Notes under the pieces: generated by a model
Databases searched by the model: none
What the model saw: the letters and a program-made list of their open reading frames with translations, nothing else
Told to the model about the DNA's origin: nothing
Position numbers and translations under genes: made by a program
DNA from: Methanomassiliicoccaceae archaeon
GTDB taxonomy: Archaea > Thermoplasmatota > Thermoplasmata > Methanomassiliicoccales > Methanomassiliicoccaceae
Direction: 5' to 3'
Assembly: GCA_040776945.1 (NCBI GenBank)
Contig: JAXGZN010000002.1
Location: 832,001-896,000 of the forward strand
Length of the DNA: 64,000 bases
Shown here: positions 1 through 64,000 of the stretch, piece after piece
Numbering within the stretch: the first letter of the stretch is position 1
How the letters are laid out: each line of letters begins with the position of its first letter

Positions 1-1208
1 GCAAGGATCGCCGGCACATTGCAGCCGGTGCCAACGACCATCGGGATGATGGCCCGTCCGTGCAGGCCGAGTCGGACCATAAGGCCGTCTAGCAGCATGA
101 CCGCTCGCGGCAGGTACCCTGAGTCCTCCAGGATGCCGAGGATGAGGTAGAACACCAGGATGTATGGTATGACTATCGCAAGGATGGCCTGGATGGACAG
201 GTCGATGCCCGAGGCGATAGCCTCACCTACGGTGCCTCCGATGAGGGCGGCGAGCTGATCGAAGACGTTGCCCGTCACCCCAGTATAGGCGTCCAGGATC
301 AGCTCTTCCAGGAACCCTCCGATGATGACGACCGAGAGGAAGATGCTGACCAGAACGGAGATCAGCAGTGGGATGCCCGTTCTCGGCCTCAGGGTGAACT
401 CGGAGATGCGGTCCTTGATCGACATCTCCCTCCTCGGGAGCCAAGCGGTGACCTCGCCGGCGATCCTTCCGGCCTCACCATAGCGGTCCCGGGCGATGTG
501 CACTTCCACATCCTCATAGTGCTCTTCCCGGAACTCCTTGCGCCATTCGTCCGCCAGCCTCTTTATTATTGGACTGAACTGCTTTGTGAAGTAGGGGTTC
601 CCTTCCAAAAGCTTGATGGTGGCTCCTCTGATGGGATAACCGGAACCCGTTTCCACCGCTCCCGCTGCGACCTCCTCCAGAAAGGCCTCGATGTGGCTGT
701 CGTACCTCGTGACGAAGTATGAACGCTGCACGCTGCCGGAGACCACGAAGTCCATGAGCTTGTCGACGCCCTCGCCGGTGAGCGCTACGGTAGGCACCAC
801 CGGCACCTTGAGTATGCCGCTCAGCTCGTCCACGTCCAGGGTGAACCTCTTCCGGGCCTGGTCCATGAAGTTAAGGGCGATGATGACCCGGTACCCCAGC
901 TCTATCAGCTGGAGGACCAGCACAAGTCCCTGCTCCAGCCTGGTCGCGTCCAGCACCGCTATGACGTAGTCTGGGGCCTTCTCCGCCAGAAGTGTCGTGG
1001 CAACCCTCTCGTCCTCGGTGACCCCCGATAGGGAATAGGTCCCGGGCAGGTCGAACACCTCGATCCTCTGCCCCTTGTGCGTCACCATGGAGGATTCGAA
1101 CTGGACGGTGGTGCCGGGATAGTTCGCGGAGATGACCCCCACTCCGGTGATGCGGCTAAAAAGGGCCGATTTGCCGACATTGAGGTTGCCTGCAAGAACG
1201 ACCTTCAT
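1..1208 (-). CDS. feoB: ferrous iron transporter FeoB (3' end outside window)
   Basis: Manual translation from ATG at 1208: MKVVLAGNLNVGKS (G1), NYPGTT, DLPG (G3), NFMD (G4), then membrane part with LEDSGYLPRA and GCNVPA. Confidence 0.93.
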   Translation of the reverse strand, partial: MKVVLAGNLNVGKSALFSRITGVGVISANYPGTTVQFESSMVTHKGQRIEVFDLPGTYSLSGVTEDERVATTLLAEKAPDYVIAVLDATRLEQGLVLVLQLIELGYRVIIALNFMDQARKRFTLDVDELSGILKVPVVPTVALTGEGVDKLMDFVVSGSVQRSYFVTRYDSHIEAFLEEVAAGAVETGSGYPIRGATIKLLEGNPYFTKQFSPIIKRLADEWRKEFREEHYEDVEVHIARDRYGEAGRIAGEVTAWLPRREMSIKDRISEFTLRPRTGIPLLISVLVSIFLSVVIIGGFLEELILDAYTGVTGNVFDQLAALIGGTVGEAIASGIDLSIQAILAIVIPYILVFYLILGILEDSGYLPRAVMLLDGLMVRLGLHGRAIIPMVVGTGCNVPAIL

Positions 1209-1210
1209 GG

Positions 1211-1870
1211 TCAGCACTTCCGGACCATGACCTTGGAGGCGTGATCGCGGGCCAATGCTATCTTCATCTCCCCCAGCTGGACCAATATGGGTCCGCCGAT
1301 GGGGATCCTCTCCTCGACCTTAATGGAACGGCCGGGAACGAAGCCCATGGAAATGAGCCTCTTGATCTTGGCCGAGTCCTCGCAGGACAGGTGGGTTATC
1401 TTGCCGAGCTCTCCGTCGGACATATCGGTCAGCGGCACTGAGAAATCAGGGTCCGGAGCGGAGGGGGGTTCGCATACCGGTATGGGGTTCCCGTCCGGAC
1501 AGCAAGTGGGATAGTTCAGCAGCTGATTGAACATCTCCACAGTGTCATCGGATATATTGTGCTCTAGCTTCATGGCCTCCTGATGGCCTTGCTCCTTGTC
1601 CATCCCCACGATGTCGACGAGGAAGCGTTCCAGAAGCCGATGGCGACGCATGATGCGCTCCGCCACCGTTCGGCCCTTTGGGGTTAGGGTGACGCCTTTG
1701 TACCGCTCATAGTTCAGATAACCTTCGGAAGCGAGCTTTTGGGTCATCTCGGTGACGCTGGCGGGAGTGAGGTCCATCTTGGCGGCGATCGCGGTCGTCT
1801 TCACCGGGCCGTTCCCCCTGGTCAGGTCGTAGATGCAGGCGAGGTAGTCCTCGGCGTTCTCGCTTACCAT
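1211..1870 (-). CDS. DtxR/MntR family metal-dependent regulator with C-terminal FeoA domain
   Basis: ENAEDYL..IY, PASVTEM HTH, RRHRLLERFL, EAMKLEH, CPDGNPIP, and FeoA-like RLISMGFVPG tail. Start reset to ATG 1870. Confidence 0.92.
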   Translation of the reverse strand: MVSENAEDYLACIYDLTRGNGPVKTTAIAAKMDLTPASVTEMTQKLASEGYLNYERYKGVTLTPKGRTVAERIMRRHRLLERFLVDIVGMDKEQGHQEAMKLEHNISDDTVEMFNQLLNYPTCCPDGNPIPVCEPPSAPDPDFSVPLTDMSDGELGKITHLSCEDSAKIKRLISMGFVPGRSIKVEERIPIGGPILVQLGEMKIALARDHASKVMVRKC

Positions 1871-1893
1871 GGCATCGCAGAACCAGAATGGAA

Positions 1894-1918
1894 TTAATAT
1901 AACTTTGGATGACCGAAA
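1894..1918 (-). promoter_or_regulatory. TATA box plus DtxR-like operator of the regulator-feoB operon
   Basis: Minus strand reads TTTCGGTCATCCAAA (imperfect palindrome resembling TTAGGTTAGCCTAA) directly before TTATATTAA. Confidence 0.5.
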
Positions 1919-1923
1919 ATAGT

Positions 1924-2961
1924 TTAGATGTCGCGGAACGGAACGATGTCGCAGCACCCGCACTCGTGGCACATGGTGTGCAGCGTGTACGAGGTCAGCC
2001 CGTGCCTCTCCAGCACCTCCCGCTGCTTGCGGGCGAGGTCCAGCATCCGCTGGGGAGAGATCGGTTCCAGCTCGCCCAAGGCCTCGGTCATCGGCCCCCT
2101 GTTCAGCTCGTTCAGGCGCAGCGGCCGCAGCGTGGCCACGCACCCTAGGCGGGCCAGGGCCTCCACGCCCTCCAGGACGTTCTCGTCGGTCTCCCCCATC
2201 CCCACGATGATGTTGGACGTTACCTTCCCGCGTCCGAAGACCTTTCCGGCGTAGGAGATCGCCTCCATGATGCTGTTCTGGTCCTGCTCGCCGCACACCT
2301 TCTCGAATATGCCGCGGTCGAACGTCTCGATGTTCAGCTTGATCTCGTCGGCGCCGGCGGCCTTCAGCTGGTCAACCTGCTCCAGTCTGTCGATGTACGG
2401 CTCCACCCCTATGGGGATGTCGGGCAGCCTCTCGCGGACCTTCCTGATGACGTATGCGAGCTTGTCTACGGTGCTCTGGGGGTCGCTGACGACCGCGGAG
2501 GTTATGGCCACTGCCTTGAGGTCCGGCCTCTCTGCCAGCTTCAGGATCATGGCCACCACCTTGTCCGGGTCGAGGTCCTTGGTGATCCTCTTGTCCAGGG
2601 AGGGGGATGTGCAGAAGCGGCAATGGTAGATGCACCGGGTATCGAGATTGAAGAACGCCTGCTCCGGGGCGTGGGCCAGCGTCGGGCGGATCTCTACGTT
2701 CTCAACAAGAACCTCGCTGCCGCGCATTATCGTATAGAGCGGCCCATTCCCGATCAGGGCGAACTCCCCCTCCTCAGTGGTGAACGCCTTCTTTAGCCGC
2801 GCCCCTCCGAAAGCGAGGACGATGGATGCCGAGCCCGCCCCCGGCCCGGCCGTGGAGCGGGACACCGGGAAAGGGGGCCGGAAGTTCTCCGGGACCTTTA
2901 TCGGTCCGCCGGCCAGCAATATCGCCTTCTTTCGCGCAATCAGCTCGCGGTCCTCTTCCAC
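1924..2961 (-). CDS. radical SAM protein (biotin/lipoate synthase-like, C-terminal CxxCGCC)
   Basis: CIYHCRFC motif, KLNIET, SNIIVGMGET, terminal CHECGCCD. Confidence 0.8.
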   Translation of the reverse strand: MEEDRELIARKKAILLAGGPIKVPENFRPPFPVSRSTAGPGAGSASIVLAFGGARLKKAFTTEEGEFALIGNGPLYTIMRGSEVLVENVEIRPTLAHAPEQAFFNLDTRCIYHCRFCTSPSLDKRITKDLDPDKVVAMILKLAERPDLKAVAITSAVVSDPQSTVDKLAYVIRKVRERLPDIPIGVEPYIDRLEQVDQLKAAGADEIKLNIETFDRGIFEKVCGEQDQNSIMEAISYAGKVFGRGKVTSNIIVGMGETDENVLEGVEALARLGCVATLRPLRLNELNRGPMTEALGELEPISPQRMLDLARKQREVLERHGLTSYTLHTMCHECGCCDIVPFRDI

Positions 2962-4346
2962 TTGACGCCCTCCGAGGTGTCCTGCAGCTCCACGCCGCTC
3001 TCCTTGAGGCGGTCGCGTATCTTGTCCGCGAGATCGTACTGCTTCCGCTTGCGGAGCTCGTTGCGGACCTCGATGAGGATGTCGATGATCTCGCCGGAAC
3101 GGTCCTCCTTGACCTCTGGCGCAGATGGAAGAATGCCGAACACCGAGTCCATCTCCTCCAGCGCCGCGAGGATGTCATTGGCCCCCTGGGCGCCCAGCTC
3201 GCCGGCCGCCAGCAGGCGGTTGGTCTCCCGCACCAGCTCGAACACCTCGGACATCGCCGCCCGCGTGTTGAAGTCCTGGTCCATGGCATCCACGAACCGC
3301 CTGCGGAAGTCCGCTGCCAGGTCGGCGGCGCCGCTTCCAGGCCTGGCGCTCCGGGCCACCGCCTTGAGCTCATGATATGCGTTGTGCAGCCTACGCAGGC
3401 TGGCGGCGGCCTCCTCCAGCGCGGCCTCGGAGTACACCTGAGGGCCGCGGTAGTGCGCAGACAGCACGTAGAAGCGGACCTCCTCCTTGGTGTGCTTCTT
3501 CAGAACGTCCTTGACGGCGAAGAAGTTCTTCAGCGATTTGGACATCTTGGCGTCCTGGACCTGGAGCATCCCGTTGTGCACCCAGAACCTCGCCAGGGGC
3601 TTGCGGTTGGCCGCCTCGGACTGGAGGATCTCGTTCTCATGGTGAGGGAAGATCAGATCGTTGCCTCCGCCATGTATGTCGATCGTCTCCCCAAGATAAT
3701 CGGTGCACATGGCCGAGCATTCGATGTGCCATCCCGGCCGGCCCTTGCCCCAAGGTGAGTCCCATGAGATCTCCCCAGGCTTGGCGGCCTTCCACAGCGC
3801 GAAGTCGTACGGGTTCCTCTTCATCTCGTTGACCTCGACCCTGGCCCCGGCCTGCATGTCCTCCAGCCTCTGCCCGGTGAGCCGCCCATAGTCCTCTACC
3901 GCGTCCACGGAGAAGTACACGCTGCCGTCCTCGCTCTGGTATGCGAAGCCCCGGTCGATGATCCTCTGGACCATGGCTATGATCCCGCCGATGTTCTCCG
4001 ACGCCTTGGGATATGCGTCGGCACGGCGGACCCCCAGGGCGTCGATGTCCTGAAAGTACCGCTCGATGTACATCTTGGACAGGGCAAGGGGGTCCATGCC
4101 CATTTCCGCCGCGCGGTTGATGATCTTGTCGTCCACATCGGTGAAGTTGGTGAGGTGCGTAACCTCGTACCCGCGGTAGCGCAGGTACCTGGCGATCATA
4201 TCGAAAACGATGATCGAGCGCGCGTGGCCCATGTGGATGTCGTCGTAGACGGTGACGCCGCAGACGTACATCTTGACCTTGCGGTCGTCGAGGGGCACGA
4301 ACTCCTCCTCGCGCTTGGTGAGCGTATTGAACATTCTCAGAACCAA
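2940..4346 (-). CDS. cysS: cysteinyl-tRNA synthetase
   Basis: YVCGVTVY, HMGH (HIGH), GRPGWHIECSAM, HGGGNDLIFPHHENE, KMSKS. Confidence 0.97.
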   Translation of the reverse strand: MVLRMFNTLTKREEEFVPLDDRKVKMYVCGVTVYDDIHMGHARSIIVFDMIARYLRYRGYEVTHLTNFTDVDDKIINRAAEMGMDPLALSKMYIERYFQDIDALGVRRADAYPKASENIGGIIAMVQRIIDRGFAYQSEDGSVYFSVDAVEDYGRLTGQRLEDMQAGARVEVNEMKRNPYDFALWKAAKPGEISWDSPWGKGRPGWHIECSAMCTDYLGETIDIHGGGNDLIFPHHENEILQSEAANRKPLARFWVHNGMLQVQDAKMSKSLKNFFAVKDVLKKHTKEEVRFYVLSAHYRGPQVYSEAALEEAAASLRRLHNAYHELKAVARSARPGSGAADLAADFRRRFVDAMDQDFNTRAAMSEVFELVRETNRLLAAGELGAQGANDILAALEEMDSVFGILPSAPEVKEDRSGEIIDILIEVRNELRKRKQYDLADKIRDRLKESGVELQDTSEGVKWKRTAS

Positions 4347-4379
4347 ATTATCCCGTCCTGCTAATGGGCCGGTGCCTCA

Positions 4380-5024
4380 TTAACCTTTTTTTAGCTTATC
4401 CTCGAGCGAGGCAACGCGGCCCTCCAGGCGCTCGATGGACCTGCTTATGTCATTGAGAACGTTAACGACCGGATCTGGCAGGTTTTCCACCCGCAGCTGG
4501 GGGACCGCTCTCTCGCCGTTCCTTCGCACGATCTTTCCCGGTATTCCGACCACAGTGCTGTTGGGCGGCACATCCTTGACCACCACCGATCCCGCCCCGA
4601 TCTTAGAGCTCTCTCCAACCACGATGTCTCCGAGCACCGTGGCGTGCGCCCCGATGATCACGTTGTCCCCTATGGTCGGATGCCTCTTCTCCTTAAGAGT
4701 GGAGACACCCCCCAGGGTCACGCCTTGGAAGATGGACACGTTATCGCCTATGATGGTGGTCTCCCCGACCACCACGCCTGTTGCGTGGTCTATGAAGAAC
4801 CCTTTGCCGATGGTCGCTCCGGGATGAATGTCGGCGCCGGTGAGCACCCGGGCCCAATAGTTGAGCAGTCGGGCGAGCTTGTACTCACCCTTCATGTAGA
4901 AGCGGTGCGAAAGGCGATGGATGAGGATGGCATGAAGGCCGGGACTGAACATCAGGGCCTCGGAGAACGATTTCGGCGCCGGGTCACGCTCCAGCACCGT
5001 CCTCACGTCATCTTTCCAGGACAT
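4380..5024 (-). CDS. cysE: serine O-acetyltransferase
   Basis: RDPA, DIHPGA, FIDHATGVVVGET, GVTLGG, KRHPTIG hexapeptide repeats. Confidence 0.96.
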   Translation of the reverse strand: MSWKDDVRTVLERDPAPKSFSEALMFSPGLHAILIHRLSHRFYMKGEYKLARLLNYWARVLTGADIHPGATIGKGFFIDHATGVVVGETTIIGDNVSIFQGVTLGGVSTLKEKRHPTIGDNVIIGAHATVLGDIVVGESSKIGAGSVVVKDVPPNSTVVGIPGKIVRRNGERAVPQLRVENLPDPVVNVLNDISRSIERLEGRVASLEDKLKKG

Positions 5025-5140
5025 GGAGAACGATTGTGAATATCTCAGTGGGGTTTAATGTTACTGTCGACCGTGCGGCCGATCATAGACATAGGGAACG
5101 ATTAATAGCCCACTCGCTTCTTCCGTGCCCTGTGGCGGCC

Positions 5141-5728
5141 ATGAACGAGGTCCTGAAGAACATCTACGAGCGGCGTTCGGTGCGCTCCTATGCCGAGAAG
5201 AGCGTTCCTGAAGAGACGGTCCGGGAGATCATCAAGGCCGGGTTCCATGCCGCCAACGGAGTGAATGCCCAGGGGCTGAGGTTCGCGGTGATCACCGACC
5301 GGGCGAAGCTGAAGACCTACGCCGAAAAGGCCCGGGTGATGTCCCTCATCGCCTTCCAGAGGTTGAACGAGCAGCGGCCGAGCGAGGCGACCTCCAGATT
5401 GATCAGGTCCCTCTCCAACCCAGAGAACGATATCTTCCACGGCGCTCCGGCCGTCGTGTTCATATTCACCACCCCCGCCTGTCTGACCCCGGTCGAGGAC
5501 GCTTCCCTGGCCGCGGGGAACATGATGCTGGCGGCCAGGAGCCTAGGGCTCGGAAGCTGCTGGATCGGCTTCGCCAAGAGCCTGGGCGGTGACCCTGAGT
5601 TCGTGAAGGAGATGAACGTACCCGGGGACCATTCCCTGGCGGCCTCGTTGATCCTCGGCTATCCGAAGAACGAGGGATCGAGGCCATCGGTACGGGACGA
5701 GCCGAAGATCCTGGGCTGGTTGAAGTAG
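5141..5728 (+). CDS. nitroreductase family protein
   Basis: RRSVRSY, NMMLAARSLGLGSCWIG, LGYP. Start reset to ATG 5141. Confidence 0.92.
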   Translation: MNEVLKNIYERRSVRSYAEKSVPEETVREIIKAGFHAANGVNAQGLRFAVITDRAKLKTYAEKARVMSLIAFQRLNEQRPSEATSRLIRSLSNPENDIFHGAPAVVFIFTTPACLTPVEDASLAAGNMMLAARSLGLGSCWIGFAKSLGGDPEFVKEMNVPGDHSLAASLILGYPKNEGSRPSVRDEPKILGWLK

Positions 5729-5818
5729 AGGGCGCTCGAGCGGCCGGTCAGCTCCCCTTAAAGGCCGGTTCCAAGAACGCTCAACGCGGAACGCGTCGCT
5801 TAGACGGTCGTTGAAAGG

Positions 5819-6139
5819 TCACAGAAGGACCAGGTTCACTACGAAGGACGCGACGAGGCCCGGAAGCGACAGGACTATGCCGAGAAATGCCAGCGTGTTC
5901 CCCTCGCTCTTCTTGGACAGGGACACGGCTCCGAGGATGACACCCGCCGGGGTGAAGATTGTGGGCAGCACAATGAAGCTGGCCATGCCCAGCACCACCG
6001 AGCCTATGGCCCAGTTCCTCTCCGGAGCGCGAACGGATGATGGTTGAGGATGGTAGTAAGCGGGCGGGCAGGGTGAGGGCACCGGAAACCTATTGCCGCA
6101 CCTCGGGCAGAAGCTGCCGATCGGGACCACCTCCCGCAT
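5819..6139 (-). CDS. small membrane protein with zinc ribbon (DUF4190-like)
   Basis: CPRCG knuckle, Pro-rich linker, then AIGSVVLG...GVILG...LGIVLS transmembrane helices. Confidence 0.6.
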   Translation of the reverse strand: MREVVPIGSFCPRCGNRFPVPSPCPPAYYHPQPSSVRAPERNWAIGSVVLGMASFIVLPTIFTPAGVILGAVSLSKKSEGNTLAFLGIVLSLPGLVASFVVNLVLL

Positions 6140-6294
6140 GTCGAGAAGAATATGACCAGAAATCAATGTCGGGCTATTTAATATCATTATGGTATTACTA
6201 TTATAATTATTTATGATTATGTCCTGTTCTCAACCCTGATGTTAAGGGCCTCGATCGTGCGATAAGTGTAGGAGACCGGGCATTAAGAAATGAG

Positions 6295-6397
6295 TGGGGC
6301 CGGGACCGAGATTTGAACTCGGGTGTACGGATATCCGCCAATGGCCTGCTGCCATGGTAGGCTGCAGTCCGCCACATGGCCGCTCTGTCATCCCGGC
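6295..6397 (-). tRNA. tRNA-Cys(GCA) with 29-nt intron at 37/38 (6333..6361), CCA encoded
   Basis: Acceptor GCCGGGA/TCCCGGC, anticodon arm GCGGA-CTGCAG^A-TCCGT, T-arm CCGAG-TTCAAAT-CTCGG. BHB motif: CTGC/GCGG helix with AG^C and AT^A bulges. Confidence 0.93.
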
Positions 6398-6612
6398 GTC
6401 TGGGGTAGAATTGGCTACCCATATATTAGAATATCGTACCCACGTTGAACTGGATAAGCGGGATGATTGGTTTCTTTTCCTCCTCGAGCTAAAACGAAAC
6501 CAGTCCCCCACTGGTCGATATGCTAGTGCTTGTTCAAATTACATAAATCTTGATAGAAACAAAAAGAAACGATTTCTGTTGATCGCCTTCTATAATCAAT
6601 GGACCCTAGGTT

Positions 6613-8223
6613 CTATTTCGAAAATTGTTCACATGACCTGCACACACTTTTTTTCTTCATGAATGCTCCCCTAGTTGTAGAGCAGATGGAACATGTCACC
6701 CTAGTGCAGACCGAACATATTGTTCTATGTTTCTCGCAAATAAGCCTGCCGCAGATCTGACATGGATTTGAACAGGTGTGGCAAATAAGTTGGTTGCAAA
6801 TATTGCATGCAACGGACAGGTGCTCATTACAGTATCTCTGGCCACAAGAAGAACATTGCACATTGTGATTGTCACATAACCACTTTCCGCACATGGAGCA
6901 CTGAACGATGTGCTTATCGCATAACGCATCTCCACAAACGTCACAGACAGCACTGGTGGTCTTTCTCTGGATCTTGACCAGACTCTTCAGTAAATGGTTT
7001 GGACAGACAGTAATGGTATCTTCAAGCATTGTTCCGCTTCCCGCTAGCATCCTTCGAGCATGAATTCTGCCAGATGAGCTGAAACCAAGTTCCCATAAAG
7101 GCACAAATATGGGTCTAGTGTCGTTTAGAACGATTTCGTCATTTCTAGGTACATAGACCTTAGAGGTCATATGGCCGTTCTTAGTAGTGTATCTGAATTC
7201 TTGCGTATTGTGTCTAGTGATCTCAAGTAGGGCTCGCCTTTTTGCTTCCTTCCTATCGATCATTGGAACGATTTTGACCAATTCATAATTGGCCCCGCCA
7301 CTAGAAAAATAGCTATTCGAGATCCCTAATGCTAACTCTCTTGATATTGCTACATCTTCCGCTAATTCTCCGGTGAATGCTTGTTTTATTTTTCCTAATC
7401 CGGATGATAAGCTTGCGTCGATTATCGCCCCATCCTCTCTTTGCAAGAATATTTCATCGGGATCTATACCATTTATGACACAGAAGCCAACGTCATTGAT
7501 CCTTTTTACAGAACCATCAGGCAATCTAAAGTCAGCTCTCAAACGATAGCTTATTCGATAATATGGCTTCCAGACCAGTCTTGCGCTTTCAATCATTACC
7601 TTTTCTGAGTTTCTAAGGTTAAGCTTGGTCGCTTCCTCAAAGCTCACTTGTTGGGGCACCGCGTGCATGAACCTTTCTTGATGGTTGGGAGAACGACCGC
7701 TTCTCAGTTCCAGTATGCGCATAGCCAGATCGTCCTTCTCCCAAATTGTTATGCCATTGGCTTCTGCTACTTCTTTTGCGTCATGTGTTATTCTTGAATA
7801 AACGACAAAAAGCCCGTTCTTTATGCCAGTCGCTTTCAATGCATTGCAGAAGTAGTACACCTTTTCCCTGCCAACAGCATTTAAGTAGTACTTGCACTCA
7901 ACCGCTTTCTGAAGTTGTGTACCATCTCTACTCTTTGTTGTAAGTATATCTATCTCCCAATACTGACCATCGGTTCCGAGGAGTCTAACGTTCCTTTGGG
8001 TCGAGTAGCCCTCAGAAGCAAGGATCTCTTCTATTAGCACTTCGAACTTGTTCCCTAGGTCCTTTCTAGAAAGAGAGGTGCTCAGGCGTTCCTCTGGATG
8101 TTGTTCCTTTTCCTCTTCGTTATTGAGCACGTATGAACTGTTGTATTTGCACTCCCCTGAAATTATTTGATTGCCACAGCCTGTGCAGAACTTTGCTGAT
8201 AGATCTGCAACGGATGGCCACAT
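6613..8223 (-). CDS. Mrr-like PD-(D/E)xK restriction endonuclease with N-terminal zinc ribbon and C-terminal Cys/His zinc-finger array
   Basis: GNKFE..IEEIL...GY, EIDIL, VECK, ANGITIW; tandem CxxC...CxxH units at the C-terminus; AT-rich DNA. Confidence 0.8.
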   Translation of the reverse strand: MWPSVADLSAKFCTGCGNQIISGECKYNSSYVLNNEEEKEQHPEERLSTSLSRKDLGNKFEVLIEEILASEGYSTQRNVRLLGTDGQYWEIDILTTKSRDGTQLQKAVECKYYLNAVGREKVYYFCNALKATGIKNGLFVVYSRITHDAKEVAEANGITIWEKDDLAMRILELRSGRSPNHQERFMHAVPQQVSFEEATKLNLRNSEKVMIESARLVWKPYYRISYRLRADFRLPDGSVKRINDVGFCVINGIDPDEIFLQREDGAIIDASLSSGLGKIKQAFTGELAEDVAISRELALGISNSYFSSGGANYELVKIVPMIDRKEAKRRALLEITRHNTQEFRYTTKNGHMTSKVYVPRNDEIVLNDTRPIFVPLWELGFSSSGRIHARRMLAGSGTMLEDTITVCPNHLLKSLVKIQRKTTSAVCDVCGDALCDKHIVQCSMCGKWLCDNHNVQCSSCGQRYCNEHLSVACNICNQLICHTCSNPCQICGRLICEKHRTICSVCTRVTCSICSTTRGAFMKKKSVCRSCEQFSK

Positions 8224-8592
8224 TGGGAGCAGAACCTAGCCATGGAGTGCCAGATTATGTGTGCCAGCTTATAATTGTTGCATGGGCATCAAGCTATTGC
8301 TTAAACCATCATGCTGGCGATAAGCGAGACATCAAAATTGAGGACGATATCTTAGACCATCCTAAAAAATGATCATTAGGTACTTTCCAACAGCGTGTTG
8401 TTCTGCAAGATGCCTTACCGCATCAGGATCAAAAAAAAGCATGGTCCATAGAACAGGCCTACCTATCTTGCGGATTCAATGCTTTGATTCGTTAGTAATA
8501 TAACGTTATAACATCGGATTCATTGTCTTTTTCCGCTCTTTTCACGAGACCTGCATAAATCGGTGCCGCTCCGTTATTTCAGCACCTAGGTA

Positions 8593-9582
8593 ATGACCAT
8601 GTCAGACCACTTGGACGCACATGATGGAAAATCGCCGAGAATGGACCCCCGACTGGATATCTGCGACCTATATGCTTTTCAGAGCCCGGGCGATCCCGGA
8701 AGGACCGTTCTGGTCCTTAACGTCAATCCCTTCGCCCCCACCGGCGCCGACGCCTTCCACCCGGACGCTATCTATGAGATCCTGGTGGTTTCAGACGGTA
8801 ACGCCGACAGCGACCTGGCGTTCCGCTTCACATTCTCCGAGAAAGAGGGCGGGAAGCAGCTGGCGACGCTGCGAATGGCCCGGGGCGGGGAGGCTCAGAG
8901 CGGGAAGCTGGAAGGAGACGTCCTGTTCAAGGACGTGCTGGTGGACCTCGAAGGGAACGTCCAAGTTTCCGAGCAGGATGGTTTCCGGCTCTACGTGGGG
9001 ATGCGCAGCGATCCCTTCTTCTTTGACCTCAAGGGCTACCTCAACGGGATGCAGTTCACCGGAGACGACTTCTTCCTGGACAAGAACGTCTTCAGCATGG
9101 TCCTGGAGCTGCCCAACAGCGAGATGGGGAGCGATCCTCGTGTGAACATCTGGGCCCGCGTCATGATGCCGAAGAACGGATCTTACATCCAGGTGGACCG
9201 CATGGGTCACCCCTTCATGAACGTCGGCTTCACCGCGCCCGAGGACAAGGACGCCTTCAACCAGAATGTTCCGGCACGAGACCGGGAGCTCTTCACCGAC
9301 AAGGTGGTCAAGCTGCTGGTGTCGAAGGGGCGGGACCCGGATAGCGCGAATAGGGAGGCCCTCAAGCTGCTGCCGGACGTGCTATCTTACGATCGCTCAC
9401 GCGCAGCGGGCTACCCCAACGGACGGACGCTCAGGGACGACATCATCGACCATCAGCTCGCCATCCTGACCAATGGCAAGGTGACCACGGACCGGGTGGG
9501 GCCGCACGATGACCTTGTGGACGATTTCCCCTACCTCGGCTCTCCGCGGCCAATCAAGCAGGAGATAAAGGAGCCGAGCTGA
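8593..9582 (+). CDS. DUF4331 family protein
   Basis: SDHLDA, DICDLYAF, RSDPFFFDL, QVDRMGHP, YPNGRTLRDD, FPYLG. Confidence 0.8.
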   Translation: MTMSDHLDAHDGKSPRMDPRLDICDLYAFQSPGDPGRTVLVLNVNPFAPTGADAFHPDAIYEILVVSDGNADSDLAFRFTFSEKEGGKQLATLRMARGGEAQSGKLEGDVLFKDVLVDLEGNVQVSEQDGFRLYVGMRSDPFFFDLKGYLNGMQFTGDDFFLDKNVFSMVLELPNSEMGSDPRVNIWARVMMPKNGSYIQVDRMGHPFMNVGFTAPEDKDAFNQNVPARDRELFTDKVVKLLVSKGRDPDSANREALKLLPDVLSYDRSRAAGYPNGRTLRDDIIDHQLAILTNGKVTTDRVGPHDDLVDDFPYLGSPRPIKQEIKEPS

Positions 9583-9892
9583 GGAGCTCATTGATGCCTG
9601 CGTGACTGTGCGGGCAGGGTTGGCCGCGAAGAGCTCGGGGAGGACCGCATCTCACTGGCAGGGGACCATTTCGAGGGTTGGCCGGTGGTCGCTCCCATCC
9701 GGCCGACACGGGCCCAACGCATCTATCGCTTCATGGCTTGGAAGCACGTGCATGGCGACCGCGGCGGTCCGGACCGGTCCACGCTCGAGCGGTCTGCCGA
9801 TCGCTCATGTTGCACCCGTCAAGGCCTCGAGGCTAGGCCAAGGCCTCCGTTCCGGAGCAATGTTAAATATTCTGAACGGACTGCTCCCGCCG

Positions 9893-10732
9893 ATGCTGCC
9901 AGGACACTGCAAGGACGTGGCGGTCAAGGACGTCGAGTTCCCTCTCACCAAAGAGGACATCGCCCGAGAGATCGTTGGAAAGAAGGCGTATACGAGATGC
10001 GACCACTATGTCCTCAGGAACGGCGGGGCGCTCGCCGTCGTCCGCATATCCAAGGCCGAGGGCAAGGAGCTGTTCCGGCCGATCATCGAGCACGAGGTGA
10101 TCGCCCTGCCCGAAAGCACCGTCTTTATCCGGGACCTGTCGGTCGACGTGCTCAACGCGCCGGCGATGGCGGTGATGGCCCGAAGGTTTCCCGGCAAGAC
10201 GGTAGTGGTCGAGGGGCAGTTCAACCACATATCCTTCGTTCAGCCGGGGGGGATATTGGACCTTGAGGTTCTGGACGTTGTCCCTCCCTCGCCGTCCAAG
10301 CTGTCCGTCCTTGTATCCAGAGCACTGGAGTCCGGCATGGTCGATCTCCCCGTGATCCCGAGCTTCAAGGAGGTGGACCTCAACGAGCTCGTCACGCGGG
10401 TGAGCACCGAGGCCGTTCTGTTCCCCTGCGAATCCTCCGGGCTTAGAACGGAGAAGCCCATGTACTTCCTGGACCAAGTGCCGTCGATCGACAAGGAGAT
10501 CACCTTGATAGGATGCGACCTCTCCGCCCGCATCTACCGCTCGCTGTACCGTCAGGAAGTGCCTCGCATCGAGATGTGTCCCCAGGAACTAGCGCCCGCC
10601 GACGGGAGAAAGCGCCTGGTGAAGTGCTGCAAGGTTCGCAACGGATTCCAGATCAAGGACGGCCTGGCCATCGTGCCATGGGGGGCGACTGTCCAAGAGG
10701 TCGCAGATGCTATAACGGCTCTTTTCTCGTGA
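9893..10732 (+). CDS. conserved hypothetical protein, Cys-rich C-terminal half
   Basis: Host-like codon usage from ATG 9893; LFPC, IGC, MCP, KCC motifs. Confidence 0.75.
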   Translation: MLPGHCKDVAVKDVEFPLTKEDIAREIVGKKAYTRCDHYVLRNGGALAVVRISKAEGKELFRPIIEHEVIALPESTVFIRDLSVDVLNAPAMAVMARRFPGKTVVVEGQFNHISFVQPGGILDLEVLDVVPPSPSKLSVLVSRALESGMVDLPVIPSFKEVDLNELVTRVSTEAVLFPCESSGLRTEKPMYFLDQVPSIDKEITLIGCDLSARIYRSLYRQEVPRIEMCPQELAPADGRKRLVKCCKVRNGFQIKDGLAIVPWGATVQEVADAITALFS

Positions 10733-11168
10733 CCGTCTTGGATAGGCCCCGGGCATGATTGATGGCCCGGAAGGCGTCCTCCTGGCGGCCGAGCTTCGAC
10801 AGCACCTCAGCGACCGCGTACCATGCATCTGCATCCTCTGGCTCATCTATGAGATGCTCCTCCAGAATGCCAAGGGCGGTCTTGAACCTTCCCCGCGCCA
10901 CCTGCTCCCTGGCGCGCTGGTGAACGGTCTTGGACCGCTCGATATGATCGGACATGGTCTCCTTGGCCTCTTTCACCACATCGTCCAGCGCGTATTGGCT
11001 GAGCCATGGATATCTGGCGCTCACGGTCTTCCGGAACGCTTCCTCCTCCTGTGGATCGGTCTCCGCAGTGCCGTCCTTGAACATCCTTCGGGGCACGTTG
11101 ATCTGGAGGTTGCCGTGGTACATCTTGATGAAGTTGGGGTTGTTCTGTGCTCGCGCGGCGCTCTTCAC
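10710..11168 (-). CDS. TPR-containing protein
   Basis: C-terminal PEDADAWYAVAEVLSKLGR TPR motif. Confidence 0.7.
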   Translation of the reverse strand: MKSAARAQNNPNFIKMYHGNLQINVPRRMFKDGTAETDPQEEEAFRKTVSARYPWLSQYALDDVVKEAKETMSDHIERSKTVHQRAREQVARGRFKTALGILEEHLIDEPEDADAWYAVAEVLSKLGRQEDAFRAINHARGLSKTVTRKEPL

Positions 11169-11247
11169 GCCACGTCGTTAAGCGGTCGCCGATAAAACAC
11201 TTTCCTTTCCATGACACGCCTGGAAACGGTCACGCCGAAAAGATATA

Positions 11248-11844
11248 ATGCCGCGCCGTGATTTCGATCCATCGATGACCGCGATCCGCGTGGCCGCTCC
11301 GCTTCTCGCCCTGTCGCTCGCTGCGACCATAGCCCTCGGAACCGCCGGTGCGGACTGGTCCGCGGAGGTCAACTTCACCGGGGACGTCCATGTCAACTTC
11401 AATGAACGCATTCACGTAACGGTGAGGAACACCGGTGCTGGGGACATGATCGTCCGCTCCATTGCCCTCACCATCAACTGGCCGGGAACGCCCACTTGGT
11501 ACGAGGTGTTCGCCGGTTCGGAGACGGTATCAGCCGGCGAGACCAAGGAGTTCGTGAGCGAGCAGCTCAGGATGCCTGACGAGGCGGAGGGCACCTATCC
11601 GAGCTTCGTCACCGTCGTGGCCGCCGGAGCGGATGGGCGAGATGTGCAAAAACAATTTCCCGCCACCATCGACGCCACCAGGTTCACCATCTCCGCCTTT
11701 GGCGTTCCAGAGGAGGTGTTCGTCCCATTCATGGTGACCGTCGTTCCGATGGCGGTGACGCTCCTGTTCTTTCGCCTGGAGCGTTCTGGGGAGTGGCCGT
11801 TCCTCCAGGCGGTCCCAAGGTTCGGTCAAAGGTCCCGGCGGTAG
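11248..11844 (+). CDS. secreted/membrane-anchored Ig-like protein
   Basis: Signal peptide, VTVRNTG beta-sandwich motif, C-terminal transmembrane helix. Confidence 0.65.
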   Translation: MPRRDFDPSMTAIRVAAPLLALSLAATIALGTAGADWSAEVNFTGDVHVNFNERIHVTVRNTGAGDMIVRSIALTINWPGTPTWYEVFAGSETVSAGETKEFVSEQLRMPDEAEGTYPSFVTVVAAGADGRDVQKQFPATIDATRFTISAFGVPEEVFVPFMVTVVPMAVTLLFFRLERSGEWPFLQAVPRFGQRSRR

Positions 11845-12026
11845 TACGCATATGCGGTGTAGGTCGCGAAGAATATGAGCAGCATGAGGCTAAGGCCGGC
11901 GATCGGCCCGTTGCCGAGAGAGATGCCTATGACGAGGGTCGATAAGGATGCCGCGGTGAAAGCGATGAATGCCTTGAGCTCATGGGCCCTCCACCACCAT
12001 AGGCGGGAGGGCCGGTCGCCGGTCAT
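11826..12026 (-). CDS. small two-helix membrane protein
   Basis: Two hydrophobic segments; ATGA-type overlap context. Confidence 0.5.
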   Translation of the reverse strand: MTGDRPSRLWWWRAHELKAFIAFTAASLSTLVIGISLGNGPIAGLSLMLLIFFATYTAYAYYRRDL

Positions 12027-12042
12027 GCTCCCGTTATGAGGC

Positions 12043-12243
12043 TCAGTATTGAATAACTATGCTGCGGCAGTCCCGGCAGCGGAACCCTTCCATGAAGCAG
12101 AAGCCGAGCGCATCGGGCTTCGCCAGCCCCTCGAGGCCCATGCTCTTCGTGCTCCTCTCGGCCATCCATTTGACTCCGCCGATGAAGCTCTCTGAGCGAA
12201 CGAATCCGTGCTCCATCTCCTTGCCGCACTTGGGGCAGTTCAT
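12043..12243 (-). CDS. small zinc-ribbon protein (MxCPxCGxEMExG type)
   Basis: MNCPKCGKEMEHG ... CRDC. Confidence 0.75.
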   Translation of the reverse strand: MNCPKCGKEMEHGFVRSESFIGGVKWMAERSTKSMGLEGLAKPDALGFCFMEGFRCRDCRSIVIQY

Positions 12244-12383
12244 CGGAATACTCCGAGCCCCGAACATAGTGGATGCATATACATATTTCTAACCAAAGAT
12301 AATATTCTGATTTTTTGGACCGTGAGTAAAAACATCGACGGTCATGGAATAATGTTATATTCCGCCCGCCGAATCGGCCCTCC

Positions 12384-13553
12384 ATGGACAATGTGGCGGT
12401 CAGTCCCTTCAACCCGGTGCTCAGGGGCACCAAGGTCATCGTCTATGATTCCACTCTGCGCGATGGGGAGCAGACCCCCGGGGTCGCGTTCTCGCCGGAG
12501 CAGAAAGCGACCATAGCCAGGATGCTGGACGACGCTGGTGTCCATCAGATCGAGGCCGGGTTCCCGGCGGTGTCGGAGAACGAGGTGCGGACCATCAAGG
12601 CCATCGCCGACCTCGGACTCAAGGCCGATATCCTGGGATTGTCCCGGGTGACCAAGGGGGACATCGACGCCGCCGTGGACGCGGGCGTGGACATGGTCCT
12701 GTTGTTCGTTGGGACCTCGGAGATCCATCTCAAGTACAAGATGAAGAAGAGCCGCGAGGAGGTCCTGGCCATGACCGCCGACGCGCTCGATTACTGCCGC
12801 TCCAGGGGGGTCCCGGCATCCGTAAGCGCGGAGGACACCACCCGGACGGACCTGGAGTTCCTCATGCGGTTCTACCGCGAGTCAGAGGCGAACGGCGCGG
12901 TCAGGGTCGGTGTGACCGACACCTTGGGATGCGCCACACCAGAGGCCATCGCCGATCTGGTGACGCGCGCCAGGGGCGAGGTCCGAGTGCCAGTGGCATT
13001 GCATCTCCACAACGATTTCGGCCTGGCGCTGGCGAACGCCATCGCCGGCGTCAAGGCAGGCGCGGCCGCCGTCACCACGACCGTCAACGGCATCGGGGAG
13101 CGTGCCGGTAACGTTCCGCTGGAACAGTTCGCCGTGGCCCTGAAGTACCTTTACAGCCTGGACATAGGCATCGACTGCACCAAGATGAAGGAGCTGTCCG
13201 ACCACATCTGTCGGGCCTCCGGGCTGCACAAGCCGAGGAACCAGCCGCTGGTGGGAACGAACGTCTTCGCCCACGAGTCCGGCATACATGTCGCGGCCAT
13301 CTTGAACTGCCCGATGACCTACGAGTCGATCCCGCCTGAGGCGGTCGGGAACGAAAGGCTGATCATCATGGGCAAGAAGACCGGGGTCAACTATGTCAAG
13401 CGCCGGCTGGAGGAGATGCGGGTGGAGGCCGATGACGAGCAAGCGGCGGAGATATGCAGGCGCATCAAGGAGCTTGGGGAGAAGAAGGGCAGGGTGAGCA
13501 ATGCCGAGTTCATCGACATCGTCGCCCAGGTGGTCCCTAGATCTTCACCTTGA
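12384..13553 (+). CDS. homocitrate/isopropylmalate synthase family (DRE-TIM; AksA/NifV-like)
   Basis: DSTLRDGEQ, HLHNDFGLA, GIGERAGN, HESGIH; no LeuA regulatory domain. Confidence 0.9.
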   Translation: MDNVAVSPFNPVLRGTKVIVYDSTLRDGEQTPGVAFSPEQKATIARMLDDAGVHQIEAGFPAVSENEVRTIKAIADLGLKADILGLSRVTKGDIDAAVDAGVDMVLLFVGTSEIHLKYKMKKSREEVLAMTADALDYCRSRGVPASVSAEDTTRTDLEFLMRFYRESEANGAVRVGVTDTLGCATPEAIADLVTRARGEVRVPVALHLHNDFGLALANAIAGVKAGAAAVTTTVNGIGERAGNVPLEQFAVALKYLYSLDIGIDCTKMKELSDHICRASGLHKPRNQPLVGTNVFAHESGIHVAAILNCPMTYESIPPEAVGNERLIIMGKKTGVNYVKRRLEEMRVEADDEQAAEICRRIKELGEKKGRVSNAEFIDIVAQVVPRSSP

Positions 13554-14307
13554 GCCCGGCATCGTCCCTTTTGCACTTGCCGAACTCGGTCATCCTCGAT
13601 ATCTGTTCCCCGGTGAATATCGGGCCTTCGACGCAGACCCTGAGGCCGTCGATCACGCAGGAGCCGCAGAGGCCGGTGCCGCACTTCATGATGCGCTCCA
13701 GAGACAGCTGGCAGGGCACCTTGTTCTCGTTGCAGGCCTTCAGCAGGTACTTGTTCATGATCTCGGGGCCGCATCCCAGGACCATGTCGTACCGCTTCTC
13801 GCGCATCATAGCGTCCGCAAGGCTGACCACCGTGCCCTTGATGCCGTAGCTTCCGTCGTCGGTGGAAACCCTCACATCGTCCGATGCTTTCCTGGCCCGC
13901 TCCTCGAAGATTATCTCACCGGCATCGCGCGCACCGATGGCCACGTCCACCCTGCTGCGGTCGTTGACGGCTTCGACCGCGGTCATGATCGGGGACATGC
14001 CTACCCCTCCTCCGACCGCGAGGATGCGCCGGGGAGTAAGGTCCCAGCTGTTGCCATACGGACCCCTTAGCCCGACAAGGTCGCCCACGTTGAGGGCCGA
14101 CAGAGCCTTGGTGGCCTGCCCCACCTCCTTCACTGTGATGCTCGCCACTCCGCTGATGTGGGACAGGGCCATGGGAATCTCGTCCACCCCGGGTATCCAT
14201 ACCATGACTATCTGCCCCGCCTTAGCCTCCATCGGCCGGTCGAACAGCAGGGTGGTGATCCCCCTGCCGGAACGGATGCGCTCAGTGATCCTGGCCTCAA
14301 TGAACAT
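13537..14307 (-). CDS. pyrK: dihydroorotate dehydrogenase electron transfer subunit
   Basis: RGPYGN, GGGVG, CGPEIM, ERIMKCGTGLCGSC, CVEGPIF. Confidence 0.93.
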   Translation of the reverse strand: MFIEARITERIRSGRGITTLLFDRPMEAKAGQIVMVWIPGVDEIPMALSHISGVASITVKEVGQATKALSALNVGDLVGLRGPYGNSWDLTPRRILAVGGGVGMSPIMTAVEAVNDRSRVDVAIGARDAGEIIFEERARKASDDVRVSTDDGSYGIKGTVVSLADAMMREKRYDMVLGCGPEIMNKYLLKACNENKVPCQLSLERIMKCGTGLCGSCVIDGLRVCVEGPIFTGEQISRMTEFGKCKRDDAGLKVKI

Positions 14308-15208
14308 GCGCCGCCCCCACGATCTCGCTGAGCCTGTTGAGCCCATTGGCGGCCATGTGCTCCGCTAACCCGTCGCAGATCTCCCTGAACACCTTGAGGC
14401 CTCTCCTGCCGACGGCGCTGCCGACCTGCACCGCGGTGGCGCCGGCCATCATGTACTCCAGGACGTCCCTCGAGCTCTCGATGCCTCCCACTCCCACGAT
14501 GGGCAGCTTGACGGCCTCGTGGAGCTCGTAGACGCAACGCAGGCCGATGGGCTTGATCGCCGGGCCGGAGAGACCCCCGGTCGTGTTATGCAGTATGGGC
14601 CTTCGAGCCTCCACCGATATTGCCATGGCCTTGACGGTGTTGATCGCCACGATGGCGTCCCCGCCGGCCGCCTCCACAGCCCGGGCGACGTCCAGCAGGC
14701 GGTGCGTGTTGGGCGTCAGCTTGGCCATTACCGGGACGCGCACCGCGTCCTTGACCGAGGAGACGATCGCGTGCACCGCGTCGGGATCGATGCCGACCTC
14801 CATTCCGTATCCTTTGGCATGCGGGCAGCTCAGGTTGAGCTCGATGGCCGCGGCGCCGTAGCTCTCCATCTTGATTGCGAGCGAGGCGAAGTCCTCAGGG
14901 ATGGCGGCGAATAGACTTCCGATGACCGGCACGCCGCTCTTTGTTGCGATCTCCATCTCCTCGGCGAAGGCCTCGATCCCCGGTCCAGGGAGGCCCATGG
15001 CGTTGATGTACCCGTCAGGCAGTTCCACCAGCGTGGGGTTCGGATATCCTTTACGGGGCTCGAGGCCGATGGACTTCGTGACCAGTCCCCCGGCCCCCGC
15101 CACCGCCACCCGGAGCAGGGAGTCCCCGGTCTCTCCCATGACGCCTGAGGCCAGCAGCGTAGGGTTGCGGAGCTTGATCCCCGCGAGGTCAACTTCGAGT
15201 GCGGTCAT
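14297..15208 (-). CDS. pyrD: dihydroorotate dehydrogenase, catalytic subunit
   Basis: NAMGL, ELNLSCPH, KLTPN, GGLSGPAIKP, VGVGGI. Confidence 0.95.
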   Translation of the reverse strand: MTALEVDLAGIKLRNPTLLASGVMGETGDSLLRVAVAGAGGLVTKSIGLEPRKGYPNPTLVELPDGYINAMGLPGPGIEAFAEEMEIATKSGVPVIGSLFAAIPEDFASLAIKMESYGAAAIELNLSCPHAKGYGMEVGIDPDAVHAIVSSVKDAVRVPVMAKLTPNTHRLLDVARAVEAAGGDAIVAINTVKAMAISVEARRPILHNTTGGLSGPAIKPIGLRCVYELHEAVKLPIVGVGGIESSRDVLEYMMAGATAVQVGSAVGRRGLKVFREICDGLAEHMAANGLNRLSEIVGAAHVH

Positions 15209-15359
15209 CACGTGCTCCGATGGAACATCGGAATGTAAAGCCTTCGCTGAGCAGATGTCAGCGGACCGACCTCTTTAAGAATGGGCGGGCGTGAGAAAGA
15301 GAAAGAAGTGATTTCAGGAAAAGGGAGAGGCTGAGAGGCCTCGCCATAGCATAGAGACT

Positions 15360-16982
15360 TCACCTCTTTGGCGGCGATTCCTCTATATGGATAGGCGAGT
15401 CCGCGTCCGACTCGCAGGTGTCGTGCTCGTGTGGCCTCTTGGCGTCCGGGGGCAGGGGCGGCTCGCGGCCGACCTTGCGCAGATAGTCGTGAATGGCCTC
15501 GTGCAGCGCGTCGGCCGCCAGGTTGGAGCAGTGCATCTTCTGCGGCGGCAACCCGCCGAGGTTGTCGGCGACGTCCTTCCTGGTGATCTTCAGTCCCTCC
15601 TCGAGGGTCTTGCCCTTCGCCAGGTCGGTGACCATGCTGCTGGTGGCGATGGCCGCCCCGCACCCGAAGGTCTTGAACTTGACGTCGATCATGATGTCGT
15701 CCTTGACCGAAATGTATATATACATCATATCTCCACAGTTGTGAGTCGTAAAGGAATCAGTCACAAAGGAATGTTGCCCTGCAATCTCAAAATTGTAGAC
15801 CTTGCCTGTGAAATACTTTGTTTCGATCGATGTGATGGGGGTATAAAGATAGCCATCTTCAATCCAAGAATGGTCTTTTTGTCCTCCGGCTAAGGCACAA
15901 TCCATCTCTAATATTGCACAAAGCTTTTTCAGAGAGCTGCGGTCCCCTACATGTATGCGGTATGCCTCACTGTGGGAAATGCCCTCCATGAGCGAACCTT
16001 TCTCCTTATATACTGAGGGGATTATCCCTTGCCTAAGAAGAAGAGTCTTGATCTGACCAGCTAACTGTTCGGATATTGTTACGTAGCCCCCCCGGGAGCC
16101 TTTCCTTTCAAGATTGATATATCCATCTCCCCTCCATAGTCCCTTGAGCAGGTGTGTCTGCTTCTCGGGCGGCAGGAACAGCAAAAAATCAGGGATATGC
16201 TTATTCGCTGCCCCACTACCAAATAACGATTCGAAGAACCTTGCTAGCTTGGGTTTATATGTATTCACGCATGCAACATTCTGGTGGTCACGGGGGGTTA
16301 TCGAAGCCTCGATTCCAAACAATGAGCGAATACAGTTCTGAACATCTTGATGATATTCGCTCTCATCAAGGTTGAAAGAGAAGCAAAGATGTCCTCTTCC
16401 ACCCACAGTAACAGTGTTCCCCTCAGACAGATAGTAGCCAGCAAGCCTCAGGAAATCCTCATTTATCTTGATACGTTCGGGCAGAGCGTACCTGTCTTCA
16501 GCGGTGGTTCTTAGGTCAAGAGGCATTTCGAAGAACTCCTGGTCCTTGGTCACCTTCAGGATGGGATAGACGGCGATGTCCCGGCGTCCCAGGTCGCTGA
16601 CGTGGTGCCATTCGGGCCTGAGCTTCTTCTTGTGCCTGGTGTAGTTGTACTTGTGCTGCTCCGGCCTCTTGACCGCGAGCACGAGGTGCTCCGGGGTCAT
16701 CTCCACCGTGCCTAGTTTGTTCTTGAGCCGGACGATCGGGCCGCTGTAGTCGCGCACCGAGCGCTGCTCGACGGTCGAGTACACCCCCTCGTGGGTCAGG
16801 ACCCTCTCCTTGACCGGAACGTCCTCGATGCGTTGATAGTGATTGTTCAGCTGGACCAGCGTTCCGCTGACCAGGCACACTGGGTTCCCGACCTGCCCGA
16901 TCCCATCAGCGTCGGGTATCTCTCCCACATTATGGGGGTTCGTGAAATGCTCCATGACCTTCTCAGTGTACGGTGGCGACAT
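15360..16982 (-). CDS. iscU: Fe-S scaffold IscU/NifU interrupted by an intein
   Basis: Exteins: YTEKVMEHFTNPHNVG..GNPV | CGDMM..FKTFGCGAAIA..LPPQKMHCSNLA. Lies downstream of iscS. Confidence 0.95.
   Translation of the reverse strand: MSPPYTEKVMEHFTNPHNVGEIPDADGIGQVGNPVCLVSGTLVQLNNHYQRIEDVPVKERVLTHEGVYSTVEQRSVRDYSGPIVRLKNKLGTVEMTPEHLVLAVKRPEQHKYNYTRHKKKLRPEWHHVSDLGRRDIAVYPILKVTKDQEFFEMPLDLRTTAEDRYALPERIKINEDFLRLAGYYLSEGNTVTVGGRGHLCFSFNLDESEYHQDVQNCIRSLFGIEASITPRDHQNVACVNTYKPKLARFFESLFGSGAANKHIPDFLLFLPPEKQTHLLKGLWRGDGYINLERKGSRGGYVTISEQLAGQIKTLLLRQGIIPSVYKEKGSLMEGISHSEAYRIHVGDRSSLKKLCAILEMDCALAGGQKDHSWIEDGYLYTPITSIETKYFTGKVYNFEIAGQHSFVTDSFTTHNCGDMMYIYISVKDDIMIDVKFKTFGCGAAIATSSMVTDLAKGKTLEEGLKITRKDVADNLGGLPPQKMHCSNLAADALHEAIHDYLRKVGREPPLPPDAKRPHEHDTCESDADSPIHIEESPPKR
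15738..16877 (-). mobile_element. 380-aa intein with LAGLIDADG homing endonuclease
   Basis: Block A CLVSGT, block B TPEH, LAGYYLSEG and LKGLWRGDG motifs, block F VYNFEI, terminal HN followed by Cys+1. Confidence 0.95.
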
Positions 16983-18153
16983 TGTAGTCCACTCCCTCCC
17001 TCAGCGGTGACATCTTCCTCAGGTTCTCTACTATCGGCCCGATGGTGGTGATGAACCTTTCGGCTTCATCCATAGTATTGAACTTGCTCAGCGACAGGCG
17101 CAGCGATCCATGGCACTGCTCGTGCCTCAGACCGAGGCTGCGCAGCACGTGCGAAGGCTCAAGGCTCTTGGTCGAGCAAGCCGAGCCGGTGGAGGCGGCG
17201 AAGCCCTTCATGTCCAGGTGCAGGATCATGCCCTCGCCCTCGATGTAATCGAACCGGAAGTGGGCGTTGTTGCACAGGCGCTTCTCGCCCCGAGGTCCGT
17301 TGAGATAGGAGCGAGGGACCGAGGCAAGCGTTCCCTCTATGAGCCTGTCGCGTATGCGGGACATATTGGCCACGCTTTCCTCCATCTCAGCCATCCCGAT
17401 CTCGAGCGCCTTTCCCAGGCCAACTAGCCCGGGGACGTTCTCCGTAGAGGACCGGAGCCCTCGCTCGTGTCCTCCTCCGTAGATCAACGGCCGCAGCTTC
17501 ACCCCCTTCCGGATGAACAGAGCGCCCACGCCTTTAGGACCGTGGGCCTTGTGCGCCGATAGCGAGAGCATGTCGACCTTGAGCTTGGACAGGTCGATCG
17601 GGACCTTGGTGATCGCCTGGACGGCATCTGTATGGAACAACGCCCCGCCCTCTTTGGCAACCTCTGCGAGCTCCCTGATGGGCTGAATGGAGCCGATCTC
17701 GTTGTTCGCTGCCATGATCGAGACCAGCGTCGTCTCCTTGGTCAAGGACTCCTTGAGATCCTCGATGGACACCAGGCCTTCGGCATCTACCGGAAGGTAG
17801 GTGACCTGGAACCCCTGGGTCTCCAGGAACTGGCAGGTGTGCAGTATGGCGTGATGCTCAACCATAGAGGTGATGATGTGACGGCCTCTGGACGCAAGAG
17901 CGTACGCGGCCCCCTGCAGTGCCAGATTGTCGGATTCCGTGCCGCCGGACGTGAAGATTATGTCCCTTGGCGAGGCCCCCAGGGCCTTGGCGGTCCGCTC
18001 CCTGGCTAGCTCCATAGCATCGTAGGCGTCCCGGCCGAAGGAGTGAAGGGAGGATGCGTTGCCATAGCGTTCAGTGAAGTATGGCAGCATCTCCTCCAGG
18101 ACCCGGGGGTCCACCTTAGTGGTGGCGCTGTTATCGAAATAGACCTTGTCCAT
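16963..18153 (-). CDS. iscS: cysteine desulfurase IscS/NifS
   Basis: YFDNSATT, FTSGGTES, HTDAVQ, SAHKAHGPKG, STGSAC. Confidence 0.95.
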   Translation of the reverse strand: MDKVYFDNSATTKVDPRVLEEMLPYFTERYGNASSLHSFGRDAYDAMELARERTAKALGASPRDIIFTSGGTESDNLALQGAAYALASRGRHIITSMVEHHAILHTCQFLETQGFQVTYLPVDAEGLVSIEDLKESLTKETTLVSIMAANNEIGSIQPIRELAEVAKEGGALFHTDAVQAITKVPIDLSKLKVDMLSLSAHKAHGPKGVGALFIRKGVKLRPLIYGGGHERGLRSSTENVPGLVGLGKALEIGMAEMEESVANMSRIRDRLIEGTLASVPRSYLNGPRGEKRLCNNAHFRFDYIEGEGMILHLDMKGFAASTGSACSTKSLEPSHVLRSLGLRHEQCHGSLRLSLSKFNTMDEAERFITTIGPIVENLRKMSPLREGVDYNVATVH

Positions 18154-18326
18154 CTGCTCACCTTTCAACCTCGAGGACATATATCGGATGGATATAAATA
18201 ACAATAGTTAAATCCATTCCGGATGCCCTCATACAAGATGGACCACGGTGCTGGTGGATAAAAAGGGTTTTCCTTCCGGGAGCGGCACAGGCTGAAATAT
18301 GCGGAAGCGGAATACGAGGGCTGCCC

Positions 18327-19538
18327 ATGGACGTCGAACGGTTGCGCATGGACTTTCCGCTGTACTTAGGTCCGGAGCGGGACCTCATCTATCTGGATAA
18401 TGCCTGTCAGTCGATGAGGCCCAAGCAGGTAATAGACGCTATCTCCGAATACTACACTGATTATCCGGCGTGCGGGGGTCGATCCGTTCATCGGCTCGCC
18501 ACCAGGGTGGCCGTGAAGATCGAGGAGGCCCGTGAGAAGATAGCGGGGTTCATCGGCTGTTCGGACCCATCGTGCATCGTCTTTACCAAGAACTGCACGG
18601 AAGCGATCAATTTGGTGGCAAAGGGGTTTCCATTCCGCAGAGGGGCGGCCGTGCTTACAACGGACATGGAGCACAACAGCAATCATGTCCCCTGGCTCCA
18701 GCTCCAGGCAGATGGAAAGATCAGACATCGGACGGTTAGGACCCCGCCCTCCGGGCTCTTCGACCTTGAGGCGTACGAGGAGGAGCTGGCCGAAGGAGCG
18801 GACATGGTCTCGATGGTCCACACCAACAACGTCACGGGGACCACTTTGCCGGCGAAGGAGGTGATAGAGGCCGCTCACGACCGTAAGGCATTGGTCATGC
18901 TCGACGGAGCGCAGTCGACCCCGCATCAGCCCATAGATGTGGGCCGTCTCGACGTAGATGCGTTCTGCTTCTCGGCCCACAAGATGCTTGGCCCATCGGG
19001 GGTTGGCGTTCTGTACGCGAAGATGGAGGTGCTGGAGAAGATGCAGCCCTTGCTCGCAGGCGGAGGCAGCGTAGGCATGACCGATTACGAGAGCGTGGAG
19101 TTCCTGCCGCCTCCAGAGAAGTTCGAGGCCGGCCTGCTGAACTACTCCGGGGTGATCGGTACAGCTGCCGCTGTGGACTATCTCCAGGCCATAGGAATGG
19201 ATGAGGTGGCGGAGCACGATAAACGCTTGAACCGCTTTGTTACCGATGAGGTGAAGGGCATGGACCGGGTTACTTTGCTAGGCCCAGAGGACCCCGCGCT
19301 CCGCGACGGTCTTTTCTCTTTTAACGTCAGGGGGATGACGTCTCACGATGTAGCGATGATCATCGATGAGATCGCCAAGGTGCAGATACGTTCGGGCATG
19401 CACTGCATGCACCCGTTCTTCCGCTCCCGAGGTCTCGACGGATGCGCCCGGGCATCGTTCTACCTATACAATACAGAGGCCGAGTGCCGGAGATTCGTAG
19501 AGGCCCTGGCTCACATAGTGGATATCTTCTCCAGCTGA
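18327..19538 (+). CDS. group II cysteine desulfurase (SufS/CsdA-like)
   Basis: YLDNA, EHNSN, DGAQS, SAHKMLGPSG, RSGMHC. Confidence 0.88.
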   Translation: MDVERLRMDFPLYLGPERDLIYLDNACQSMRPKQVIDAISEYYTDYPACGGRSVHRLATRVAVKIEEAREKIAGFIGCSDPSCIVFTKNCTEAINLVAKGFPFRRGAAVLTTDMEHNSNHVPWLQLQADGKIRHRTVRTPPSGLFDLEAYEEELAEGADMVSMVHTNNVTGTTLPAKEVIEAAHDRKALVMLDGAQSTPHQPIDVGRLDVDAFCFSAHKMLGPSGVGVLYAKMEVLEKMQPLLAGGGSVGMTDYESVEFLPPPEKFEAGLLNYSGVIGTAAAVDYLQAIGMDEVAEHDKRLNRFVTDEVKGMDRVTLLGPEDPALRDGLFSFNVRGMTSHDVAMIIDEIAKVQIRSGMHCMHPFFRSRGLDGCARASFYLYNTEAECRRFVEALAHIVDIFSS

Positions 19539-19906
19539 ACCTCTCCGCTTACCGATCGGACCATCAGGGCATCTCCCGGGCCGACCTCCATTGTTCCAAC
19601 CTCTCTCCCGCCCTCGATCAGTGTGACCAGGTCATGGAACGTAACTGCCCCTCCCGCATGGACCCCCCAACGTTCGAACGTCCATGGACCGTGGCCTCTC
19701 ATCATCTCCCGCATCTCCACCTTCAGGTCGGCGGTGGCACCGCTCCTCTGGAGATCGGAGACCATCGAAGATAGGGCAGAGGCCCCTTCGTGGTCCATAC
19801 CCCGCTCTATGCTCCCGTTGAGGCCGGCGAAGGAGGTCATGATCGCCGCCATCACCACCAGCCCAGCGATGATGGCCCACACCCGGGACAGGACGAACTC
19901 CATCAT
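19511..19906 (-). CDS. pilin-like/membrane-anchored hypothetical protein
   Basis: N-terminal hydrophobic helix; last gene of a pilin-like cluster. Confidence 0.55.
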   Translation of the reverse strand: MMEFVLSRVWAIIAGLVVMAAIMTSFAGLNGSIERGMDHEGASALSSMVSDLQRSGATADLKVEMREMMRGHGPWTFERWGVHAGGAVTFHDLVTLIEGGREVGTMEVGPGDALMVRSVSGEVQLEKISTM

Positions 19907-20373
19907 CCTATCGGCTCCAGGGACGCTATCGCTCGTCCCTCGAACCTGACACACTCCACCGCTATCGTATATTCTCCTCCGCCGAGGACCAATGCCTGAC
20001 CTCCAGCGGTCATCTTAGCCGGAGGGTTCTCCGGGGCCAGGGTGGCGAACGGCACGGTGCCGCTTACGCACCTGATGGTCATTGAGGCCGTGGTGCCCAA
20101 AGGCCCGCCGGCCTCTAGGCGGAGGTGAAAGCGGTCGGCGTTGCCGGGCAGCGAGATGGACACGATCCTGCGGTTCCCCTCCCCTGAGGACATCACATCC
20201 TCGACGGTCTCCGCAAGCCTGTGGGCCTCTGCCGCGAGGACCGCCCGGGTGGTGGTACGCTCAAAGCCCTCCACGCTTCCCACGACCACTGGGACCGTAA
20301 GGGAGATTAGCAACGACATTATCAACAGCTTGAGTGGCATTCCCTCCAGACCCCTTTCGTCCCAGCGCTTCAA
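19903..20373 (-). CDS. type IV pilin-like protein (class III signal peptide)
   Basis: DERG|LEGMPLKLLIMSLLI. Confidence 0.65.
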   Translation of the reverse strand: MKRWDERGLEGMPLKLLIMSLLISLTVPVVVGSVEGFERTTTRAVLAAEAHRLAETVEDVMSSGEGNRRIVSISLPGNADRFHLRLEAGGPLGTTASMTIRCVSGTVPFATLAPENPPAKMTAGGQALVLGGGEYTIAVECVRFEGRAIASLEPIG

Positions 20374-20377
20374 ACCA

Positions 20378-20857
20378 TCACTCCGAGATGACTGGAATGG
20401 TAAGTGAGCTGTCCGTGCCCATCCCGCTCTTGGCGACCGTCACGGTGATGAACCCTACCGACCTTCCGGTCTGTGAGGCGGTAAGTCCGCTGAGGGCGGC
20501 CTTTCCTGAGCTGTCGGTCGTGCCATGCGGCTGCTTCCCTTGAGCGGTCTGTACGTTGCAGCCGTCGAGCACTACGGTGGCGCCCTCGACCGGCTCGCCG
20601 CTCTGGTCAAGGACCGTGATCACCAGCATGAAGCTCGAGGAGCGGTATATTCCGTCCCTGTCAGGATCGCTCAGTATAACCTCGGACGGGTTGGAGTACA
20701 CCGCGTCGATCGTCCTCGGGGCGCTGATCCCGCCCATCCAGCTGAGGATCATCGCCGTCCCCAGCCCGGCTATGACGACCATGATCATAAGCTGCAGCGG
20801 AAGTCCCTCGATGCCCGCGCTCCTGTCCTTGCACATGCGTTTTGAGAAATGCCTCAT
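20378..20857 (-). CDS. type IV pilin-like protein with Ig-like domain
   Basis: KDRSAG|IEGLPLQLMIMVVIAG; VLDQSGEPVEGATV. Confidence 0.7.
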   Translation of the reverse strand: MRHFSKRMCKDRSAGIEGLPLQLMIMVVIAGLGTAMILSWMGGISAPRTIDAVYSNPSEVILSDPDRDGIYRSSSFMLVITVLDQSGEPVEGATVVLDGCNVQTAQGKQPHGTTDSSGKAALSGLTASQTGRSVGFITVTVAKSGMGTDSSLTIPVISE

Positions 20858-20915
20858 GGTTCTCCCGCCGCAAGAGGGGCGGAGGGGATATCTCATCCAT
20901 ACGGCTACATTAAGG

Positions 20916-21488
20916 CTACGAGGTCACTTTGAGCTCGACCTCTTCCACCGTGGAGTACTGGGGCCCGCATTGGGTCAGTACGCTTTTTTTTAGCCGGATC
21001 CTGTCCACATATATCGTGCCGAAGTCGCCATGGACGTTGTTCTCAATGACCTGCCTCACAGAAGGACTCGGCATTTCCGCTCTGGACCTGGCTACCGTGA
21101 TGTGAGGGGCGAAGCGCCGCCTCTCCCGCTCGAAACCTTGCGCGGAGAGCGATTCGTCCAGTCTGGTGGCCATGGTCGCCATGGGAAGGGTGTCGTTCAT
21201 GCCTATCCACACCACCCTGATGCGGTTCTTGGAGGGGAACGCTCCCACACCCTTCAGGGGTACCGTGAACGGTTCGATGCCCTGGACGGCGTCCCTCATC
21301 GCTTCTATGATGCCCCCGACCTTCTGCTCGGGCGTTTCTCCAAGGAACTTAAGGGTGATGTGGATGTGGGCAGGATCAACGACCTTGAGAGAAGGTTCAG
21401 CGTTCTTCAGCGATATGATAAGCTCCTCAACCTCATGGACCCTGGCAAGATCGATCGATATGAAAGCGCGGAAGGTCATCTCCATCAT
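20916..21488 (-). CDS. thpR: RNA 2',3'-cyclic phosphodiesterase (2'-5' RNA ligase)
   Basis: Two HxT motifs: HITLKFLG and PHITVAR. Confidence 0.92.
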   Translation of the reverse strand: MMEMTFRAFISIDLARVHEVEELIISLKNAEPSLKVVDPAHIHITLKFLGETPEQKVGGIIEAMRDAVQGIEPFTVPLKGVGAFPSKNRIRVVWIGMNDTLPMATMATRLDESLSAQGFERERRRFAPHITVARSRAEMPSPSVRQVIENNVHGDFGTIYVDRIRLKKSVLTQCGPQYSTVEEVELKVTS

Positions 21489-21638
21489 CTGGTAATCGTC
21501 ACTTGATGACCTTCAATATGTCGGCCTTCCGGATTTCGTCGCGCTGCGGGCGATTATCATCTTATTCGGCGCGAGGAAGGCGTTGTCCGTCCCGGGACAT
21601 TCGAAACGCTAATAACTTGAGCCTGTATTGCTCCTCCG

Positions 21639-22589
21639 ATGCCTCACGACCTCATCATCATCGGCGCCGGACCAGCGGGCCTCACTGCAGGCATATATGC
21701 CCGCACAAGAAAACTGACCACCCTCATCATCGATGCTACCGCAGCGGGCGGGCAGCTCGCGAGCTTGTACCCCGAGAAGAGCATCGAGAACTGGCCGGGG
21801 TATGTGAGCACCGATGCCGGCCACCTGTCCAACAACCTCATCGATCATGCGCGGTCGATGGGGTGCGATATCAGGGAACATGAGCGGGCGTCTGGCCTCG
21901 AGGACAAGGAAGGCCTTCTGGTAGTGAACACTGACAAAGGCTCTTACGAGGGCAAGGCGGTCATATTGGCCACCGGGATGGGGCTGTTCAAGCCGAAGCG
22001 CGTGGGCGCCGTTGGAGAGGAGAGGCTCGAGGGCCGGGGGGTCTATTACAAGATGCCTGAAAGGGAGTACCTACTGGGCAAGGAGGTCATCTTCGTCGGC
22101 GGAGGCAATTCCGCATTGGAGATGGCTTTGCTGGCCTGCGAGTGCTCGGACACCTGCGTGGTCCACCGGCGTGATGTCTTCCGCGCCGACGAGGCCGTCG
22201 TTGAGAGGGTCCAGAACTCCGAGATCGAGACCATCATGAACGCCGAGGTCGTGGAGATCAAGGGAGAGGACCGCGTGGAGAGCGTGGTGCTTAAGCAGAA
22301 CGGCAAGCTGACGGAGCGGAAGGCCGATGCCGTGGTGGTTAACATAGGGACCTCGAACATCTCCGATGACATGAAGAAATGGGGAGTGGAGCTGGAAGAG
22401 GGATTGATTAAGGTCGACACCGACATGTGCACCTCCCGCCGGGGGGTCTTCGCCTGCGGGGACGCAGTTGCCTATAAGGGCAAGTACAAGCAGATCGTGG
22501 TTGCCTGCGGAGAAGCGGCCATAGCCTCCAACAGCGCCTACAAGTTCATTAAGGAGCCGTACTGGGCCAAGCCTGCCCCTCATAATTGA
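21639..22589 (+). CDS. thioredoxin-reductase-like FAD/NAD(P) oxidoreductase (ferredoxin-NADP reductase type)
   Basis: GAGPAG, GGQL..LYPEK, GGGNSA, FACGD; lacks the CxxC of true TrxB. Confidence 0.85.
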   Translation: MPHDLIIIGAGPAGLTAGIYARTRKLTTLIIDATAAGGQLASLYPEKSIENWPGYVSTDAGHLSNNLIDHARSMGCDIREHERASGLEDKEGLLVVNTDKGSYEGKAVILATGMGLFKPKRVGAVGEERLEGRGVYYKMPEREYLLGKEVIFVGGGNSALEMALLACECSDTCVVHRRDVFRADEAVVERVQNSEIETIMNAEVVEIKGEDRVESVVLKQNGKLTERKADAVVVNIGTSNISDDMKKWGVELEEGLIKVDTDMCTSRRGVFACGDAVAYKGKYKQIVVACGEAAIASNSAYKFIKEPYWAKPAPHN

Positions 22590-22864
22590 GTCCCTGGGCC
22601 CGCTGCCCTGGCCGATCACCATCTAAGAAGGCCCATCCAGCGTTCCTTCTTGTCCGCGCTCGAGGTGTCGGTGGATGGTCGAGGACGAGGAGGCCTGTCG
22701 GCCGCACAGTTGCCTGTGGCCGCTCCGACCCTCTCAGGCCCTTTTCCCGTCCCCTCGCCCCGAACGCACGATCGATGTATGCAGTGGGAGCCGTCCCTCG
22801 ATGAGAGAGACCATGTCCTTATAGGCATGGACAGGAAGGTCCAGTTCACCTGCGGGATGGATGG

Positions 22865-23608
22865 TCAGGCATGATATCCATGGATCCTCCACCTGAGGTA
22901 AGATATGGCGACCAGCACCAGTCCTATGGAGAAGCCCAGGCCGATGCCGTTCGCCACGGGACCGAAGCGTGACTCGAAAAGCTCCCCGAAGGAGGCGAAC
23001 ATATTGAAGGTGGAGTGCATGACGATGGCGGCCACGAGGTACGGCCACCAGTGGTCGGCGTACGACTTGGCCCTGGCCACTCCGTAGCCGGAGATGGAGG
23101 TGGCGGAAGCATGCATCAACAAAGAGGAGATGCTGCGCACAACCGCGAGAGAGACGAACGCTGCGAAGCCGCTTGTGAACAGGGCCGTGCCCTCATAAAG
23201 AAAGTTCTCGGTCGCCGCGAAGCCCAGTCCGCAGGAGGCCCCGAATACCAATCCATTGCGCGGCCTCCATATGTACCGGGAGAACCGCATCACGATCATG
23301 GTCTTGACGAACTCTTCTATTATGGGGGCGATCACGATGATGATTATGAAGGTGATGAGGTTGGGGTAACGGACAAAGAGGTCGTACTCCCTGACCAGCG
23401 ATGAGTTGAGGATGCCCGCGGCCGCGACCTCCAGCACGGTTGCGGCGATCACGGCGATGACCGCCCCGCCCAGGAAGGTCAGGATCAGGTCGTCCCACCT
23501 CTCCTTCCTGCCCCTCTCCCCCCACCGGATCCATACCAGGGCCAGGAAGGCCGGGATGTAAGCTGCCGAGAGAAGAACGACGACCGACATAAGGTAGTCT
23601 GGCAGCAT
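22865..23608 (-). CDS. PrsW family intramembrane metalloprotease
   Basis: PIIEEFVK, GLGFAATEN, MHAS, MHSTFN. Confidence 0.9.
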   Translation of the reverse strand: MLPDYLMSVVVLLSAAYIPAFLALVWIRWGERGRKERWDDLILTFLGGAVIAVIAATVLEVAAAGILNSSLVREYDLFVRYPNLITFIIIIVIAPIIEEFVKTMIVMRFSRYIWRPRNGLVFGASCGLGFAATENFLYEGTALFTSGFAAFVSLAVVRSISSLLMHASATSISGYGVARAKSYADHWWPYLVAAIVMHSTFNMFASFGELFESRFGPVANGIGLGFSIGLVLVAISYLRWRIHGYHA

Positions 23609-23712
23609 CCTTGGAGTGTAGCGGGAACGGAGTTATAAATCCCACCGGTGCTTGGATTTGATAAAATCAGGGAAGGGTGGAGCAGAGCTCCAATTGGGTC
23701 GAGACCAGTTGT

Positions 23713-23886
23713 TTACTCGTCCACGGTTATGGCGTTGTTCGGGCACTCGTCCACGCAGGCGCCGCAGTCCACGCAGTCCTTCTCGTTGACCACTGCGATA
23801 TCGGTGACCTTAATGGCCGACTGAGGGCATACGTCCTCACAAGCTCCGCATCCAACACACTCGTCAGCGTTGATCTTTGCAACCAA
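23713..23886 (-). CDS. 2[4Fe-4S] ferredoxin
   Basis: Two CxxCxxCxxxCP motifs; TTG start after GAGGTG. Confidence 0.93.
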   Translation of the reverse strand: MVAKINADECVGCGACEDVCPQSAIKVTDIAVVNEKDCVDCGACVDECPNNAITVDE

Positions 23887-24116
23887 GTCTAACACCTCAG
23901 ATGATTTGTTCCACTCAATCTTATGGTTCTATAAAAAGTATTCCCCGGACCGCTTATGCCTGATGCAAAGGATTTGGACCGGTCGTGAGCTGGGCCCTGC
24001 CTGCCAGATGCCGCCAAAATGCTCATCCGCGCTGCACCATCACAATGCCGCGCTCCGGCATCCTGCGATGGTCGGGCGCGAAATCATTGAAATAGGCCCA
24101 TCCTGTTCTGGTGCCA

Positions 24117-25184
24117 ATGAGGTACGTGTCCGGGAAGATCCTTACAGAGGAGGGCTTCCAGGATGGTCATGTCGGTTTCGAGGACGGCATCGTCAAGGAG
24201 GTAGGCAGGGGGAGGGCCAAGACCAGCGAGGCTGAGGGGATCATAGTGCCCACCTTCGTCAACGCTCACACCCACATCGCCGATTTCGTCGTGCCGGTGG
24301 ACCTCTCCCTTTCATTGGCCGAGGTGGTGGCACCCCCGGACGGCCTTAAGTACAGGGTGCTATCGTCCACTCCTGAGCAGGTTCAGAGGGAAGCGATAGC
24401 GTACATGTCCGAGCTGATGTTCCGGCGGGGCACGTCCGCCTTCGCCGACTTCCGTGAGGGCGGGGTGAAGGGCGCGAGCCTCATGTCCTCAGCGCGGTGG
24501 GCATGCCCCTGCATCCTAGGAAAGCCTCAAGCCCCGGCCTTCGACCGCGAGGAGATCGATGAACTGCTGAAGATCACCGATGGGGTTGGCCCGTCATGCG
24601 TATCGGACTGGGACTATGAGGAGCTTCGCTCCCTATCCTCGTACGTTCGGTCGAAGGGCAAGACCTTCGCCCTCCATAGCTCAGAGAGGATCAGGGAGGA
24701 TCTGGACAAGGTTCTCGATCTAAGGCCTTCGTACCTCATTCACATGACCCAGGCGACCGATGCCGACCTGGAGCGCTGCGCTCAGCTGAACGTGCCTGTG
24801 GTGGTGTGCCCCCGGTCGAACATGTTCTTCGGGATGGTCCCGCCCCTCGCGAGGATGGTCAGGGCCGGGGTGACGGTGGCCTTGGGCACCGATAACGCAA
24901 TGATATCGATGCCTGACCTTTTCGTGGAGATGGAGTTCGCGGCGAGGGTCCTCCGTCAGCAGGGCATGGGGCGGCTGGATTGCGTTTTGCCCATGGTGTT
25001 CAGCAATGGGCGAAAAATTATAAATCGGGGCCAACTGATAGAGTTTGAACCAGATACGGAATGTGACCTTATGGTCGTTCGTTCCAAGCATGGGGAGCCC
25101 CTCACCGACCTGGTCCTGCGCACGGCGGGCGAGGAGCCACTATTGGTCTGCGCAGGAGAAAGGACATGGAGAGGAGCTCGATGA
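24117..25184 (+). CDS. metal-dependent amidohydrolase (SsnA/deaminase-like)
   Basis: NAHTH, LHSSE, IHMT, CPRSN, GTDN. Confidence 0.88.
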   Translation: MRYVSGKILTEEGFQDGHVGFEDGIVKEVGRGRAKTSEAEGIIVPTFVNAHTHIADFVVPVDLSLSLAEVVAPPDGLKYRVLSSTPEQVQREAIAYMSELMFRRGTSAFADFREGGVKGASLMSSARWACPCILGKPQAPAFDREEIDELLKITDGVGPSCVSDWDYEELRSLSSYVRSKGKTFALHSSERIREDLDKVLDLRPSYLIHMTQATDADLERCAQLNVPVVVCPRSNMFFGMVPPLARMVRAGVTVALGTDNAMISMPDLFVEMEFAARVLRQQGMGRLDCVLPMVFSNGRKIINRGQLIEFEPDTECDLMVVRSKHGEPLTDLVLRTAGEEPLLVCAGERTWRGAR

Positions 25185-25633
25185 ACAGGTTCAACAAGAT
25201 ACTGATCCCGACCGACGGAAGCGAGAACACCAAGTCAGCCATCGCCCAAGGACTGGAACTGGCCAAGGCGATGGGGTCCGAGGTCACGGCGCTGTACGTG
25301 GTCGATCAGGCGTCGTTCGTCAACTTCCCCATGGACGCCACCGTGGTCAGCATCTACTCCCTCCTCGAGAAGGAGGGCAAGGAGGCGGTCGATTACGTGG
25401 TCCGGGAGGGCGAGAAGGCCGGGGTCAAGGTAGAAGGAAAGGTCGTGGAGGGCAACCCTGCGAAGAAGATCATCGAAGAGGCAGAGAACTACGACCTGGT
25501 GGTAATGGGCACCCTCGGCCGCACGGGAATATCCAAGCTTCTCCTGGGAAGCGTTGCCGAGAGGGTCGTCAGGCTCGCTCCCTGCCCCGTCCTGGTCGTC
25601 AGGACGGCGTCAGAGGCGGAGGAGAAGGAATGA
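25181..25633 (+). CDS. universal stress protein
   Basis: ILIPTDGS, VMGTLGRTG..LLGSVAERVVR. Confidence 0.93.
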   Translation: MNRFNKILIPTDGSENTKSAIAQGLELAKAMGSEVTALYVVDQASFVNFPMDATVVSIYSLLEKEGKEAVDYVVREGEKAGVKVEGKVVEGNPAKKIIEEAENYDLVVMGTLGRTGISKLLLGSVAERVVRLAPCPVLVVRTASEAEEKE

Positions 25634-26475
25634 CCGTCATAAGCCAGGTGATGACCCACAATCCCATCACTGCTGAGATCCCGGGCTCACGCAACGACGT
25701 CCTTAAGCTTATGGTGAAGCACAATCTGACCGGGGTCCCCATTGTAAAGAGGACGGACGGCAGCCTGGCCGGAATGGTCACCCGCAGCGACATCTTCGCC
25801 CACCCCGAAGAGGACCAGCTCGCAATGGTAATGAACCGAGACCCTCTCACCCTATCGCCGCAGGACTCGGTGGAGCACGCCGCATCCATCATCGTCAAGA
25901 CCAAGGTCACCCATTTCCCGGTTGTCGAGAACGGCAAGCTCGTTGGCATACTGACACCTACAGACCTCCTGAACGAGGTCGAGAAGAAGGCCTCTGGAGT
26001 GCCGGTCGAGGAACTGGCGCTGTCTCCATGTGTCCCAATATTCCAGGACTCACCGCTCAGGGTCGCACTGGTGACCTTTAAGGTAAGCGGGGTGAGTGCG
26101 CTGCCGGTGCTGGATGCCAATGGTCGTCTTTCCGGAATACTCACCGACCGCGATGTTTTCAACAAGAGCCTCATCAACGGCTCCATCGCCCTAACCGCCC
26201 TCGGCATCGGGGGGGACGAGGACGAGTGGACCTGGGAGGGGCTGAGGAACGTCATGAAGCTGTGGTTCGAGGTGTCCAAGATCGAGGTCCCCGCCATTCC
26301 GGTGAGGGACATAATGGTCCGGTCACCCACAACCGTATTTAGGAAGACCAGCGTATCGGAGGCCGCCAGGACCATGAGGCGCAACGATTTCGGACAGATG
26401 CCAGTGGTGGACACCAAGGAGAATCTGGTGGCCATGCTGTACGATTTCAACGTGATCTCCATCCTGGCCCCGTGA
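25630..26475 (+). CDS. CBS domain protein (four CBS repeats)
   Basis: Repeated PVV..G.L.GI motifs; ATG 25630 overlaps the USP stop. Confidence 0.88.
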   Translation: MTVISQVMTHNPITAEIPGSRNDVLKLMVKHNLTGVPIVKRTDGSLAGMVTRSDIFAHPEEDQLAMVMNRDPLTLSPQDSVEHAASIIVKTKVTHFPVVENGKLVGILTPTDLLNEVEKKASGVPVEELALSPCVPIFQDSPLRVALVTFKVSGVSALPVLDANGRLSGILTDRDVFNKSLINGSIALTALGIGGDEDEWTWEGLRNVMKLWFEVSKIEVPAIPVRDIMVRSPTTVFRKTSVSEAARTMRRNDFGQMPVVDTKENLVAMLYDFNVISILAP

Positions 26476-26506
26476 AACGTTCCGACCTAACGAAGAGGTA
26501 AATGAC

Positions 26507-28210
26507 ATGGATGCATCAGACGTTCTCTCGCTGTGCAAGCGCAGGGGTTTCCTTTACCCCTCCTATGAGATCTACGGCGGCGTCGCCGGGATGTTCGACT
26601 ATGGTCCCCTGGGCACCGCGATGAGGAACAATATCGTGGAGATATGGAGGCGCCTATATACACTGGGCGAGGGGTTCGTGGAGATCGACTCGGAGACCAT
26701 AGGCCCTGAGATAGTGTTCAAGGCCTCCGGCCACGTGGACGAGTTCGCCGACAAGATGGTTAAGTGCAGGTCATGCGATGAGGCGCACCGGGCCGATCAT
26801 CTGGTCAAGGACCTCCACCCCAATCCCGGGACCCTGAAGGACGCGGAGCTGGACGATCTTATCCGGGAAAGGGGCGTCACCTGCCCGGCATGCGGGGGCG
26901 AGCTTTCCACGGTCGAGGAGTTCAACCTCATGTTCAAGACCGTGATCGGTCCTGGGTCCGGAAGGGTCGGATATCTTCGCCCGGAGACGGCCCAAGGCAT
27001 CTTCGTCAACTTCCCCAACCTCTACCGCTACAATCGCGAGAAGCTTCCCCTGGGCGTCATCCAGGTGGGGCGCGGCTACCGCAATGAGATATCCCCTCGC
27101 CAGGGGGTCATCCGCATGCGGGAGTTCAACATGATGGAGTGCGAGCTCTTCGTGGACCCCGAGGACAAGACCTGGCCTCGCTTCGATGACGTGAGGGGCG
27201 AGAGGCTGAGGCTGCTCGTGAACGACGGCCGCGAGCTGGAGATCACGGTGGGCGAGGCCGTGGAACAGAGGATCATCTGCAACCAAGTGCTCGCCTACTT
27301 TGTCTGGTTCACTCAGGAGTTCCTTAGGTCCGTAGGCGTGGACGGCGAAAAGCTCCGCTTCCGCCAGCACGAGAGGGATGAGATGGCCCACTATGCCGCT
27401 GATTGCTGGGACGCCGAAGCGCTCCTCAGCTTCGGCTGGACCGAGATAGTGGGCATCGCCGACCGGGGCTGCTGGGACCTTTCCAGGCATATCAGTTTCT
27501 CGGGAGTGGACATGTCCGTGTTCAAGAGGTTCGACGCTCCTCATGAGGTGGAGAGGGACGTCATCAAACCGAAGTATGGCCTCTTGGGCCCCAAGTTCAA
27601 GGCCCTTGGTGCAAAGATAGGCAAGGCGCTGGAAGCCACCGACCCATCGATGATCGTAAACGGCTCGGTCACCGTGGAGGTGGAGGGAACGAAATATGAC
27701 ATCGGACAGGAGATGTTCGACGTCGCCCGCGTTAAGGAGAAGGTCTCCGGGGTAAAGGTGATACCTCACGTCATCGAGCCGTCGCACGGCCTGGACCGCA
27801 TCACCTACGCCTGTTTGGAGCATGCCTACGACAAGAAGGAGGACATGGAGACGCTCCGGCTGTCATCGGCGATCGCGCCCATCAAGTTCGGGGTGTTCCC
27901 TCTGATGGCCAGAGATGGCCTGGACAAGGTAGCGATGCAGATCGATGAGGACATCCGGTACACTGGCATAGAGACATACTACGATGATTCTGGCTCCATA
28001 GGCCGTAGGTACGCGAGGATGGACGAGATAGGCACCCCGTACTGCATCACCGTGGACTACCAGACCCTCGAGGACGGCACCGTGACGATAAGAGAGCGTG
28101 ACAGCCAGGAGCAGGTCCGTGTAAAGGTCAAGGACCTGCCAGTGGTCACACGGGCGGTTCTTTGCGGCGCCAATATCGAGCAGTTCGTGGACGGGAACGG
28201 TCCGGAGTGA
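26507..28210 (+). CDS. glyS: glycyl-tRNA synthetase (alpha2 type)
   Basis: YLRPETAQGIF, RNEISPRQG, MAHYAADCWD, VIEPSHG, IGRRYARMDEIG. Confidence 0.96.
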   Translation: MDASDVLSLCKRRGFLYPSYEIYGGVAGMFDYGPLGTAMRNNIVEIWRRLYTLGEGFVEIDSETIGPEIVFKASGHVDEFADKMVKCRSCDEAHRADHLVKDLHPNPGTLKDAELDDLIRERGVTCPACGGELSTVEEFNLMFKTVIGPGSGRVGYLRPETAQGIFVNFPNLYRYNREKLPLGVIQVGRGYRNEISPRQGVIRMREFNMMECELFVDPEDKTWPRFDDVRGERLRLLVNDGRELEITVGEAVEQRIICNQVLAYFVWFTQEFLRSVGVDGEKLRFRQHERDEMAHYAADCWDAEALLSFGWTEIVGIADRGCWDLSRHISFSGVDMSVFKRFDAPHEVERDVIKPKYGLLGPKFKALGAKIGKALEATDPSMIVNGSVTVEVEGTKYDIGQEMFDVARVKEKVSGVKVIPHVIEPSHGLDRITYACLEHAYDKKEDMETLRLSSAIAPIKFGVFPLMARDGLDKVAMQIDEDIRYTGIETYYDDSGSIGRRYARMDEIGTPYCITVDYQTLEDGTVTIRERDSQEQVRVKVKDLPVVTRAVLCGANIEQFVDGNGPE

Positions 28211-28389
28211 CTTCCGGGAAGGTCCAGCGCAACGGTCCCATCGGGCCTGACCGCCCGAGTGGTTCCGCTTTGGCGACAATGACAGCCAAGGTTCAATAGC
28301 CTAGAAGGCGTTTTCCTGGCCAGGAACGAGTTCGCGCCATCGCTGGCGTAAACCTCTTCATGCAAATCCCGAGCAAACGAGGAGAAACA

Positions 28390-29589
28390 ATGAACGCACA
28401 GGAGATAGCGGGGATGAAGAAGAGGGAGCAGCTCAGGTCGATGATCGAGGCGATCAAGTTGACCGACCTGATGACCAAGGGGTTCGACACGGTGAGCCCT
28501 GAGGAGCAGCTCTCGGACGTGCTCAAGAGAATGGGGCAGCTTGACCTGCACGAGATGCCGGTCAGCCTGGACGGCAAGAGGTTGATGGGCGTTGTGAGCT
28601 ATGGAACGCTGTTGAAGAGGAGGAATCTCCCCATCACCACCAAGGCGGGCTCCATAGCCGTAATGCCTCAGGAGATCACCCCGGACACGCTGGTCACGGA
28701 GGCCGCGGAGGCGTTCATGACCTCCGGCTTCCGGCAGATACCGGTGGTCAGAGGGCAGATCATCCAGGGCATCATCTCGCGTACGGACATGATCAAGATC
28801 GTCCAGGGCATCAAGGACCTGCGGGAGCTGAAGGTCAGGGACATCATGACCGAGGACGTGCAGACCGTCGGCTCGGAGGATCCCGTGGAGGCCGCCCTCC
28901 TTTCCATGAAGAACCTGACCATCAGGACCCTGCCGGTGGTGGGCAAGGAGAACCGTCTGGCCGGGATCGTGGGCATCAAGCAGGTGGCCAACTATAACTG
29001 GAGGGAGAGGAAGAGGGAGACCGTTGGCGAGATGACCGGCGACAACAGCCCCATCAAGGTCAATGTCTCCTCGGTCCAGCTGGATTCGGTCATCACAGTG
29101 GAAGAGGGCGCGGCGCTTGGCAGGGCGGTGGAGCTGATGCTGGAGCACAAGGTCTCCACCCTCCCGGTCGTCGATGGGCAGAACCTGGTGGGCATAATCA
29201 CCAAATATGACATCATCGAGCTCCTGGCATCGTTCCGGCAGAGAGACATGGTGTACACGCAGATAACCGGCCTGGACTCAGAGGACAAGTTCGCGGCGGA
29301 GCAGATGGAGAAGGACATCACCGCTTCGCTGCAGAAGATAGCTAAGATCTCGAGGCCCATGCTGTTCACCCTGCACGTCACCAAGTACAACTCGCAGGCG
29401 ACGTCCAACAAGTACTCGCTGAACGGACGCCTGATCACCGAGAACAAGGTATGGGTGGCATCGGCGGTGGATTGGGACCTCAACAGGGCCACCATCGACC
29501 TCATGCAGCGACTGGAGCGCAGAGTGGTGGAGCGGAAGGAGGAGAAATTGGACCACCGCAAGAAGGCCAGGAACATCGGGCACCACTGA
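28390..29589 (+). CDS. CBS x4 protein with C-terminal HPF/RaiA-like domain (paralog 1)
   Basis: Four CBS repeats; C-terminal ~110 aa with beta-alpha-beta-beta-beta-alpha pattern ending DWDLNRATIDLMQRLERRV. Confidence 0.8.
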   Translation: MNAQEIAGMKKREQLRSMIEAIKLTDLMTKGFDTVSPEEQLSDVLKRMGQLDLHEMPVSLDGKRLMGVVSYGTLLKRRNLPITTKAGSIAVMPQEITPDTLVTEAAEAFMTSGFRQIPVVRGQIIQGIISRTDMIKIVQGIKDLRELKVRDIMTEDVQTVGSEDPVEAALLSMKNLTIRTLPVVGKENRLAGIVGIKQVANYNWRERKRETVGEMTGDNSPIKVNVSSVQLDSVITVEEGAALGRAVELMLEHKVSTLPVVDGQNLVGIITKYDIIELLASFRQRDMVYTQITGLDSEDKFAAEQMEKDITASLQKIAKISRPMLFTLHVTKYNSQATSNKYSLNGRLITENKVWVASAVDWDLNRATIDLMQRLERRVVERKEEKLDHRKKARNIGHH

Positions 29590-29759
29590 GCTGCGAAAAA
29601 CGCTGAAACCTTTTCTTCTTTCCATTTCTGGTCCCGGTCCGCGTGCTACAACATAAATACCCGGGGCCACACTCAGGATAATCGGGCTGATATGCGCTCC
29701 CCGCTAGCTTTGAGAACGGGCATGGGGAGCGAGGCCAGTTCCGCAATGGGAGGTTTTTG

Positions 29760-30962
29760 ATGCCGGCTGAGGAATTGGTAGGTGTGAACAGGAAGGAAAG
29801 GTTGAGGACCGAGGTCGACAGCATTGGCCTGGACACGCTCATGAGCGAGAGTTTCGAGGCAGTATCTCCGTCCGATACTGTCAATGCCGTGCTGAAGAAG
29901 ATGAAGGAGCTGGACATCCACGAGGTCCCGGTGACCTCGGACGGCAAGCGATTGCTAGGGGTGGTCAGCTACGGCACCCTGCTCAAGAGAAGGAACCTGT
30001 CCGTCGACGCCAAGGCCAATACAGTGATGATGATGCCGCAGCTGGTGACCACTGCGACCCCGGTGACCGAAGTGGCAGAACTGTTCATCAATTCCGGCTA
30101 CCGGGAGGTGCCGGTTATGAGCAACGGTTCGATAGCCGGGATGGTGTCCCGCTCCGACCTGCTTAAGGTCGTGAGGGATGTCCGGGAGCTGAGGAGGATA
30201 CCGGTCAGCGACATAATGTCCTCCGACGTGAAGAGCGTTAAGCTGGACACCAGCGCAAAGGACGCGGTTCAGCTGATGAGCGCGCTGGACGTCCGGGTGC
30301 TGCCGGTGGTCGACGACAACGAGAAGATCATCGGGATCGTGGGCATAAAGGACATAGCGCTGATGAACTGGCATGAAAGGATCCGCATGACCCTCGGCGA
30401 GTTCACGGGGGAGAAGGGCTCAGTGACGGTCAAGGTCGGTTCGGTAGCGGTGGAGCCGCCGGTGGTGGCGCCGCCGGGGATGGAACTGGGAGAGGCTGCT
30501 AGGCTGATGCAGGAAAGGCATATCTCGACCCTGCCAGTGGTAGAGGGCGGCAAGATCCTCGGGATCGTAACCAAGTACGACCTCATCGAGCTCATAGCAT
30601 CCCTACGGCAAAGGAACATGATGTACACCCAGATATCCGGGCTTCGGGACGATGACAGGTTCGCCCAGGACATGATGATGAAGGAGATCGAGCAATCCAT
30701 GAGGAAGATATCTCCCATCGCCACCCCTCTGATGTTCGACCTCCACGTGGGCATGTACAACGACGAGGGATTGAACTACAAGTACTCGCTCCACGCGCGA
30801 TTGACCACGGACGACCGCGTGTTCACCGCCAGTTCGGTGGAATGGGACCTTATAAGGGCGACCGCGGACCTGATGAGGACTTTCGAGCGTCGGGTCATCG
30901 AGCATAAGGAGATGAAGCTGGAGCACCGCCGGAGGACCCGGAACATCGGTCACAGCTACTGA
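29760..30962 (+). CDS. CBS x4 protein with C-terminal HPF/RaiA-like domain (paralog 2)
   Basis: Colinear paralog of 28390..29589 (shared GVVSYGTLLKRRNL, TKYD.IEL.AS.RQR, RNIGH). Confidence 0.8.
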   Translation: MPAEELVGVNRKERLRTEVDSIGLDTLMSESFEAVSPSDTVNAVLKKMKELDIHEVPVTSDGKRLLGVVSYGTLLKRRNLSVDAKANTVMMMPQLVTTATPVTEVAELFINSGYREVPVMSNGSIAGMVSRSDLLKVVRDVRELRRIPVSDIMSSDVKSVKLDTSAKDAVQLMSALDVRVLPVVDDNEKIIGIVGIKDIALMNWHERIRMTLGEFTGEKGSVTVKVGSVAVEPPVVAPPGMELGEAARLMQERHISTLPVVEGGKILGIVTKYDLIELIASLRQRNMMYTQISGLRDDDRFAQDMMMKEIEQSMRKISPIATPLMFDLHVGMYNDEGLNYKYSLHARLTTDDRVFTASSVEWDLIRATADLMRTFERRVIEHKEMKLEHRRRTRNIGHSY

Positions 30963-31076
30963 AAGGAACGCTGGAACCTCTTCCCGTCCGGGGAGCTCGG
31001 CCTAATGCCTGCACCCCCGGACGGACCGTGACCAGCCAAACCCTTTTTAATCGAATGGTCATGTCGAACTCCGTCC

Positions 31077-33692
31077 ATGTCACAATATGAAGCGGTGCAG
31101 GCCGAGAGGAAGTGGCAGCAGAAGTGGAAGGAGTGGGAGATCTATCGTTTCGATCCATCCTCTTCCAAGCCCGTGTACAGCATCGACAACCCGCCCAGGT
31201 ACACCTCTGGCTCGCTGCACCTTGGGCACGCCACCGGCTACTCGCTCATCGACTTCGCCGCTCGTTACAAGAGGATGCGCGGCTACAACGTGTTCTTCCC
31301 CCTGTGCTTCGACGTCAACGGCACGCCCACGGAGGTTAAGGTGGAGAAGAAACACGGAATCACCAAGCTGACCGTTCCCCGCCAGGAGTACATCCGCCTG
31401 TGCTCGGAGTTCGCCAACTCGTTCATCGACGAGATGACCGAGCAGTTCGAGGTTCTGGGGGAGAGCATGGACCCGTCCGTCTATTACCAGACGGACGCTC
31501 CCTACTACCGGCGCATCACGCAGATAACCTTCCTCAGGCTGTTCAAGAGGGGGCTCGTCTACAAGGGCACCTATCCCGTGAACTGGTGCCCCAGCTGCAT
31601 CACGGCCCTGGCGGACGCGGAGGTCGAGTACTCCGACAACATGACCAAGCTGAACTACATCAGGTTCCGGATGAAGGGGTGCGATGAGGACGTCATCATC
31701 GCCACCACCAGGCCGGAGCTGCTCTCCGCCTGCCAGCTCGTGGCGGTGTCGCCGGAGGACCGGGAGAAGGAGCGGCTGGTGGGAAGGACCCTGCTGACGC
31801 CGATCTACAACAAGGAGATCAAGGTCATAGCCGACGAAAAGGTCGACCCGGCCTTCGGCACCGGGGTGGTCATGATCTGCACCATCGGGGACAAGACGGA
31901 CCTCGAGTGGGTCATGAAGTACGGCCTGCCGCTGGACAAGGCCATCGACGAGCAGGGCCGGATGACCCGCCTGGCCGGCAAGTACGAGGGGTTGTCCGTC
32001 AAGGATGCTAAGGCGGCCATAATAGAGGATCTCAAGGCCGCAGGGCTCATCGTCAGGCAGGACACCGTGAAGCAGAACGTGGGAGGGTGCTGGCGCTGCC
32101 ATGCTACAATCGAGTTCCTCCAGGTCCCCCAATGGTTCCTGAAGACCATGGACTTCAAGGACCAAGTGCTGAAGCTCGCCGACGAGGTGCAGTGGCATCC
32201 CGAGTTCATGAAGGTGCGGCTCAAGGACTGGATCAACAGCCTGCAGTGGGACTGGGTGATCTCGAGGCAGCGGTTCTTCGCTACGCCCATACCGCTGTGG
32301 GAGTGCGAGGACTGCGGGCACATCGTGCCGGCCAAGGAGGAGGACTGTTATGTCGATCCCACGGTGGACAGGCCGCCCATGGACCGTTGCCCGCTGTGCG
32401 GCGGAGCGCTGATCGGCTGCCGGGACGTCTTCGATACCTGGATGGACTCGAGCATATCGCCGCTGTACAACACCTTCTGGGACCGAGACATGGGCATGTT
32501 CGAGCGCCTCTACCCGATGTCCATGAGGCCGCAGAGCCATGACATCATCAGAACCTGGGCGTTCTATACCCTCCTGAGATGCTACCTGATGACCGACGAG
32601 CGCCCGTGGAACGACATCATGATCCATGGGTTCATCATGTCCCCGGACGGTACGCCGATGCATTCCTCGCTGGGCAACGTCATCGACCCGGTGCCGATCC
32701 TCAAGGAGTACGGCGCCGACGCGCTGCGGTACTACGCCTGCACCTGCGCGCTCGGGGAGGATAACGCTTTCCGGGAGAAGGACGTCATCCGCGGAAAGCG
32801 CCTGGCGACCAAGCTGTGGAACATCGGCAAGTTCACCGGGATGGTGGTGAAGAGCCGTCCGGAGATGCGCGAACTGCAGCCCCTGGACCGGTGGATCCTC
32901 AGCCGCTTCTCCAAGGTGGTGAGGGCCGCCACGCAGTTCTACGAGAGCTACCAGTTCGACAAGGCTATGAGGGAGGTCGAGGACTTCGCCTGGCATGAGT
33001 ACGCCGATCACTATCTCGAGCTTGTCAAATACCGCACCCGGGAGGGGGACGGCGGCGTCAGGTTCACGCTGTACACCATCACCCTGGGCATCGCAAAGAT
33101 GCTCGCTCCCCTGATGCCGCACGTGACCGAGGACATCTACCAGGACTTCGCCTCGATGGACGGGGCGAAGAGCATCCATGTGTCCGCGTGGCCGGAGCCG
33201 GTGCTGTTCTCCGATGAGGACGAGGCGCAGGGCGAGCTGGTGAAGGACGTGGTCAGCGCCATCCGATCGTGGAAGGCGGAGCGAAAGCTGCCGCTGAACA
33301 AGGAGATGGAGCTGATCGAGCTCATCGGGCCGTCGGCACTGTCCTTGAAGGGCTACGAGAAGGACATCCTGGAGACCTCGCGGTCCAGGGAGCTTAAGAT
33401 CGTGGCCGAGGCCGCGCTGGAGGAGAAGGTCGTGGCCGTCAAGCCGGTCAAGTCCAAGATCGGGCCGACCTTCAAGGCCAAGGGCAAGGAGGTCCTCCAG
33501 CTTCTCGAGGACATCGATCCGCAGCAGGCCGCGGCCGCCCTGGAGAATGGCGCGCTCGACCTTGCGCTCTCGGACGGGAGCGTCGTCTCCCTGGACCCGA
33601 GCTTCGTGGAGGTGCAGAGGAAGCTCACCCTCGAGGGGAAGGCCGTTGAGACTCTGCAGGTCAGGGACGTGCTCATCGCGCTGTCTCCCTGA
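31077..33692 (+). CDS. valS: valyl-tRNA synthetase
   Basis: HLGH, DWVISRQR, DTWMDSS, PMHSSLGN (KMSKS variant), YGADALR. Confidence 0.95.
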   Translation: MSQYEAVQAERKWQQKWKEWEIYRFDPSSSKPVYSIDNPPRYTSGSLHLGHATGYSLIDFAARYKRMRGYNVFFPLCFDVNGTPTEVKVEKKHGITKLTVPRQEYIRLCSEFANSFIDEMTEQFEVLGESMDPSVYYQTDAPYYRRITQITFLRLFKRGLVYKGTYPVNWCPSCITALADAEVEYSDNMTKLNYIRFRMKGCDEDVIIATTRPELLSACQLVAVSPEDREKERLVGRTLLTPIYNKEIKVIADEKVDPAFGTGVVMICTIGDKTDLEWVMKYGLPLDKAIDEQGRMTRLAGKYEGLSVKDAKAAIIEDLKAAGLIVRQDTVKQNVGGCWRCHATIEFLQVPQWFLKTMDFKDQVLKLADEVQWHPEFMKVRLKDWINSLQWDWVISRQRFFATPIPLWECEDCGHIVPAKEEDCYVDPTVDRPPMDRCPLCGGALIGCRDVFDTWMDSSISPLYNTFWDRDMGMFERLYPMSMRPQSHDIIRTWAFYTLLRCYLMTDERPWNDIMIHGFIMSPDGTPMHSSLGNVIDPVPILKEYGADALRYYACTCALGEDNAFREKDVIRGKRLATKLWNIGKFTGMVVKSRPEMRELQPLDRWILSRFSKVVRAATQFYESYQFDKAMREVEDFAWHEYADHYLELVKYRTREGDGGVRFTLYTITLGIAKMLAPLMPHVTEDIYQDFASMDGAKSIHVSAWPEPVLFSDEDEAQGELVKDVVSAIRSWKAERKLPLNKEMELIELIGPSALSLKGYEKDILETSRSRELKIVAEAALEEKVVAVKPVKSKIGPTFKAKGKEVLQLLEDIDPQQAAAALENGALDLALSDGSVVSLDPSFVEVQRKLTLEGKAVETLQVRDVLIALSP

Positions 33693-33736
33693 CCCCCCTT
33701 CCAGCAGGCCTCGGGCAGCAGGCCAGTCTGGTAAAC

Positions 33737-33743
33737 TTTATAT
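33737..33743 (+). promoter_or_regulatory. TATA box of tRNA-Gly
   Basis: TTTATAT preceded by AAAC, about 28 nt upstream of the tRNA 5' end. Confidence 0.6.
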
Positions 33744-33770
33744 GAGAGGAGTGAATTCACAGTCGCACAA

Positions 33771-33846
33771 GCGGGCGTAGTGTAGTTGGTTATCACTTGA
33801 CCTTGCCAAGGTTAGAACACGGGTTCGAATCCCGTCGCCCGCACCA
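33771..33846 (+). tRNA. tRNA-Gly(GCC), CCA encoded
   Basis: Acceptor GCGGGCG/CGCCCGC, anticodon arm TGACC-TTGCCAA-GGTTA, T-arm ACGGG-TTCGAAT-CCCGT. Confidence 0.96.
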
Positions 33847-34186
33847 CCAACCATATCCAGGTGGGTCCATTTTTTTCAATCAGGGGCGGATTGGAACCTG
33901 GCTGCGTCTGGCTCGGTTTTCGGGGTATTATCGCCACCGTCCAAACACGCTGTGCTTCTGCGATCCTCTGCTCGTTCTTCTTGCGCGCGTTGTAAGTCTC
34001 GGTCGTCTTGCTCGTGGCGTGCCCCATCATCTTCGATGTCGAGTCTAGCGGCACCCCTTGGTCGAGGCGGTTCTGACCGAAGGTCCGGCGGCAGACCCGG
34101 AGGTCGAAGTCGACCCCGACCTCTTCCTTGACGATGGACTGGAGGTCCGTCGTCCCGTTGATCGAGAACTGCCCGCTATGCCGATT
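33812..34186 (-). pseudogene. C-terminal remnant of a tyrosine recombinase/integrase
   Basis: Manual translation: VGVDFDLRVCRRTFG..GVPLDSTSKMMGHATSKTTETY (box II-like, GH, catalytic Tyr). N-terminal part absent; abuts the tRNA 3' end. Confidence 0.8.
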
Positions 34187-35047
34187 CTAGCCATCTAAAT
34201 TCTTTAAAAACTGATTGACCAGTACATAGCTTTCAGCTTGTGTCCTCCTCTTCTGTTCCTCATCAGCACTATAAAGAAAATTGCCAACCCACGAAGGTCC
34301 TTCAGCCTCAATTGAACGGAACTTTTGCATAATATTTCCTATACCTATTCTCATACTTGGTTCAGCTAGGAATGGTCGGACAATTTGACTTACATCACTC
34401 GGGCTTTCCAAACATTGAGAGATTACCGTAAAAATATCGTAAGCGTCCTTCTCTTTATACCGCTCACCCAGAACTACACCCTTCATACCAATGCAGCCCG
34501 CGATATCAAGCATCTGTATCTGAGCGCTAGATTCACCATCGCCAGGAAGGGTTCCTTGAATCTCTTTTCTAAAGTTGTGCTGAAATGCGATGTCACATCC
34601 ATTTGCAATTCTCGCTGGAAGCGAAGGTTGAACCTTCCTATGTCTGTGATTATGCAATTCTTCTGTCCCACATGTGAGAAAATCAATAGAAATCAGATAT
34701 TCCCGTCCATCGGACCTGGAAGTAATTCCTCTCTCAAAACTGAATAAGATGGGTTGCCCATCCATCCCATGTCGCATCGAATAACCACGTTCCTGAATCA
34801 GGTCGATGATTGTGGCGTACTCATCGTTCCTTACTAATTCAGGGTTAACCGCAATGTCAATATCAATTGATCCAACATGAGGGAACCCCCCTCTGCCGAA
34901 TTCCTCTATCAGGAAAAACGGTGCCCAGCCTCCAACAAGCACTAGCGCATCCCTATAGGAGTATAATGTCAGAGATAACTCCAGGAGCGCAGATAAGGAT
35001 GCATCAGTTATGCCTCCACCATAGTCTGTAGATAACCTAGGTGGCAC
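34187..35047 (-). CDS. nucleotidyltransferase (AbiEii/type IV TA toxin-like)
   Basis: LVGGWA, HVGSIDIDI, IDFL, K...ERYKEKDAYDI. Confidence 0.8.
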   Translation of the reverse strand: MPPRLSTDYGGGITDASLSALLELSLTLYSYRDALVLVGGWAPFFLIEEFGRGGFPHVGSIDIDIAVNPELVRNDEYATIIDLIQERGYSMRHGMDGQPILFSFERGITSRSDGREYLISIDFLTCGTEELHNHRHRKVQPSLPARIANGCDIAFQHNFRKEIQGTLPGDGESSAQIQMLDIAGCIGMKGVVLGERYKEKDAYDIFTVISQCLESPSDVSQIVRPFLAEPSMRIGIGNIMQKFRSIEAEGPSWVGNFLYSADEEQKRRTQAESYVLVNQFLKNLDG

Positions 35048-35049
35048 TT

Positions 35050-36066
35050 CTAAACCCCCAAGATCTTTTCTCGGATGGCATCGGCCTGCTCCCTACCCCT
35101 TTGTGGGTAATTGAAAAGGTCCAGATAAAGTTGAAGATTGGACACAACTTTTACACCATCAATTGTTTGTGTGTTTCTTAATATTCCATCATCTCTGGGA
35201 GTTATCAAGTAGACGTTACCCCCGAACTCTACTGGCTCCAATTCAAGGGCGTTCTTCAATGCGTCATTTTTGTTAACATAAATGTATGTGTCCGTTGACC
35301 TAACCACAGGGAGGACCAGTCGAGCTGCAGCCCCTAGAGTGATCGCATAATCGCAATCAGGGAGTTGCCTCAGTTTTGGAAATATTTCATCGTAGCCCTT
35401 AAAAGGGGAGTAGTATCCAGTGATTTTTTGATCGTTATACCTATAGCTACTGACCAATAGATCTAGCAAGCCTGAAGGGTCGGAAAGCTTGATCGCTCCT
35501 CTCCTTTTATCAACATAATTATATGTCTCCAGGCCATCCAGAACCTTATAAACCTGAGCGAGACTAACTGATGAACTATCTGAAAGCTCCTGCATCGTCC
35601 ATTCCTTTTTCGGATCATTTAACATGCACCTTATTACCCAGTTACTTTTTGTAGATAACAAGTTTTTTTGCTTTCTCTCAATTTTATGTTTGTTATCATT
35701 TCCCCAGAGGTTGATAAAAATACTATCGAATTTTAAATAGGCATTTCCAGAAAGATCAATGCATCCAATATTGGATCTCTCACAAAATTCCTTCCCGCGC
35801 TCACTAATAAAGGGAGCGACCAGGATGGGGTAGAAATTGTCTGTAGACCTATTGCTCAATCTGCCGACATATTCCGCAATAACTCTGGGCTCTCCAGATG
35901 ATTTGAACTCAAGATATAGGGTTTTTTTCTTTTTTCCTATCCTCAAGTTGGCTACTGAGTCTGCATAGTCATCTCTTTCGAGTTTAACTTTATCGCTAAC
36001 CCACTCTAATTTTCCTACCTGAGACAACAACTTTTCAACAGTTTTCTTATACTCGATTTCTTCCAT
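35050..36066 (-). CDS. AbiEi-like type IV TA antitoxin/transcriptional regulator
   Basis: VAPFIS..IDLSGNAY N-domain, wHTH, C-terminal VSNLQLYLDL..PQRGREQA; 2 nt upstream of the nucleotidyltransferase. Confidence 0.8.
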   Translation of the reverse strand: MEEIEYKKTVEKLLSQVGKLEWVSDKVKLERDDYADSVANLRIGKKKKTLYLEFKSSGEPRVIAEYVGRLSNRSTDNFYPILVAPFISERGKEFCERSNIGCIDLSGNAYLKFDSIFINLWGNDNKHKIERKQKNLLSTKSNWVIRCMLNDPKKEWTMQELSDSSSVSLAQVYKVLDGLETYNYVDKRRGAIKLSDPSGLLDLLVSSYRYNDQKITGYYSPFKGYDEIFPKLRQLPDCDYAITLGAAARLVLPVVRSTDTYIYVNKNDALKNALELEPVEFGGNVYLITPRDDGILRNTQTIDGVKVVSNLQLYLDLFNYPQRGREQADAIREKILGV

Positions 36067-36242
36067 ATTTTTCACTTATATTGCTATTTTCACCAATTGG
36101 TAAAAAATCGTATAGGTTATAAAGTATATCAATTATAGCAATCGAAATTACTGCTACAAACACTACTTCTCCACGATATGCATGAAATGAGGAAAGGTGG
36201 TGAGCTAATTGCACCTTAGAGTTAGAGAAAAGTGAAGACGAT

Positions 36243-36857
36243 CTAGATGAGTGGGTTCGAACGCACAATCCTTTGAATGTCTGAAGCAAATTCAACCATG
36301 TCGCCAAAGTCAAGCAGCATGAACCCATCTTGGCACGATATCGCTTCCATTTTTTGTTCTGATTGCTCAAGGTCCGCCCGAGTGTACCTCTTAGATAGGA
36401 CTACAATTTTTTTATAAATGCCCTTATCGCGTTTCCAGACCTCTTCATTGAACGGACCGGAAATGATTGCATCTATGATATTGAGCAATCCTATGATTGA
36501 TCGGTTCCGCGATCTTCTGATAGCTTCCCATGAGTACCCAGAGAACACAATTATTGAGATTTCGCGCTTATGGAGTCTCTCGCACATGTGAAGGAGCGCT
36601 TCAGCCTGCTGGAACGGCTCACCGCCGGAGATTGTGACCCCTTCACATTGGGTCCTCTGACACAACTCGACCAGTTTATCTGCGAACATTGTATGCTCCA
36701 TGAGGTGCCTAGGCTCGTGAGGTTGGTAAGCCGGGTTCGCACAGCCTGTGCATCCAAGGGTGCAACCCTGAACCCAAACCACGACCCTCCTCCCCGGCCC
36801 ATTGATTGTGCTACCAGCCGCAAGGGCCGCCACATTGAGCAATGGTTCCAGTGCCAT
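36243..36857 (-). CDS. short radical SAM protein (NrdG/activase-like)
   Basis: NGPGRR.VVWVQGCTLGCTGC, GVTISGGEPFQQ, FSGY. Confidence 0.87.
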   Translation of the reverse strand: MALEPLLNVAALAAGSTINGPGRRVVVWVQGCTLGCTGCANPAYQPHEPRHLMEHTMFADKLVELCQRTQCEGVTISGGEPFQQAEALLHMCERLHKREISIIVFSGYSWEAIRRSRNRSIIGLLNIIDAIISGPFNEEVWKRDKGIYKKIVVLSKRYTRADLEQSEQKMEAISCQDGFMLLDFGDMVEFASDIQRIVRSNPLI

Positions 36858-36858
36858 C

Positions 36859-38715
36859 TCACTCCTCTAAGAGTTCGAAGACTATGCCTTTCCCATCCTC
36901 AACGCAGCTGGCCCTGATGCTTCGTCCCTTCATCAAGAACTGCTTGTTCTCGAATATGTATCTGGCCAGGGGGTCGATAAGGTCCCTCTCCGCCGCATTA
37001 AGCAACCCACGCCCACCGTGGGAGATGTCGGCCCTCTTCTCCAAGTAATCATACAGCCTTTGGTCGAGCACTAGTCTTACATCATACTTGGATTGGATCG
37101 TCTCCTGTAGGGGGGCCAGCTTCTTTTTGATAATTTCCCGCCTAAACTCCTCACTGTTGACGGGATTGAAGACGATGATGTTCTCCCCTATTCGGTTGAG
37201 GAGCTCAGGACGCCTTAGTTCCTTGTTGAAATGGTCCTTTACCTTGTGACGGAACTCTTTCTCCAGGTCGCAACCTTCCACCTCAATGCCAACCTCAGAG
37301 GCTCCGATATTGCTGGTGAATATGATGATCGTTTCGGAGAAGTAGGCGGTCACGCCCTTCCCATCGGTGAGCCTCCCATCCTCAAGGATCTGCAGGAACT
37401 TATCAAGGATTCGCGGATGGGCCTTCTCTATCTCGTCGAAGAGAAGCACGCTGAACGGTCTTTCCAGGACGGCGTTGATCAATTGCCCGCCTTCCTCAAA
37501 CCCAACATAGCCGGGCGGTGGGCCGATCAGACGCTGGTCGGATTCCTCATGACTGTACTCGCTCATGTCGAAGCGTATGCATGCGTTCTCATCTCCGAAC
37601 AAGAATTCCGCAGTGGCCTTGGCGAGCTCGGTCTTACCCACTCCGGTCGGACCGACGAAGAACAGGGCGCCTTTTGGCTTTGACATCTTCGAGGAGTGCT
37701 GTATTCCCGATAGGCCCATGGCTGCCTTGATGATGGTGTTGACCACGTGTTCGACGGCCTTGTCCTGTCCGACCACCCGCTTTTTCAGGGAAAGATCTGC
37801 GTTGCGTAGCTTCTCCTGAGAAAGCTCTTCCCAGGGCGACCTCTTCTCGCCAAAACGGTAGAGGTTAAGCAGTCTCTCCGGAGTAAGACCTCGGTTGTCC
37901 CGCGCCAGCCTGACCATCTGGATCAGATCTACGGTTTTCATCCCTTCAGTCATATCGGCCAGTTCATCCATCGCTTGGTCTCTTGTCTTGTCTTGAGTGG
38001 CCTTTAGGTTCAGGTCTTCTAGATGACGCTCAAAGAACCCTATCCTGGTCTTCTTCTCCGGGACTCCCAGGTTGAACAATTTGATCCTAGGGTCTGGCTG
38101 ATAGAACGAGGGCGGAATAGATGCTAGATTGGCTGTTATTAACATGATCGTAGCCGGAGGGGTGTCGGTCACGTTCCCTTGTCGGCCGAGACCCTCGCGC
38201 CCGCACATGAGCATCGATAACCGCTCCAACAAACAGCGGTCCTCTTGGGCCAGGGGCCTCTGTACCGCACCGAACTGGTAGTCGGTCCAATCCACTATTA
38301 TAGCCACGGCCTGATCATAATAGGGGAGGGCTTGTTCAAGGGCTCCGACCAGATCGCCGATTTCCTTGAGCGATGGGAGGTCATCGTCCAGGCCTTGAGG
38401 TTCACCCGCATCGTACTTTTCGCCCTCCACATCTTGTGTCAAGCTCCCTCTCCACCAAGTGTTGAACCTCCGTCTTTCATCATCGGACCGGAATTTTAGG
38501 CCGACAATGGGGTTCCAGACGCCCACCACAGAAAAGCCACTATCGTGTAAGGTCCTGTCGAGGTAGTGAGCCAGGAGCACATACCTAGTACCCTCGTCCG
38601 TTTTAATTGTGAACTCATCGCGAGTGTTTCCGTAGACAACAATCCCCTTCCTGAACCTGGCCTCCCTTGCCAAGTTCTCAAATTGCCGCTCCATTTTAGA
38701 AACGTCTCCTGCCAT
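36859..38715 (-). CDS. ClpA/B-like AAA+ ATPase (one intact D2-type domain, degenerate N-terminal domain)
   Basis: VVGQDKA, FVGPTGVGKTELAK, DMSEY, GPPPGYVG, LFDEIEKAH, GRLTD, RPELLNR. Confidence 0.88.
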   Translation of the reverse strand: MAGDVSKMERQFENLAREARFRKGIVVYGNTRDEFTIKTDEGTRYVLLAHYLDRTLHDSGFSVVGVWNPIVGLKFRSDDERRRFNTWWRGSLTQDVEGEKYDAGEPQGLDDDLPSLKEIGDLVGALEQALPYYDQAVAIIVDWTDYQFGAVQRPLAQEDRCLLERLSMLMCGREGLGRQGNVTDTPPATIMLITANLASIPPSFYQPDPRIKLFNLGVPEKKTRIGFFERHLEDLNLKATQDKTRDQAMDELADMTEGMKTVDLIQMVRLARDNRGLTPERLLNLYRFGEKRSPWEELSQEKLRNADLSLKKRVVGQDKAVEHVVNTIIKAAMGLSGIQHSSKMSKPKGALFFVGPTGVGKTELAKATAEFLFGDENACIRFDMSEYSHEESDQRLIGPPPGYVGFEEGGQLINAVLERPFSVLLFDEIEKAHPRILDKFLQILEDGRLTDGKGVTAYFSETIIIFTSNIGASEVGIEVEGCDLEKEFRHKVKDHFNKELRRPELLNRIGENIIVFNPVNSEEFRREIIKKKLAPLQETIQSKYDVRLVLDQRLYDYLEKRADISHGGRGLLNAAERDLIDPLARYIFENKQFLMKGRSIRASCVEDGKGIVFELLEE

Positions 38716-38718
38716 TGG

Positions 38719-39588
38719 TCATCGCCTCGCTTCTCTTACCTGCGCTGCGCCATGCGGCAGGTCCTTTGCTCCCTTCTTTATCTTGTAAGGATTGTGCCAG
38801 TTGAACTGCTCGATCTCCCCATCGGTGCCATCTGATCTGAGCCGCTCTAACACTGCATCCACAGCGTCCTTGCATGTTTCACCGATGAATCCATCTAAAT
38901 CGAAACCAATCCTGCACTGGTCGTTTATCTCGAACCTTACCTTCTTGCCGGCAGGCGTGGTCGCGAGGATTTCCACACGTCCATCCTTTAAAACCGGTCC
39001 GGAGATCACATAGTTGGAGGCGCGAAGGCCACCCAGCAATCGGCGGACAAGTTCCTTTCGGACCTCTTCCTGCAGGTCTCTCGCCTGAGACTCTCTTGCG
39101 CCGTTCAGGGTCTCCTCCACCATCGACTCAAGAGTGACCAACGACAATGGGACGTCCGTCATTTTTTCTAGCCGAGCGATATTACTTTGATGCGCCTTCT
39201 GGCCTTCCTTATTCTTGATGGAAATGGATTTTAGTTGGTTGATGGTCCTGGAAAGGAGCTCGTCCACTTTCCTTCGCTCCTCGCCCCACATTTGCTTCTT
39301 CGCCCTCGCCTCGGTCTGGATTGCGCTCACCTGAGCGATAGCGAGACGGGCGCTCTGTAGCGCTTGGTCTGGAGACAGAGACATCTGACTATACGCTTCA
39401 CCAACCAGCTTATCCAGCTCTGATGACTCACTAACAAAACCAGACGTGGAGAGGTTTTGCTTCCCTTGTTCCAAAAGTGCTGCCGTCCGTTCCAGTAAGG
39501 CCTGACACTCTTCCCTTACCTGGGACCTCCGAGCCTCTTCGCGCATCCTCTCCATTTGCTTTACGCTGATGTATCCCCCACCGCTCAT
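38719..39588 (-). CDS. coiled-coil hypothetical protein, C-terminus DUF2997-like
   Basis: Helical N-terminal two thirds; FDLDGFIGETC motif. Confidence 0.7.
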   Translation of the reverse strand: MSGGGYISVKQMERMREEARRSQVREECQALLERTAALLEQGKQNLSTSGFVSESSELDKLVGEAYSQMSLSPDQALQSARLAIAQVSAIQTEARAKKQMWGEERRKVDELLSRTINQLKSISIKNKEGQKAHQSNIARLEKMTDVPLSLVTLESMVEETLNGARESQARDLQEEVRKELVRRLLGGLRASNYVISGPVLKDGRVEILATTPAGKKVRFEINDQCRIGFDLDGFIGETCKDAVDAVLERLRSDGTDGEIEQFNWHNPYKIKKGAKDLPHGAAQVREARR

Positions 39589-42320
39589 GTTCTTCCCCCA
39601 ATCTTGCTGAAATCGCCGAGTTGAGGAATGATGACCTCGCCATCGACAATTGAGTACTTTATCAACCGAGAGGCCACCTTTGTCGCCATATCGGGGTGCT
39701 CCCTGAAATGGTCGCGATAAAGGTCGTTAGATAAAATATACATATTCTTGTCCAAGGCCATCTGGATCACGTGATGATCATCGTTCTGCCCGGACGGTGC
39801 CTGTATCAGATACTTTTTTCTTTCGTTAGAGAAGTACCTCTTCAGAGCTTCGAATTTCTTCTTGCCGGCTTTATCTTTAGTCAGGGTACTCTGAATGCTC
39901 GAACCGATGACGATGAAAACTTCATCACAGGAGTATTTGCCCAATAGCGCTTCGAAGGTCCTTATGACGTTTTCCACGCTAACAGAGCCATCATTCTCAT
40001 TGTAGCGGGCAATGTTGCTGCCGTCCACGACCACTCGAATCCCTGAGACTGGATTCTTGTTGGCATCCATCTTATTTGCCACGATTTTGTCCCAGACGCC
40101 GAGCGTGCGGAGATTTTTCTCGAATCGCTTTGGCTCCCGGACCGAAGTATCGAAGACGGAAACAATGTCGCTATCGGTTATCTTTACCCTCTCAGTAAGC
40201 GCGCTACGCCTGGCCGAGATGATGAAGGATAGCCAGAGTTCGACGTCTCGATCATCTTTCGGACTTAACGAGCGCGAAAGCTGAGTAAGGTGATTGCTTA
40301 GAATTGCGTCAGGCATCATCCCGGCTCTGTTGAGCTCCTCCAGGTTGTTCATCATGGTGGACAATTGCCGCTCGTTTAGTGGTTTGGGCAGCTCCCGTGG
40401 GGGCGACACCAGTGAACTTAGATCGATCTGAACTCCCATTCCGGTCAAGGCCTCATGAATCGAGCGTACCACGACCCTGGTTTCAGGATCTAGTATATCT
40501 AAGGGCTCCTCGAAAATGCGCTTGATTATGTTTGTAAGAGAGAGCTTATCGACCTCTGCTCCGAGCCTGTGCATCTGCACGCAGAGTTTCAGCGCTTCCT
40601 GGGCTTCCTTTCCACTAACTTCGACCTCGCTGATGACCTCACAAGCCTTGGAGGCAAGGAGCATCCTCTGATCGGGTGATTGTATCTTGGAAAGTTGTTC
40701 GACCACTTTTGGTCCCCACTTGATGTTGTCCCTAGAGGTCAAACCTAGAATGGATCCAGCTCTCAAAGAGACGATCAGCTGAACGTATCTATCCCATAAG
40801 GGAGATGAGGCGAAGATAGCACCCCTCTTCTCCAGCACCTCCACCTGCGCGGCCATTCGAGCATCGAACTTGGATTGCTCCTTCGGACGCTTCATCTCTA
40901 TGGAGGACAGGTACAGGTTTGAGTTACCCTTCACTACGCGTTCGGGCAAGGCAATCAATGAATCCCAATTGGCCATGTTCATGTAGCGTTCCCAAATGGC
41001 CAGCTCAGCTTTGGACATCTCTGCTGCGCCTCTAGATGGTTCCATCTTTATGAGGAGCCGTATGATGTCATCAAACTCGTCGTTCGACGGAGCAGAGGCA
41101 CTGATGGCCTCTAGGCACCTCGGCAGATTACTCTCGGAAGGATTGATTACCAACAGAGCTTGGGCCAAACCTTTGTTCATCGGAAGGCGAGACATGCTCA
41201 TGGCGATCTCTTTCTTTATGCTATCCGCTGCCTCTATCCCCTGCTCAGCAAAGACGGGGACGCCGAGACCCTCATCCTGCAGGCTCAGTGCACTAATCAC
41301 TTGTTTATCAGTGGCTAGGATAACTCTACCAGGTTGCTGTAGGTCCAGATGAATTATCTGCACATCATTCCTAGTCACTCCCTTGTCGCCTTCTGGAGTC
41401 TTCGACGGTACGAACACAGTCTTGGGCAATAAGGAAGGATGTTGCATCAGTATGCTCCAAGCCTCTCCGAACAGGGCGCACCATTGAGCGCCCCTTAGGT
41501 AATCGCCCAGGTTGACATTTCCGGCATGCTGGAGCTGACAATCGTCGGGTAGCTCACTGGAATAGGTTTGTCTCCATGATAGGCGTGGTTCAGCATCCCT
41601 CCTCAACGACAGGATGGCTTGTTGAAGCGCCCCATTCTCCCTTGCCACCTTTAGGACAGACTTATCAAGAGTGCTCCGATGATCATCACCCACTGGTGTG
41701 TCGCTGCTGCGGAAGATTACTTTACCTGGGATTAGTAGGATATCCCCTATGACCTGAAGTTTTATCTGAGCACAGGCGGTGGTCGCATTGCTGTAAACCT
41801 GCTCTCCTTTTTCCAGTATCTTGCAATTCTTCAGATGGTTGTAGATTATCCCAAGGGGCGGTTCCTCAACACCCGCGACCCATTCTTCCCCAATATCTCT
41901 ATTGTTTTTGAATATCCTTGAGCCGGCATACCACTCCTTGGTTCCCGGATCAAACAGTATGCTATCCTCCACAATCCTTGGATCACCTAGTATGCGACCT
42001 TTCTCGAACATCCCCCGTCCCTTATCAGTGACCCGATAGAATCCAGGTGTGGTGCGCTGGAGGGCACCAATATCCTCAAGTTGCTTGGCCGCCTCCATCA
42101 GGAATGTCTCATCACCAACTCCAAGTCTCGTAGCTATCTCGCTCACCGACGGAGATGGCTTGATTTTGACCAGCGGAGCCAGGATTGCCCATTCCAACAG
42201 ATTGACCTTTCGGTCTCTCCTGAGGTCAGCCTTGAAGTAAGCCTGAATAACGGGATGTTCGAATTTGGCACCCGCAATTATGGTAAAAGGAGTCCAAGCC
42301 ACACGCTTAGGCTTATCCAA
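39585..42320 (-). CDS. large protein: N-terminal wHTH, C-terminal Regnase/Zc3h12a-type PIN (NYN) ribonuclease
   Basis: SVSEIATRLG..YRVTDKG wHTH; VVVDGSNIA, NDDHHVI, ILSNDLYRD. Confidence 0.82.
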   Translation of the reverse strand: MDKPKRVAWTPFTIIAGAKFEHPVIQAYFKADLRRDRKVNLLEWAILAPLVKIKPSPSVSEIATRLGVGDETFLMEAAKQLEDIGALQRTTPGFYRVTDKGRGMFEKGRILGDPRIVEDSILFDPGTKEWYAGSRIFKNNRDIGEEWVAGVEEPPLGIIYNHLKNCKILEKGEQVYSNATTACAQIKLQVIGDILLIPGKVIFRSSDTPVGDDHRSTLDKSVLKVARENGALQQAILSLRRDAEPRLSWRQTYSSELPDDCQLQHAGNVNLGDYLRGAQWCALFGEAWSILMQHPSLLPKTVFVPSKTPEGDKGVTRNDVQIIHLDLQQPGRVILATDKQVISALSLQDEGLGVPVFAEQGIEAADSIKKEIAMSMSRLPMNKGLAQALLVINPSESNLPRCLEAISASAPSNDEFDDIIRLLIKMEPSRGAAEMSKAELAIWERYMNMANWDSLIALPERVVKGNSNLYLSSIEMKRPKEQSKFDARMAAQVEVLEKRGAIFASSPLWDRYVQLIVSLRAGSILGLTSRDNIKWGPKVVEQLSKIQSPDQRMLLASKACEVISEVEVSGKEAQEALKLCVQMHRLGAEVDKLSLTNIIKRIFEEPLDILDPETRVVVRSIHEALTGMGVQIDLSSLVSPPRELPKPLNERQLSTMMNNLEELNRAGMMPDAILSNHLTQLSRSLSPKDDRDVELWLSFIISARRSALTERVKITDSDIVSVFDTSVREPKRFEKNLRTLGVWDKIVANKMDANKNPVSGIRVVVDGSNIARYNENDGSVSVENVIRTFEALLGKYSCDEVFIVIGSSIQSTLTKDKAGKKKFEALKRYFSNERKKYLIQAPSGQNDDHHVIQMALDKNMYILSNDLYRDHFREHPDMATKVASRLIKYSIVDGEVIIPQLGDFSKIGGRT

Positions 42321-45300
42321 GCTCCTCCCCCCTTACATAGCCATAGCCGCTCTCCCGCCGCTCGGCCATACCTATAATATCGCGGTAAGAGTAACGGTCC
42401 TCAGTCTGTCCATCGCAGCATATTTTAACCTTCACTTCTTCGAACGATTCCCTTGAGCCTACCACAAAGAGCAGCGTTCGGGCTCGAGAGATGGCGACAT
42501 TGATTCTCCGAAAATCTTTGACGAATTGCGTCACCCTTCCATTGGGGGGCGAGGAGACCAGGCTCGCGATTATGATGTCTCGTTCCATGCCCTGGAATCT
42601 GTCTACCGTCCCTACTCTCAGATCGAACCCCTGGAGCTTCTTCTCTTGCTTCAGTCGATTTACGAGGTCCCACAGCCTTCTCTCTTGGCCGGCGTAGAAG
42701 GAGATTATTCCTACTCCGATCGTTTTGTCCGTCGGTAATGAGGTCTTCTGGGCGCCCAATTGTCTCAATATGCGGCCAATCAGCTCTACCTCATAATCGT
42801 TGTATCTTGAACGGAAGCGGCCCTCTTCCTTGCCCTCAAAGTTACGGACGGGTTTACCGCCTATCATCCTATAGGACGATTCGACCCAAACTAGGTGGGC
42901 GTTCTTGGAAGCCAGTTCACCATGCTCGTTACGCAGAGAGAACTCGTTCTTGCGCTCGTTGTCAGGGTCTTTCAAACCCATTGTGAGCTTGTAACCGCTT
43001 GGATAAAACTGATTGATGGCGCCCATGATGGCTGTGTGCATCCTATACTGCTTTGTCAAGCGAGCCTTCAGTACATCCTCGGCTTGAGTGAACATTTCTT
43101 CAAAATATGATGTTGTCACCAGCTTCTCGTAACGCTTGAGCTTCTGATAAATCTCCTCGCTGCTCACGCTCTCATCGAAGGTCATTTCTTCTTCAGTGAG
43201 ACGGAACGAAGGCGGCAACTGGTGGTGGTCACCAACCAGTATGATCTGCTTGCCAACCAGCATAGGCATGAGCAGTTCTGGTGGGGTTGCTTTTGAGACC
43301 TCGTCGATGATCACCAGATCGAATTCTTTCTGGGAACCCCAGAACTTGTACTTTCCAGTCTCTGAACAGGTGGCCCCGACAATGTTGGATTGAGCCAGGT
43401 AGACTTTCCTGAGGCTTTCTCGGTCAATGTCATCGGTGGCTCCCAGCCTCTCCTTCCACTCCTTCTGGACCTCGTGCCATTCTTCCGAAAGCCCTGCTCC
43501 TTCCTTGAGCGTTTCAAGAGCGTGCCTGAGTCGCTGATGCCATGACAGGTCCCGATAGGAATCGTGGGGATGGGCGAGCTCGGTCTGCTCCTTTAGATGC
43601 TGTTCATATACTGCGGTTATCGACAGCAAGTGGGCAGCACGCTCCTTCTTCCAACCTTCCACCCTCTTTGCCAGTTCGCCTTCCTCGACCTCTGATATCA
43701 CAAGCACTTCTGAGGCGCGTTCCTTTTCCTTCAAGGCGCTTTCGAGCTCCTTTCTATCGGAATCCGCAATCGTTTCAAAACCGCCCTTAAGGCCAGTCAG
43801 ATGATTGCGCTGGGAGGGCGAGATAGTGAGGTCGAAAGTTTGTAGTTGTGTCAGAAGTGCTTTTAACTCTGCAAGGGCCGGCTCCAACTTGCGGTTCGGA
43901 CCGAGAGAGGATCGTAGTTCAGCTAAACGATGTTCTGATTCCTCTCCCCCCTGCAGATGATAGAGGTCGATGCAATCAATAAGAATTGGGTCAAGCGAGC
44001 GGAGATGATTGCGCCAGGCGTCGTTCACGGTACGATCATCTGCCCCCTTAAGGTCCAATAATTTCCGATTTATCTCACCCAGCTCTTTCTGTGCTGTTGA
44101 TACCTGGACACAGTTCTGATCGATCGCGTCTGCAATCAAATTTACGAGCACACGCTTCCTAGCATCTAGATCCTTTGCTTCCGCGGATTTGGTCTCGGCT
44201 AACGGAATGAGGGATGATAATGCCTGTACCTTGTCGATTGCAGTCGTAGCATGCTCCTTCAGCTCCATGTTCTTGACCAGGATGACTGGTAGCACATCCT
44301 TCACCCAAGTGGAGTCATCAGCATGCTTCCTGCCCAGCAAGCCAGAGCATAACGATTCTAGCAATCGCGGCTCCAACTCAGCCAGTCTTTGAATATCGCT
44401 GATACGTTGGGGGAGCCTGCCTTCTCTCACTAACCGGGATAGAAGTTCGACATTTCGCTCATCCAGTGCTACCTTTTCCTGAATTTTCAGTACCCTGTCC
44501 GATATGCTTTTCAAGTTTGATTTCTGTGCTTCGATTGCTTGGCTTGACACCTTTTGAGCCTGCACCATCCCCTTTTCCACTGGCAAGTTCTTTTCGATCC
44601 AATATGAGGCGACCTCAGCCGCTTTTATCTGGCGAATCAACTGACCTTGTGTCTCCACCGTCATAGTTAATGAGGATCTGACCCCAGTGAGCCAGTGCTG
44701 AACCACATTGGCTTCGACGAATGGCTCCCCGTCCTCAGTGATGTTTCTTTTAGGGCCAAGCCGGATTGGCCTCATGTTCACGGCGAACTCCTTCCTCCCC
44801 CCCATTAGCCTGCTGAGGGCGTTGTCGACGGCAAGGTTGGTTTGGGATGCAATGAGCACCCTGCCTCCCCTCTGGGTCACCTGATTGCAGAGTTCGGCGA
44901 TGACAGTGGTTTTTCCAGTCCCTGGAGGCCCCTGTATAAGGCAGAGATCGGGGGTGTTGATCGCTTTTTTGAGGGCCTCCATCTGGCCTTCGTTCAACCT
45001 ATCTTCAATGAGCGTCGATTTCTGAATGCCTTCGTCCCGCGTTGGTAGCCTTGCCTGCCCCACGTCGAATATGAAGTCCTCGAGGTGAGGGTTTGCCGAT
45101 TTTCCCTCCTTCAATCGATTTATGGCTTTTTGTTGAAGGGCTAGGGGCAGTTCGTCCAGGGCTACCGAATTAACCAGTAAGCCTGTAGCGGGCAACGCCA
45201 ATAGTTGGTCATCTCTCTTCTGCTCTTTGTCCTCCATCTCATCTAGCGCGAAGATAGGGTCAAGGTCGACTCGGATTATTGACTGGACATTATCACCATT

Positions 45301-46107
45301 CTTTGACTTGGAGGGAGGACGAGCTTTCTGTCCTGCCGCAATCTTACCCAAACGAATGGGCTCCCCGTCTTCCTCCGACCAGATCCAATTTCTACTTTCG
45401 GGGATGGCGTGGTCGAGGACGTAGACCTCGTCCTCACAACGGAACGCCTTATGGGAGTTTTCCGATCTGTTCTTCACCGATAACTCGATTTCCGCCGTGA
45501 CCGGTCCGGTCCTCACTAGATTTCCGTAAGCTATCCAAGCCCGCCGTCTTTGAACTACATCGAGGCTTTCATCGAGATATGCTTCCCAACTCTCGAGGCG
45601 CCTCTGAAGTTCATCTCGCCTCGGGGGAAGGGCGGTCAGGAAATCGATGTCAGAGGAGAACATGAATGAGTTATCTTCACCAGATTCAGACTCGAGGACC
45701 AGGACAGTGCATGTTATCAAGCCCTCCTTATCTGTGCTCGGCCTCTTTGACACGATGGAATAATACGCCTTTATTATGGTTAGACGACCGTTCGTTCTCA
45801 CACATTCGAAAACCAGGTCGTCCTCCATTCTCATGAAAGCCGAGTGGAGACTGCTCATCGGATCTAGACGGAATCGTAGTCGGCAGAACTTTTCATTCTT
45901 CTTCTCCCCCACGAAGATGTTTTCGACAAGGAAACGAGTTGAGGCGCCGTTAAGGGAGCGAAGTTTCTCCACTATCTCCTTTCCATCTTTTTGATCGACC
46001 TTTATCTTTTCTAGGTCCAATAACAGGACCAACCTTCTGGTCAATTCTCTCTGCCTGATCCCTTGATAATCTTGAGCTACATCTCCAAAGTCGATGATCG
46101 ACGCCAA
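42313..46107 (-). CDS. SF1B helicase, Upf1/DNA2/NAM7-like, with long helical insertion
   Basis: QGPPGTGKT, SQTNLAVDN, DEVSK, VGDHHQLPP, QYRMH, TVDRFQG, RINVAISRA. Confidence 0.92.
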   Translation of the reverse strand: MASIIDFGDVAQDYQGIRQRELTRRLVLLLDLEKIKVDQKDGKEIVEKLRSLNGASTRFLVENIFVGEKKNEKFCRLRFRLDPMSSLHSAFMRMEDDLVFECVRTNGRLTIIKAYYSIVSKRPSTDKEGLITCTVLVLESESGEDNSFMFSSDIDFLTALPPRRDELQRRLESWEAYLDESLDVVQRRRAWIAYGNLVRTGPVTAEIELSVKNRSENSHKAFRCEDEVYVLDHAIPESRNWIWSEEDGEPIRLGKIAAGQKARPPSKSKNGDNVQSIIRVDLDPIFALDEMEDKEQKRDDQLLALPATGLLVNSVALDELPLALQQKAINRLKEGKSANPHLEDFIFDVGQARLPTRDEGIQKSTLIEDRLNEGQMEALKKAINTPDLCLIQGPPGTGKTTVIAELCNQVTQRGGRVLIASQTNLAVDNALSRLMGGRKEFAVNMRPIRLGPKRNITEDGEPFVEANVVQHWLTGVRSSLTMTVETQGQLIRQIKAAEVASYWIEKNLPVEKGMVQAQKVSSQAIEAQKSNLKSISDRVLKIQEKVALDERNVELLSRLVREGRLPQRISDIQRLAELEPRLLESLCSGLLGRKHADDSTWVKDVLPVILVKNMELKEHATTAIDKVQALSSLIPLAETKSAEAKDLDARKRVLVNLIADAIDQNCVQVSTAQKELGEINRKLLDLKGADDRTVNDAWRNHLRSLDPILIDCIDLYHLQGGEESEHRLAELRSSLGPNRKLEPALAELKALLTQLQTFDLTISPSQRNHLTGLKGGFETIADSDRKELESALKEKERASEVLVISEVEEGELAKRVEGWKKERAAHLLSITAVYEQHLKEQTELAHPHDSYRDLSWHQRLRHALETLKEGAGLSEEWHEVQKEWKERLGATDDIDRESLRKVYLAQSNIVGATCSETGKYKFWGSQKEFDLVIIDEVSKATPPELLMPMLVGKQIILVGDHHQLPPSFRLTEEEMTFDESVSSEEIYQKLKRYEKLVTTSYFEEMFTQAEDVLKARLTKQYRMHTAIMGAINQFYPSGYKLTMGLKDPDNERKNEFSLRNEHGELASKNAHLVWVESSYRMIGGKPVRNFEGKEEGRFRSRYNDYEVELIGRILRQLGAQKTSLPTDKTIGVGIISFYAGQERRLWDLVNRLKQEKKLQGFDLRVGTVDRFQGMERDIIIASLVSSPPNGRVTQFVKDFRRINVAISRARTLLFVVGSRESFEEVKVKICCDGQTEDRYSYRDIIGMAERRESGYGYVRGEELG

Positions 46108-46529
46108 TTAATCCCCAATGAGGATAATTATACGACTATTAAAATAACTAAGCGACTCGTGTTTAAATTTAGGATTCTGAAGCATTGGTGGCACCAACGT
46201 CGATTCGCCTAGATGTGGTTATTAAGTTCCTAAATTATCGGTCTTGTTGCAAAAGTCATCTGACGAATTCTGAAGCCTATTTATCATTTATTATCCATAT
46301 CTCTATCAAAATATAATAGTGTGGTCCAACCTATTGCCAGTTGTTCAGAAAGACGATAGGTTGGTGACCACGATGACAGCAATTACGAGCGAAGTATTCA
46401 CCTATGTGATAAGTGCTCCCCGCGAAATAGTCGCGCGTTCATGCCAACCAACAGGGCCACGCTGATCGAATGTCATGAGCGCGATATGCCTCTCGCCCCC
46501 AAGCCCGTTCTTTTTGCAACGGCAACCCT

Positions 46530-47050
46530 TTAGCTATCCCTCGACCGATCGCTCCTGGGGAAGAGCGCCTGCGGGATCATCGACAGCATGTACGGATGCC
46601 TCAGCACGTACGACGGGCGGAGATAGAACGATACGTAGGCCTTGGCCAGCTTCCTCACCACCGCCTTGCGCCCGATGCCCATGCGGTCGCAGTCGATGAC
46701 CGGTTCCACGGCCGTGAAGCGGCTATAGTCCTCTGTCGACAGTGGATCATCGGCTCTCAGCTCGTCGAATATCAGCGTCCCCGGGAAGGGGCCAATGGAG
46801 GTGTCCTCGATCATTTCCGGCCCATGATCACGCCCGATGGGGAGACGGCAGCCGATCACGATGCTCGTTCGGCCAGCCATCGCCGACATGGCGAAAGGCA
46901 AGCGGCGGCGAACATCGCTCCGCTCAAAAGAGATATGCTACTTGCCGACCATATAGTGCCTGGCGTCAACGATCTGGTGCCTGACCGGGCGCAAGATCTT
47001 GTTCGAGCCGATGCAGCGGAACGGTCGTTAAGCATGACCGTTGTGGAAGC
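46530..47050 (-). pseudogene. decayed B12-binding-type radical SAM gene fragment
   Basis: PFPGT and AYVSFYLRP C-terminal motifs; upstream frame degenerate with an internal stop and no intact CxxxCxxC. Confidence 0.5.
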
Positions 47051-47111
47051 CGCGCCTTCCGATCGGAGATAGACGGTCCCGGACCTTCGATGGTCCTGAG
47101 GGTGATAGAGC

Positions 47112-47771
47112 ATGCGAGGCGAAAACGACCAGAAATGCCACTGGAACTCAACATATGAACGGTCGCAGGACTTCTTCGGCAAGGAGCCGAGCGAGCTGGC
47201 CGTCAGCGCGCTGCCGACGCTGAAGGACCATGGCGTGAGGACCGTCCTGGAGCTCGGCTGCGGACAGGGGCGGGACACCTGGTACTTCGCCAGGAACGGC
47301 ATGGCCGTCACCGCCCTGGACTACTCCGAAACCGGGGTCTGCCAGATGCGAGATGCCGTGGAGAGGGAGCGGCTGGACGATGTCGTAACGGTCATGGTAC
47401 ACGACGCCCGGGCCCCTCTTCCCTTCCCCGACAGCGCTTTCGATGCCGTCTACTCGCACATGTTCTTCACCATGGAGTTCTCCGAAGAGGAAGTATCCAG
47501 GATGCTGGGCGATTGCCGCAGGGTGCTGAGGCCCGGAGGACTGAACATATACTCGGTGCGCAACGACCACGATCCGCACTACGGCAAGTTCGAGCCTCGA
47601 GGCAAGGATATGTGGAAGAACCCCCTGGGCTTCGTGGTGCACTTCTTCACCGAGGAGAAGCTCCGCGAGCTCTCCGCCGGTTATGAGATATTGTGGATCA
47701 AGGAGTTCGATGAGCCTTCACCGGCGTACACGAAGAAGCTGTACGAGGTAGCGCTCCGAAGGCCCGGGTGA
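47112..47771 (+). CDS. class I SAM-dependent methyltransferase
   Basis: VLELGCGQGRD, LPFPDSAFDAVY, RVLRPGG. Confidence 0.92.
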   Translation: MRGENDQKCHWNSTYERSQDFFGKEPSELAVSALPTLKDHGVRTVLELGCGQGRDTWYFARNGMAVTALDYSETGVCQMRDAVERERLDDVVTVMVHDARAPLPFPDSAFDAVYSHMFFTMEFSEEEVSRMLGDCRRVLRPGGLNIYSVRNDHDPHYGKFEPRGKDMWKNPLGFVVHFFTEEKLRELSAGYEILWIKEFDEPSPAYTKKLYEVALRRPG

Positions 47772-47774
47772 GCC

Positions 47775-48878
47775 TTGCATCTCGATAGGGAGCAGGAACT
47801 GTCGCTGGCCGGAGAACGGGGACCGGCGGCCGAATGGGCCATGGGAGTCCTGGTGAAGCTCGGCGATAGGGCGGGCTCTTCCAGGATGGTCCCGGTGAGC
47901 TCCGTGCATGTCCCCGGCTGGTGCGAGGCCGGTCCATCGGACGCCTGCAGGTGGCTGACCTCGTCCGCCGGTCAGGGCACCGTGCCGCTCACTGCCAACC
48001 CCGGAGGACCGGACGATGATGGCACCCGGGAGCGGAAGCAGGCATTGGAGAACTGGCGGTCGCGGCCCTGCTACTCGTTCACCTGCGCACCGTATCTTTC
48101 CGGGAACCGTCCTTCAAGAGGCCAGGTGATCGCGTGGGGAGGCCGCGCGGCCTCCGCTTTCGCCAACTCGATCATCGGCGCGAGGACCGAGGTGGAGAGC
48201 TTCGAGACCGCCCTGGCATCGGCCATTACCGGACTGACGCCGGAGCGGGGGCTCCACTTGGAGGAGAGGCGCCGGATGTCCGTCGCCGTCACCGTCAAAA
48301 AAGACCATGGCGGGAAGATCGACCACCCCTTGCTCGGCTGGAGAATATCTAGAGAGCTGGATGGCCGGACGCCCCTGCTGTGCGGGATATCGCCGACCTT
48401 CGACGAGGCCAAGAGGCTGGCCTTCGCCATAAACTCTCGGGCAGGCATCCCGCTCTTCGGAATAAGGCGGGAGGCCGCCCCTCCCGCCGGCACGGAGGCC
48501 GTGGAAGTGAGCTTGGATGACGAGATCCTCGACCGGCCGGAGAGACCGGACCTTGTAATCCTGGGATGCCCGCATTTGTCCGAGCAGGACATCAACCGAT
48601 GGTCCAAGAGACTGGCGGACAGGGTGCCGGGCAGGGCGGAGGTATGGTTCTTCACATCCCGCCTGTGCATGGACAAGTGCCCCACCTTCGGCGCTGTGCT
48701 GCGCAAGCGGGGCCGGGTGCTCGCCGACCAGTGCCCCCTGGGCCTGATCAGGGAGCTAGCGGGCAGGGTCGTGGCATGCGACAGTCCCTCGCTGGTCGAG
48801 TGCCTCCGGCGAAAGGGCGTGAGCGCGTCATATCTTGCCGAGGACGAGCTGGTCGCTCTTCTGGTCCGAAGGGACTAG
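47775..48878 (+). CDS. aconitase X catalytic subunit-like (DUF521), divergent
   Basis: TCAPY, ANSIIGART, AITGLTP..GLHL, LGCPHLS, DQCP. Confidence 0.78.
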   Translation: MHLDREQELSLAGERGPAAEWAMGVLVKLGDRAGSSRMVPVSSVHVPGWCEAGPSDACRWLTSSAGQGTVPLTANPGGPDDDGTRERKQALENWRSRPCYSFTCAPYLSGNRPSRGQVIAWGGRAASAFANSIIGARTEVESFETALASAITGLTPERGLHLEERRRMSVAVTVKKDHGGKIDHPLLGWRISRELDGRTPLLCGISPTFDEAKRLAFAINSRAGIPLFGIRREAAPPAGTEAVEVSLDDEILDRPERPDLVILGCPHLSEQDINRWSKRLADRVPGRAEVWFFTSRLCMDKCPTFGAVLRKRGRVLADQCPLGLIRELAGRVVACDSPSLVECLRRKGVSASYLAEDELVALLVRRD

Positions 48879-49096
48879 GTGGGAACCAGGGGGCCTCCTA
48901 CCTCATCGCCAAGGCCGCCGGACCTGATGCGGCATTATGATCGATCGTATGTTACCGATCATCATGTCGCGCATGGCCCTCGAGGGGCGAGTCCATCATC
49001 GCCGAGCTGTGAGGCCGGTGCTGAAAGGCCGCACGTGTGCTAAGCGCTGATTGTCGTCGCAAAAGGCGGGCAGGCGCCCGTCGATCGCCTGCCGCT

Positions 49097-50374
49097 CTAT
49101 CGAGGTCGTACCGGCCGCGGCGCCGATGCCGGCCTGGAAGAGGGTTTCCGACCTCCTGGTCGTCCATCCGTCGGACCGCTCCTAGGTCTCTCGGGCCCCC
49201 TGCCGCCGGCCGTTCTTGGCCTTGCCGGAGGCCTGGGGACCTCTGGCTCCGGACGGCGTACCACCTCCAGGTCAAGGGGCTCTATGGGCTTGCCCGTCCT
49301 GCGCTCGATCTCCTTCATCATCCCGCGCTCATTGTCCAGGAAGAAGGAGATAGATGTGCCTTCCGCGCCGGCCCGCCCGGTCCGTCCAATGCGGTGAACG
49401 TAGGTATCGGGGTCCATCGGAGCGTCGTAATTGATCACGAGGTCTACGGCTTCGATGTCCAGACCCCGGGCCGCGACATCGGTGGCCACGAGCACGCTGA
49501 TGCTTCCGTCCCTGAAGCTCTTGATGACCCGCTCCCGCTTGTTCTGGGCCACGTCGCCATGGATCGCATCGGCCCTGTAGTCCCGGGCCTTCAGCTTTTT
49601 AGTGAGCTGATCGACCCTCCGCTTGGTGTGGCAGAACACGATGGTCTTGACCCCTCTCTGGTCCAGGATGGTGCACAGCGCGTCTCGCTTGGTATCCCGG
49701 TCGGTGATGAAGCTGAACTGCCTGGTCAGGTCCAGCACCGGTTCGTCCTTGGAGACCAGTATCTCTTGGGGATCGTTCATCTGCTGCATCGCCAGGTGCT
49801 TGATTTCCGCCGACATGGTGGCGCTGAAGAGAAGGGTCTGCCTGTTCTTCGGCACCTTTGACAGTATGAAGTTGAGGTCCCGGGCAAATCCCATGTCGAG
49901 CATGCGGTCGGCCTCATCCAGCACCACGATCGATATCCTAGATAGGTTCAGGTCCCGGCGCTCGATGAGGTCCCTGGTGCGACCAGGGGTCGCCACCACT
50001 ATGTCCGTTCCCTTCCTGAGCTTGGCCGCCTGCGGTTCGATGCCCACGCCTCCGTAGATCGGGATGCTGGAATGTCCGGTGTGCCGGGAGAGCTTGACAA
50101 GCTCCTCGGAGACCTGGCTTGCCAGCTCCCTCGTGGGAACAAGGACCAGGGCGGAAGGCGTCCTGCTCATCGGCTTGATCCGCTCCAGCAGTATCGATCC
50201 ATAGGCGCCGGTCTTTCCTGTCCCGGTCTGGGCCTGGGCGAACATGTCGCCGCCTCGGAGGCCTACGGGAACCGCGGCCGTCTGGATGGGCGTGGGCTCG
50301 GTCCATCCCATATCGTTCATTGCCCTAACAATCTCGCTGGAGATGCGGAGGTCTGTGAATGTTGTCACTGTCAT
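49097..50374 (-). CDS. DEAD-box RNA helicase (CshA/DeaD-like)
   Basis: AQTGTGKT, PTRELA, DEAD, SAT, ARGLD, HRIGRTGR. Confidence 0.95.
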   Translation of the reverse strand: MTVTTFTDLRISSEIVRAMNDMGWTEPTPIQTAAVPVGLRGGDMFAQAQTGTGKTGAYGSILLERIKPMSRTPSALVLVPTRELASQVSEELVKLSRHTGHSSIPIYGGVGIEPQAAKLRKGTDIVVATPGRTRDLIERRDLNLSRISIVVLDEADRMLDMGFARDLNFILSKVPKNRQTLLFSATMSAEIKHLAMQQMNDPQEILVSKDEPVLDLTRQFSFITDRDTKRDALCTILDQRGVKTIVFCHTKRRVDQLTKKLKARDYRADAIHGDVAQNKRERVIKSFRDGSISVLVATDVAARGLDIEAVDLVINYDAPMDPDTYVHRIGRTGRAGAEGTSISFFLDNERGMMKEIERRTGKPIEPLDLEVVRRPEPEVPRPPARPRTAGGRGPERPRSGPTDGRPGGRKPSSRPASAPRPVRPR

Positions 50375-50548
50375 CACCGTGTGTTGAAAAGAAAAACGAG
50401 CTGCCATCAGGCACACGAGTTTGATTTCGACCGATGCTCGCATTGAAAGTATTTTAAGGTTTCCAAGGTCCGGTCATGAGGCGGCATTGGTCGGGCTGGC
50501 GCCAAGACGGGCATGTGCGTCAGGTCGGATGGAAGGGCCATAGCTTGG

Positions 50549-50959
50549 TCAACATGTAGAATGGAGTATGGCCACGTATCGGCGCGTCTCGGCATTCGCC
50601 AGCTCTATGGCCCTGGGGGTCGGAACTATCTTGACCTCGTAGCTGGCCAGTACCTGCTTGGCCCTTGGAGTGATCGGCATCATGCTCTTGAAGCCCGCGC
50701 CGATGATTATTACCTCCGGCCTCTCTGCCTCGAGGAATTCCAGCTCCCACTCCGCCAGAGGTATGTGGAAATAGTCGGTGGCATAGACCTGGTTCAATCT
50801 GGTCCTCTTCTCGGGCGGAGATCCATGGTACCTATCGGTGACGCTTCCATCAGCGTGGATGATAATGTCATGCCCGTACTTCAGGCCGTTTACCGTCAAT
50901 GAGCCGAAAAAACCATCGATCCGGGGGCGAGCGCTTTCTGCCACGGCAGATACCAACAT
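50549..50959 (-). CDS. Mth938-like domain protein
   Basis: PEVIIIGAG, TPRAI, C-terminal ILHSTC. Confidence 0.8.
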   Translation of the reverse strand: MLVSAVAESARPRIDGFFGSLTVNGLKYGHDIIIHADGSVTDRYHGSPPEKRTRLNQVYATDYFHIPLAEWELEFLEAERPEVIIIGAGFKSMMPITPRAKQVLASYEVKIVPTPRAIELANAETRRYVAILHSTC

Positions 50960-51117
50960 TGGTCTGCGTATAAAACATTGCTCCACTGGCGACCAAAGGA
51001 TGGCGAACGGCCTGCCAGGCCGTCCCCTGCGATGCATCCGGCATTTTCTCCATGGTTCAGGCGAAGCCGATATATGCTAGGGTGCTCCTACTGAGGCAAA
51101 AGGAGGGTCAAATCACC

Positions 51118-51765
51118 ATGGCCGATACGAACACAGGCATACCGCTGTTGGGGGACAAGTTTCCGGAGATGAACGTTCAAACAACCCACGGGACGATGTC
51201 CTTGCCCGGCGATCTGGCAGGGAAGTGGTTCGTGCTGTTCTCTCACCCGGGCGACTTCACTCCGGTCTGCACCACCGAGTTCTATGCTTTCGCCAAGAAG
51301 AACGAGGAGTTCAAGAAGCTGAACACCGAGCTCATCGGGCTTTCCATCGATCAGGTTCAATCCCACATAAAATGGGTGGAGTGGATCAACGACAACCTTC
51401 ACGTAAAGATCCCGTTCCCGGTCATCGCCGACGGGGTGGGAGTGGTCGCCATGAAGCTTGGGATGCTCCATCCTGGTAAGGGCTCCAACACCGTTCGCTC
51501 CGTGTTCATCGTCGATGACAAGGGGTTCGTCCGGCTGATGATCTACTATCCCCAGGAGATCGGCCGGAGCGTGGACGAGGTGCTCAGGGCGCTGAAGGCT
51601 CTGCAGATATCTGACAAGCACAACGTGGCCCTGCCCGAGAACTGGCCCCAGAACGAGCTGCTGAAAGACAGGGCGATCCTCAAGCCTGCCGCCGACGAGA
51701 AGACCGCCGAGGAGCGCAAGAAGCTCGACTGCTACGATTGGTGGTTCTGTCACAAGAAGCTCTGA
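51118..51765 (+). CDS. peroxiredoxin (archaeal Prx6/AhpC type)
   Basis: [29 protein letters not shown]. Confidence 0.95.
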
Positions 51766-52239
51766 GATCGATGCCGATCTCTAATCGAGGCCTCCTGGCC
51801 TCTCTTTCCTTTTCTTCATCTACAGTGTTCAAATGGTCCTGATGTTCCTCGAAGAGCGCTGCGAGAACACGATGGGGCCGATGTACCGTCCCTGCCAACA
51901 GACCGCCCGGACGCTCTCTCTGAAGAACTGCATTGAAGGTCAGGCGGCGAAGAGGTCCGTGGTCGCTCAACGTTCATCGAACCTGCACTAGGCCGATCCT
52001 GCCGAGCGACGGTCCGTCTGATTTGTTATCAGAGCGGATCACATATCGGCAAGGGCCGTTCTGGCACATCTTCATATATAGTCACGACCGCATATTATGG
52101 CTCATAGAGGACGACGCATGATGGGGGCTAAAACGCCCAAGTTTGAACGGGCGAAGAGAGCTTTGCGTAATGATCTCACTGGCTTTATCATCACCGACCG
52201 GCCGACAAGGGACCGGAAGGACCTTGATGCGGATAGGCG

Positions 52240-53154
52240 GTGACCATGTTCAGCGCCGATGAGCTGGGCCTATTGGCCTATCTGAACGATAATGCTCTGA
52301 TATCCACGAACCGTAACTTGCAGATGCACTCGCCTGACACCGTGGCAAGTGCTATCGACCGATACCTCCGCGGAGGCGGTGCGGGAGACCGCCTTGAGGA
52401 GGACCGTCTTTTGGCACGCCTTGGTGATATGCATATCGGAAAAGATATCCTCGCCCGTACCACAAAGAGGGTCCGTGAACACCTGGAAAGAGGATCACGG
52501 ATCGTTACCTACTGGGACACCTCGTATCCTCGCAACCTTCGTTTCTTCCCCGACCCGCCCCTGATGATGTTCGTAGAAGGCGGCTCGTTCCCTGGAAGGG
52601 ACCATACTGCAGTCGTCGGGACCGTTCATCCATCCAGGGCCGGAAGCGACCTTGCATATGAGTATGGAGCTCGCATGGCCCGAAAGGGACGTACTGTGGT
52701 CAGCGGGTTGGCGAGAGGCATCGACGCCCAGGTACTGGAAGGGTCTCTAGGCTCGAACGGGGCGCCGATAGCGGTGCTGGGAGCGCCCCTAACCGACGAC
52801 CTCTCCGAGGAGCTGAAAGGGCTCAGGTCCGAGATCGCTCGGAACGGCGCGTTGGTCAGCGAGGTGACCGAGGAGGCGTGCCTTCACCCAGGACGCCTGA
52901 TGCAGCGGAATAGGACCATCTTGGGAATGGCCAGGAGCGTGGTGGTCATCGAGTCGACGGCCGTCGGTTCGATCCCCAGGATGGTCGATCTCATGCTCCG
53001 GCAAGGCCGCAGAGCATACATCGTTCATCAGTCGAAGTTCGAAAATCCTGACCATGATGCGGGGTTCAGAAGGCTGAGGAACATGGGCGCTATCCCCGTC
53101 TCTTGTCCAGAGGACGTGTTCGCCCAGGAAGGGCGGCAGGACAGATTGTTCTGA
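52240..53154 (+). CDS. DprA/Smf-like DNA-processing protein
   Basis: YPRNL..PDPP, VVSGLARGID, GALVSE, RNR.I, VVIES. Confidence 0.82.
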   Translation: MTMFSADELGLLAYLNDNALISTNRNLQMHSPDTVASAIDRYLRGGGAGDRLEEDRLLARLGDMHIGKDILARTTKRVREHLERGSRIVTYWDTSYPRNLRFFPDPPLMMFVEGGSFPGRDHTAVVGTVHPSRAGSDLAYEYGARMARKGRTVVSGLARGIDAQVLEGSLGSNGAPIAVLGAPLTDDLSEELKGLRSEIARNGALVSEVTEEACLHPGRLMQRNRTILGMARSVVVIESTAVGSIPRMVDLMLRQGRRAYIVHQSKFENPDHDAGFRRLRNMGAIPVSCPEDVFAQEGRQDRLF

Positions 53155-53187
53155 ACGCCGTGAATAGGATGCGGCGGCCGCCCGGCC

Positions 53188-53352
53188 TCAGCTCGATGGG
53201 GGTTTGGGGGTCCAGTGGTCGAAAATGCCGCCGCGTCGAGTGCAGTCCTCACACTCCTTGGCGTCCTCCCACTCCGTCTTTCCGTGCTCATAAAAATGCT
53301 TGCAGTTAGGGCATATCCGTTCCATTGAGATGTCTGAGGCCTGTTCGTTCAT
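53188..53352 (-). CDS. small CxxC..CxxC protein
   Basis: CPNC ... CEDC; GGAGG-like site upstream. Confidence 0.5.
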   Translation of the reverse strand: MNEQASDISMERICPNCKHFYEHGKTEWEDAKECEDCTRRGGIFDHWTPKPPSS

Positions 53353-53521
53353 CGGACCACCTTCCTCCAATGTCACTGTCCTCCTTAATGACTTGCGTTG
53401 TTAAAGGCTCGGCGAACGGTCCAAGAGACCCCGCCGGTCTGACCGAAACAACTCTGAGCGGCACGCCATAGGGTCGCCTGGCAGGCCGCCGGCATTCGAG
53501 GTGATGGCTCTAAGACAGCGT

Positions 53522-54454
53522 TCAATCTTCCGGCCACCGGCCTCCGTCATCTTCCGATCTCGCTTCCCGGGTGACGACATTGCGGCATCTAGTCTGGTCC
53601 TCTATGCGAATGCTTGGGACTATATCGGGGATGGCGGCCTTAAGGTCCTCCTCGATCTTGGTGACGATCCTCTGCCCTTCTGACACGGTGACGTTGCCCT
53701 CGAGGCAAAGATGCACCTCCATGAATATGCTCTTGCCCGACCTCCTCGTCTTAAGATCGTGATACTCCAGATAGCCCTCGCCCCTCTCGAGGATGTCGAT
53801 GATCGTCTTCTCCTCCTCATGAGCGGAGGAGTCCATCAGATCGTGGGACGTTCTTCGGAGAACCTCGATACCCATCCTTATAAGGAGCGCGGCCACCACG
53901 AGCGCTATCAGCGGGTCCAGGATGTAGAGGCCGGTGACGCTGGCGACGAAGAGGCCGGCCACGACCCCCACTGATGATATGACGTCAGAGAACAGATGCT
54001 TGGCATCCCCTTCCAGGGCCATCGAGCGTTCAGATCTAGCCACATTCATCATGATCGCGGCGAGGATGCCGTTGATCGACGTTGCCGCCAGCGATATCAT
54101 CATTCCGAGGTCCACGTTCTCCAGCTCGATGGGTTCGAGCAATCGGCCGGCGGTCGCCTGGATTATCAGAATGGCCGCGATGATGATAAGGATGCCTTCT
54201 ATGAGGGCGGATATGTTCTCGGCCTTTTGATGCCCGTACCTGTGCTCGACATCCTCCGGCCGGGACGAGATGATGAGAGCCGTGAACATCATCACCGAGG
54301 CGACGATGTTGATGATCGACTCCATTGCATCGGAGAGAAGGGCCACGGAGCCGGATTCCATGAAGGCCAGCACCTTCAGTAGGAAGACGATGGTCCCTAC
54401 GGCGATGGCCAAGACCGCTAGCCTGCTCTTATCCACATGCTTACATGGCAACAA
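53522..54454 (-). CDS. cation diffusion facilitator (FieF-like)
   Basis: SVALLSDAMES, PEDVEHRYGHQKAE, HLFSD, HDLKTR. Confidence 0.93.
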   Translation of the reverse strand: MLPCKHVDKSRLAVLAIAVGTIVFLLKVLAFMESGSVALLSDAMESIINIVASVMMFTALIISSRPEDVEHRYGHQKAENISALIEGILIIIAAILIIQATAGRLLEPIELENVDLGMMISLAATSINGILAAIMMNVARSERSMALEGDAKHLFSDVISSVGVVAGLFVASVTGLYILDPLIALVVAALLIRMGIEVLRRTSHDLMDSSAHEEEKTIIDILERGEGYLEYHDLKTRRSGKSIFMEVHLCLEGNVTVSEGQRIVTKIEEDLKAAIPDIVPSIRIEDQTRCRNVVTREARSEDDGGRWPED

Positions 54455-54562
54455 CGGATATTGGTTTTGTCATCCGTTGGCAGGAGGCGACGCCGCATGG
54501 ACGTGGGGCCTCTTGCGGGACCGGTCCTGTCTCACGAGGGCCGATGATGGCCGTCTACATTC

Positions 54563-54832
54563 TTGCTCAGTTTTAATTTCGCAGAGAGCGTTGATGATGC
54601 TGTGAACGAGCCGCACAACTGGTTCAGAACTTCGGCCAAGCGAGCCCCCACCGATCTGGAAGCGTTCAATACAGGTCTCCTCGATAAAGGTAAGGTGGCC
54701 GAGTACACCTGCGTGATACTTGATAGAAGCTGCAGGTACGAGCCCAAGACCGGAGCTGGCGATTGCAGAAGATGCAATTTTGCGCTGGTCCACCTCATGG
54801 AGAACCCCGGGCAGTGGAGGGAGAGAGCGTAA
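54563..54832 (+). CDS. small Cys-rich hypothetical protein
   Basis: C..C..CRRC cluster; fills the intergenic space; start uncertain. Confidence 0.45.
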   Translation: MLSFNFAESVDDAVNEPHNWFRTSAKRAPTDLEAFNTGLLDKGKVAEYTCVILDRSCRYEPKTGAGDCRRCNFALVHLMENPGQWRERA

Positions 54833-54871
54833 TAGAAATGAGCTGGCTCTTGGCGTTCCGCTCTGGCCTCA

Positions 54872-56881
54872 TTAGGAGGCGCCCATCTCTCTCCTGTGGC
54901 GTAGCTTGATCTCGGCCGGGAGCAGATCGAAGAAAGCCCCGAAGCGGTCGTAGGAGGCGAAGTTCGCGACATCGGTACCGCTGTCCACTTGGGAGACCAT
55001 CACCCGACCGTTCAGCTTCTTGCGGACCATCCAGGCCTGTCCGCCGAGGACGAAGATGTTGTCGATCGGCAGAGCGATGTTTCCGATAGGTTGTCCGGAA
55101 TCGGCTTCCACGACCTCTATGCTCTCCGACCCGGGTATGTTGGAGTGCACCTTGGGGCCGAATTCTCTCGCCCTCTTCCCTATGGACCAGCGGCCGTTAT
55201 TGTCCTGCTCGATCCATCCTCCGTCGTGAAGGTGCTCCCATACGGCCCTCACTTCTTCGGCCGGCATGAGGCCGCAAAACAGCCCCTGGACCTCACTGGC
55301 CTTCGCTCCTGCCGGTCCGGACAGGCTGGAGAGTACCTGTTGGACCACCACGGAAGGGTCAAAGGACCGTTCCTCGCTGGCATATTTGGAGCGGGCGATG
55401 GCCTCGAACACCTTTTCGTAGTAAGCGGCCTCCCCCGCGGACCTTGCCACTGCGACCGTGTTGATCCTCTCCTCACGACGGTTCGCACGTCCGATCCTCT
55501 GTGCAATGGACGCTACCGAACGCGGGCGATTGGCCAGTATGACCATGTCTATATCGCCTATGTCCACTCCGACCTCCAAGGTGGAGGTGCATGCACACAC
55601 GACCTTGGCCTCCGAGCGTAGCGCCCTTTCGGCCTCCGCACGCTTGGGCACCTGCAGCTTTCCATGGTGGACCTTGAGCACGCTGGGCGGGAACCACTGC
55701 CTCAGCTCGCCATTGGCCAGCGTCTCCGCCTCCTCAGGCGTGTTGCAGAAGACAAGGCACTTTTTCAGCTCTTTCTCCCTGAACGCCCTTGCGGCCTTCT
55801 CAAGACTGGGTACGATCTGATAGTCTATGTCCCTGCCACCAGGCGAGCTCACTATGATGGGCGATGACATGTACCGCAATGCCAACCCCATTGGGTCGCT
55901 CACCGTCGCCGATGCCCCATATATCGATACCGGGTTGTTGGAGAGGGCCTCAATGCGCCTGAGAAGTATCCTGAGCTGGTCTCCGCGATATGATCCGTCG
56001 ACCATATGGAGCTCGTCGAGCACTATCGCTCGAACGTCCTTCAACAGTGCAGGCATGCGCGACACCATCGAGTCCAGGCTCTCAGGGGTGGTCACCAACA
56101 CGTCCTGGGGGTTCGTGCGGTCGAGTTCCTTTATGTCCCCGCTGCGTAACGCCGCCTTGATGCCCAGAGGCGTAAGCATGCTCTCCAGTCGGCCCCTTAT
56201 GTCCGAGGCCAGGGCCCTGGTCGGAGATATGTAGATTATCGATGTTCCCTGCCATCCCTCCATTATCAGGCGCTGGGTCAGGGGAGCGAATACCGCCTCG
56301 GTCTTTCCGCCCGCGGTGGATGAGATTATGAGGGCATTGCTTCCCCCGAGGACCACTGGAACGGCAAGGCGCTGGACCTCTCTGAGGTTATCGAACCGGC
56401 CATAGAACGGGCCCCATACCAGAGGGAGCATCTTTTTTATCAGGGCATCGGCCTGAGCGTCGGCAACCTCTTCCTTAGTTACCTCCACTGAGCGCTTCAC
56501 CTCGATCGGCGGAGACGGGGCGGTGATCTCGCGTTTAGGCGCTGGCCTTGGAGCTTCCTGATGGACCTTCGATCTGGACCGTTGGGCCATGCTTTCGTGA
56601 TAGTGTGCTTTCTGCTCGATCCCCCTCTTGCGGTATATCCTGCCGAGCTGGACGTGCGACTCGTAGTGGGTTGGATGAGCCCGCAAAGCGCTCTCATACT
56701 TCTTAACCGCGTCATCCGTCCGTCCGATGACCTCGGAGTGGAAGCCCATTCGGAAGAGCGCGTCGGCCTTGTTCCTTTGATATGCGTCCTTGTCGTATCC
56801 CATCTTAGACGCTCTCCCTACAAAATCTGGGTACTTAAATGGGGAGGGGGAGGTGGCCGAATATCCGCCGGTCGCGTCCAT
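54872..56881 (-). CDS. Lhr-like SF2 DEAH helicase with N-terminal TPR
   Basis: STAGGKTEA, PTRALA, TTPES, DELH, SAT, HHG, TSTLEVGVD, QRIGRA; TPR-like helices in the first ~100 aa. Confidence 0.88.
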   Translation of the reverse strand: MDATGGYSATSPSPFKYPDFVGRASKMGYDKDAYQRNKADALFRMGFHSEVIGRTDDAVKKYESALRAHPTHYESHVQLGRIYRKRGIEQKAHYHESMAQRSRSKVHQEAPRPAPKREITAPSPPIEVKRSVEVTKEEVADAQADALIKKMLPLVWGPFYGRFDNLREVQRLAVPVVLGGSNALIISSTAGGKTEAVFAPLTQRLIMEGWQGTSIIYISPTRALASDIRGRLESMLTPLGIKAALRSGDIKELDRTNPQDVLVTTPESLDSMVSRMPALLKDVRAIVLDELHMVDGSYRGDQLRILLRRIEALSNNPVSIYGASATVSDPMGLALRYMSSPIIVSSPGGRDIDYQIVPSLEKAARAFREKELKKCLVFCNTPEEAETLANGELRQWFPPSVLKVHHGKLQVPKRAEAERALRSEAKVVCACTSTLEVGVDIGDIDMVILANRPRSVASIAQRIGRANRREERINTVAVARSAGEAAYYEKVFEAIARSKYASEERSFDPSVVVQQVLSSLSGPAGAKASEVQGLFCGLMPAEEVRAVWEHLHDGGWIEQDNNGRWSIGKRAREFGPKVHSNIPGSESIEVVEADSGQPIGNIALPIDNIFVLGGQAWMVRKKLNGRVMVSQVDSGTDVANFASYDRFGAFFDLLPAEIKLRHRREMGAS

Positions 56882-56920
56882 GCGCTCTTCGGATGATATG
56901 CGGCAGCTTCCGGTTTGGTA

Positions 56921-57058
56921 GCGACAGGTGAGACCTGGAGGAGGAACCAGTGCGCCTGAGCAACTTAGGCAGAATCTTGGATGGCGGTCCTCACCTGTCG
57001 CCGTTACTTATTGGGGCAGGATCCAACGCTTCGAGTTGGATGATACCTCCAACTAAGC
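56921..57058. other. structured intergenic element (nested inverted repeats)
   Basis: GCGACAGGTGAG (56921-56932) is the perfect reverse complement of CTCACCTGTCGC (56990-57001), enclosing two small hairpins; another hairpin at 57034-57054. Confidence 0.6.
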
Positions 57059-57198
57059 ATGGGGCAGTGTGTATTTAAGCATTCTGTTCTTTAAGGACCG
57101 CTCATCCTAGCTGGGCTCGATGCCTCTTCATCGGCCTGTTCCGTGGGCATTATCATCGATATTCAATCGTGAGGCCCGGGCCGTAATGGTTAATAGTC

Positions 57199-57663
57199 AT
57201 GACGGGGTCGAAGGCGTGGATGGTCAAAGCTAGGCAGTGCCCTGAATGCGACGCCTTGGTCATGTTGAACAAGAGGTACTGCCCGGAGTGCCACGCCACG
57301 GTGAATCCGCGCGCACCGGAGGACCCTGTCGTCCAGATCAAGGAAGCATCGGCCTTCGGTACCGTGCTCTTGCTCAGCCTCGCATCCATGGCCCTGTTCT
57401 TCAGCTTCGCTTTCTTGCTCCCGGCCGTTCTCTCCGAACCGGGTTTCATATTGGTCTCCGCTGTGCTCTTCTGCATTGGGATCGCACTGGTCGCTGGCGC
57501 CTGGGCCGTCAAGATCAAGGCCAAGAGGCGGATTGCCGCACTGATGAAAGCTATGCACGTTATGTGTGAGTACTGCGGAAGCGTCAATGATCGTGATCGA
57601 CATCGGTGCGCCTCTTGCGGTGCCCCCCTGGCAGAACCGCCCGTCAACGCTGTTCTGAAATGA
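57199..57663 (+). CDS. membrane protein with flanking double zinc ribbons
   Basis: CPEC..CPEC, two transmembrane helices, CEYC..CASC. Confidence 0.75.
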   Translation: MTGSKAWMVKARQCPECDALVMLNKRYCPECHATVNPRAPEDPVVQIKEASAFGTVLLLSLASMALFFSFAFLLPAVLSEPGFILVSAVLFCIGIALVAGAWAVKIKAKRRIAALMKAMHVMCEYCGSVNDRDRHRCASCGAPLAEPPVNAVLK

Positions 57664-57910
57664 TGGCCTTCCAACGGCCATATGGGGCCGGTCCATCCCT
57701 GGTGGCGCCAGAGGCCCCGAGTCCGCGAGGATGCGGCCCATTTGATGTTCAGGGCCGCAACGCCCTTCTTTTCGCTTGTCGACGGGTAAAAGGAACTTGG
57801 TAATCGCCCAGCTTACACGGCCCACTATGGGTCCATGGCCCCTGGACCCGGCATGGGGGGAAAAGGCAGTTCTCGAACGCGAAAGCAGGTGGGGACCAAG
57901 GTTATTTGAG

Positions 57911-57931
57911 TATCAGTAATCATTATCATTC
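57911..57931 (+). promoter_or_regulatory. Fur-box-like site upstream of the Fur-family gene
   Basis: TATCAGTAATCATTATCATTC resembles GATAATGATAATCATTATC. Confidence 0.45.
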
Positions 57932-57932
57932 G

Positions 57933-58325
57933 ATGTCCTCGAACATCAAGAGGTGGACGAAGCAGCTCAAGACCATCGTGGACATTGTCTACCTGAGCAA
58001 CGTTCATCTTACTGCCGACGAGATATATTTCGAGGCCAGGAAGAGCTTGCCGAACATTAGCCTGGGCACGGTTTATAGGAACCTGAACAAACTGAAGTCC
58101 CAGGGCATGATCTCAGAGGTGCCTAAGGGACAACTGAGCACCTTCGCTAAGCATCCCGATACGAACGCCCATTTCGAGTGCATCGTCTGCCACCGCCTTT
58201 ACTGCATACCTTATGACATGAGCCTGTACGACCTGTCCCGCAAGTGCGGGTTCCAGGTCCACCGATGCTCTCTCAGTATGAGCGGGATCTGCAAGGAGTG
58301 TGAGGAGAATGGCGCTGAGATGTGA
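57933..58325 (+). CDS. Fur/PerR family transcriptional regulator
   Basis: HLTADEIY, ISLGTVYRNL, HFECIVC, GICKEC. Confidence 0.92.
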   Translation: MSSNIKRWTKQLKTIVDIVYLSNVHLTADEIYFEARKSLPNISLGTVYRNLNKLKSQGMISEVPKGQLSTFAKHPDTNAHFECIVCHRLYCIPYDMSLYDLSRKCGFQVHRCSLSMSGICKECEENGAEM

Positions 58326-58503
58326 GCGAGGAAGTCTTTTTTTTGTTAAGGATAGTATTATTAGTAATATTTATCATTATCACATCAGTTGGATTATACA
58401 TCCAATTAATTCCAACGCAGATATCGGAGGAGAGAGAGGAACTATCGAGGGAGGAAAGTGAGATGTCTTACAAAGGACCAATGGACGGATGCGGAGGCAT
58501 GGT

Positions 58504-59199
58504 ATGCACATAATGGAAGGTTTCCTTCCGGTCGAATGGGCGTTGTTTTGGTTCGCCCTTTCGATACCGGTGGTGATATGGGGGTTCGTTAGGATACGGA
58601 AACTGTTCGCGGAGCAGCCGGAGATGAAGATGTCAGTGGCCCTGGCCGGCGCCTTCATCTTCGTTCTCTCATCACTTAAGCTGCCGTCGGTTACCGGGTC
58701 CTCGTCCCATCCAACAGGGACCGGCGCTTCCACCATCCTGCATGGGGTCGCGATCACTTCTGTCCTGGCCACGATCGTTCTGATCTTCCAGGCGCTGCTC
58801 TTGGCCCATGGCGGGATAACCACGCTGGGGGCCAACATCTTCTCCATGGGGATCGCCGGACCTTTGATCGGATGGATGGCATACAAGGGCATGAACAAGG
58901 TCAGGATGGGGCTGGTCCCCACTGTGTTCGTGACCGCGTTCCTGGCGAACCTGGCAACGTACATCGTTACCGCGCTACAGCTTGCTTTGGCCTACCCCAC
59001 CGACGGGAACGCCATGACCTCGTTCATCACCTTCTTCGGCATCTTCGCCGTCACTCAGATACCTTTGGCGGTCGTCGAGGGCGTGCTGTTCGTGATGTTC
59101 TTCGATTACTTGGCAAGGGCCCGGCCGGACCTTCTCAAGGGCAAGTTGATTATCAAGGATAGGGCCGCTGAGGTCGCAGGCGCGGCAGTGGAGGGATGA
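58504..59199 (+). CDS. cbiM: cobalt ECF transporter S component
   Basis: [10 protein letters not shown]-terminus, [19 protein letters not shown]. Confidence 0.95.
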
Positions 59200-59543
59200 A
59201 GATGTCACGGAAGGCCTGGTATACGGTCGGCTTCGGGCTCATTATCGCGATCTGCGTGGCCGCGTTCATGCTGCAGCCTGGGGCCGAGTTCGGCGGAGCC
59301 GATGGCCAGGGAGAGGAGGAGATCGGGAACATCAACCCTGACTACCAGCCTTGGTTCGAGAGCCTGTGGACCCCTCCCGGTGAGACCGAGAGCCTGCTGT
59401 TCGCCCTTCAGGCCGCTATCGGCGCGGTGATAATAGGCTACTTCATCGGCAATGAGCATGGGAAAAGGACCGCCTTGCAGAAGATAGGGGACCCTGTCGA
59501 AGTGCAAGTGGGCCCCGGCAAGGCGGAGGCGGCGGACAAGTGA
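59196..59543 (+). CDS. cbiN: cobalt transport protein
   Basis: [23 protein letters not shown]. Confidence 0.92.
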
Positions 59544-59560
59544 TCGGCCCGGTGCTGTAA

Positions 59561-60358
59561 ATGAAGACGATGGACGATATCGCCTACGCTTCACCGTTCA
59601 GGGACTGGTCCCCGCTGGGCAAGTTCTCCCTGGCCCTGTCCCTGCTGGTAGCGTCATTGCTGGCCTCGTCCATCGTCGTCCCTTCGATCGGACTTGTCGT
59701 CGGATTCGTTCTTTTGGCCTATTCCACGAGGCTGCGGTTCCCCAAGGTGATCGTGATAGCCCTGCTCGAAGGTCTGCTCATCTTCTTCATCGGTGCCCTG
59801 GTCATCGCCCTGGTGACCGCAGGACAGCCCCTGTGGACGTTCGACCTATGGCCCCTCACCGTGACGGTCTCTAGGGAAGGGGCCCATCTTGGACTATTGG
59901 TCTTCCTAAGGGCGGTCACCGGAGTGACCGTCATGCTTTTCTTCGCCACCTCCACTCCGCTCCCTCAGTTCGCCAACTCCCTTCGCCAGATCAGGATGCC
60001 GAAGGAGATCGTGGAGCTCACGGTGCTGATATATCGCTACTCCTTCCTCCTTCTAGAGCAGGTCGAGACCATGTACATCGCGGCCGATTGCCGTCTGGGT
60101 TTCCGCGGCTATCGGAACAAGTATCGGACCACGTCCAAGATGGCGGTCAACGTCTTCACCAGATCGCTGGACATGGCCGAGCGCTCTCAGGCGGCGCTGA
60201 ACGCCAGAAGCTACCAGGGCGTGTTCCATTGCTACCGCCCGCCGGTGAGTCTGTCGGCAAAATGGATATCTTTTTCGCTGGCAGTATTCTTATCTCTGTA
60301 CGCGATAAACCAGCTTATCGTAGATTCCGGCTCGCTCATGTGCCTATTGAAGATGTGA
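59561..60358 (+). CDS. cbiQ: cobalt ECF transporter T component
   Basis: Multi-helix membrane protein; LIYRY, CRLG, ARSY motifs. Confidence 0.9.
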   Translation: MKTMDDIAYASPFRDWSPLGKFSLALSLLVASLLASSIVVPSIGLVVGFVLLAYSTRLRFPKVIVIALLEGLLIFFIGALVIALVTAGQPLWTFDLWPLTVTVSREGAHLGLLVFLRAVTGVTVMLFFATSTPLPQFANSLRQIRMPKEIVELTVLIYRYSFLLLEQVETMYIAADCRLGFRGYRNKYRTTSKMAVNVFTRSLDMAERSQAALNARSYQGVFHCYRPPVSLSAKWISFSLAVFLSLYAINQLIVDSGSLMCLLKM

Positions 60359-60362
60359 TGTT

Positions 60363-61685
60363 ATGATGAAGGGCCCCGTCATCGCCACCAAGGAGCTAGG
60401 CTTCTCGTATCAGAACGGATCGCCCGCGCTCAGGGGTGTCTCGTTGGAGGTGCACAGGGGAAGGAAGATCGCGTTCCTCGGTCCCAACGGGGCGGGAAAG
60501 AGCACATTGTTCCTGCACTTCAATGGCATACTTCGTCCCAAGAAAGGAGAGGTCCGCTATAATGACGTCCCTTTGAGATACGACCAGAGGTCCCTGGCAT
60601 TGCTTCGGCAGGACATAGCCATGGTGCTGCAGAACCCCGACGACCAGATCTTCTCTTCCACTGTGGAGGAGGATGTGGCCTTCGGGCCGATGAACCTTGG
60701 TCTTGAGCGTGCGGAGGTGGAACGGCGGGTCGATGTGTCCCTTCACCTGGTCGGAATGGAGGGCCTGCGAAGTAGGCCGACCCAACAGCTCTCCTTCGGC
60801 CAGAGGAAAAGGGTTTCCCTGGCCGGGGCCTTGGCCATGAGGCCCAAGGTCCTGATAATGGACGAGCCCACTGCTGGCCTGGACTCTGAGATGGTTCATG
60901 AACTGCTGGAGCTGTCGGACGAGCTGAACCACGCAGGCATGACCATGATCATGTCCACTCACGATATCGAGACGGCGTATGAATGGGCAGATGAGATGGT
61001 CGTCCTGATCGGCGGCGAGGTGGTGTTCTCTGGCACACCGGAGGACCTCTTCGATCGCCATATGCTCCTGGACCGGCTGAGGATCGTATATCCTTACGCT
61101 GTGAGGATGAACCAGCAGCTGCACTATCGAACTGGCAGGCCTGAACGGCCATTCCCCCGTACCTTGGTAGAGCTGACCGAGAAATGCTTCCCCAGTCCGG
61201 CCACCGGAGCGCATGAGGGTTCCGAGCTTTCCCATGCGCGCTTATCGGCCGGCACGCTCTATATCGCGGACGTCGACGACCCCGGACTGCCCGGGCAGGT
61301 CGATGATATCGCCGGCCGGATGCAGGACCTCCATCGATCCTCAGGCGTCTACGGTGCCAAGGCCCGCCGTCTGGTCAGAGATGGGAGGCTGGATGTCCAT
61401 CATCCTTTCCACGCACTGGAGAACGCCCTTCTCCAGGTCAGCGTGGGCAAGGACTTCCTGTTGTACACCGACACCTCCCTCATCTCCTTGGTCGGCCGGG
61501 AGCTGGCCAAGGTGGAGGGGCGGGTGGGGCTCCGCACCAGGGTAGTGTTCAGCGCTCACGCGACGAGGGGCGGGGACAGGCCGCAGGAAGCCGATGCCGG
61601 CAGCATCAGAGAGATAAAGAGCCAGGAGGACCATGGTGAAGATATCAACGGCCGGCCTCTCGAAGGCCGATTCGGACGATCATGA
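60363..61685 (+). CDS. cbiO: cobalt ECF transporter ATPase with C-terminal extension
   Basis: GPNGAGKS, QNPDDQ, LSFGQ, DEPTAGLD. Confidence 0.92.
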   Translation: MMKGPVIATKELGFSYQNGSPALRGVSLEVHRGRKIAFLGPNGAGKSTLFLHFNGILRPKKGEVRYNDVPLRYDQRSLALLRQDIAMVLQNPDDQIFSSTVEEDVAFGPMNLGLERAEVERRVDVSLHLVGMEGLRSRPTQQLSFGQRKRVSLAGALAMRPKVLIMDEPTAGLDSEMVHELLELSDELNHAGMTMIMSTHDIETAYEWADEMVVLIGGEVVFSGTPEDLFDRHMLLDRLRIVYPYAVRMNQQLHYRTGRPERPFPRTLVELTEKCFPSPATGAHEGSELSHARLSAGTLYIADVDDPGLPGQVDDIAGRMQDLHRSSGVYGAKARRLVRDGRLDVHHPFHALENALLQVSVGKDFLLYTDTSLISLVGRELAKVEGRVGLRTRVVFSAHATRGGDRPQEADAGSIREIKSQEDHGEDINGRPLEGRFGRS

Positions 61686-61709
61686 TGCGGATATTGCGAC
61701 GGTGAAAGG

Positions 61710-63068
61710 ATGCATATACCAAGGCTCGTCATAGCGGGAGAGAGGAGCGGGGTCGGCAAGTCCACCATAACCGTGGGGATGCTTATGGCACTGAAGGCCC
61801 GCGGCCTTGACCCTCAGCCTTTCAAGGCCGGGCCGGACTTCCTCGACCCGATGCATCACAGCGCGGTACTGGGAAGGCCATCCTATAACCTGGACACCTG
61901 GATGTTCCGGGACCGGGTCCTGCCGTCCTTCATACATGGCTCCAAGGGATCGAAGATATCTGTCATCGAAGGTGTTATGGGCCTCTACGACGGCCTCGAC
62001 GGCATATCGGACGAAGGCTCCACATCTCACCTGGCCAAGGTCTTGAAGGCTCCCGTGGTCCTTATCATCGACGCCTCGTCGTCCGCCCGCTCGGCCGGCG
62101 CGGTGGCCCTCGGCTTCAAGGAATATGATCCTCAGGTGAATATCGCCGGTGTCATCTTCAACAACGTAGCGGGTCCGTCGCACCTCTCCATGCTCCGAGA
62201 TTCCCTACGGGGGATGGAGTGTCTCGGAGGAGTGCCCTCTGAGGCGGCAGTGGAGCTGGGGTCCCGACATCTTGGTCTGATACCGGCGGGCGAGGACATG
62301 GACATGGCGCGGTACGCGCGGATCCAGGCCCTGGTCGAGAGCAATGTGAACTTGGACCGGATCGTCGAGCTGGCATCGGCGGCCCCGGACATCGGTCCTC
62401 GGAAGAGGGTGACGGCGGCCCGCCGGAAAAGGCCCAGGACCCGCATCGGCCTGGCCTGGGACGAGGCGTTCAATTTCTATTACCAAGGCAATCTTGACCA
62501 CCTATGCATGCTGGGGGCCGAGATCGTGAGGTTCTCGCCCATTCGCGATCGGCTTCCGGAGGTCGACGGCCTTTATTTTGGCGGCGGCTATCCCGAGCTG
62601 TTCTCCCGCGAGCTGGAGTCCAACACGGAGCTTAGGGAAAGCATACGTAGGGCCTCTGCGGATGGCATGCCCATCTACGCGGAGTGCGGAGGCATGATGT
62701 ACACCTGCGGAGAGGTCAGGGACATGAACGGGCGCAGTATGAGGATGACCGGCATATTCGACGCGGAGGTGGAGATGACAGACAGGCTGCAGGCGATAGG
62801 CTACATCGAGATGGAGGCTCGCAAGGACAACGTCATGTCGCTCAAGGGATGGAGCACCAGAGGGCATGAGTTCCATTGCTCCAGAGTGAGCTGCACTGGC
62901 AACGAGGATTTCGTTTACAAGATGAAGCGGGGCAAAGGGATCATGGAAGGAATGGACGGAATGCTTTCCCACAATACATTGGCATCATACGCGCATCTCC
63001 ACTTCGCCGCCTGCCCGGACCTCGCTCGACGATTCGTCATGAGCTGCGTGTACTCCAGGAGGCGATAG
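61710..63068 (+). CDS. cbiA: cobyrinate a,c-diamide synthase
   Basis: SGVGKS, KAGPDFLD, EGVMGLYDG, RHLGL, GGYPE, AECGG, GHEFH. Confidence 0.93.
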   Translation: MHIPRLVIAGERSGVGKSTITVGMLMALKARGLDPQPFKAGPDFLDPMHHSAVLGRPSYNLDTWMFRDRVLPSFIHGSKGSKISVIEGVMGLYDGLDGISDEGSTSHLAKVLKAPVVLIIDASSSARSAGAVALGFKEYDPQVNIAGVIFNNVAGPSHLSMLRDSLRGMECLGGVPSEAAVELGSRHLGLIPAGEDMDMARYARIQALVESNVNLDRIVELASAAPDIGPRKRVTAARRKRPRTRIGLAWDEAFNFYYQGNLDHLCMLGAEIVRFSPIRDRLPEVDGLYFGGGYPELFSRELESNTELRESIRRASADGMPIYAECGGMMYTCGEVRDMNGRSMRMTGIFDAEVEMTDRLQAIGYIEMEARKDNVMSLKGWSTRGHEFHCSRVSCTGNEDFVYKMKRGKGIMEGMDGMLSHNTLASYAHLHFAACPDLARRFVMSCVYSRRR

Positions 63069-63069
63069 C

Positions 63070-64000
63070 ACGGACGAGCATTGGCACAAGGTGGAGGCTC
63101 AGCTCCGTGACCTCCGGGCCGGCCCCAACAGGGAGTGCCCATACTATCCATGCCATTTTGACGGACAGGACTGCTCTCTTTGCTTCTGCCCCCTTTATCC
63201 CTGCCTTGATCCCCGGTTGGGAGAGTTCGTAACCGCAAAGAGCGGCAAGGAGGTGTGGAGCTGTGAGAACTGTTACTGGACACATCGCTCGGACGTTGCC
63301 TCGGAGGTCGCCAGGCGCGTTCCCGCCACGGCCTCTCCTCCTCCGCGGAGCTTCCTGGACGAGGTTAAGGCGGAGGTTGAGGCCTTTCATCCTGTCTCCG
63401 CCATGCCCATCATGGTGCTGGGCGCGACCTCTGGCGCCGGCAAGTCCCTTATCACCGCCGCGCTGTGCCGCTTGTTCTCTGACCTGGGCTACAACGTCGC
63501 GCCGTTCAAGTCGCAGAACATGTCCCTAAACTCCATGGTGACCCCGGCAGGCGGCGAGATCTCAAGGGCCCAGGCCCTTCAGGCCATAGCTGCGCGCACC
63601 AGTCCGGACAGCAGGATGAACCCCATCTTGCTTAAGCCAAAGAGGGACGACGTCTCCCAGGTGATCGTCGATGGCAGGCCGTACCGCGACATGGACGTGC
63701 CGACCTACTATGATGAGTTCACCATGGGCAAGGGAATCGAGATAGTCACCAGGGCCTGGAACTTCCTTCGCAGGACCAGGGACGTGGTCATCATCGAGGG
63801 GGCCGGCTCTCCGGCGGAGATCAACATCGCCGATAGAGAGATAGCCAACATGAGGACGGCGGAGATCGCCCGTGCCCCGTGCATCTTGGTGGTCAATATG
63901 GAATGGGGCGGGGCCTTCGCCTATGCCTACGGTACCATCATGCTCCTGCCCCCAGAGCAGCGGAAGATGTTCAAGGGCATCGTGCTGAACAACATGCGCG
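63070..64000 (+). CDS. cbiP: cobyric acid synthase with N-terminal Cys-rich zinc-finger-like domain (runs off window; start uncertain)
   Basis: Manual translation: CPYYPCHFDGQDCSLCFCPLYPC..WSCENC in frame with MVLGATSGAGKS, PFKSQNMSLNS, MNPILLKP, IEGAGSPAEIN. Confidence 0.88.

Follow-up and report, generated by a model that had tools for sequence, protein, structure and literature searches.

We describe an intein with an embedded LAGLIDADG endonuclease in the gene for the IscU-type Fe-S scaffold of a Methanomassiliicoccaceae archaeon, located in a window of 64,000 nucleotides (the whole stretch of DNA that was analysed, in which all positions below are counted). The presence of the intein in IscU is confirmed, far beyond chance. 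Most probably, it is a splicing-competent class-1 intein with an active-looking endonuclease that resides in the sole IscU scaffold of the genome and behaves as a selfish mobile element. The features of the locus are collected in Table 1.

Table 1. Features of the intein-bearing scaffold locus, in window coordinates; residue numbers refer to the precursor protein.
Feature	Coordinates	Strand	Basis
Precursor gene, NifU_N/IscU-type Fe-S scaffold split by the intein	15360..16982	(-)	One ORF, 540 aa + stop
N-extein, residues 1-35, C-terminal GNPV	16878..16982	(-)	Colinear with intein-free alleles
Intein, 380 aa, C36 to N415, class-1 type with embedded LAGLIDADG endonuclease	15738..16877	(-)	Translation, conservation, predicted fold
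Block B, T96-P-E-H99	16686..16697	(-)	T96 and H99 each in 120/120 homologues
First LAGLIDADG motif, residues 178-188, LRLAGYYLSEG, acidic E187	16419..16451	(-)	Homologue alignment
Second LAGLIDADG motif, residues 278-288, LLKGLWRGDGY, acidic D286	16119..16151	(-)	Homologue alignment
Blocks F and G, residues 393-415, ending H414-N415	15738..15806	(-)	Homologue alignment
C-extein, residues 416-540, starting C416-G-D	15363..15737	(-)	Alignment to solved IscU
Low-GC tract, putatively imported, made up of the endonuclease domain, the C-terminal splicing part and roughly the first 12 codons of the C-extein (boundaries approximate, codon 152/153 and near codon 427)	15702..16526	(-)	GC3, identity drop
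NifS/IscS-type cysteine desulfurase gene, directly upstream of the scaffold gene	16963..18204	(-)	Pfam Aminotran_5; NCBIfam TIGR03402

Architecture of the precursor

The precursor matches Pfam NifU_N in two stretches (E 2.3e-42) and scores 189.3 bits against the NCBIfam model TIGR03419, "Fe-S cluster assembly scaffold protein NifU", which has a cut-off of 187.9. Intein-free orthologues run from GNPx into CGD without a break, and the intein is inserted in frame. The C-extein is 72% identical to A. fulgidus IscU (4eb5_C) and matches the solved archaeal IscU 7c8m with an E value of 7.7e-39; it ends in a 35-aa tail of low confidence in the AlphaFold model, with pLDDT <50 for residues 512-540. Residues C416, D418, C441, H484 and C485 are invariant among homologues and correspond, when aligned, to the Cys/Asp/His cluster site in solved IscU structures, so that the C-extein carries the three Cys, the Asp and the His of a NifU_N cluster site. 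In the alignments, C416 corresponds to residue 38 of 7c8m (the PDB variant names D40A and H106A anchor the ligand numbering), to residue 36 of the cluster-bound Aquifex IscU 2z7e and to residue 37 of the E. coli IscU chains; therefore, we identify C416 as the first ligand Cys. The first-pass annotation of this DNA had placed an intein between GNPV and CGD with the first cluster ligand as its Cys+1 residue, and the alignment of C416 to solved IscU chains bears this out.

Residue conservation was counted in an alignment of 120 homologues. Each of the splicing residues C36, T96, H99, H414, N415 and C416 is found in 120/120 of them. Both endonuclease motifs carry an acidic residue, as expected of a two-motif LAGLIDADG enzyme; conservation is 120/120 for G182, 117/120 for E187 and 119/120 for G188 in the first motif, and 120/120 for W283, 117/120 for D286 and 120/120 for G287 in the second. 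The earlier claim that the splicing motifs and both LAGLIDADG motifs are intact thus holds for the present copy, and for 117-120 of the 120 homologues. The block-F position, usually given as Asp in inteins, is Asn (N397) in the present intein and in 119/120 homologues, and H404 of blocks F/G is shared by 103/120. The remaining intein Cys positions vary: Cys is found in 88/120 homologues at position 355 and in 62/120 at position 412, which is Thr in the present copy.

In Pfam, LAGLIDADG_3 is matched by residues 275-354 (E 2.6e-13), and Intein_splicing gives a weak match of 18.3 bits, under its cut-off of 35.8. The AlphaFold model (pLDDT 87.3, pTM 0.78) has a predicted Hint fold, and its best Foldseek matches are solved homing-endonuclease inteins, with TliVMA 7qsu first (E 1.7e-21), followed by PI-SceI, PI-PkoII and PI-PfuI. 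By sequence, PI-PkoII is the only PDB match (E 2.2e-5). With Cys1, TxxH, His-Asn followed by Cys+1, and a colinear in-frame insertion, the element has the hallmarks of a class-1 intein. It is very probably competent for splicing, and its endonuclease appears to be under purifying selection.

By the standard of this class, splicing would start with an N-S acyl shift at C36, followed by trans-thioesterification carried out by C416; N415 would then cyclise with the assistance of H414, and an S-N shift would rejoin GNPV to CGD and restore the scaffold. Homing would consist of a cut by the endonuclease in the intein-free site (GGNAAYCCNGTN directly followed by TGYGGNGAY), after which repair would copy the intein in; the intein-free target DNA is conserved. 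The position before a ligand Cys can be explained by the need of an intein for Cys, Ser or Thr at +1, together with the inability of the host to mutate the site to escape. The data show directly how the element is built, how well it is conserved, where it occurs, that it is a mosaic and that its host gene is single-copy; actual splicing and homing are inferred, homing with indirect support from the conserved target DNA, the patchy distribution and the co-converted extein tract.

Host gene and distribution of the intein

The precursor gene is the sole NifU_N gene of its genome, which is 99.84% complete and assembled in 2 contigs. The cysteine desulfurase gene scores 548.5 bits against the NifS model TIGR03402, above the cut-off of 530.75, and its 3' end overlaps the start of the scaffold gene by 20 nt, an arrangement consistent with co-transcription of the two genes. 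Given the sole NifU_N gene and its overlap with a NifS-type gene, scaffold function would need splicing. The genome also contains a SufB-like gene, so that IscU may not be indispensable.

The same insertion site is occupied in 120/120 best database matches. In a wide locus search built on 11 closely related intein rows, it was occupied in 63/80 species-level loci, distributed over Methanomassiliicoccales, other archaea, DPANN and CPR bacteria, and many archaeal and bacterial phyla are represented among these 63 loci. Within the host order, NifU_N is present in 119/151 genomes and the IscU intein is sporadic, being found in 12/151 genomes of the order and in 6/11 of the genus. Close relatives with intein-free 160-aa alleles include P0135 (88%) and P0137, and Methanomassiliicoccus luminyensis (P0143) is also among the close relatives that lack the intein. 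No mini-intein form without an endonuclease was found among the top short matches, which were gene fragments or intein-free alleles. In a quick IQ-TREE run with 72 rows, the inteins of Methanomassiliicoccales formed one clade with support 100, and those of CPR and DPANN were interleaved, with at least 5 and at least 6 forced changes. Rows left out of this tree were L127 (X residues), L138 and L154 (stops under the coordinates used), L152, L155 and L160 (partial or masked), and L171, L174 and L175 (other hosts). It should be noted that automatic annotation labels such genes "NifU-like", "hypothetical" or even "WhiA", and sometimes truncates them.

Four of the 12 intein-bearing genes in the survey of the order are frameshifted (G029, G063, G066 and G078), which may be the result of decay or of sequencing error, and G029 has two intact intein-free IscU genes beside the one broken intein-bearing copy. 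Such cases, taken with the SufB-like gene, would agree with an insertion that does not splice, leaving the scaffold gene effectively a pseudogene and Fe-S assembly to a SufBC-type system alone. For the present gene we consider this very unlikely, given that the 540-aa frame is intact, all catalytic residues are kept, the exteins are 97-99% identical to those of a sister allele and 72% identical to A. fulgidus IscU, and the gene overlaps an intact NifS-type gene in a manner consistent with co-transcription.

Mosaic structure

The coding sequence is a mosaic. GC3 is 0.49 in the low-GC tract, compared to 0.88 on both sides of it. Identity to the sister allele P0004 falls from 96-99% outside the tract to 63-72% within it, and the drop occurs exactly at residue 153; the exteins retain the identity noted above despite the divergent intein core. 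The comparison with G051 gives nucleotide identities of 63% in the tract and 81% over C-extein codons 416-427, versus 89% in the N-terminal part of the intein and 96% over the rest of the C-extein. The intein is, to judge from these profiles, a recombinant: gene conversion from a lower-GC allele apparently exchanged, in recent time, its endonuclease module and C-terminal splicing part along with a short piece of the 3' extein. The module swap, with a short co-converted extein tract, appears to be the mark left by an element that is actively homing.

Many of the relatives come from metagenomes, and contigs from different organisms could be joined through the conserved exteins; a mosaic of composition and identity could thus be conceived as an assembly chimera of reads from two organisms. 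We give this explanation hardly any credence, because both breakpoints are spanned, without a single difference, by contigs assembled in other runs (X15, 15653-17030; X17, 16146-16849), the whole stretch recurs in runs of 7 studies, and the genome is assembled in only 2 contigs. The share of the stretch found was 0.99-1.00 in 16 runs of these 7 studies; all 16 runs are flagged as possible sources of the DNA, so that the independence of the supporting runs rests mainly on study P8.

No intein-free allele of the same strain was found in four public runs, and no joint in them skips exactly 1140 nt; such an allele may nevertheless exist, and current homing in this population is putative. Joints that skip 1237-1631 nt were seen in these runs as single contigs of low likeness, which we read as IscU genes of other organisms. 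One X17 contig joins 15744 to 16528, i.e., the module boundaries, with a side of 47 nt; it may represent an allele with a different endonuclease module.

Relation to other inteins

The first-pass annotation considered IscU an unusual intein host. This stands as far as the searchable part of the literature is concerned, in which we found no report of IscU or NifU as an intein host; where the terms occur together, they concern the SufB intein or tags for purification. In the main text of the survey by Novikova (2015), the terms IscU, NifU, Fe-S and iron-sulfur do not occur at all, and the host may already be catalogued in InBase or in the supplements of that survey. In sequence data, by contrast, the host is common, as the 120/120 best matches and 63/80 loci demonstrate. 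The IscU intein appears to be a selfish element of the usual sort, often met in unpublished sequence data, rather than a proven stress switch.

Several known systems resemble this intein in part. The Mycobacterium tuberculosis SufB intein also resides in a core Fe-S cluster assembly protein, and its splicing is reportedly sensitive to stress. The two differ in host, a SUF scaffold versus an ISC/NIF-type scaffold, and in insertion site; in the IscU intein, the splicing of which is predicted, the +1 nucleophile is itself a cluster ligand. A SufBD-core host (P0314) is among the relatives of the IscU intein. The VMA inteins (TliVMA 7qsu/7qss, PhoVMA 7qst, PI-SceI 1vde/1lws), and the archaeal PI-PkoII 2cw7 and PI-PfuI 1dq3, share its predicted architecture, in which a two-motif LAGLIDADG endonuclease is set into a Hint splicing fold (Foldseek E 1.7e-21 to 1e-14), at 10-19% identity; their hosts are V-ATPase, DNA polymerase and RNR, and none is inserted at a metal-ligand residue of a scaffold. 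Among NCBIfam intein-aware models, the only one touched was NF045703, "tetraether lipid synthase Tes, intein-containing", and none for NifU/IscU matched; the NF045703 match (E 2.8e-18 over precursor residues 163-416, 65 bits versus a cut-off of 1700) reflects a related endonuclease and C-terminal splicing part in a different host.

Related inteins, 27-36% identical to the IscU intein, are found in the 2-oxoacid:ferredoxin oxidoreductase beta subunit, the DnaG Zn-ribbon, thioredoxin-reductase-like proteins and radical-SAM proteins. Like the IscU intein, the inteins of these four host groups interrupt their proteins just ahead of a conserved Cys in a functional motif rich in Cys, and no obvious published report of them was found in the literature on inteins and ferredoxin oxidoreductase. 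The oxidoreductase inteins form a clade of their own on the tree (support 100). The IscU-type scaffold itself has two insertion sites for inteins, each directly before a cluster-ligand Cys. Specialisation of the intein family on Fe-S or Cys-ligand sites was considered as a rule and is ruled out by unrelated hosts; at the level of 50% clusters, with 15 of the 150 listed matches scanned, the hosts of further relatives include portal, terminase, methylase, glycosyltransferase, UDP-glucose dehydrogenase and MptE-like proteins.

Selfish element or conditional switch

The first-pass annotation proposed another role, that of a redox or metal switch on Fe-S assembly; in this reading, oxidation to a C36-C416 disulfide, or metal or cluster binding by the C-extein, would block splicing and gate the maturation of the sole IscU in a strict anaerobe. 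Positions 36 and 416 are Cys in 120/120 homologues, a feature that a regulatory intein of this kind needs and that is insufficient to establish one. All five cluster-site residues lie in the C-extein, so that, in principle, the +1 nucleophile, itself a Fe-S/Zn ligand, could take part in metal binding by the precursor. The single NifU_N gene of the genome and the mycobacterial SufB intein, reportedly a sensor of oxidative and nitrosative stress, also speak for this role. A precursor stalled by bound metal or cluster, or by a disulfide, would then exert Fe-S, Zn or redox feedback on maturation of the sole scaffold, which we regard as improbable. Retention independent of mobility, by which a regulatory intein would be recognised, is not what we observe: presence is patchy in both the genus and the order, with close relatives such as M. 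luminyensis lacking the intein, and the endonuclease is intact, conserved and recently exchanged, which fits a mobile parasite better than a regulator that has become fixed. Likewise, no endonuclease-free fixed form occurs among the top short matches, the other Cys of the intein are variable (positions 355 and 412), and intein relatives reside in many unrelated hosts. On balance, a dedicated switch is unlikely. Conditional splicing may still arise as a by-product of the Cys residues at the two junctions. We favor a selfish element over a domesticated regulator, on account of the patchy presence, the conserved and swapped endonuclease, the co-converted extein tract and the lack of an endonuclease-free fixed form among those matches.

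With these results, the ISC/NIF-type Fe-S scaffold joins the intein hosts as a metabolic, non-replicative member. Anaerobic archaea carry the element widely, as do the DPANN and CPR lineages with their small genomes, and annotations do not flag it there; because the genes are mislabelled or truncated, an inventory of Fe-S pathways in such genomes can mislead. The module swap with its co-converted extein tract provides a compact natural example of the turnover of inteins and their endonucleases. If splicing is sensitive to redox state or metals, the element would connect an intein with Fe-S homeostasis in a way open to direct testing; and if the switch is true, the methanogens, DPANN archaea and CPR bacteria that bear the element would share a post-translational control over ISC-type Fe-S assembly.

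Anatomy of the precursor and its insertion site

The host protein scores as TIGR03419, 'Fe-S cluster assembly scaffold protein NifU' (NCBIfam, 189.3 bits versus a cut-off of 187.9), and Pfam finds NifU_N in two separate stretches of the precursor (E 2.3e-42), with an Intein_splicing match below threshold. Residue numbers count along the precursor, exteins are the parts of the scaffold flanking the intein, and a slash marks a splice junction. Using the C-extein alignment to solved IscU proteins, we found that C416 corresponds to residue 38 of archaeal IscU 7c8m (numbering anchored by the deposited variants D40A and H106A), to residue 36 of cluster-bound Aquifex IscU 2z7e and to residue 37 of the E. 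coli IscU chains; by this alignment, C416 is the first cluster-ligand cysteine. Orthologues without the intein run continuously through GNPx/CGD, and the DNA of the insertion site, GGNAAYCCNGTN/TGYGGNGAY, is conserved across domains. The first-pass annotation placed an intein at GNPV/CGD, with the first cluster-ligand cysteine as the +1 residue; given the alignment to solved IscU and the intein-free orthologues, this is right in every detail.

Features of the precursor region and of two further inteins
Feature	Position	Strand	Description
Precursor ORF	15360-16982	-	540 aa, uninterrupted frame; NifU_N/IscU-type scaffold with intein
N-extein	residues 1-35	-	C-terminal end GNPV
Intein	C36 to N415, 15738-16877	-	380 aa (translation)
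LAGLIDADG_3	residues 275-354		E 2.6e-13 (Pfam)
C-extein	from C416-G-D	-	first residue C416
C-terminal tail	residues about 505-540, 15363-15470	-	35 aa, Pro/acid-rich; His/Cys patch PHEHDTCE
NifS gene	16963-18204	-	upstream, overlaps precursor gene; 'cysteine desulfurase NifS', 548.5 versus cut-off 530.75 (NCBIfam)
Class-V aminotransferase	18327-19538	+	second such gene, divergent from the nifS-nifU pair
Second intein in own genome (G000:C1)	L177:1534-3666	+	host: 710-aa radical-SAM protein
Armatimonadota MAG locus	L014:4001-5440		358-aa intein at 4169-5242

The C-terminal tail of the scaffold has a pLDDT below 50; close relatives have it whether or not their allele carries the intein, and it is missing from most homologues. 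The second aminotransferase is nearest to SufS/CsdA-type cysteine desulfurases, yet under their cut-offs.

Conservation was counted in an alignment of the query and 119 database homologues, the 112-row version of which (A1) was used for structure prediction. The residues C36, T96 and H99 (block B TxxH), H414, N415 and C416 are each present in 120 of 120 rows, and E187 and D286, one acidic residue from each LAGLIDADG motif, in 117 of 120 each, so that the earlier description of the splicing motifs and both LAGLIDADG motifs as intact is borne out. Within the endonuclease domain, K261, Q275, W283, G287, S304, Q310 and R317 are invariant or near-invariant. The block-F position, usually Asp in inteins, is Asn in 119 of the 120 sequences; judged from this alignment, it is a family trait and no lesion. 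The top PDB matches of the AlphaFold model, which is a confident one (mean pLDDT 87.3, pTM 0.78), in Foldseek are endonuclease-bearing inteins (TliVMA 7qsu, E 1.7e-21; PI-SceI, PI-PkoII, PhoVMA, PI-PfuI), and its C-extein matches the A. fulgidus IscU solved together with IscS, with 72% identity; the sole match of a sequence-only PDB search was PI-PkoII (E 2.2e-5). Sequence and predicted fold agree on a class-1 intein that is intact and carries a conserved LAGLIDADG endonuclease with two motifs.

Relatives of the intein and their hosts

Among 90%-identity clusters, 1058 of 297-945 aa matched at E<=1e-3. The best 120 of these all combine NifU_N with LAGLIDADG_3 and have the HN/CGD junction; their source names are 'nitrogen fixation NifU-like protein', 'iron-sulfur cluster assembly scaffold protein', 'hypothetical protein' and, once, 'WhiA', and none of the 120 names the protein as intein-bearing. 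An intein-only search (alignment A3, one genome per species) yielded 114 relatives, and the hosts of the best 80 were sorted by junction parsing. IscU is the host at the identical site in 63 of these 80, from archaea (Methanomassiliicoccales, other Thermoplasmata, Methanomethylicota, Nitrososphaerota, many DPANN lineages and some MAGs labelled Methanosarcinales) and from bacteria of the Patescibacteria/CPR (Saccharibacteria, Nealsonbacteria, Paceibacterota, Falkowbacteria, Sungiibacteriota, Gribaldobacteria). Another 14 (loci L158, L159, L161-L170, L172, L173; 30-36% identity; Pfam run on L161 only) are inserted before the last Cys of WCPG/CGD in the 2-oxoacid:ferredoxin oxidoreductase beta subunit of Bipolaricaulota, Fraserbacteria, Levyibacteriota, Aenigmarchaeota/Micrarchaeota and others. 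Two (L174 and L175, Patescibacteria) precede the final Cys in the DnaG Zn-ribbon (CHC2; KCFG/C) and terminate in GN, not HN, and one (L171, Pacearchaeota) precedes the second Cys of the CAT/C redox motif of a thioredoxin-reductase-like protein. With only the intein as query, 7421 relatives were found among 50%-identity clusters at E<=1e-3, of which 220 reach E<=1e-30; the hosts, scanned for 15 of the 150 listed, are very diverse (phage portal, terminase, DNA methylase, glycosyltransferase, radical SAM, SufBD), and by these assignments the wider intein family is not confined to Fe-S proteins.

IscU had been proposed as an unusual host. This holds for published work, since the literature searched yielded no description of an IscU or NifU intein (an earlier listing in InBase or a supplement is possible), and a term search of the main text of the main intein survey returned neither as a host; in sequence data, however, the insertion at this IscU site is common. 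The intein itself is of a standard kind; the host is new.

It should be noted that the second intein of the same genome, 27% identical, lies directly before the third Cys of a CX3CX2C cluster motif and terminates in CN, not HN. The Armatimonadota intein (28-30% identical) occupies a second IscU site, directly before the second cluster-ligand Cys (FKTFG/C...HN/CGAAIA), the first site being empty, and Pfam finds a split NifU_N with LAGLIDADG_3 at this locus.

Distribution and phylogeny

A NifU_N gene is present in 119 of 151 sampled genomes of the host order, the IscU intein in only 12 at E<1e-70 (G000, the genome studied here, G029, G033, G035, G037, G051, G060, G063, G066, G075, G078, G094); in the genus of G000 it is found in 6 of 11. 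Intein-free alleles of 160 aa that share the distinctive C-terminal tail occur in close relatives (P0135, 88%; P0137), and the protein of Methanomassiliicoccus luminyensis (P0143) is intein-free, too. No mini-intein lacking the endonuclease was found among the top short matches, which are fragments or intein-free alleles. Frameshifts occur in 4 of the 12 intein-bearing IscU genes (L095 in G029, L091 in G063, L088 in G066, L093 in G078) and may represent decay or sequencing error: G029 has two shifts and, nearby, two intact intein-free IscU genes, and G066 and G078 are shifted at the same C-extein spot, just before VKFKTFGCG.

In a quick maximum-likelihood tree of 72 inteins, the 9 from Methanomassiliicoccales form one clade and the oxidoreductase inteins a separate one, both with support 100. 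The CPR and DPANN inteins are interleaved, well-supported branches forcing at least five and six label changes, which points to cross-domain transfer, with the qualification that MAG labels can be wrong. The near-identical IscU inteins of L106 (Woesearchaeota MAG) and L108 (labelled Methanosarcinales), with branches of 0.036 and 0.076, reflect either a very recent transfer or a binning/labelling error.

A mosaic intein

GC3 is 0.88 in codons 36-160, falls to 0.49 in codons 161-415, and is 0.88 again in the C-extein (neighbouring genes, 0.79-0.85), the low-GC tract reaching some 10-12 codons into the C-extein. The sister intein-bearing allele P0004 reveals the same boundaries: identity to it is 97% in the N-extein, 96% in intein residues 36-155, 63% in the endonuclease domain, 72% in the C-terminal splicing part and 99% in the C-extein, and falls exactly from residue 153, where the N-terminal splicing lobe meets the endonuclease domain. 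Despite the diverged intein core, the exteins are clearly constrained at the sequence level. Nucleotide identity to the genus-mate G051 is 89% in the N-terminal intein part, 63% in the swapped block (synonymous third positions 49% identical), 81% in C-extein codons 416-427 and 96% in the remaining C-extein. This mosaic is best read as the outcome of gene conversion with a lower-GC intein allele as donor, in which the endonuclease module, together with the C-terminal splicing part, would have been exchanged and a short 3' extein stretch converted along with them; co-converted flanking extein is a hallmark of homing-type repair.

An assembly artefact was ruled out by contigs that cover the breakpoints with 0 differences, from public sequencing runs X15 (15653-17030) and X17 (16146-16849), and by presence in multiple studies: a 2001-nt stretch is present at 0.99-1.00 of sampled words in 16 runs of 7 digester/sludge studies, all flagged as possible sources, and 4 runs of one further study contain part of it. 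In X17, one contig belonging to a related organism matches the C-extein and the N-terminal intein part and skips 783 nt (15744 to 16528); the ends of the skip are the swapped-module boundaries, and the contig may represent an allele whose endonuclease module differs.

Splicing, homing and the host cell

By the well-established chemistry of inteins, splicing would begin with an N-S shift at C36, proceed through attack of C416 and cyclisation of N415, and end with an S-N shift restoring the scaffold; in the DNA, empty alleles would be cleaved and then repaired by copying in the intein. The +1 residue of an intein is obligatorily Cys, Ser or Thr, and the host is unable to mutate a cluster ligand; a ligand-Cys site would therefore be favoured by a homing element. 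The genome (2.17 Mb, 2 contigs, 99.84% complete) has one NifU_N gene, the intein-split one, so a working ISC/NIF-type scaffold needs splicing; Fe-S assembly as a whole may dispense with it, as a SufB-like gene is also present.

The proposal that splicing acts as a redox or metal switch on Fe-S assembly has its preconditions in Cys at both splice junctions, in the location of all ligands within the C-extein and in the single-copy scaffold gene, but we consider it improbable, because presence among relatives is patchy, the endonuclease looks live and appears to have been exchanged, and no fixed mini-intein was found among the top short matches. The evolutionary pattern, as read from the sequences, is that of a parasite in a homing cycle, not of a retained regulator. 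The specialist interest of this intein lies in its breadth across DPANN and CPR lineages, in the two ligand-Cys insertion sites in IscU and in the clean module swap.

Follow-up and report, generated by a model that had tools for sequence, protein, structure and literature searches.

A horizontally mobile five-gene cassette of a Upf1-like helicase, an exchangeable RNase, a coiled-coil protein, a ClpB-type AAA+ protein and a radical SAM enzyme: a candidate RNA-targeting conflict system in a Methanomassiliicoccaceae genome

The window analysed, a stretch of 64,000 nucleotides from a Methanomassiliicoccaceae archaeon, contains five intact open reading frames, g1–g5, which all lie on the minus strand and are packed within positions 36243–46107 (coordinates checked on the window). 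Genes g1 and g2 overlap by 8 nt and g2 and g3 by 4 nt; gaps of 3 nt and 1 nt separate g3 from g4 and g4 from g5. The junctions of −8, −4, +3 and +1 nt given in the preliminary description of this DNA were thereby reproduced. The features of the region are as follows.

33771–33846, plus strand: tRNA-Gly(GCC), left edge of the island (ARAGORN; Rfam tRNA 65.7 bits)
33812–34186, minus strand: putative integrase remnant, C-terminal part of a tyrosine recombinase (124-aa stop-to-stop frame, recognised by eye)
34187–36075, minus strand: two-gene neighbour with the lowest GC content of the island (0.444) and weak AbiEi_2 and TrmB profile matches
36243–36857, minus strand: g5, radical SAM protein of the glycyl-radical-activase type (NrdG/PflA-like), 204 aa
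36859–38715, minus strand: g4, two-module AAA+ protein with a ClpB-D2-type C-terminal half, 618 aa
38719–39588, minus strand: g3, coiled-coil protein of no known family, 289 aa
39585–42320, minus strand: g2, wHTH protein with a C-terminal NYN RNase domain, 911 aa
42313–46107, minus strand: g1, SF1B helicase, Upf1-like (MkoA-like), 1264 aa
46108–46500, no strand assigned: presumed promoter region upstream of g1, AT-rich and non-coding, as read from the sequence

The GC content is 0.44–0.52 across positions 34001–46000 and 0.57–0.64 in both flanks of the window. The island is compositionally foreign, and its position beside a tRNA gene, as claimed earlier, is borne out. The integrase remnant is retained as a by-eye reading of a frame that resembles the C-terminal end of a tyrosine recombinase. 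The neighbouring AbiE-like pair is only weakly supported. The gene at 35050–36075 (341 aa) encodes a TrmB-type wHTH protein (TrmB, E 5e-4, Pfam) with an AbiEi_2 match at E 8e-4 whose 20.2 bits are under the 21-bit cut-off, and the gene at 34187–35047 (286 aa) matched no family in profile searches including Pfam, PADLOC and NCBIfam.

The product of g1 carries the AAA_11 (2.5e-44) and AAA_12 (2.6e-35) domains of Pfam, separated by a long helical insert. The PADLOC profile of MkoA (PDLC03920) matches residues 164–1250 at 3e-109, and the PDB matches are DNA2, IGHMBP2 and UPF1. A kinase domain was looked for with Pfam and none was found. A likeness of the N-terminal part to a 1B domain (Atlas score 0.87) is recorded as a lead only.

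The g2 product had been described as a wHTH–PIN RNase. The MarR-like wHTH domain was found at residues ~36–109 (VIA Z 10.4, rmsd 2.0, 69 residues aligned; Foldseek probability 1.00), and an RNase domain is present at the C-terminus. The assignment to a Pfam PIN domain was rejected: residues 762–899 match the PIN-like NYN domain of the Zc3h12a type (PF11977; 48.9 bits, cut-off 23, 7.4e-13) and the PDB structures of ZC3H12B, ZC3H12C and ZC3H12A, and PIN-domain versions of gene 2 occur in the proteobacterial relatives. Across 13 sequences, the residues D766, N769, D847, D848 and D866 show little or no variation. The identity of g2 to its relatives is just 22–31%, with the minimum in the fast-evolving middle region. 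Neither PADLOC-DB v2 nor NCBIfam r20 gave a match to g2.

The RNase domain of gene 2 differs by clade, while its position is fixed. Besides the NYN type, PIN_4 is found in five plasmid loci (E 1e-19 to 3e-6), and further versions show weak DUF4145/HepT-like matches. When the N-terminal part of g2 was compared with the PIN-type versions of gene 2, profile searches found no similarity, and hhalign detected a weak one (probability 15%, E 0.0017). In a 1530-aa protein, a Upf1-like helicase is fused to a C-terminal NYN domain. Because the RNase type (NYN, PIN_4 or HEPN-like) is swapped at one position and such fusions exist, the prediction of an RNA-directed effector is well founded, and RNA degradation, the role proposed in the preliminary description, is supported at this level.

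The product of g3 has no match in Pfam, PADLOC or NCBIfam. In its AF2 model (pLDDT 80.5; tail below 50), long helices at residues 3–190 are followed by a small five-strand sheet domain (194–253) and a tail (254–289). The tail is disordered yet conserved, and the alignment displays the block W264-H-N-P-x-K-I-x-K-G-x-K-x-x-P278. Within it, G273 is invariant in the NYN clade; the plasmid clade does not retain it. The C-terminal domain is homologous to the plasmid versions (hhalign probability 98.8%). Foldseek returned no PDB match to the model at E≤0.001; a similarity to the C-terminal domain of T4 MotA (Z 8.4–8.6) is a lead only.

The g4 product matches AAA_2 (9e-50) and ClpB_D2-small (4.3e-5) in Pfam and the D2 domains of ClpC/ClpB in the PDB (1.8e-71). 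Its C-terminal half is of the ClpB/ClpC D2 type with a D2-small domain, and Walker A, Walker B and the GYVG-type pore loop are intact (invariant motifs GPTGVGKT, LLFDEIEK and GxPPGYVGF). The ClpB profile TIGR03346 of NCBIfam covers residues 299–601 only, with 276.9 bits, far under its cut-off of 1232. In the N-terminal half (1–290), a classic AAA domain has degenerated: the P-loop lysine is missing, GN..D replaces Walker A, and the match to VAT is weak (E 0.009). Across the NYN clade, g4 is 60–63% identical. The g5 gene encodes a protein matching Fer4_12 (1.5e-28) and Radical_SAM (1.3e-7) in Pfam, with invariant C32xxxC36xxC39, NGPGxR and GGEP motifs, across which its profile aligns with the PFL-activating enzyme. 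All five proteins were searched for a conserved glycyl-radical motif, and none showed one.

The preliminary description held that the five-gene combination matches no named system, and PADLOC-DB v2, NCBIfam r20 and the literature searched indeed gave no name for it. Neither database contains a named system that covers the set: g2 and g3 have no match there, and g1 and g4 have only partial ones, to MkoA and to DolB/PDC-M37B. Among the closest known systems is Mokosh, which comprises MkoA and MkoB in type I and the fused MkoC in type II (Millman 2022 preprint, in the part available). As in Mokosh, a COG1112/Upf1-like helicase precedes a nuclease-bearing partner, the fused helicase–NYN proteins parallel the fused type II, and the gene 2 N-terminus of one plasmid relative, a single protein, matches the N-terminus of MkoB (E 1.1e-5). 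However, no MkoB match was seen in the 13 g2 proteins of the NYN clade, and the definition of Mokosh, as given in that part of the source, is failed: the nuclease has an RNase fold (NYN, PIN or HEPN-like) and not a PLD fold, g1 lacks the kinase domain, and three obligatory-looking genes are added. In Dodola (DolA and DolB), a ClpB-domain protein is part of a validated anti-phage system (PMC11514479, in the part available). The ClpB-type AAA core is common to g4, DolB (4.7e-22) and PDC-M37B (2.6e-32), but these PADLOC matches are confined to residues 290–472, g4 additionally brings a D2-small domain and, at its N-terminus, a degenerate AAA domain of its own, and neither a DolA nor an M37A partner was detected among the neighbours; the cassette fails the definition of Dodola. 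Type II and III CoCoNuTs (CnuH, McrBC) resemble it in a Upf1-like helicase, coiled coils, a predicted RNA target and an AAA+ partner (PMC11090510). The identification fails, since the cassette lacks a McrB-type GTPase and McrC and its AAA+ protein is of the Clp/Hsp100 type; the available portion of PMC11090510 mentions no radical SAM, ClpB or NYN.

Radical SAM enzymes occur in defence systems (PMC13128918; 10.1101/2025.09.30.679545, in the parts available). Viperins, HXS and Ophion are systems of this kind; the g5 of the window had no PADLOC match to pVip, and its partners are unlike those of HXS and Ophion. It shares the activase-type N-terminal signature of NrdG and PflA, but reaches only 83.2 bits with the NrdG profile TIGR02491 of NCBIfam (cut-off 126.1), and the operon encodes no glycyl-radical enzyme. 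In eukaryotes, a UPF1-family helicase is functionally paired with a NYN (Regnase-1) or PIN (SMG6-type) RNase. The matches of g1 to UPF1 and of g2 to ZC3H12A (Regnase-1), B and C recall this pairing, although here the proteins are separate, prokaryotic and encoded alongside an unfoldase and a radical SAM enzyme in one operon, and the homology observed is confined to the domains.

Related loci were found in MAGs of archaea and spirochaetes, in three further archaeal genomes, on proteobacterial plasmids and among metagenome and IMG/VR contigs. Eight of the 12 loci anchored on g2 are complete and collinear (L005, L006, L008–L011, L013 and L014), one (L004) carries all five with broken frames, and three end at contig edges and still show g1 followed by g2. 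The g4 N-domain as anchor yielded 11 plasmid records, with the full order in 5/6 examined (Acinetobacter, Photobacterium, Moellerella, Polaromonas and Leisingera), and g4 as anchor yielded eight IMG/VR contigs, which could represent prophages or wrongly assigned host DNA (six full, one truncated, one trio-only). The g3 profile matched 6/401 genomes of the phylum, and all three examined contain the full cassette. Since each related locus that is long enough displays the same order, the arrangement is far beyond chance. The order spans both prokaryotic domains, and the starred-support clades of the g4 tree coincide with the effector type of gene 2; the NYN clade mixes archaea and a spirochaete. 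The check for conservation across phyla and co-occurrence as a unit, proposed earlier, thus came out positive, with the addition that trio-only loci exist. Four metatranscriptome runs contain contigs that match each of the five genes in part at ≥99% identity, which is compatible with expression without proving it.

The cassette often lies beside known defence systems. Among the handful of flanks read by hand, BrxB/BrxC of BREX (L014), JetABC of Wadjet (L013), a NERD-UvrD helicase (L011), a VakA/pVip-like pair (L016) and an N6-methylase with a transposase (L010) were seen, and L005, L004 and L020 are flanked by metabolic or plasmid-maintenance genes only. We propose, with a probability of about 0.6, that this is a two-module conflict system, horizontally mobile and targeting RNA, most likely directed against viruses or plasmids.

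The alternative that survives best, though unlikely, is that the cassette serves the mobile element and not the host. It might be an addiction or abortive module, it might arm competing plasmids and phages against one another, or it might act in counter-defence. This alternative would fit that seven of the 11 plasmid records are conjugative, that a CI-like HTH gene lies upstream on IMG/VR contigs, and that ArdA antirestriction and integrase genes are near the Moellerella cassette. Known defence systems commonly ride such elements too, so that this context does not separate the two readings; the chromosomal copies adjoin BREX and Wadjet, and neither g3 nor the g4 N-domain had a match in 50,697 deposited phage records. 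The trio of the g3-like, AAA+ and radical SAM genes also occurs without helicase and RNase, on a plasmid of the cyanobacterium Geminocystis (L021) and on a viral contig (L029), where it adjoins T4-like terminase and portal genes. The conserved core is this trio, including the coiled-coil protein, which therefore need not serve the host or depend on the helicase and RNase.

The lone trio complicates the single-unit picture of the five-part defence system proposed in the preliminary description, of which the conserved unit, the missing name, the defence neighbours and the predicted RNA-directed effector stand. It also favours two independent neighbouring systems, a Mokosh-like pair g1–g2 and a separate trio, as do the helicase–NYN fusion and the ability of Mokosh helicase–nuclease pairs and fusions to work alone (Millman 2022 preprint, same part). 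This is rather improbable, given that the genes abut or overlap in identical order in every five-gene locus, that the g4 tree tracks the gene 2 type, and that no g1–g2 locus of this family without the trio was found where the sequence continued. A housekeeping or stress module for RNA quality control, disaggregation and anaerobic glycyl-radical activation, suggested by the relatives Upf1, ClpB and NrdG, is very improbable in view of the foreign composition, the plasmid carriage, the wide margins by which all curated equivalog cut-offs are missed, the missing glycyl-radical enzyme, relatives in aerobes such as Acinetobacter and Polaromonas, and a patchy spread, in which, beside the few g3 matches in the phylum, the g2 query used did not find the gene in 10 genomes of the same genus and gave no match in 38 of the 40 relatives searched, the other two matching the NYN domain only.

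Under the reading as a two-module conflict system, whose proteins may form a complex, the Mokosh-like first module would consist of the 5′–3′ SF1B helicase g1 and of g2 with its wHTH and exchangeable RNase. The helicase may load on foreign or aberrant RNA and then hand it over to the g2 RNase, or license it; the variable middle of g2 would be the part under arms-race pressure. The trio would form the second module and act as a switch or second effector, with g3 as a scaffold or adaptor. The g4 ring, a ClpB-D2-type unfoldase with a presumably inactive N-terminal AAA ring, could thread a polypeptide, which may be a protein of the invader or an inhibitory stretch belonging to the system. The radical SAM enzyme g5 might then abstract hydrogen from a protein target and make the step irreversible. 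RNase III-like genes repeatedly adjoin the cassette.

The preliminary description had reported a run of five co-oriented genes, and this observation holds: the reading frames are intact, and the coordinates and junctions are the same. The cassette and the features to its left are the following.

g1, 42313-46107, minus strand, helicase, 1264 aa, intact ORF
g2, 39585-42320, minus strand, putative RNase, 911 aa, intact ORF
g3, 38719-39588, minus strand, coiled-coil protein, 289 aa, intact ORF
g4, 36859-38715, minus strand, AAA+ protein, 618 aa, intact ORF
g5, 36243-36857, minus strand, radical SAM (rSAM) protein, 204 aa, intact ORF
34187-36075, two-gene neighbour of the cassette, weakly AbiE-like, with the lowest GC content of the island (0.444)
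33812-34186, left of the cassette, frame that resembles a tyrosine recombinase C-terminus, judged by eye only
33771-33846, left of the cassette, tRNA-Gly(GCC)

The genes g1-g5 are arranged head to tail. Going from g1 to g5, neighbouring genes overlap by 8 nt and 4 nt and are then separated by 3 nt and 1 nt. The GC content of the cassette stretch is 44-52%, compared with 57-64% in the surrounding genome region. The genome, 2.17 Mb in two contigs, is archaeal, as the archaeal SSU model gave 1503 bits and ranked top in the clan competition. The tRNA end takes part in no direct repeat of at least 14 nt that could mark an att site of the island. Of the words sampled from the operon, 27-67% were present in each of six metatranscriptome runs on sludge-type material, and contigs from four of these runs cover parts of all five genes at an identity of at least 99%. 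RNA libraries can contain DNA and the contigs are strandless; the contigs are compatible with transcription of the operon, no more. In the bin 46068-46551, upstream of g1, the contig depth is 0, 0, 0.4 and 0, and in two runs the contigs stop at 46060 and 46064. These depths come from RNA contigs alone and are not evidence for a transcript end.

The conservation of the cassette as a unit was assessed by searches with four anchors: the g2 profile, g3 together with the g4 N-domain, the g4 profile, and the g3 profile. The g2 protein is rare. An exhaustive phmmer search across 1.84 billion representatives gave 90 matches, of which roughly twelve are similar in length, and a word-indexed protein search returned only three near-identical clusters. 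The g2 query found no counterpart in 10 same-genus genomes, and among 40 relatives searched with g2 two matched, in the NYN domain only. In genome and metagenome contigs the g2 profile identified 12 loci. Eight of them, a Methanobacteriota MAG, a Spirochaetaceae MAG and six metagenome contigs, have the full five-gene order, and three end at contig edges and show g1 followed by g2. The anchors g3 and g4 N-domain, applied to 72,556 plasmids, gave 11 records; the full order was present in five of the six examined, which belong to Acinetobacter, Photobacterium, Moellerella, Polaromonas and Leisingera, and the sixth, from Geminocystis, has g3- to g5-like genes only. In RefSeq these plasmid versions are labelled [quoted passage not shown]. 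The g4 profile retrieved eight contigs from IMG/VR (six with the full order, one truncated and one with g3- to g5-like genes only), and the g3 profile matched 6 of 401 genomes of a phylum sample, including the genome of the window, with the full order in all three examined. No deposited phage matched g3 or the g4 N-domain, and no E. coli genome gave a DNA match to the Moellerella g4 gene. The remaining one of the 12 loci from the g2 profile is a decayed version with all five genes in a Methanocorpusculum MAG (locus L004, 7489-16124), in which the genes for the helicase, gene 2 and the AAA+ protein are each broken into several frames and g5 is intact.

The close relatives whose gene 2 ends in an NYN domain, referred to as the NYN clade, share 60-63% identity with the window proteins for g4, 38-44% for g5, 36-38% for g1, 30-34% for g3 and 22-31% for g2. 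In a maximum-likelihood tree of 23 g4 proteins the starred clades coincide with the effector types of gene 2, and in the NYN clade archaea are mixed with a spirochaete. This agreement between tree and effector type, together with the span of the NYN clade, indicates that the cassette evolves as a unit and crosses domains.

The product of g1 is a predicted Upf1-like SF1B helicase, with matches to Pfam AAA_11 (2.5e-44) and AAA_12 (2.6e-35) and to the PADLOC models for MkoA, the Mokosh helicase (PDLC03920, 3e-109; PDLC03921, 6.5e-92). Its PDB matches are DNA2, IGHMBP2 and UPF1, and a long helical insert separates its two halves. The N-terminal part of the g2 protein is a MarR-like winged helix (residues 36-109; VIA Z 10.4, rmsd 2.0, 69 aligned residues; Foldseek probability 1.00), the middle is poorly conserved, and the protein ends in a Zc3h12a-type NYN RNase domain (residues 762-899; PF11977, 48.9 bits, cut-off 23). 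In 13 sequences, the residues D766, N769, D847, D848 and D866 of this domain show no variation or are conserved to at least 90%. On the curated cut-off and the acidic active-site residues, g2 is assigned as a putative RNase of the NYN (Zc3h12a-like) family.

The position of gene 2 is constant, and its catalytic domain differs by clade according to Pfam. It is NYN in the clade of the window, PIN_4 in five proteobacterial plasmid loci (E 1e-19 to 3e-6), and in a low-GC clade and two archaeal relatives it gives weak DUF4145 and HepT-like matches. Searches for homology between g2 and gene 2 of the other clades, carried out by hmmsearch with the profiles A5 and A1, gave no match in 14 proteins, and hhalign results were weak. 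Joint action of helicase and RNase is supported by P0042, a protein of 1530 aa from the g2 search, in which a Upf1-like helicase motif region and a C-terminal NYN domain are joined in one chain. A C-terminal NYN domain is also present in P0046, P0069, L002 and the sequence G025:C17; together with P0042 these proteins span 1530-1615 aa. Next to the cassette, an RNase III-like gene recurs in two clades (Pfam matches at L013:5149-5838 and L025:12349-12867), and the loci L024 and L027 have ORFs of like size at this place. In the low-GC clade, the helicase gene is closely preceded by a gene for a CI-like HTH protein of about 175 aa.

The remaining genes g3-g5 constitute a trio of coiled-coil, AAA+ and rSAM proteins. 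No family was found for g3 in Pfam, PADLOC or NCBIfam. Its AF2 model (pLDDT 80.5) has long helices as far as residue 190 and, at residues 194-253, a five-strand sheet domain, and the disordered C-terminal tail contains the best-conserved block of the protein. A Foldseek search gave no PDB match to this fold at E<=0.001. A resemblance to the C-terminal domain of T4 MotA, with a VIA Z of 8.4-8.6 inside the stated noise band of the tool, is a lead at most; the other VIA matches are generic helical ones.

The g4 gene encodes a two-module AAA+ protein. The C-terminal half is a ClpB/ClpC D2 module with a D2-small domain, in which Walker A, Walker B and a GYVG-type pore loop are all invariant. The N-terminal half keeps the classic AAA outline; the P-loop is replaced by "GN..D" and the Walker A lysine is absent. 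g4 is not a ClpB/Hsp100 equivalog with two active AAA modules, N- and M-domain, since TIGR03346 gives 276.9 bits versus 1232.1 and matches the D2 part only. The g5 product is a small rSAM enzyme whose N-terminal signature is that of glycyl-radical activases (NGPGxR, CxxxCxxC and GGEP, invariant in eight sequences), and it aligns to the PFL-activating enzyme. It is closest to NrdG, but its score of 83.2 bits is below the NrdG cut-off of 126.1. Having the CxxxCxxC cluster site, the SAM-binding GGE and the N-terminal GxGxR, g5 is predicted to be activase-like. A regular-expression scan for RVxG[FWY]-type motifs in the five proteins of nine loci revealed no conserved motif of a cognate glycyl-radical protein. 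Two substrates within the operon were considered, G273 in the g3 tail and a "VRGY"-like block at the C-terminus of g1. The idea was dropped because neither is kept across clades. A complex prediction with the g4 N-half, the C-terminal part of g3 and g5 together, run without controls, scored 0.00 and counts neither way.

In two loci, a Geminocystis plasmid and a viral contig, the helicase and RNase genes are missing, and the rSAM and AAA+ genes are kept. Directly upstream of the AAA+ gene, both encode a coiled-coil protein whose C-terminal part resembles g3 (E 8e-5 and 0.002). These loci indicate that the presumptive conserved core of the cassette is the trio, with the helicase-RNase pair as one module joined to it. 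In the viral contig (L029:2186-12626, IMG/VR) the g3-like, AAA+ and rSAM genes lie directly downstream of genes for a T4-like terminase large subunit and a portal protein; it seems that the trio on its own is carried by a phage. In the plasmid pGM01 of Geminocystis sp. NIES-3708 (L021) the rSAM gene comes first and is followed by several uncharacterised genes, with an inserted HigB/antitoxin pair immediately in front of the AAA+ gene.

The cassette was compared with known defence systems. According to the Millman 2022 preprint, Mokosh comprises a COG1112 helicase and a PLD nuclease, and type I adds a kinase domain. Like MkoA, g1 is by its sequence a COG1112/Upf1-like RNA helicase. In contrast to type I MkoA, it has no serine-threonine kinase domain, none being found among the 21 Pfam families matched at E<=0.01. 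The g2 protein differs as well: it has an NYN domain, no PLD family and no PADLOC MkoB match, and none of the 13 members of its family matched MkoB at E<=1. One plasmid gene 2 matches the N-terminus of MkoB (E 1.1e-5), whereas the clade of the window shows no such match; this hints at an adaptor domain common to the plasmid gene 2 and MkoB. With Dodola and PDC-M37 the likeness is confined to the AAA core of g4, where residues 290-471 match DolB (4.7e-22) and residues 350-472 match M37B (2.6e-32). Neither DolA nor M37A was present among the seven proteins scanned with PADLOC. For CoCoNuT, the McrB-type GTPase (CnuB) and McrC (CnuC) required beside the CnuH helicase are absent from the five proteins and two neighbours scanned with Pfam, PADLOC and NCBIfam. 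Radical SAM, ClpB and NYN go unmentioned in the text of the CoCoNuT paper (PMC11090510).

In NCBIfam release 20, g2 and g3 are without a model, and none of the five genes has an anti-phage equivalog there. No description of this gene set was found in full-text searches; supplementary candidate lists (Mokosh/Dodola, PADLOC, other surveys) could hold one. The cassette may be a Mokosh-like helicase-nuclease system carrying the trio, and the trio is possibly new in kind. The preliminary description had suggested an unnamed five-gene defence system. Its anatomical and evolutionary part is well supported; the function in conflict or defence is a proposal.

The flanks of individual loci, examined by Pfam or PADLOC, are no more than suggestive of a defence context. 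They include BREX BrxB/BrxC (L014), Wadjet JetA/B/C (L013), a NERD-UvrD helicase and DUF4357 (L011), a transposase, an NYN-LOTUS gene and an N6-methylase (L010), and a VakA/pVip-like pair (L016). Moellerella (L018) has ArdA, a PD-(D/E)XK nuclease and an integrase, and Polaromonas (L019) has transposases and a Phd/YefM pair. The flanks of L005, L004 and L020 contain only metabolic or plasmid-maintenance genes. In L016, the Acinetobacter plasmid pNDM1_010055, a VakA/PDC-M51B-like ATPase, a pVip-like rSAM protein and a small uncharacterised gene follow right after the cassette (12361-14343). These genes seem to form another candidate system with an rSAM component.

In the cassette, the motifs for helicase, RNase, threading unfoldase and rSAM enzyme are all intact. 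We propose that the helicase would find RNA or feed it to the g2 RNase, whose variable middle could be a contested surface. The g3 protein may act as a scaffold, with its conserved disordered tail docking on a partner. The AAA+ ring of g4 would thread a polypeptide, and the activase-like g5 would act on a protein. Tentatively, and with a probability of roughly one in four, the trio may be a new immune or conflict module, in which a Clp-type unfoldase presents a polypeptide, either a latch of the system itself or a protein of the invader, to an activase-like enzyme, and protein-radical chemistry serves as an irreversible trigger or weapon. Such a trio could be combined with various sensor and effector modules, in this case a Mokosh-like helicase together with an exchangeable RNase, and would be carried by phages too.

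If the cassette defends, it adds a system widely spread in archaea and bacteria to the immune repertoire and would join three themes not linked before. These are Upf1-type RNA surveillance with exchangeable RNases, a prokaryotic counterpart of UPF1 and the NYN/PIN nucleases; Clp/Hsp100 unfoldases in immunity, as in Dodola; and an activase-type rSAM enzyme without a visible glycyl-radical partner. The modularity, with the trio alone or combined with the helicase-RNase pair in three effector types, provides natural experiments for studying the mechanism, and the bacterial plasmid homologues from Polaromonas, Photobacterium and Moellerella can be cloned.

The two genes at 34187-36075 had been described as an AbiE-like pair, AbiE consisting of an AbiEi antitoxin and an AbiEii nucleotidyltransferase. 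The likeness is weak: the winged-helix, AbiEi-like gene has an AbiEi_2 score of 20.2 bits, just under the cut-off of 21, and for its 286-aa partner no family match was obtained in the Pfam, PADLOC and NCBIfam scans. By eye, the partner shows a GS...DxD-like motif suggestive of a nucleotidyltransferase. The two genes may form a separate toxin-antitoxin or Abi pair. On the other side, several overlapping ORFs without a family match lie at 46530-47100, between the island and a methyltransferase gene. The variable region may reach further right than the cassette island, because the AcnX-like gene right of the island does not adjoin ValRS in the five same-genus genomes used for the right-flank synteny check. 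Far from the cassette, a second low-GC patch at 6001-8000 (0.451 versus about 0.60 around it) may be another foreign insert.

What the first reader, a model, noticed from the sequence alone, without database searches (positions are those of the whole stretch)
39585..46107. Upf1-like helicase coupled to a Regnase-1-type RNase: prokaryotic parallel of UPF1/Regnase mRNA decay
Seen: the last ~150 aa of the 911-aa protein (about 39600-40045) carry VVVDGSNIA...NDDHHVI...ILSNDLYRD, aligning by eye with Regnase-1/Zc3h12a (VVIDGSNVA...YDDRFIV...VVSNDTYRD) with all four acidic catalytic positions present. The overlapping upstream gene is an Upf1-family helicase. Established: animal Regnase-1 needs UPF1 helicase activity to degrade structured mRNAs in immune regulation. 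Inference: an operon-encoded pair may use the same unwind-and-cleave logic against viral RNA, with PIN replacing the PLD nuclease of Mokosh-like partners.
Basis: partly seen in the sequence, partly recalled or inferred. Interest (0 to 1): 0.8.

Follow-up and report, generated by a model that had tools for sequence, protein, structure and literature searches.

The report
Five-gene Mokosh-like cassette with NYN RNase
A methanogen carries, on an acquired island, a helicase and a Regnase-type RNase that are the first two genes of a rare five-gene, probably antiviral cassette related to the Mokosh defence system, which also always includes a protein unfoldase and a radical-SAM enzyme.

Summary
The 911-aa protein ends in a Zc3h12a/Regnase-type NYN domain (Pfam PF11977 48.9 bits; PDB ZC3H12B E 5e-5; Foldseek TM 0.64-0.70 to ZC3H12B/C and Regnase-1) with the acidic residues kept. 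The overlapping upstream gene is an Upf1-like SF1B helicase that scores as Mokosh MkoA (E 3e-109).

The N-terminus of the RNase protein matches the N-terminal domain of MkoB, the PLD nuclease of type I Mokosh. In other loci that domain carries PLD, DarT or PIN_4, so NYN does stand where PLD stands.

The pair is not self-contained. In every locus with enough DNA (archaea, a spirochaete, metagenomes, proteobacterial plasmids) it is followed by the same three genes. These are a ~290-aa coiled-coil protein, a ClpB-type AAA+ unfoldase and an NrdG/PflA-like radical-SAM enzyme.

PADLOC models do not recognise the whole cassette, and my literature searches found no description of it. Function, target (RNA or DNA) and helicase-RNase binding are inferred; the complex predictor was unavailable. 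I rate it a new variant of a known kind.

The parts
42313..46107 (-). Gene 1: MkoA-family Upf1-like SF1B helicase, 1264 aa, TTG start. About 500 aa are inserted between Walker A (GPPGTGKT, residues 393-400) and Walker B (DE 935-936).
   Evidence: AAA_11, AAA_12; PADLOC MkoA 3e-109; DNA2, IGHMBP2, UPF1; Walker A, Walker B and R1208 invariant in 9 homologues.
39585..42320 (-). Gene 2: 911-aa protein. It has a MkoB-type N-terminal domain, a beta-rich region (about 250-360), an all-helical region (362-755) and a C-terminal NYN RNase domain.
   Evidence: (model pLDDT 82.3).
41976..42281 (-). MkoB-type N-terminal (winged-helix-like) domain of gene 2, residues 14-115; proposed adaptor to the helicase.
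   Evidence: 31% identity to MkoB-type P0086, E 3e-12; the same domain in PIN_4 and DarT proteins hits PADLOC MkoB. P0002 itself gave no PADLOC MkoB hit at E 0.01 or better.
39624..40037 (-). Zc3h12a/Regnase-type NYN (PIN-like) nuclease domain of gene 2, residues 762-899.
38719..39588 (-). Gene 3: 289-aa protein with a helical bundle (1-190), a small beta domain (194-253) and a disordered but conserved C-terminal tail (W264-x-N266-P267 invariant). It belongs to no known family.
   Evidence: no family; model pLDDT 80.7; no convincing fold match.
36859..38715 (-). Gene 4: 618-aa two-module AAA+ protein. Residues 294-600 are a ClpB/ClpC D2-type module with Walker A, Walker B and a GYVG pore loop. 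The N-terminal half looks like a degenerate AAA module without a P-loop.
   Evidence: AAA_2 169 bits, ClpB_D2-small; ClpB D2 E 1e-81; residues 177-265 match VAT/Cdc48 weakly.
36243..36857 (-). Gene 5: 204-aa NrdG/PflA-type radical-SAM enzyme (C32-x3-C36-x2-C39 and GGEP invariant).
   Evidence: Fer4_12 100 bits; NrdG 83 bits, below cut-off 126; PFL activase E 8e-5.
46108..46330 (-). A+T-rich stretch upstream of gene 1, with GGGGAT 5 nt before the TTG start; a putative promoter and ribosome-binding region (inferred).
   Evidence: sequence. RNA-library contigs end at 46060-46100 and none lies in 46177-46627; this is a weak hint only.
33771..33846 (+). tRNA-Gly(GCC) at the edge of the low-G+C island (34.0-46.3 kb).
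   Evidence: (G+C 0.44-0.52 against about 0.60); homology to a same-genus genome, 79% identity, stops at window 33862.

Best explanation
The two genes open a tightly packed five-gene operon on an acquired island of a methanogenic archaeon. The operon is a derivative of type I Mokosh, a helicase-plus-nuclease antiphage system.

Shown: gene 1 is an MkoA-family Upf1-like helicase with intact ATPase motifs. Gene 2 has the MkoB N-terminal domain, a helical middle and an intact Zc3h12a/Regnase-type NYN nuclease where MkoB has its PLD nuclease. Genes 3-5 (a coiled-coil protein with a conserved tail, a ClpB-type unfoldase with an intact pore loop, and an NrdG/PflA-type radical-SAM enzyme) accompany every PIN or NYN version seen, in the same order.

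Inferred: the MkoB-type domain tethers the nuclease to the helicase. The helicase translocates on and unwinds invader nucleic acid, most likely RNA, and feeds single strands to the NYN active site. This is the same unwind-then-cut logic as UPF1 with Regnase-1. Whether host RNA is also cut (abortive infection) is open.

Speculative: the three accessory proteins form a licensing module. The unfoldase and the radical-SAM enzyme may remodel or modify gene 3 or gene 2 so that the nuclease is active only on infection.
For: Component identities.

Operon packing: overlaps of 8 and 4 nt, gaps of 3 and 1 nt.

MkoB-N homology.

Effector swapping on the same adaptor next to MkoA helicases: PLD (L031), DarT (L032), PIN_4 (L003, L025, L026) and NYN (window, L004).

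Helicase-NYN single-chain fusions: P0049 and P0053.

Cassette conservation, seeded with gene 2: all 9 loci that reach past gene 2 hold genes 3-5 in order, and the other 3 of 12 end at a contig end.

Cassette conservation, seeded with gene 3 or gene 4: 4 of 4 genome loci fetched with their flanks, and 4 of 4 plasmid lineages inspected, have an MkoA-like helicase and a large gene 2 upstream.

Mobility and defence context: a low-G+C island at tRNA-Gly. Gene 3 was not found in 5 family members, and the island DNA was not found in the same-genus genome. Copies lie on plasmids beside a pVip-like gene plus kinase, ArdA, integrases, a pAgo, or inside BREX. One decayed copy exists (L002).

Gene 2 is the least conserved gene (22-31% identity) and the AAA+ the most (60-63%).

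Published background, read as passages or abstract: Mokosh needs the helicase ATP site and the PLD site, and MkoA resembles Upf1 (10.1101/2022.05.11.491447). Nuclease-NTPase systems co-purify as complexes, although type I Mokosh was not purified (10.1101/2025.07.10.664194). UPF1 unwinding licenses Regnase-1 (PMC7145602 abstract).
Against: No experiment bears on this cassette; defence, target and binding are all inferred. P0002 itself does not reach PADLOC's MkoB models at E 0.01, so the link runs through pairwise and library-wide matches of about 100 residues. Upf1-like SF1B helicases include DNA enzymes, and the best PDB match is DNA2; PIN-like nucleases can also cut DNA. Two divergent cassette types (L023, L024) have a gene 2 with no recognisable nuclease. 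No integrase or att repeat was found on the island. The role given to genes 3-5 has no direct support. The glycine in the tail of gene 3 that might have suggested a glycyl-radical site is not kept in the proteobacterial copies. RNA-library contigs over the operon do not prove transcription.
Confidence: 0.6

Rival explanations
1. One reading: a self-sufficient two-gene helicase-RNase pair that works like UPF1 with Regnase-1, with the downstream genes unrelated.
For: Canonical type I Mokosh is a two-gene system (L031). Single-chain helicase-NYN fusions exist.
Against: Genes 3-5 follow in the same order in every PIN or NYN locus with enough DNA, across archaea, a spirochaete and proteobacterial plasmids, with overlapping or abutting reading frames. 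The gene 4 N-terminal family is as rare as gene 2 (9 clusters against 4). It was found only in such cassettes among the loci inspected.
Confidence: 0.1
2. The cassette targets DNA. The helicase tracks on single-stranded or damaged DNA as DNA2 or IGHMBP2 do, and the PIN-like domain acts as a structure-specific DNase.
For: The best solved relative of the helicase is DNA2. A type II Mokosh protected only against one ssDNA phage in one study. A sister architecture carries DarT, which its record annotates as an ssDNA thymidine ADP-ribosyltransferase.
Against: The nuclease domain belongs to the Zc3h12a NYN family, whose solved members are RNases bound to RNA (6sjd, 7ndj, 8wzc). The nearest whole-protein fold matches are PRORP RNases.
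Confidence: 0.15
3. It is not immunity. It is an addiction or maintenance module of mobile elements, or a housekeeping RNA-processing machine (a PRORP-like helical repeat plus NYN).
For: Foldseek's top hits are protein-only RNase P enzymes. Copies lie on plasmids.
Against: Distribution is sporadic: gene 3 was found in 9 of 401 genomes of the phylum at E 0.001 or better, and in none of 5 family members. A decayed copy exists. The best matches are to defence models, and the neighbours are defence genes. The PRORP matches have rmsd 24-31 over about 480-560 columns, so only the parts are alike. No Pfam PRORP or PPR hit was found for P0002.
Confidence: 0.08
4. Two independent systems lie side by side: a Mokosh-like pair and a separate three-gene ClpB-type system (Dodola-like or PDC-M37-like).
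For: Gene 4 hits PADLOC PDC-M37B (2.6e-32) and DolB (4.7e-22) over its AAA module. Defence systems cluster in islands.
Against: Those hits cover only the generic AAA module (residues 290-475). The five genes keep their order and spacing in all lineages seen, although the flanks differ in each. Canonical PLD Mokosh (L031) and the DarT form (L032) lack the trio, so the trio tracks the PIN or NYN type of gene 2.
Confidence: 0.05

Closest known systems
Type I Mokosh (MkoA helicase + MkoB PLD nuclease; Millman et al. preprint 10.1101/2022.05.11.491447, passages read)
   Same: The helicase scores as MkoA at the level of canonical members (3e-109 against 4e-114). Gene 2 shares the MkoB N-terminal domain. 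The gene order is helicase then nuclease, with overlapping frames.
   Different: The nuclease is a Zc3h12a NYN domain, not PLD. No kinase domain was detected in the helicase. There are three extra obligatory genes (coiled-coil protein, ClpB-type AAA+, radical SAM). PADLOC's MkoB models do not recognise gene 2.
Animal UPF1 with Regnase-1/ZC3H12A (PMC7145602, abstract only)
   Same: Both pair an Upf1-like SF1B helicase core with a Zc3h12a-type NYN endonuclease. Unwinding before cleavage is a plausible shared logic.
   Different: Gene 2 has no CCCH zinc finger after the NYN domain; the protein ends about 12 residues later. No UPF1 CH domain was detected. NYN identity to the animal proteins is 22-24%. 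The coupling here is by operon and a MkoB-type adaptor. Translation dependence is unknown, and there are three extra partners.
Animal MOV10L1 with PLD6/Zucchini, proposed relatives of Mokosh (10.1101/2022.12.12.520048, passages read)
   Same: A published case of the Mokosh helicase-plus-nuclease pairing mirrored in eukaryotic RNA-based defence.
   Different: That pair uses a PLD nuclease; this cassette uses NYN.
Protein-only RNase P (PRORP1/2)
   Same: A helical-repeat region followed by an NYN metallonuclease; these are the top Foldseek matches (E 1.8e-7).
   Different: The domain arrangement differs (rmsd 24-31). No Pfam PRORP or PPR match was found. The genomic context is an acquired island.
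Dodola DolB and PADLOC candidate PDC-M37B (ClpB-like ATPases of defence systems)
   Same: Gene 4 matches them over the AAA module.
   Different: The match covers the AAA module only. The N-terminal half of gene 4 and its partners are different.

Membership tests
Type I Mokosh | MkoA: Upf1-like (COG1112) SF1 helicase | tested here: met
   PADLOC MkoA PDLC03920 E 3e-109 and PDLC03921 E 6.5e-92. Walker A and Walker B are invariant.
Type I Mokosh | MkoB with a PLD-family nuclease | tested here: not met
   Gene 2 has no PLDc match and no PADLOC MkoB match at E 0.01 or better. Only the roughly 100-residue N-terminal domain is shared. The nuclease is NYN.
Type I Mokosh | Serine-threonine kinase domain in the helicase gene (as described in the passage read) | tested here: not met
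   No kinase family appears among the 21 Pfam matches of P0001 at E 0.01 or better.
Type I Mokosh | Protection against phage that depends on the helicase ATP site and the nuclease site | not testable with these tools
   Needs an infection assay.
Pfam PF11977 RNase_Zc3h12a (NYN domain family) | Domain match above the gathering score | tested here: met
   48.9 bits against a cut-off of 23, positions 4-141 of 154.
Pfam PF11977 RNase_Zc3h12a (NYN domain family) | PIN-like fold with the conserved acidic and Asn/Ser residues | tested here: met
   Foldseek TM by target 0.64-0.73 to ZC3H12B/C and Regnase-1. D766, N769, D847, D848, S864, N865, D866 and D870 are present. Their equivalence to the catalytic residues of Regnase-1 is read from the printed alignment; the published residue numbers are recalled, not looked up.
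Regnase/ZC3H12 proteins (whole-protein family) | CCCH zinc finger directly after the NYN domain | tested here: not met
   The protein ends at residue 911 and the domain match ends at 899. There is no zf-CCCH match.
UPF1 orthologues | N-terminal CH (zinc-knuckle) domain that binds UPF2 | tested here: not met
   No such Pfam match. A language-model search of residues 1-360 gave only weak leads (0.87) to 1B-domain clusters.
UPF1 orthologues | SF1B Upf1-like helicase core | tested here: met
   UPF1 2xzo E 3e-23; also DNA2 and IGHMBP2.
ClpB/Hsp100 disaggregases | Two active AAA modules with a middle domain | tested here: not met
   Only the D2 module matches (residues 294-600, E 1e-81). The N-terminal half has no P-loop and only a weak VAT/Cdc48 match. 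NCBIfam ClpB scores 277 bits against a cut-off of 1232.
Glycyl-radical enzyme activases (NrdG/PflA) | CxxxCxxC cluster and SAM-binding motif | tested here: met
   C32, C36, C39 and GGEP are invariant in 12 sequences. Fer4_12 scores 100 bits.
Glycyl-radical enzyme activases (NrdG/PflA) | Score above the NCBIfam equivalog cut-off, and a glycyl-radical partner protein | tested here: not met
   NrdG 83.2 bits against 126.1; PFLA 54.3 against 231.75. I saw no glycyl-radical-type motif (recalled form RVxG[FY]) on reading the five translations; this was by eye and not a search. The tail glycine of gene 3 is not conserved.

The most novel reading that the evidence does not exclude
The cassette is a five-part RNA-surveillance immune machine. 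A glycyl-radical-activase-type radical-SAM enzyme and a ClpB-type unfoldase license a helicase-tethered Regnase-type RNase, for example by modifying or unfolding the conserved tail of gene 3 or an inhibitory part of gene 2. This would be a first role for this class of radical-SAM enzyme in antiviral defence. With homologues in methanogens and a Hodarchaeota MAG, it would also be a prokaryotic counterpart, possibly a forerunner, of the UPF1 plus NYN-nuclease axis of animal innate immunity.
Probability: 0.2. Interest if true: 0.85.

Novelty: new variant of a known kind. Interest (0 to 1): 0.66.

Why it matters
Mokosh is a widespread antiphage system whose mechanism is still unsolved, and type I resisted purification in the one study I read. 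This cassette shows that the MkoB N-terminal domain is a portable adaptor. It hangs different effectors (PLD, DarT, PIN_4, NYN) on MkoA-type helicases.

The PIN and NYN forms need three more proteins, including a radical-SAM enzyme and a protein unfoldase. That points to a layer of control, or chemistry, not described for Mokosh in the papers I read.

It also gives a second prokaryotic mirror of a eukaryotic helicase-nuclease RNA pathway (UPF1 with Regnase-1), beside the published Mokosh and MOV10L1/PLD6 parallel. Proteobacterial plasmid copies make it testable in ordinary laboratory hosts.

Tried and rejected
It was then declared unavailable, so helicase-RNase contact is untested.
- The search of earlier findings was not open.
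- A second look at the P0002 model with pdb_via was not accepted.
- Fold of gene 3: Foldseek on PDB gave no match at E 0.001 or better. VIA-align gave only generic helical-bundle rows (Z 10.1 or less) and a middling match of residues 172-253 to the T4 MotA C-terminal domain (Z 8.4-8.6). I name no fold.
- The idea that gene 3 carries a glycyl-radical site at G273 (KIKKG) was dropped. That glycine is absent from the four proteobacterial copies, and only G236, C239, W264, N266 and P267 are invariant nearby.
- RNase III as a conserved partner was dropped. RNase III-domain genes flank the cassette in L023 and L024, but not in L029 or L030, which carry the L023 type.
- C-termini of the L023 and L024 gene 2 proteins: there are no Pfam matches except sub-threshold DUF4145 (E 0.019 and 0.15). 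There is no BLASTP similarity to the plasmid PIN proteins and only weak N-terminal profile matches (E about 1e-3, probability 17-20%).
- No direct repeat of the tRNA end was found at the far side of the island, and no integrase. The right flank is not syntenic in the same-genus genome, so the far boundary is set by G+C only.
- No relative was found in viral contigs.
- The tree of the AAA+ proteins did not finish. The helicase tree is the quick version only.
- RNA-library contigs: presence only. No DNA run was laid beside them, so the gap at 46177-46627 is a weak hint.
- Literature: Mokosh + NYN gave 0 papers. Mokosh + radical SAM + ClpB gave 0. 'Mokosh type III / Mokosh-like' gave 0. NYN + Upf1-like + defense gave 1 unrelated review. 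Mokosh + PIN domain gave 1 paper, and there the term stands only in the reference list. A six-term search gave 0. Four papers listed were not read.
- Supplementary tables of the Mokosh papers, which could list PIN or NYN variants, were not seen.
Full report
**What is in the window.** Between 34.0 and 46.3 kb the G+C content drops from about 0.60 to 0.44-0.52. All long ORFs there lie on the minus strand. The island begins right after a tRNA-Gly(GCC) at 33771-33846. The flanks are housekeeping genes: a class I aminoacyl-tRNA synthetase at 31077-33692 on one side; a SAM methyltransferase, AcnX and a DEAD-box helicase on the other. The genome is a 2.17-Mb methanogen, since McrA is present. In a genome of the same genus the left flank matches at 79% identity up to window 33862, 16 nt past the tRNA. 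None of the island genes is found there. In a sample of 401 genomes of the phylum, gene 3 of the cassette was not found in the 5 other members of the family. The island is therefore accessory DNA. No integrase and no att-like repeat were found.

**The observation.** The 911-aa ORF (39585-42320) overlaps the 1264-aa ORF (42313-46107) by 8 nt.
- Residues 762-899 match Pfam RNase_Zc3h12a at 48.9 bits against a cut-off of 23. This is the only such match in the genome.
- Sequence search of the PDB finds ZC3H12B, ZC3H12C and ZC3H12A (E 5e-5 to 7e-3) and, weakly, PRORP2.
- A model built on 15 homologues (pLDDT 82.3) superposes on ZC3H12B, ZC3H12C, Regnase-1/MCPIP1 and KHNYN with TM by target 0.62-0.73 and 16-24% identity.
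- The acidic and polar residues of the site are conserved in the family: D766 14/15, N769 14/15, D847 14/15, D848 15/15, D866 15/15, D870 12/15.
- The helicase has AAA_11 and AAA_12. Its closest solved relatives are DNA2, IGHMBP2, UPF1 and Sen1. The ATPase motifs are invariant in nine homologues.

**What the pair is.** The helicase matches PADLOC's Mokosh MkoA models at E 3e-109 and 6.5e-92. The helicase of a canonical two-gene Mokosh on a cyanobacterial plasmid scores at the same level (4e-114). Gene 2 does not reach PADLOC's MkoB models.

A HMMER search of 1.84 billion representatives nevertheless found three 620-654-aa proteins (P0080, P0086, P0090) that match only residues 12-128 of gene 2 (E 1.5e-4 to 2.9e-4). 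All three are MkoB by PADLOC (E 2e-27 to 7e-37), and two carry PLDc_2. Pairwise, gene 2 residues 14-115 align with P0086 residues 28-129 at 31% identity, E 3e-12.

The same N-terminal domain occurs in front of other effectors next to MkoA-type helicases:
- PIN_4 in proteobacterial plasmids (L025: PADLOC MkoB N-terminus E 1.1e-5, PIN_4 71 bits).
- A DarT-family domain in a Nostoc plasmid, where the pair sits with an ADP-ribosylglycohydrolase inside a BREX-1 locus.

So gene 2 is an MkoB-like protein whose PLD nuclease has been replaced by an NYN nuclease. Two 1530-1547-aa proteins (P0049, P0053) fuse a PD-(D/E)XK domain, an MkoA-like helicase (E about 1e-27) and this NYN domain in one chain. That is independent support for a functional link between helicase and NYN.

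The operon goes on. Gene 3 (38719-39588) overlaps gene 2 by 4 nt. Gene 4 (36859-38715) follows after 3 nt and gene 5 (36243-36857) after 1 nt.
- Gene 3 has no family in Pfam, NCBIfam or PADLOC. Its model (pLDDT 80.7) is a helical bundle, a small beta domain and a disordered tail. The tail contains the most conserved residues of the protein; W264, N266 and P267 are invariant from archaea to proteobacteria.
- Gene 4 is a ClpB/ClpC D2-type AAA+ module (E 1e-81 to solved ClpB) with Walker A, Walker B and a GYVG pore loop. It is preceded by about 290 residues that look like a degenerate AAA module without a P-loop.
- Gene 5 is a small radical-SAM enzyme of the NrdG/PflA type with an invariant CxxxCxxC and GGEP. 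It scores below the equivalog cut-offs for any named activase.

**Conservation of the five genes.** Scans seeded with the gene 2 alignment gave 12 loci: 4 in species genomes and 8 in metagenomes. None was found in viral contigs.
- All 12 have the helicase directly upstream.
- All 9 that reach beyond gene 2 have genes 3, 4 and 5 in the same order. The other 3 stop at a contig end.
- Three of the nine (L004, L007, L008) are near-identical copies. One (L002, a Methanocorpusculum MAG) is a decayed copy with broken frames in genes 1-4.
- The hosts include methanogens and a Spirochaetaceae MAG, and the flanks differ in each.

Searches seeded with gene 3 or with the N-terminal half of gene 4 found more:
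- Four more archaeal loci (L023, L024, L029, L030).
- 9 of 72,556 plasmids, from four proteobacterial genera. The four lineages inspected are annotated in order as AAA domain protein, PIN domain-containing protein, hypothetical protein, AAA family ATPase and 4Fe-4S single cluster domain protein.

Canonical PLD Mokosh (L031) and the DarT form (L032) lack the three extra genes. In what I saw, the trio goes with PIN-superfamily versions of gene 2, plus two divergent types whose gene 2 C-terminus I could not assign.

Both gene 2 and gene 4 are rare: 4 and 9 clusters at 90% identity in a collection of 5.8 billion clusters, by a word-based search of limited reach. A language-model search suggests larger, mostly bacterial clusters of gene 3 look-alikes, which I could not retrieve.

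Identity to the window's proteins is 60-63% for the AAA+, 38-44% for the radical-SAM enzyme, 36-38% for the helicase, 30-34% for gene 3 and 22-31% for gene 2. The nuclease protein evolves fastest.

In a quick tree of the helicases, the eight NYN-type cassettes form one clade (SH-aLRT 100). L003, whose gene 2 carries PIN_4 instead of NYN, is nested within it, which indicates an effector swap inside the clade. The proteobacterial PIN_4 plasmids and the PLD and DarT forms make two other clades, and the deeper order is unresolved. This is the quick search only; the careful one did not finish.

**How it most likely works.**

Shown:
- Every catalytic motif I could check is intact and conserved in genes 1, 2, 4 and 5.
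- The five genes travel together.
- The cassette is accessory DNA, mobile between domains of life, and sits among defence genes: an AbiEi-like gene here (weak), a pVip-like gene plus kinase, ArdA, integrases and a pAgo elsewhere.

Established for relatives (passages read): Mokosh protects against phages and needs both the helicase ATP site and the nuclease site, and MkoA resembles Upf1.

Inferred:
- The MkoB-type domain docks the nuclease on the helicase.
- The helicase translocates on invader nucleic acid and hands single strands to the NYN site.
- RNA is the more likely substrate, because the solved members of this NYN family are RNases. DNA is not excluded, since the helicase's best solved relative is DNA2.

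Speculative: genes 3-5 are a licensing module. A threading unfoldase with an intact pore loop, a protein-directed type of radical-SAM enzyme and a small protein with an invariant disordered tail suggest that a protein is remodelled or modified to switch the nuclease on. I found nothing that says which protein. An early idea, a glycyl radical on G273 of gene 3, failed the conservation test.

**Expression.** Contigs from four metatranscriptome libraries, at 99% identity or more, cover all five genes. None covers 46177-46627, and several end at 46060-46100, just inside the start of gene 1. The tool warns that this does not show transcription, and no DNA run was laid for comparison. I take it only as a weak hint that the operon is expressed from the A+T-rich stretch upstream.

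**Comparison with what is known.** The cassette is not a canonical type I Mokosh. The PLD nuclease and the kinase domain named in the description are absent, and three genes are added. It is not a Regnase or a UPF1 orthologue either, having no CCCH finger and no CH domain. It works like both in domain logic. The published eukaryotic parallel of Mokosh is MOV10L1 with PLD6, and the NYN form adds a parallel with UPF1 and Regnase-1. One gene 3 homologue comes from a Hodarchaeota MAG. The paper on Asgard defence that I read in passages places MkoA's origin in bacteria. I make no claim of ancestry.

None of my literature searches found a description of a PIN or NYN Mokosh variant or of this five-gene cassette. 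Supplementary tables and subscription journals were not searched, so it may be listed somewhere without a name.

**Verdict.** This is a rare five-gene Mokosh derivative with a Regnase-type RNase and an unexplained unfoldase plus radical-SAM module: a new variant of a known kind. Helicase-RNase binding could not be tested, because the complex predictor was unavailable.

Noticed in passing
window 34187-36075 (-): Two further island genes lie downstream of the cassette. One is a 341-aa protein with sub-threshold AbiEi_2 and TrmB matches (20 bits each). The other is a 286-aa protein with no family whose N-terminus reads like a minimal nucleotidyltransferase motif (by eye). They may be an AbiE-like pair.
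   Followed up: partly
window 6613-8223 (-): A second low-G+C islet (0.45) encodes a 536-aa protein with an Mrr-type restriction endonuclease domain (61 bits).
   Followed up: no
window about 46245-46400: A repeat of about 156 nt at the upstream edge of the island. It has a second copy at G000:C2:330570-330725 (81% identity) and at least four copies, three of them near contig ends, in a same-genus genome. It may be a small mobile element.
   Followed up: partly
L024:4895-7934 (-): In genome G174 the cassette is followed on the same strand, after 82 nt, by an RNase III gene (256 aa) that overlaps a Piwi-domain protein (758 aa), a prokaryotic Argonaute.
   Followed up: partly
L023:18268-19323 (-): An RNase III-RNase T fusion protein (351 aa) lies upstream of the divergent cassette of G061. 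It is not present beside the same cassette type in L029 or L030.
   Followed up: yes
L032:4277-11025: In a Nostoc plasmid, an MkoA helicase, a MkoB-N::DarT fusion and an ADP-ribosylglycohydrolase are inserted between pglX and pglZ of a BREX-1 locus. This is a Mokosh-type helicase driving a DarTG-type effector.
   Followed up: partly
L002:7516-16124: A decayed copy of the cassette in a Methanocorpusculum MAG. The frames of genes 1-4 are broken and gene 5 is intact.
   Followed up: yes
L025:12361-13865: Directly after the cassette on the Acinetobacter plasmid lie a thymidylate-kinase-like protein (PADLOC VakA and PDC-M51B) and a viperin-like radical-SAM protein.
   Followed up: no
proteins P0035, P0044, P0076: The same Zc3h12a-type NYN domain is fused to leucine-rich repeats (P0035), to a BrxL-type Lon protease (P0044) and to a BrxC/D-like ATPase (P0076). 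It appears to be a common effector module of prokaryotic defence proteins.
   Followed up: no
L004:12160-12939 (-): A classical NYN (PF01936) plus LOTUS/OST-HTH protein lies just downstream of the cassette in the Spirochaetaceae MAG.
   Followed up: no
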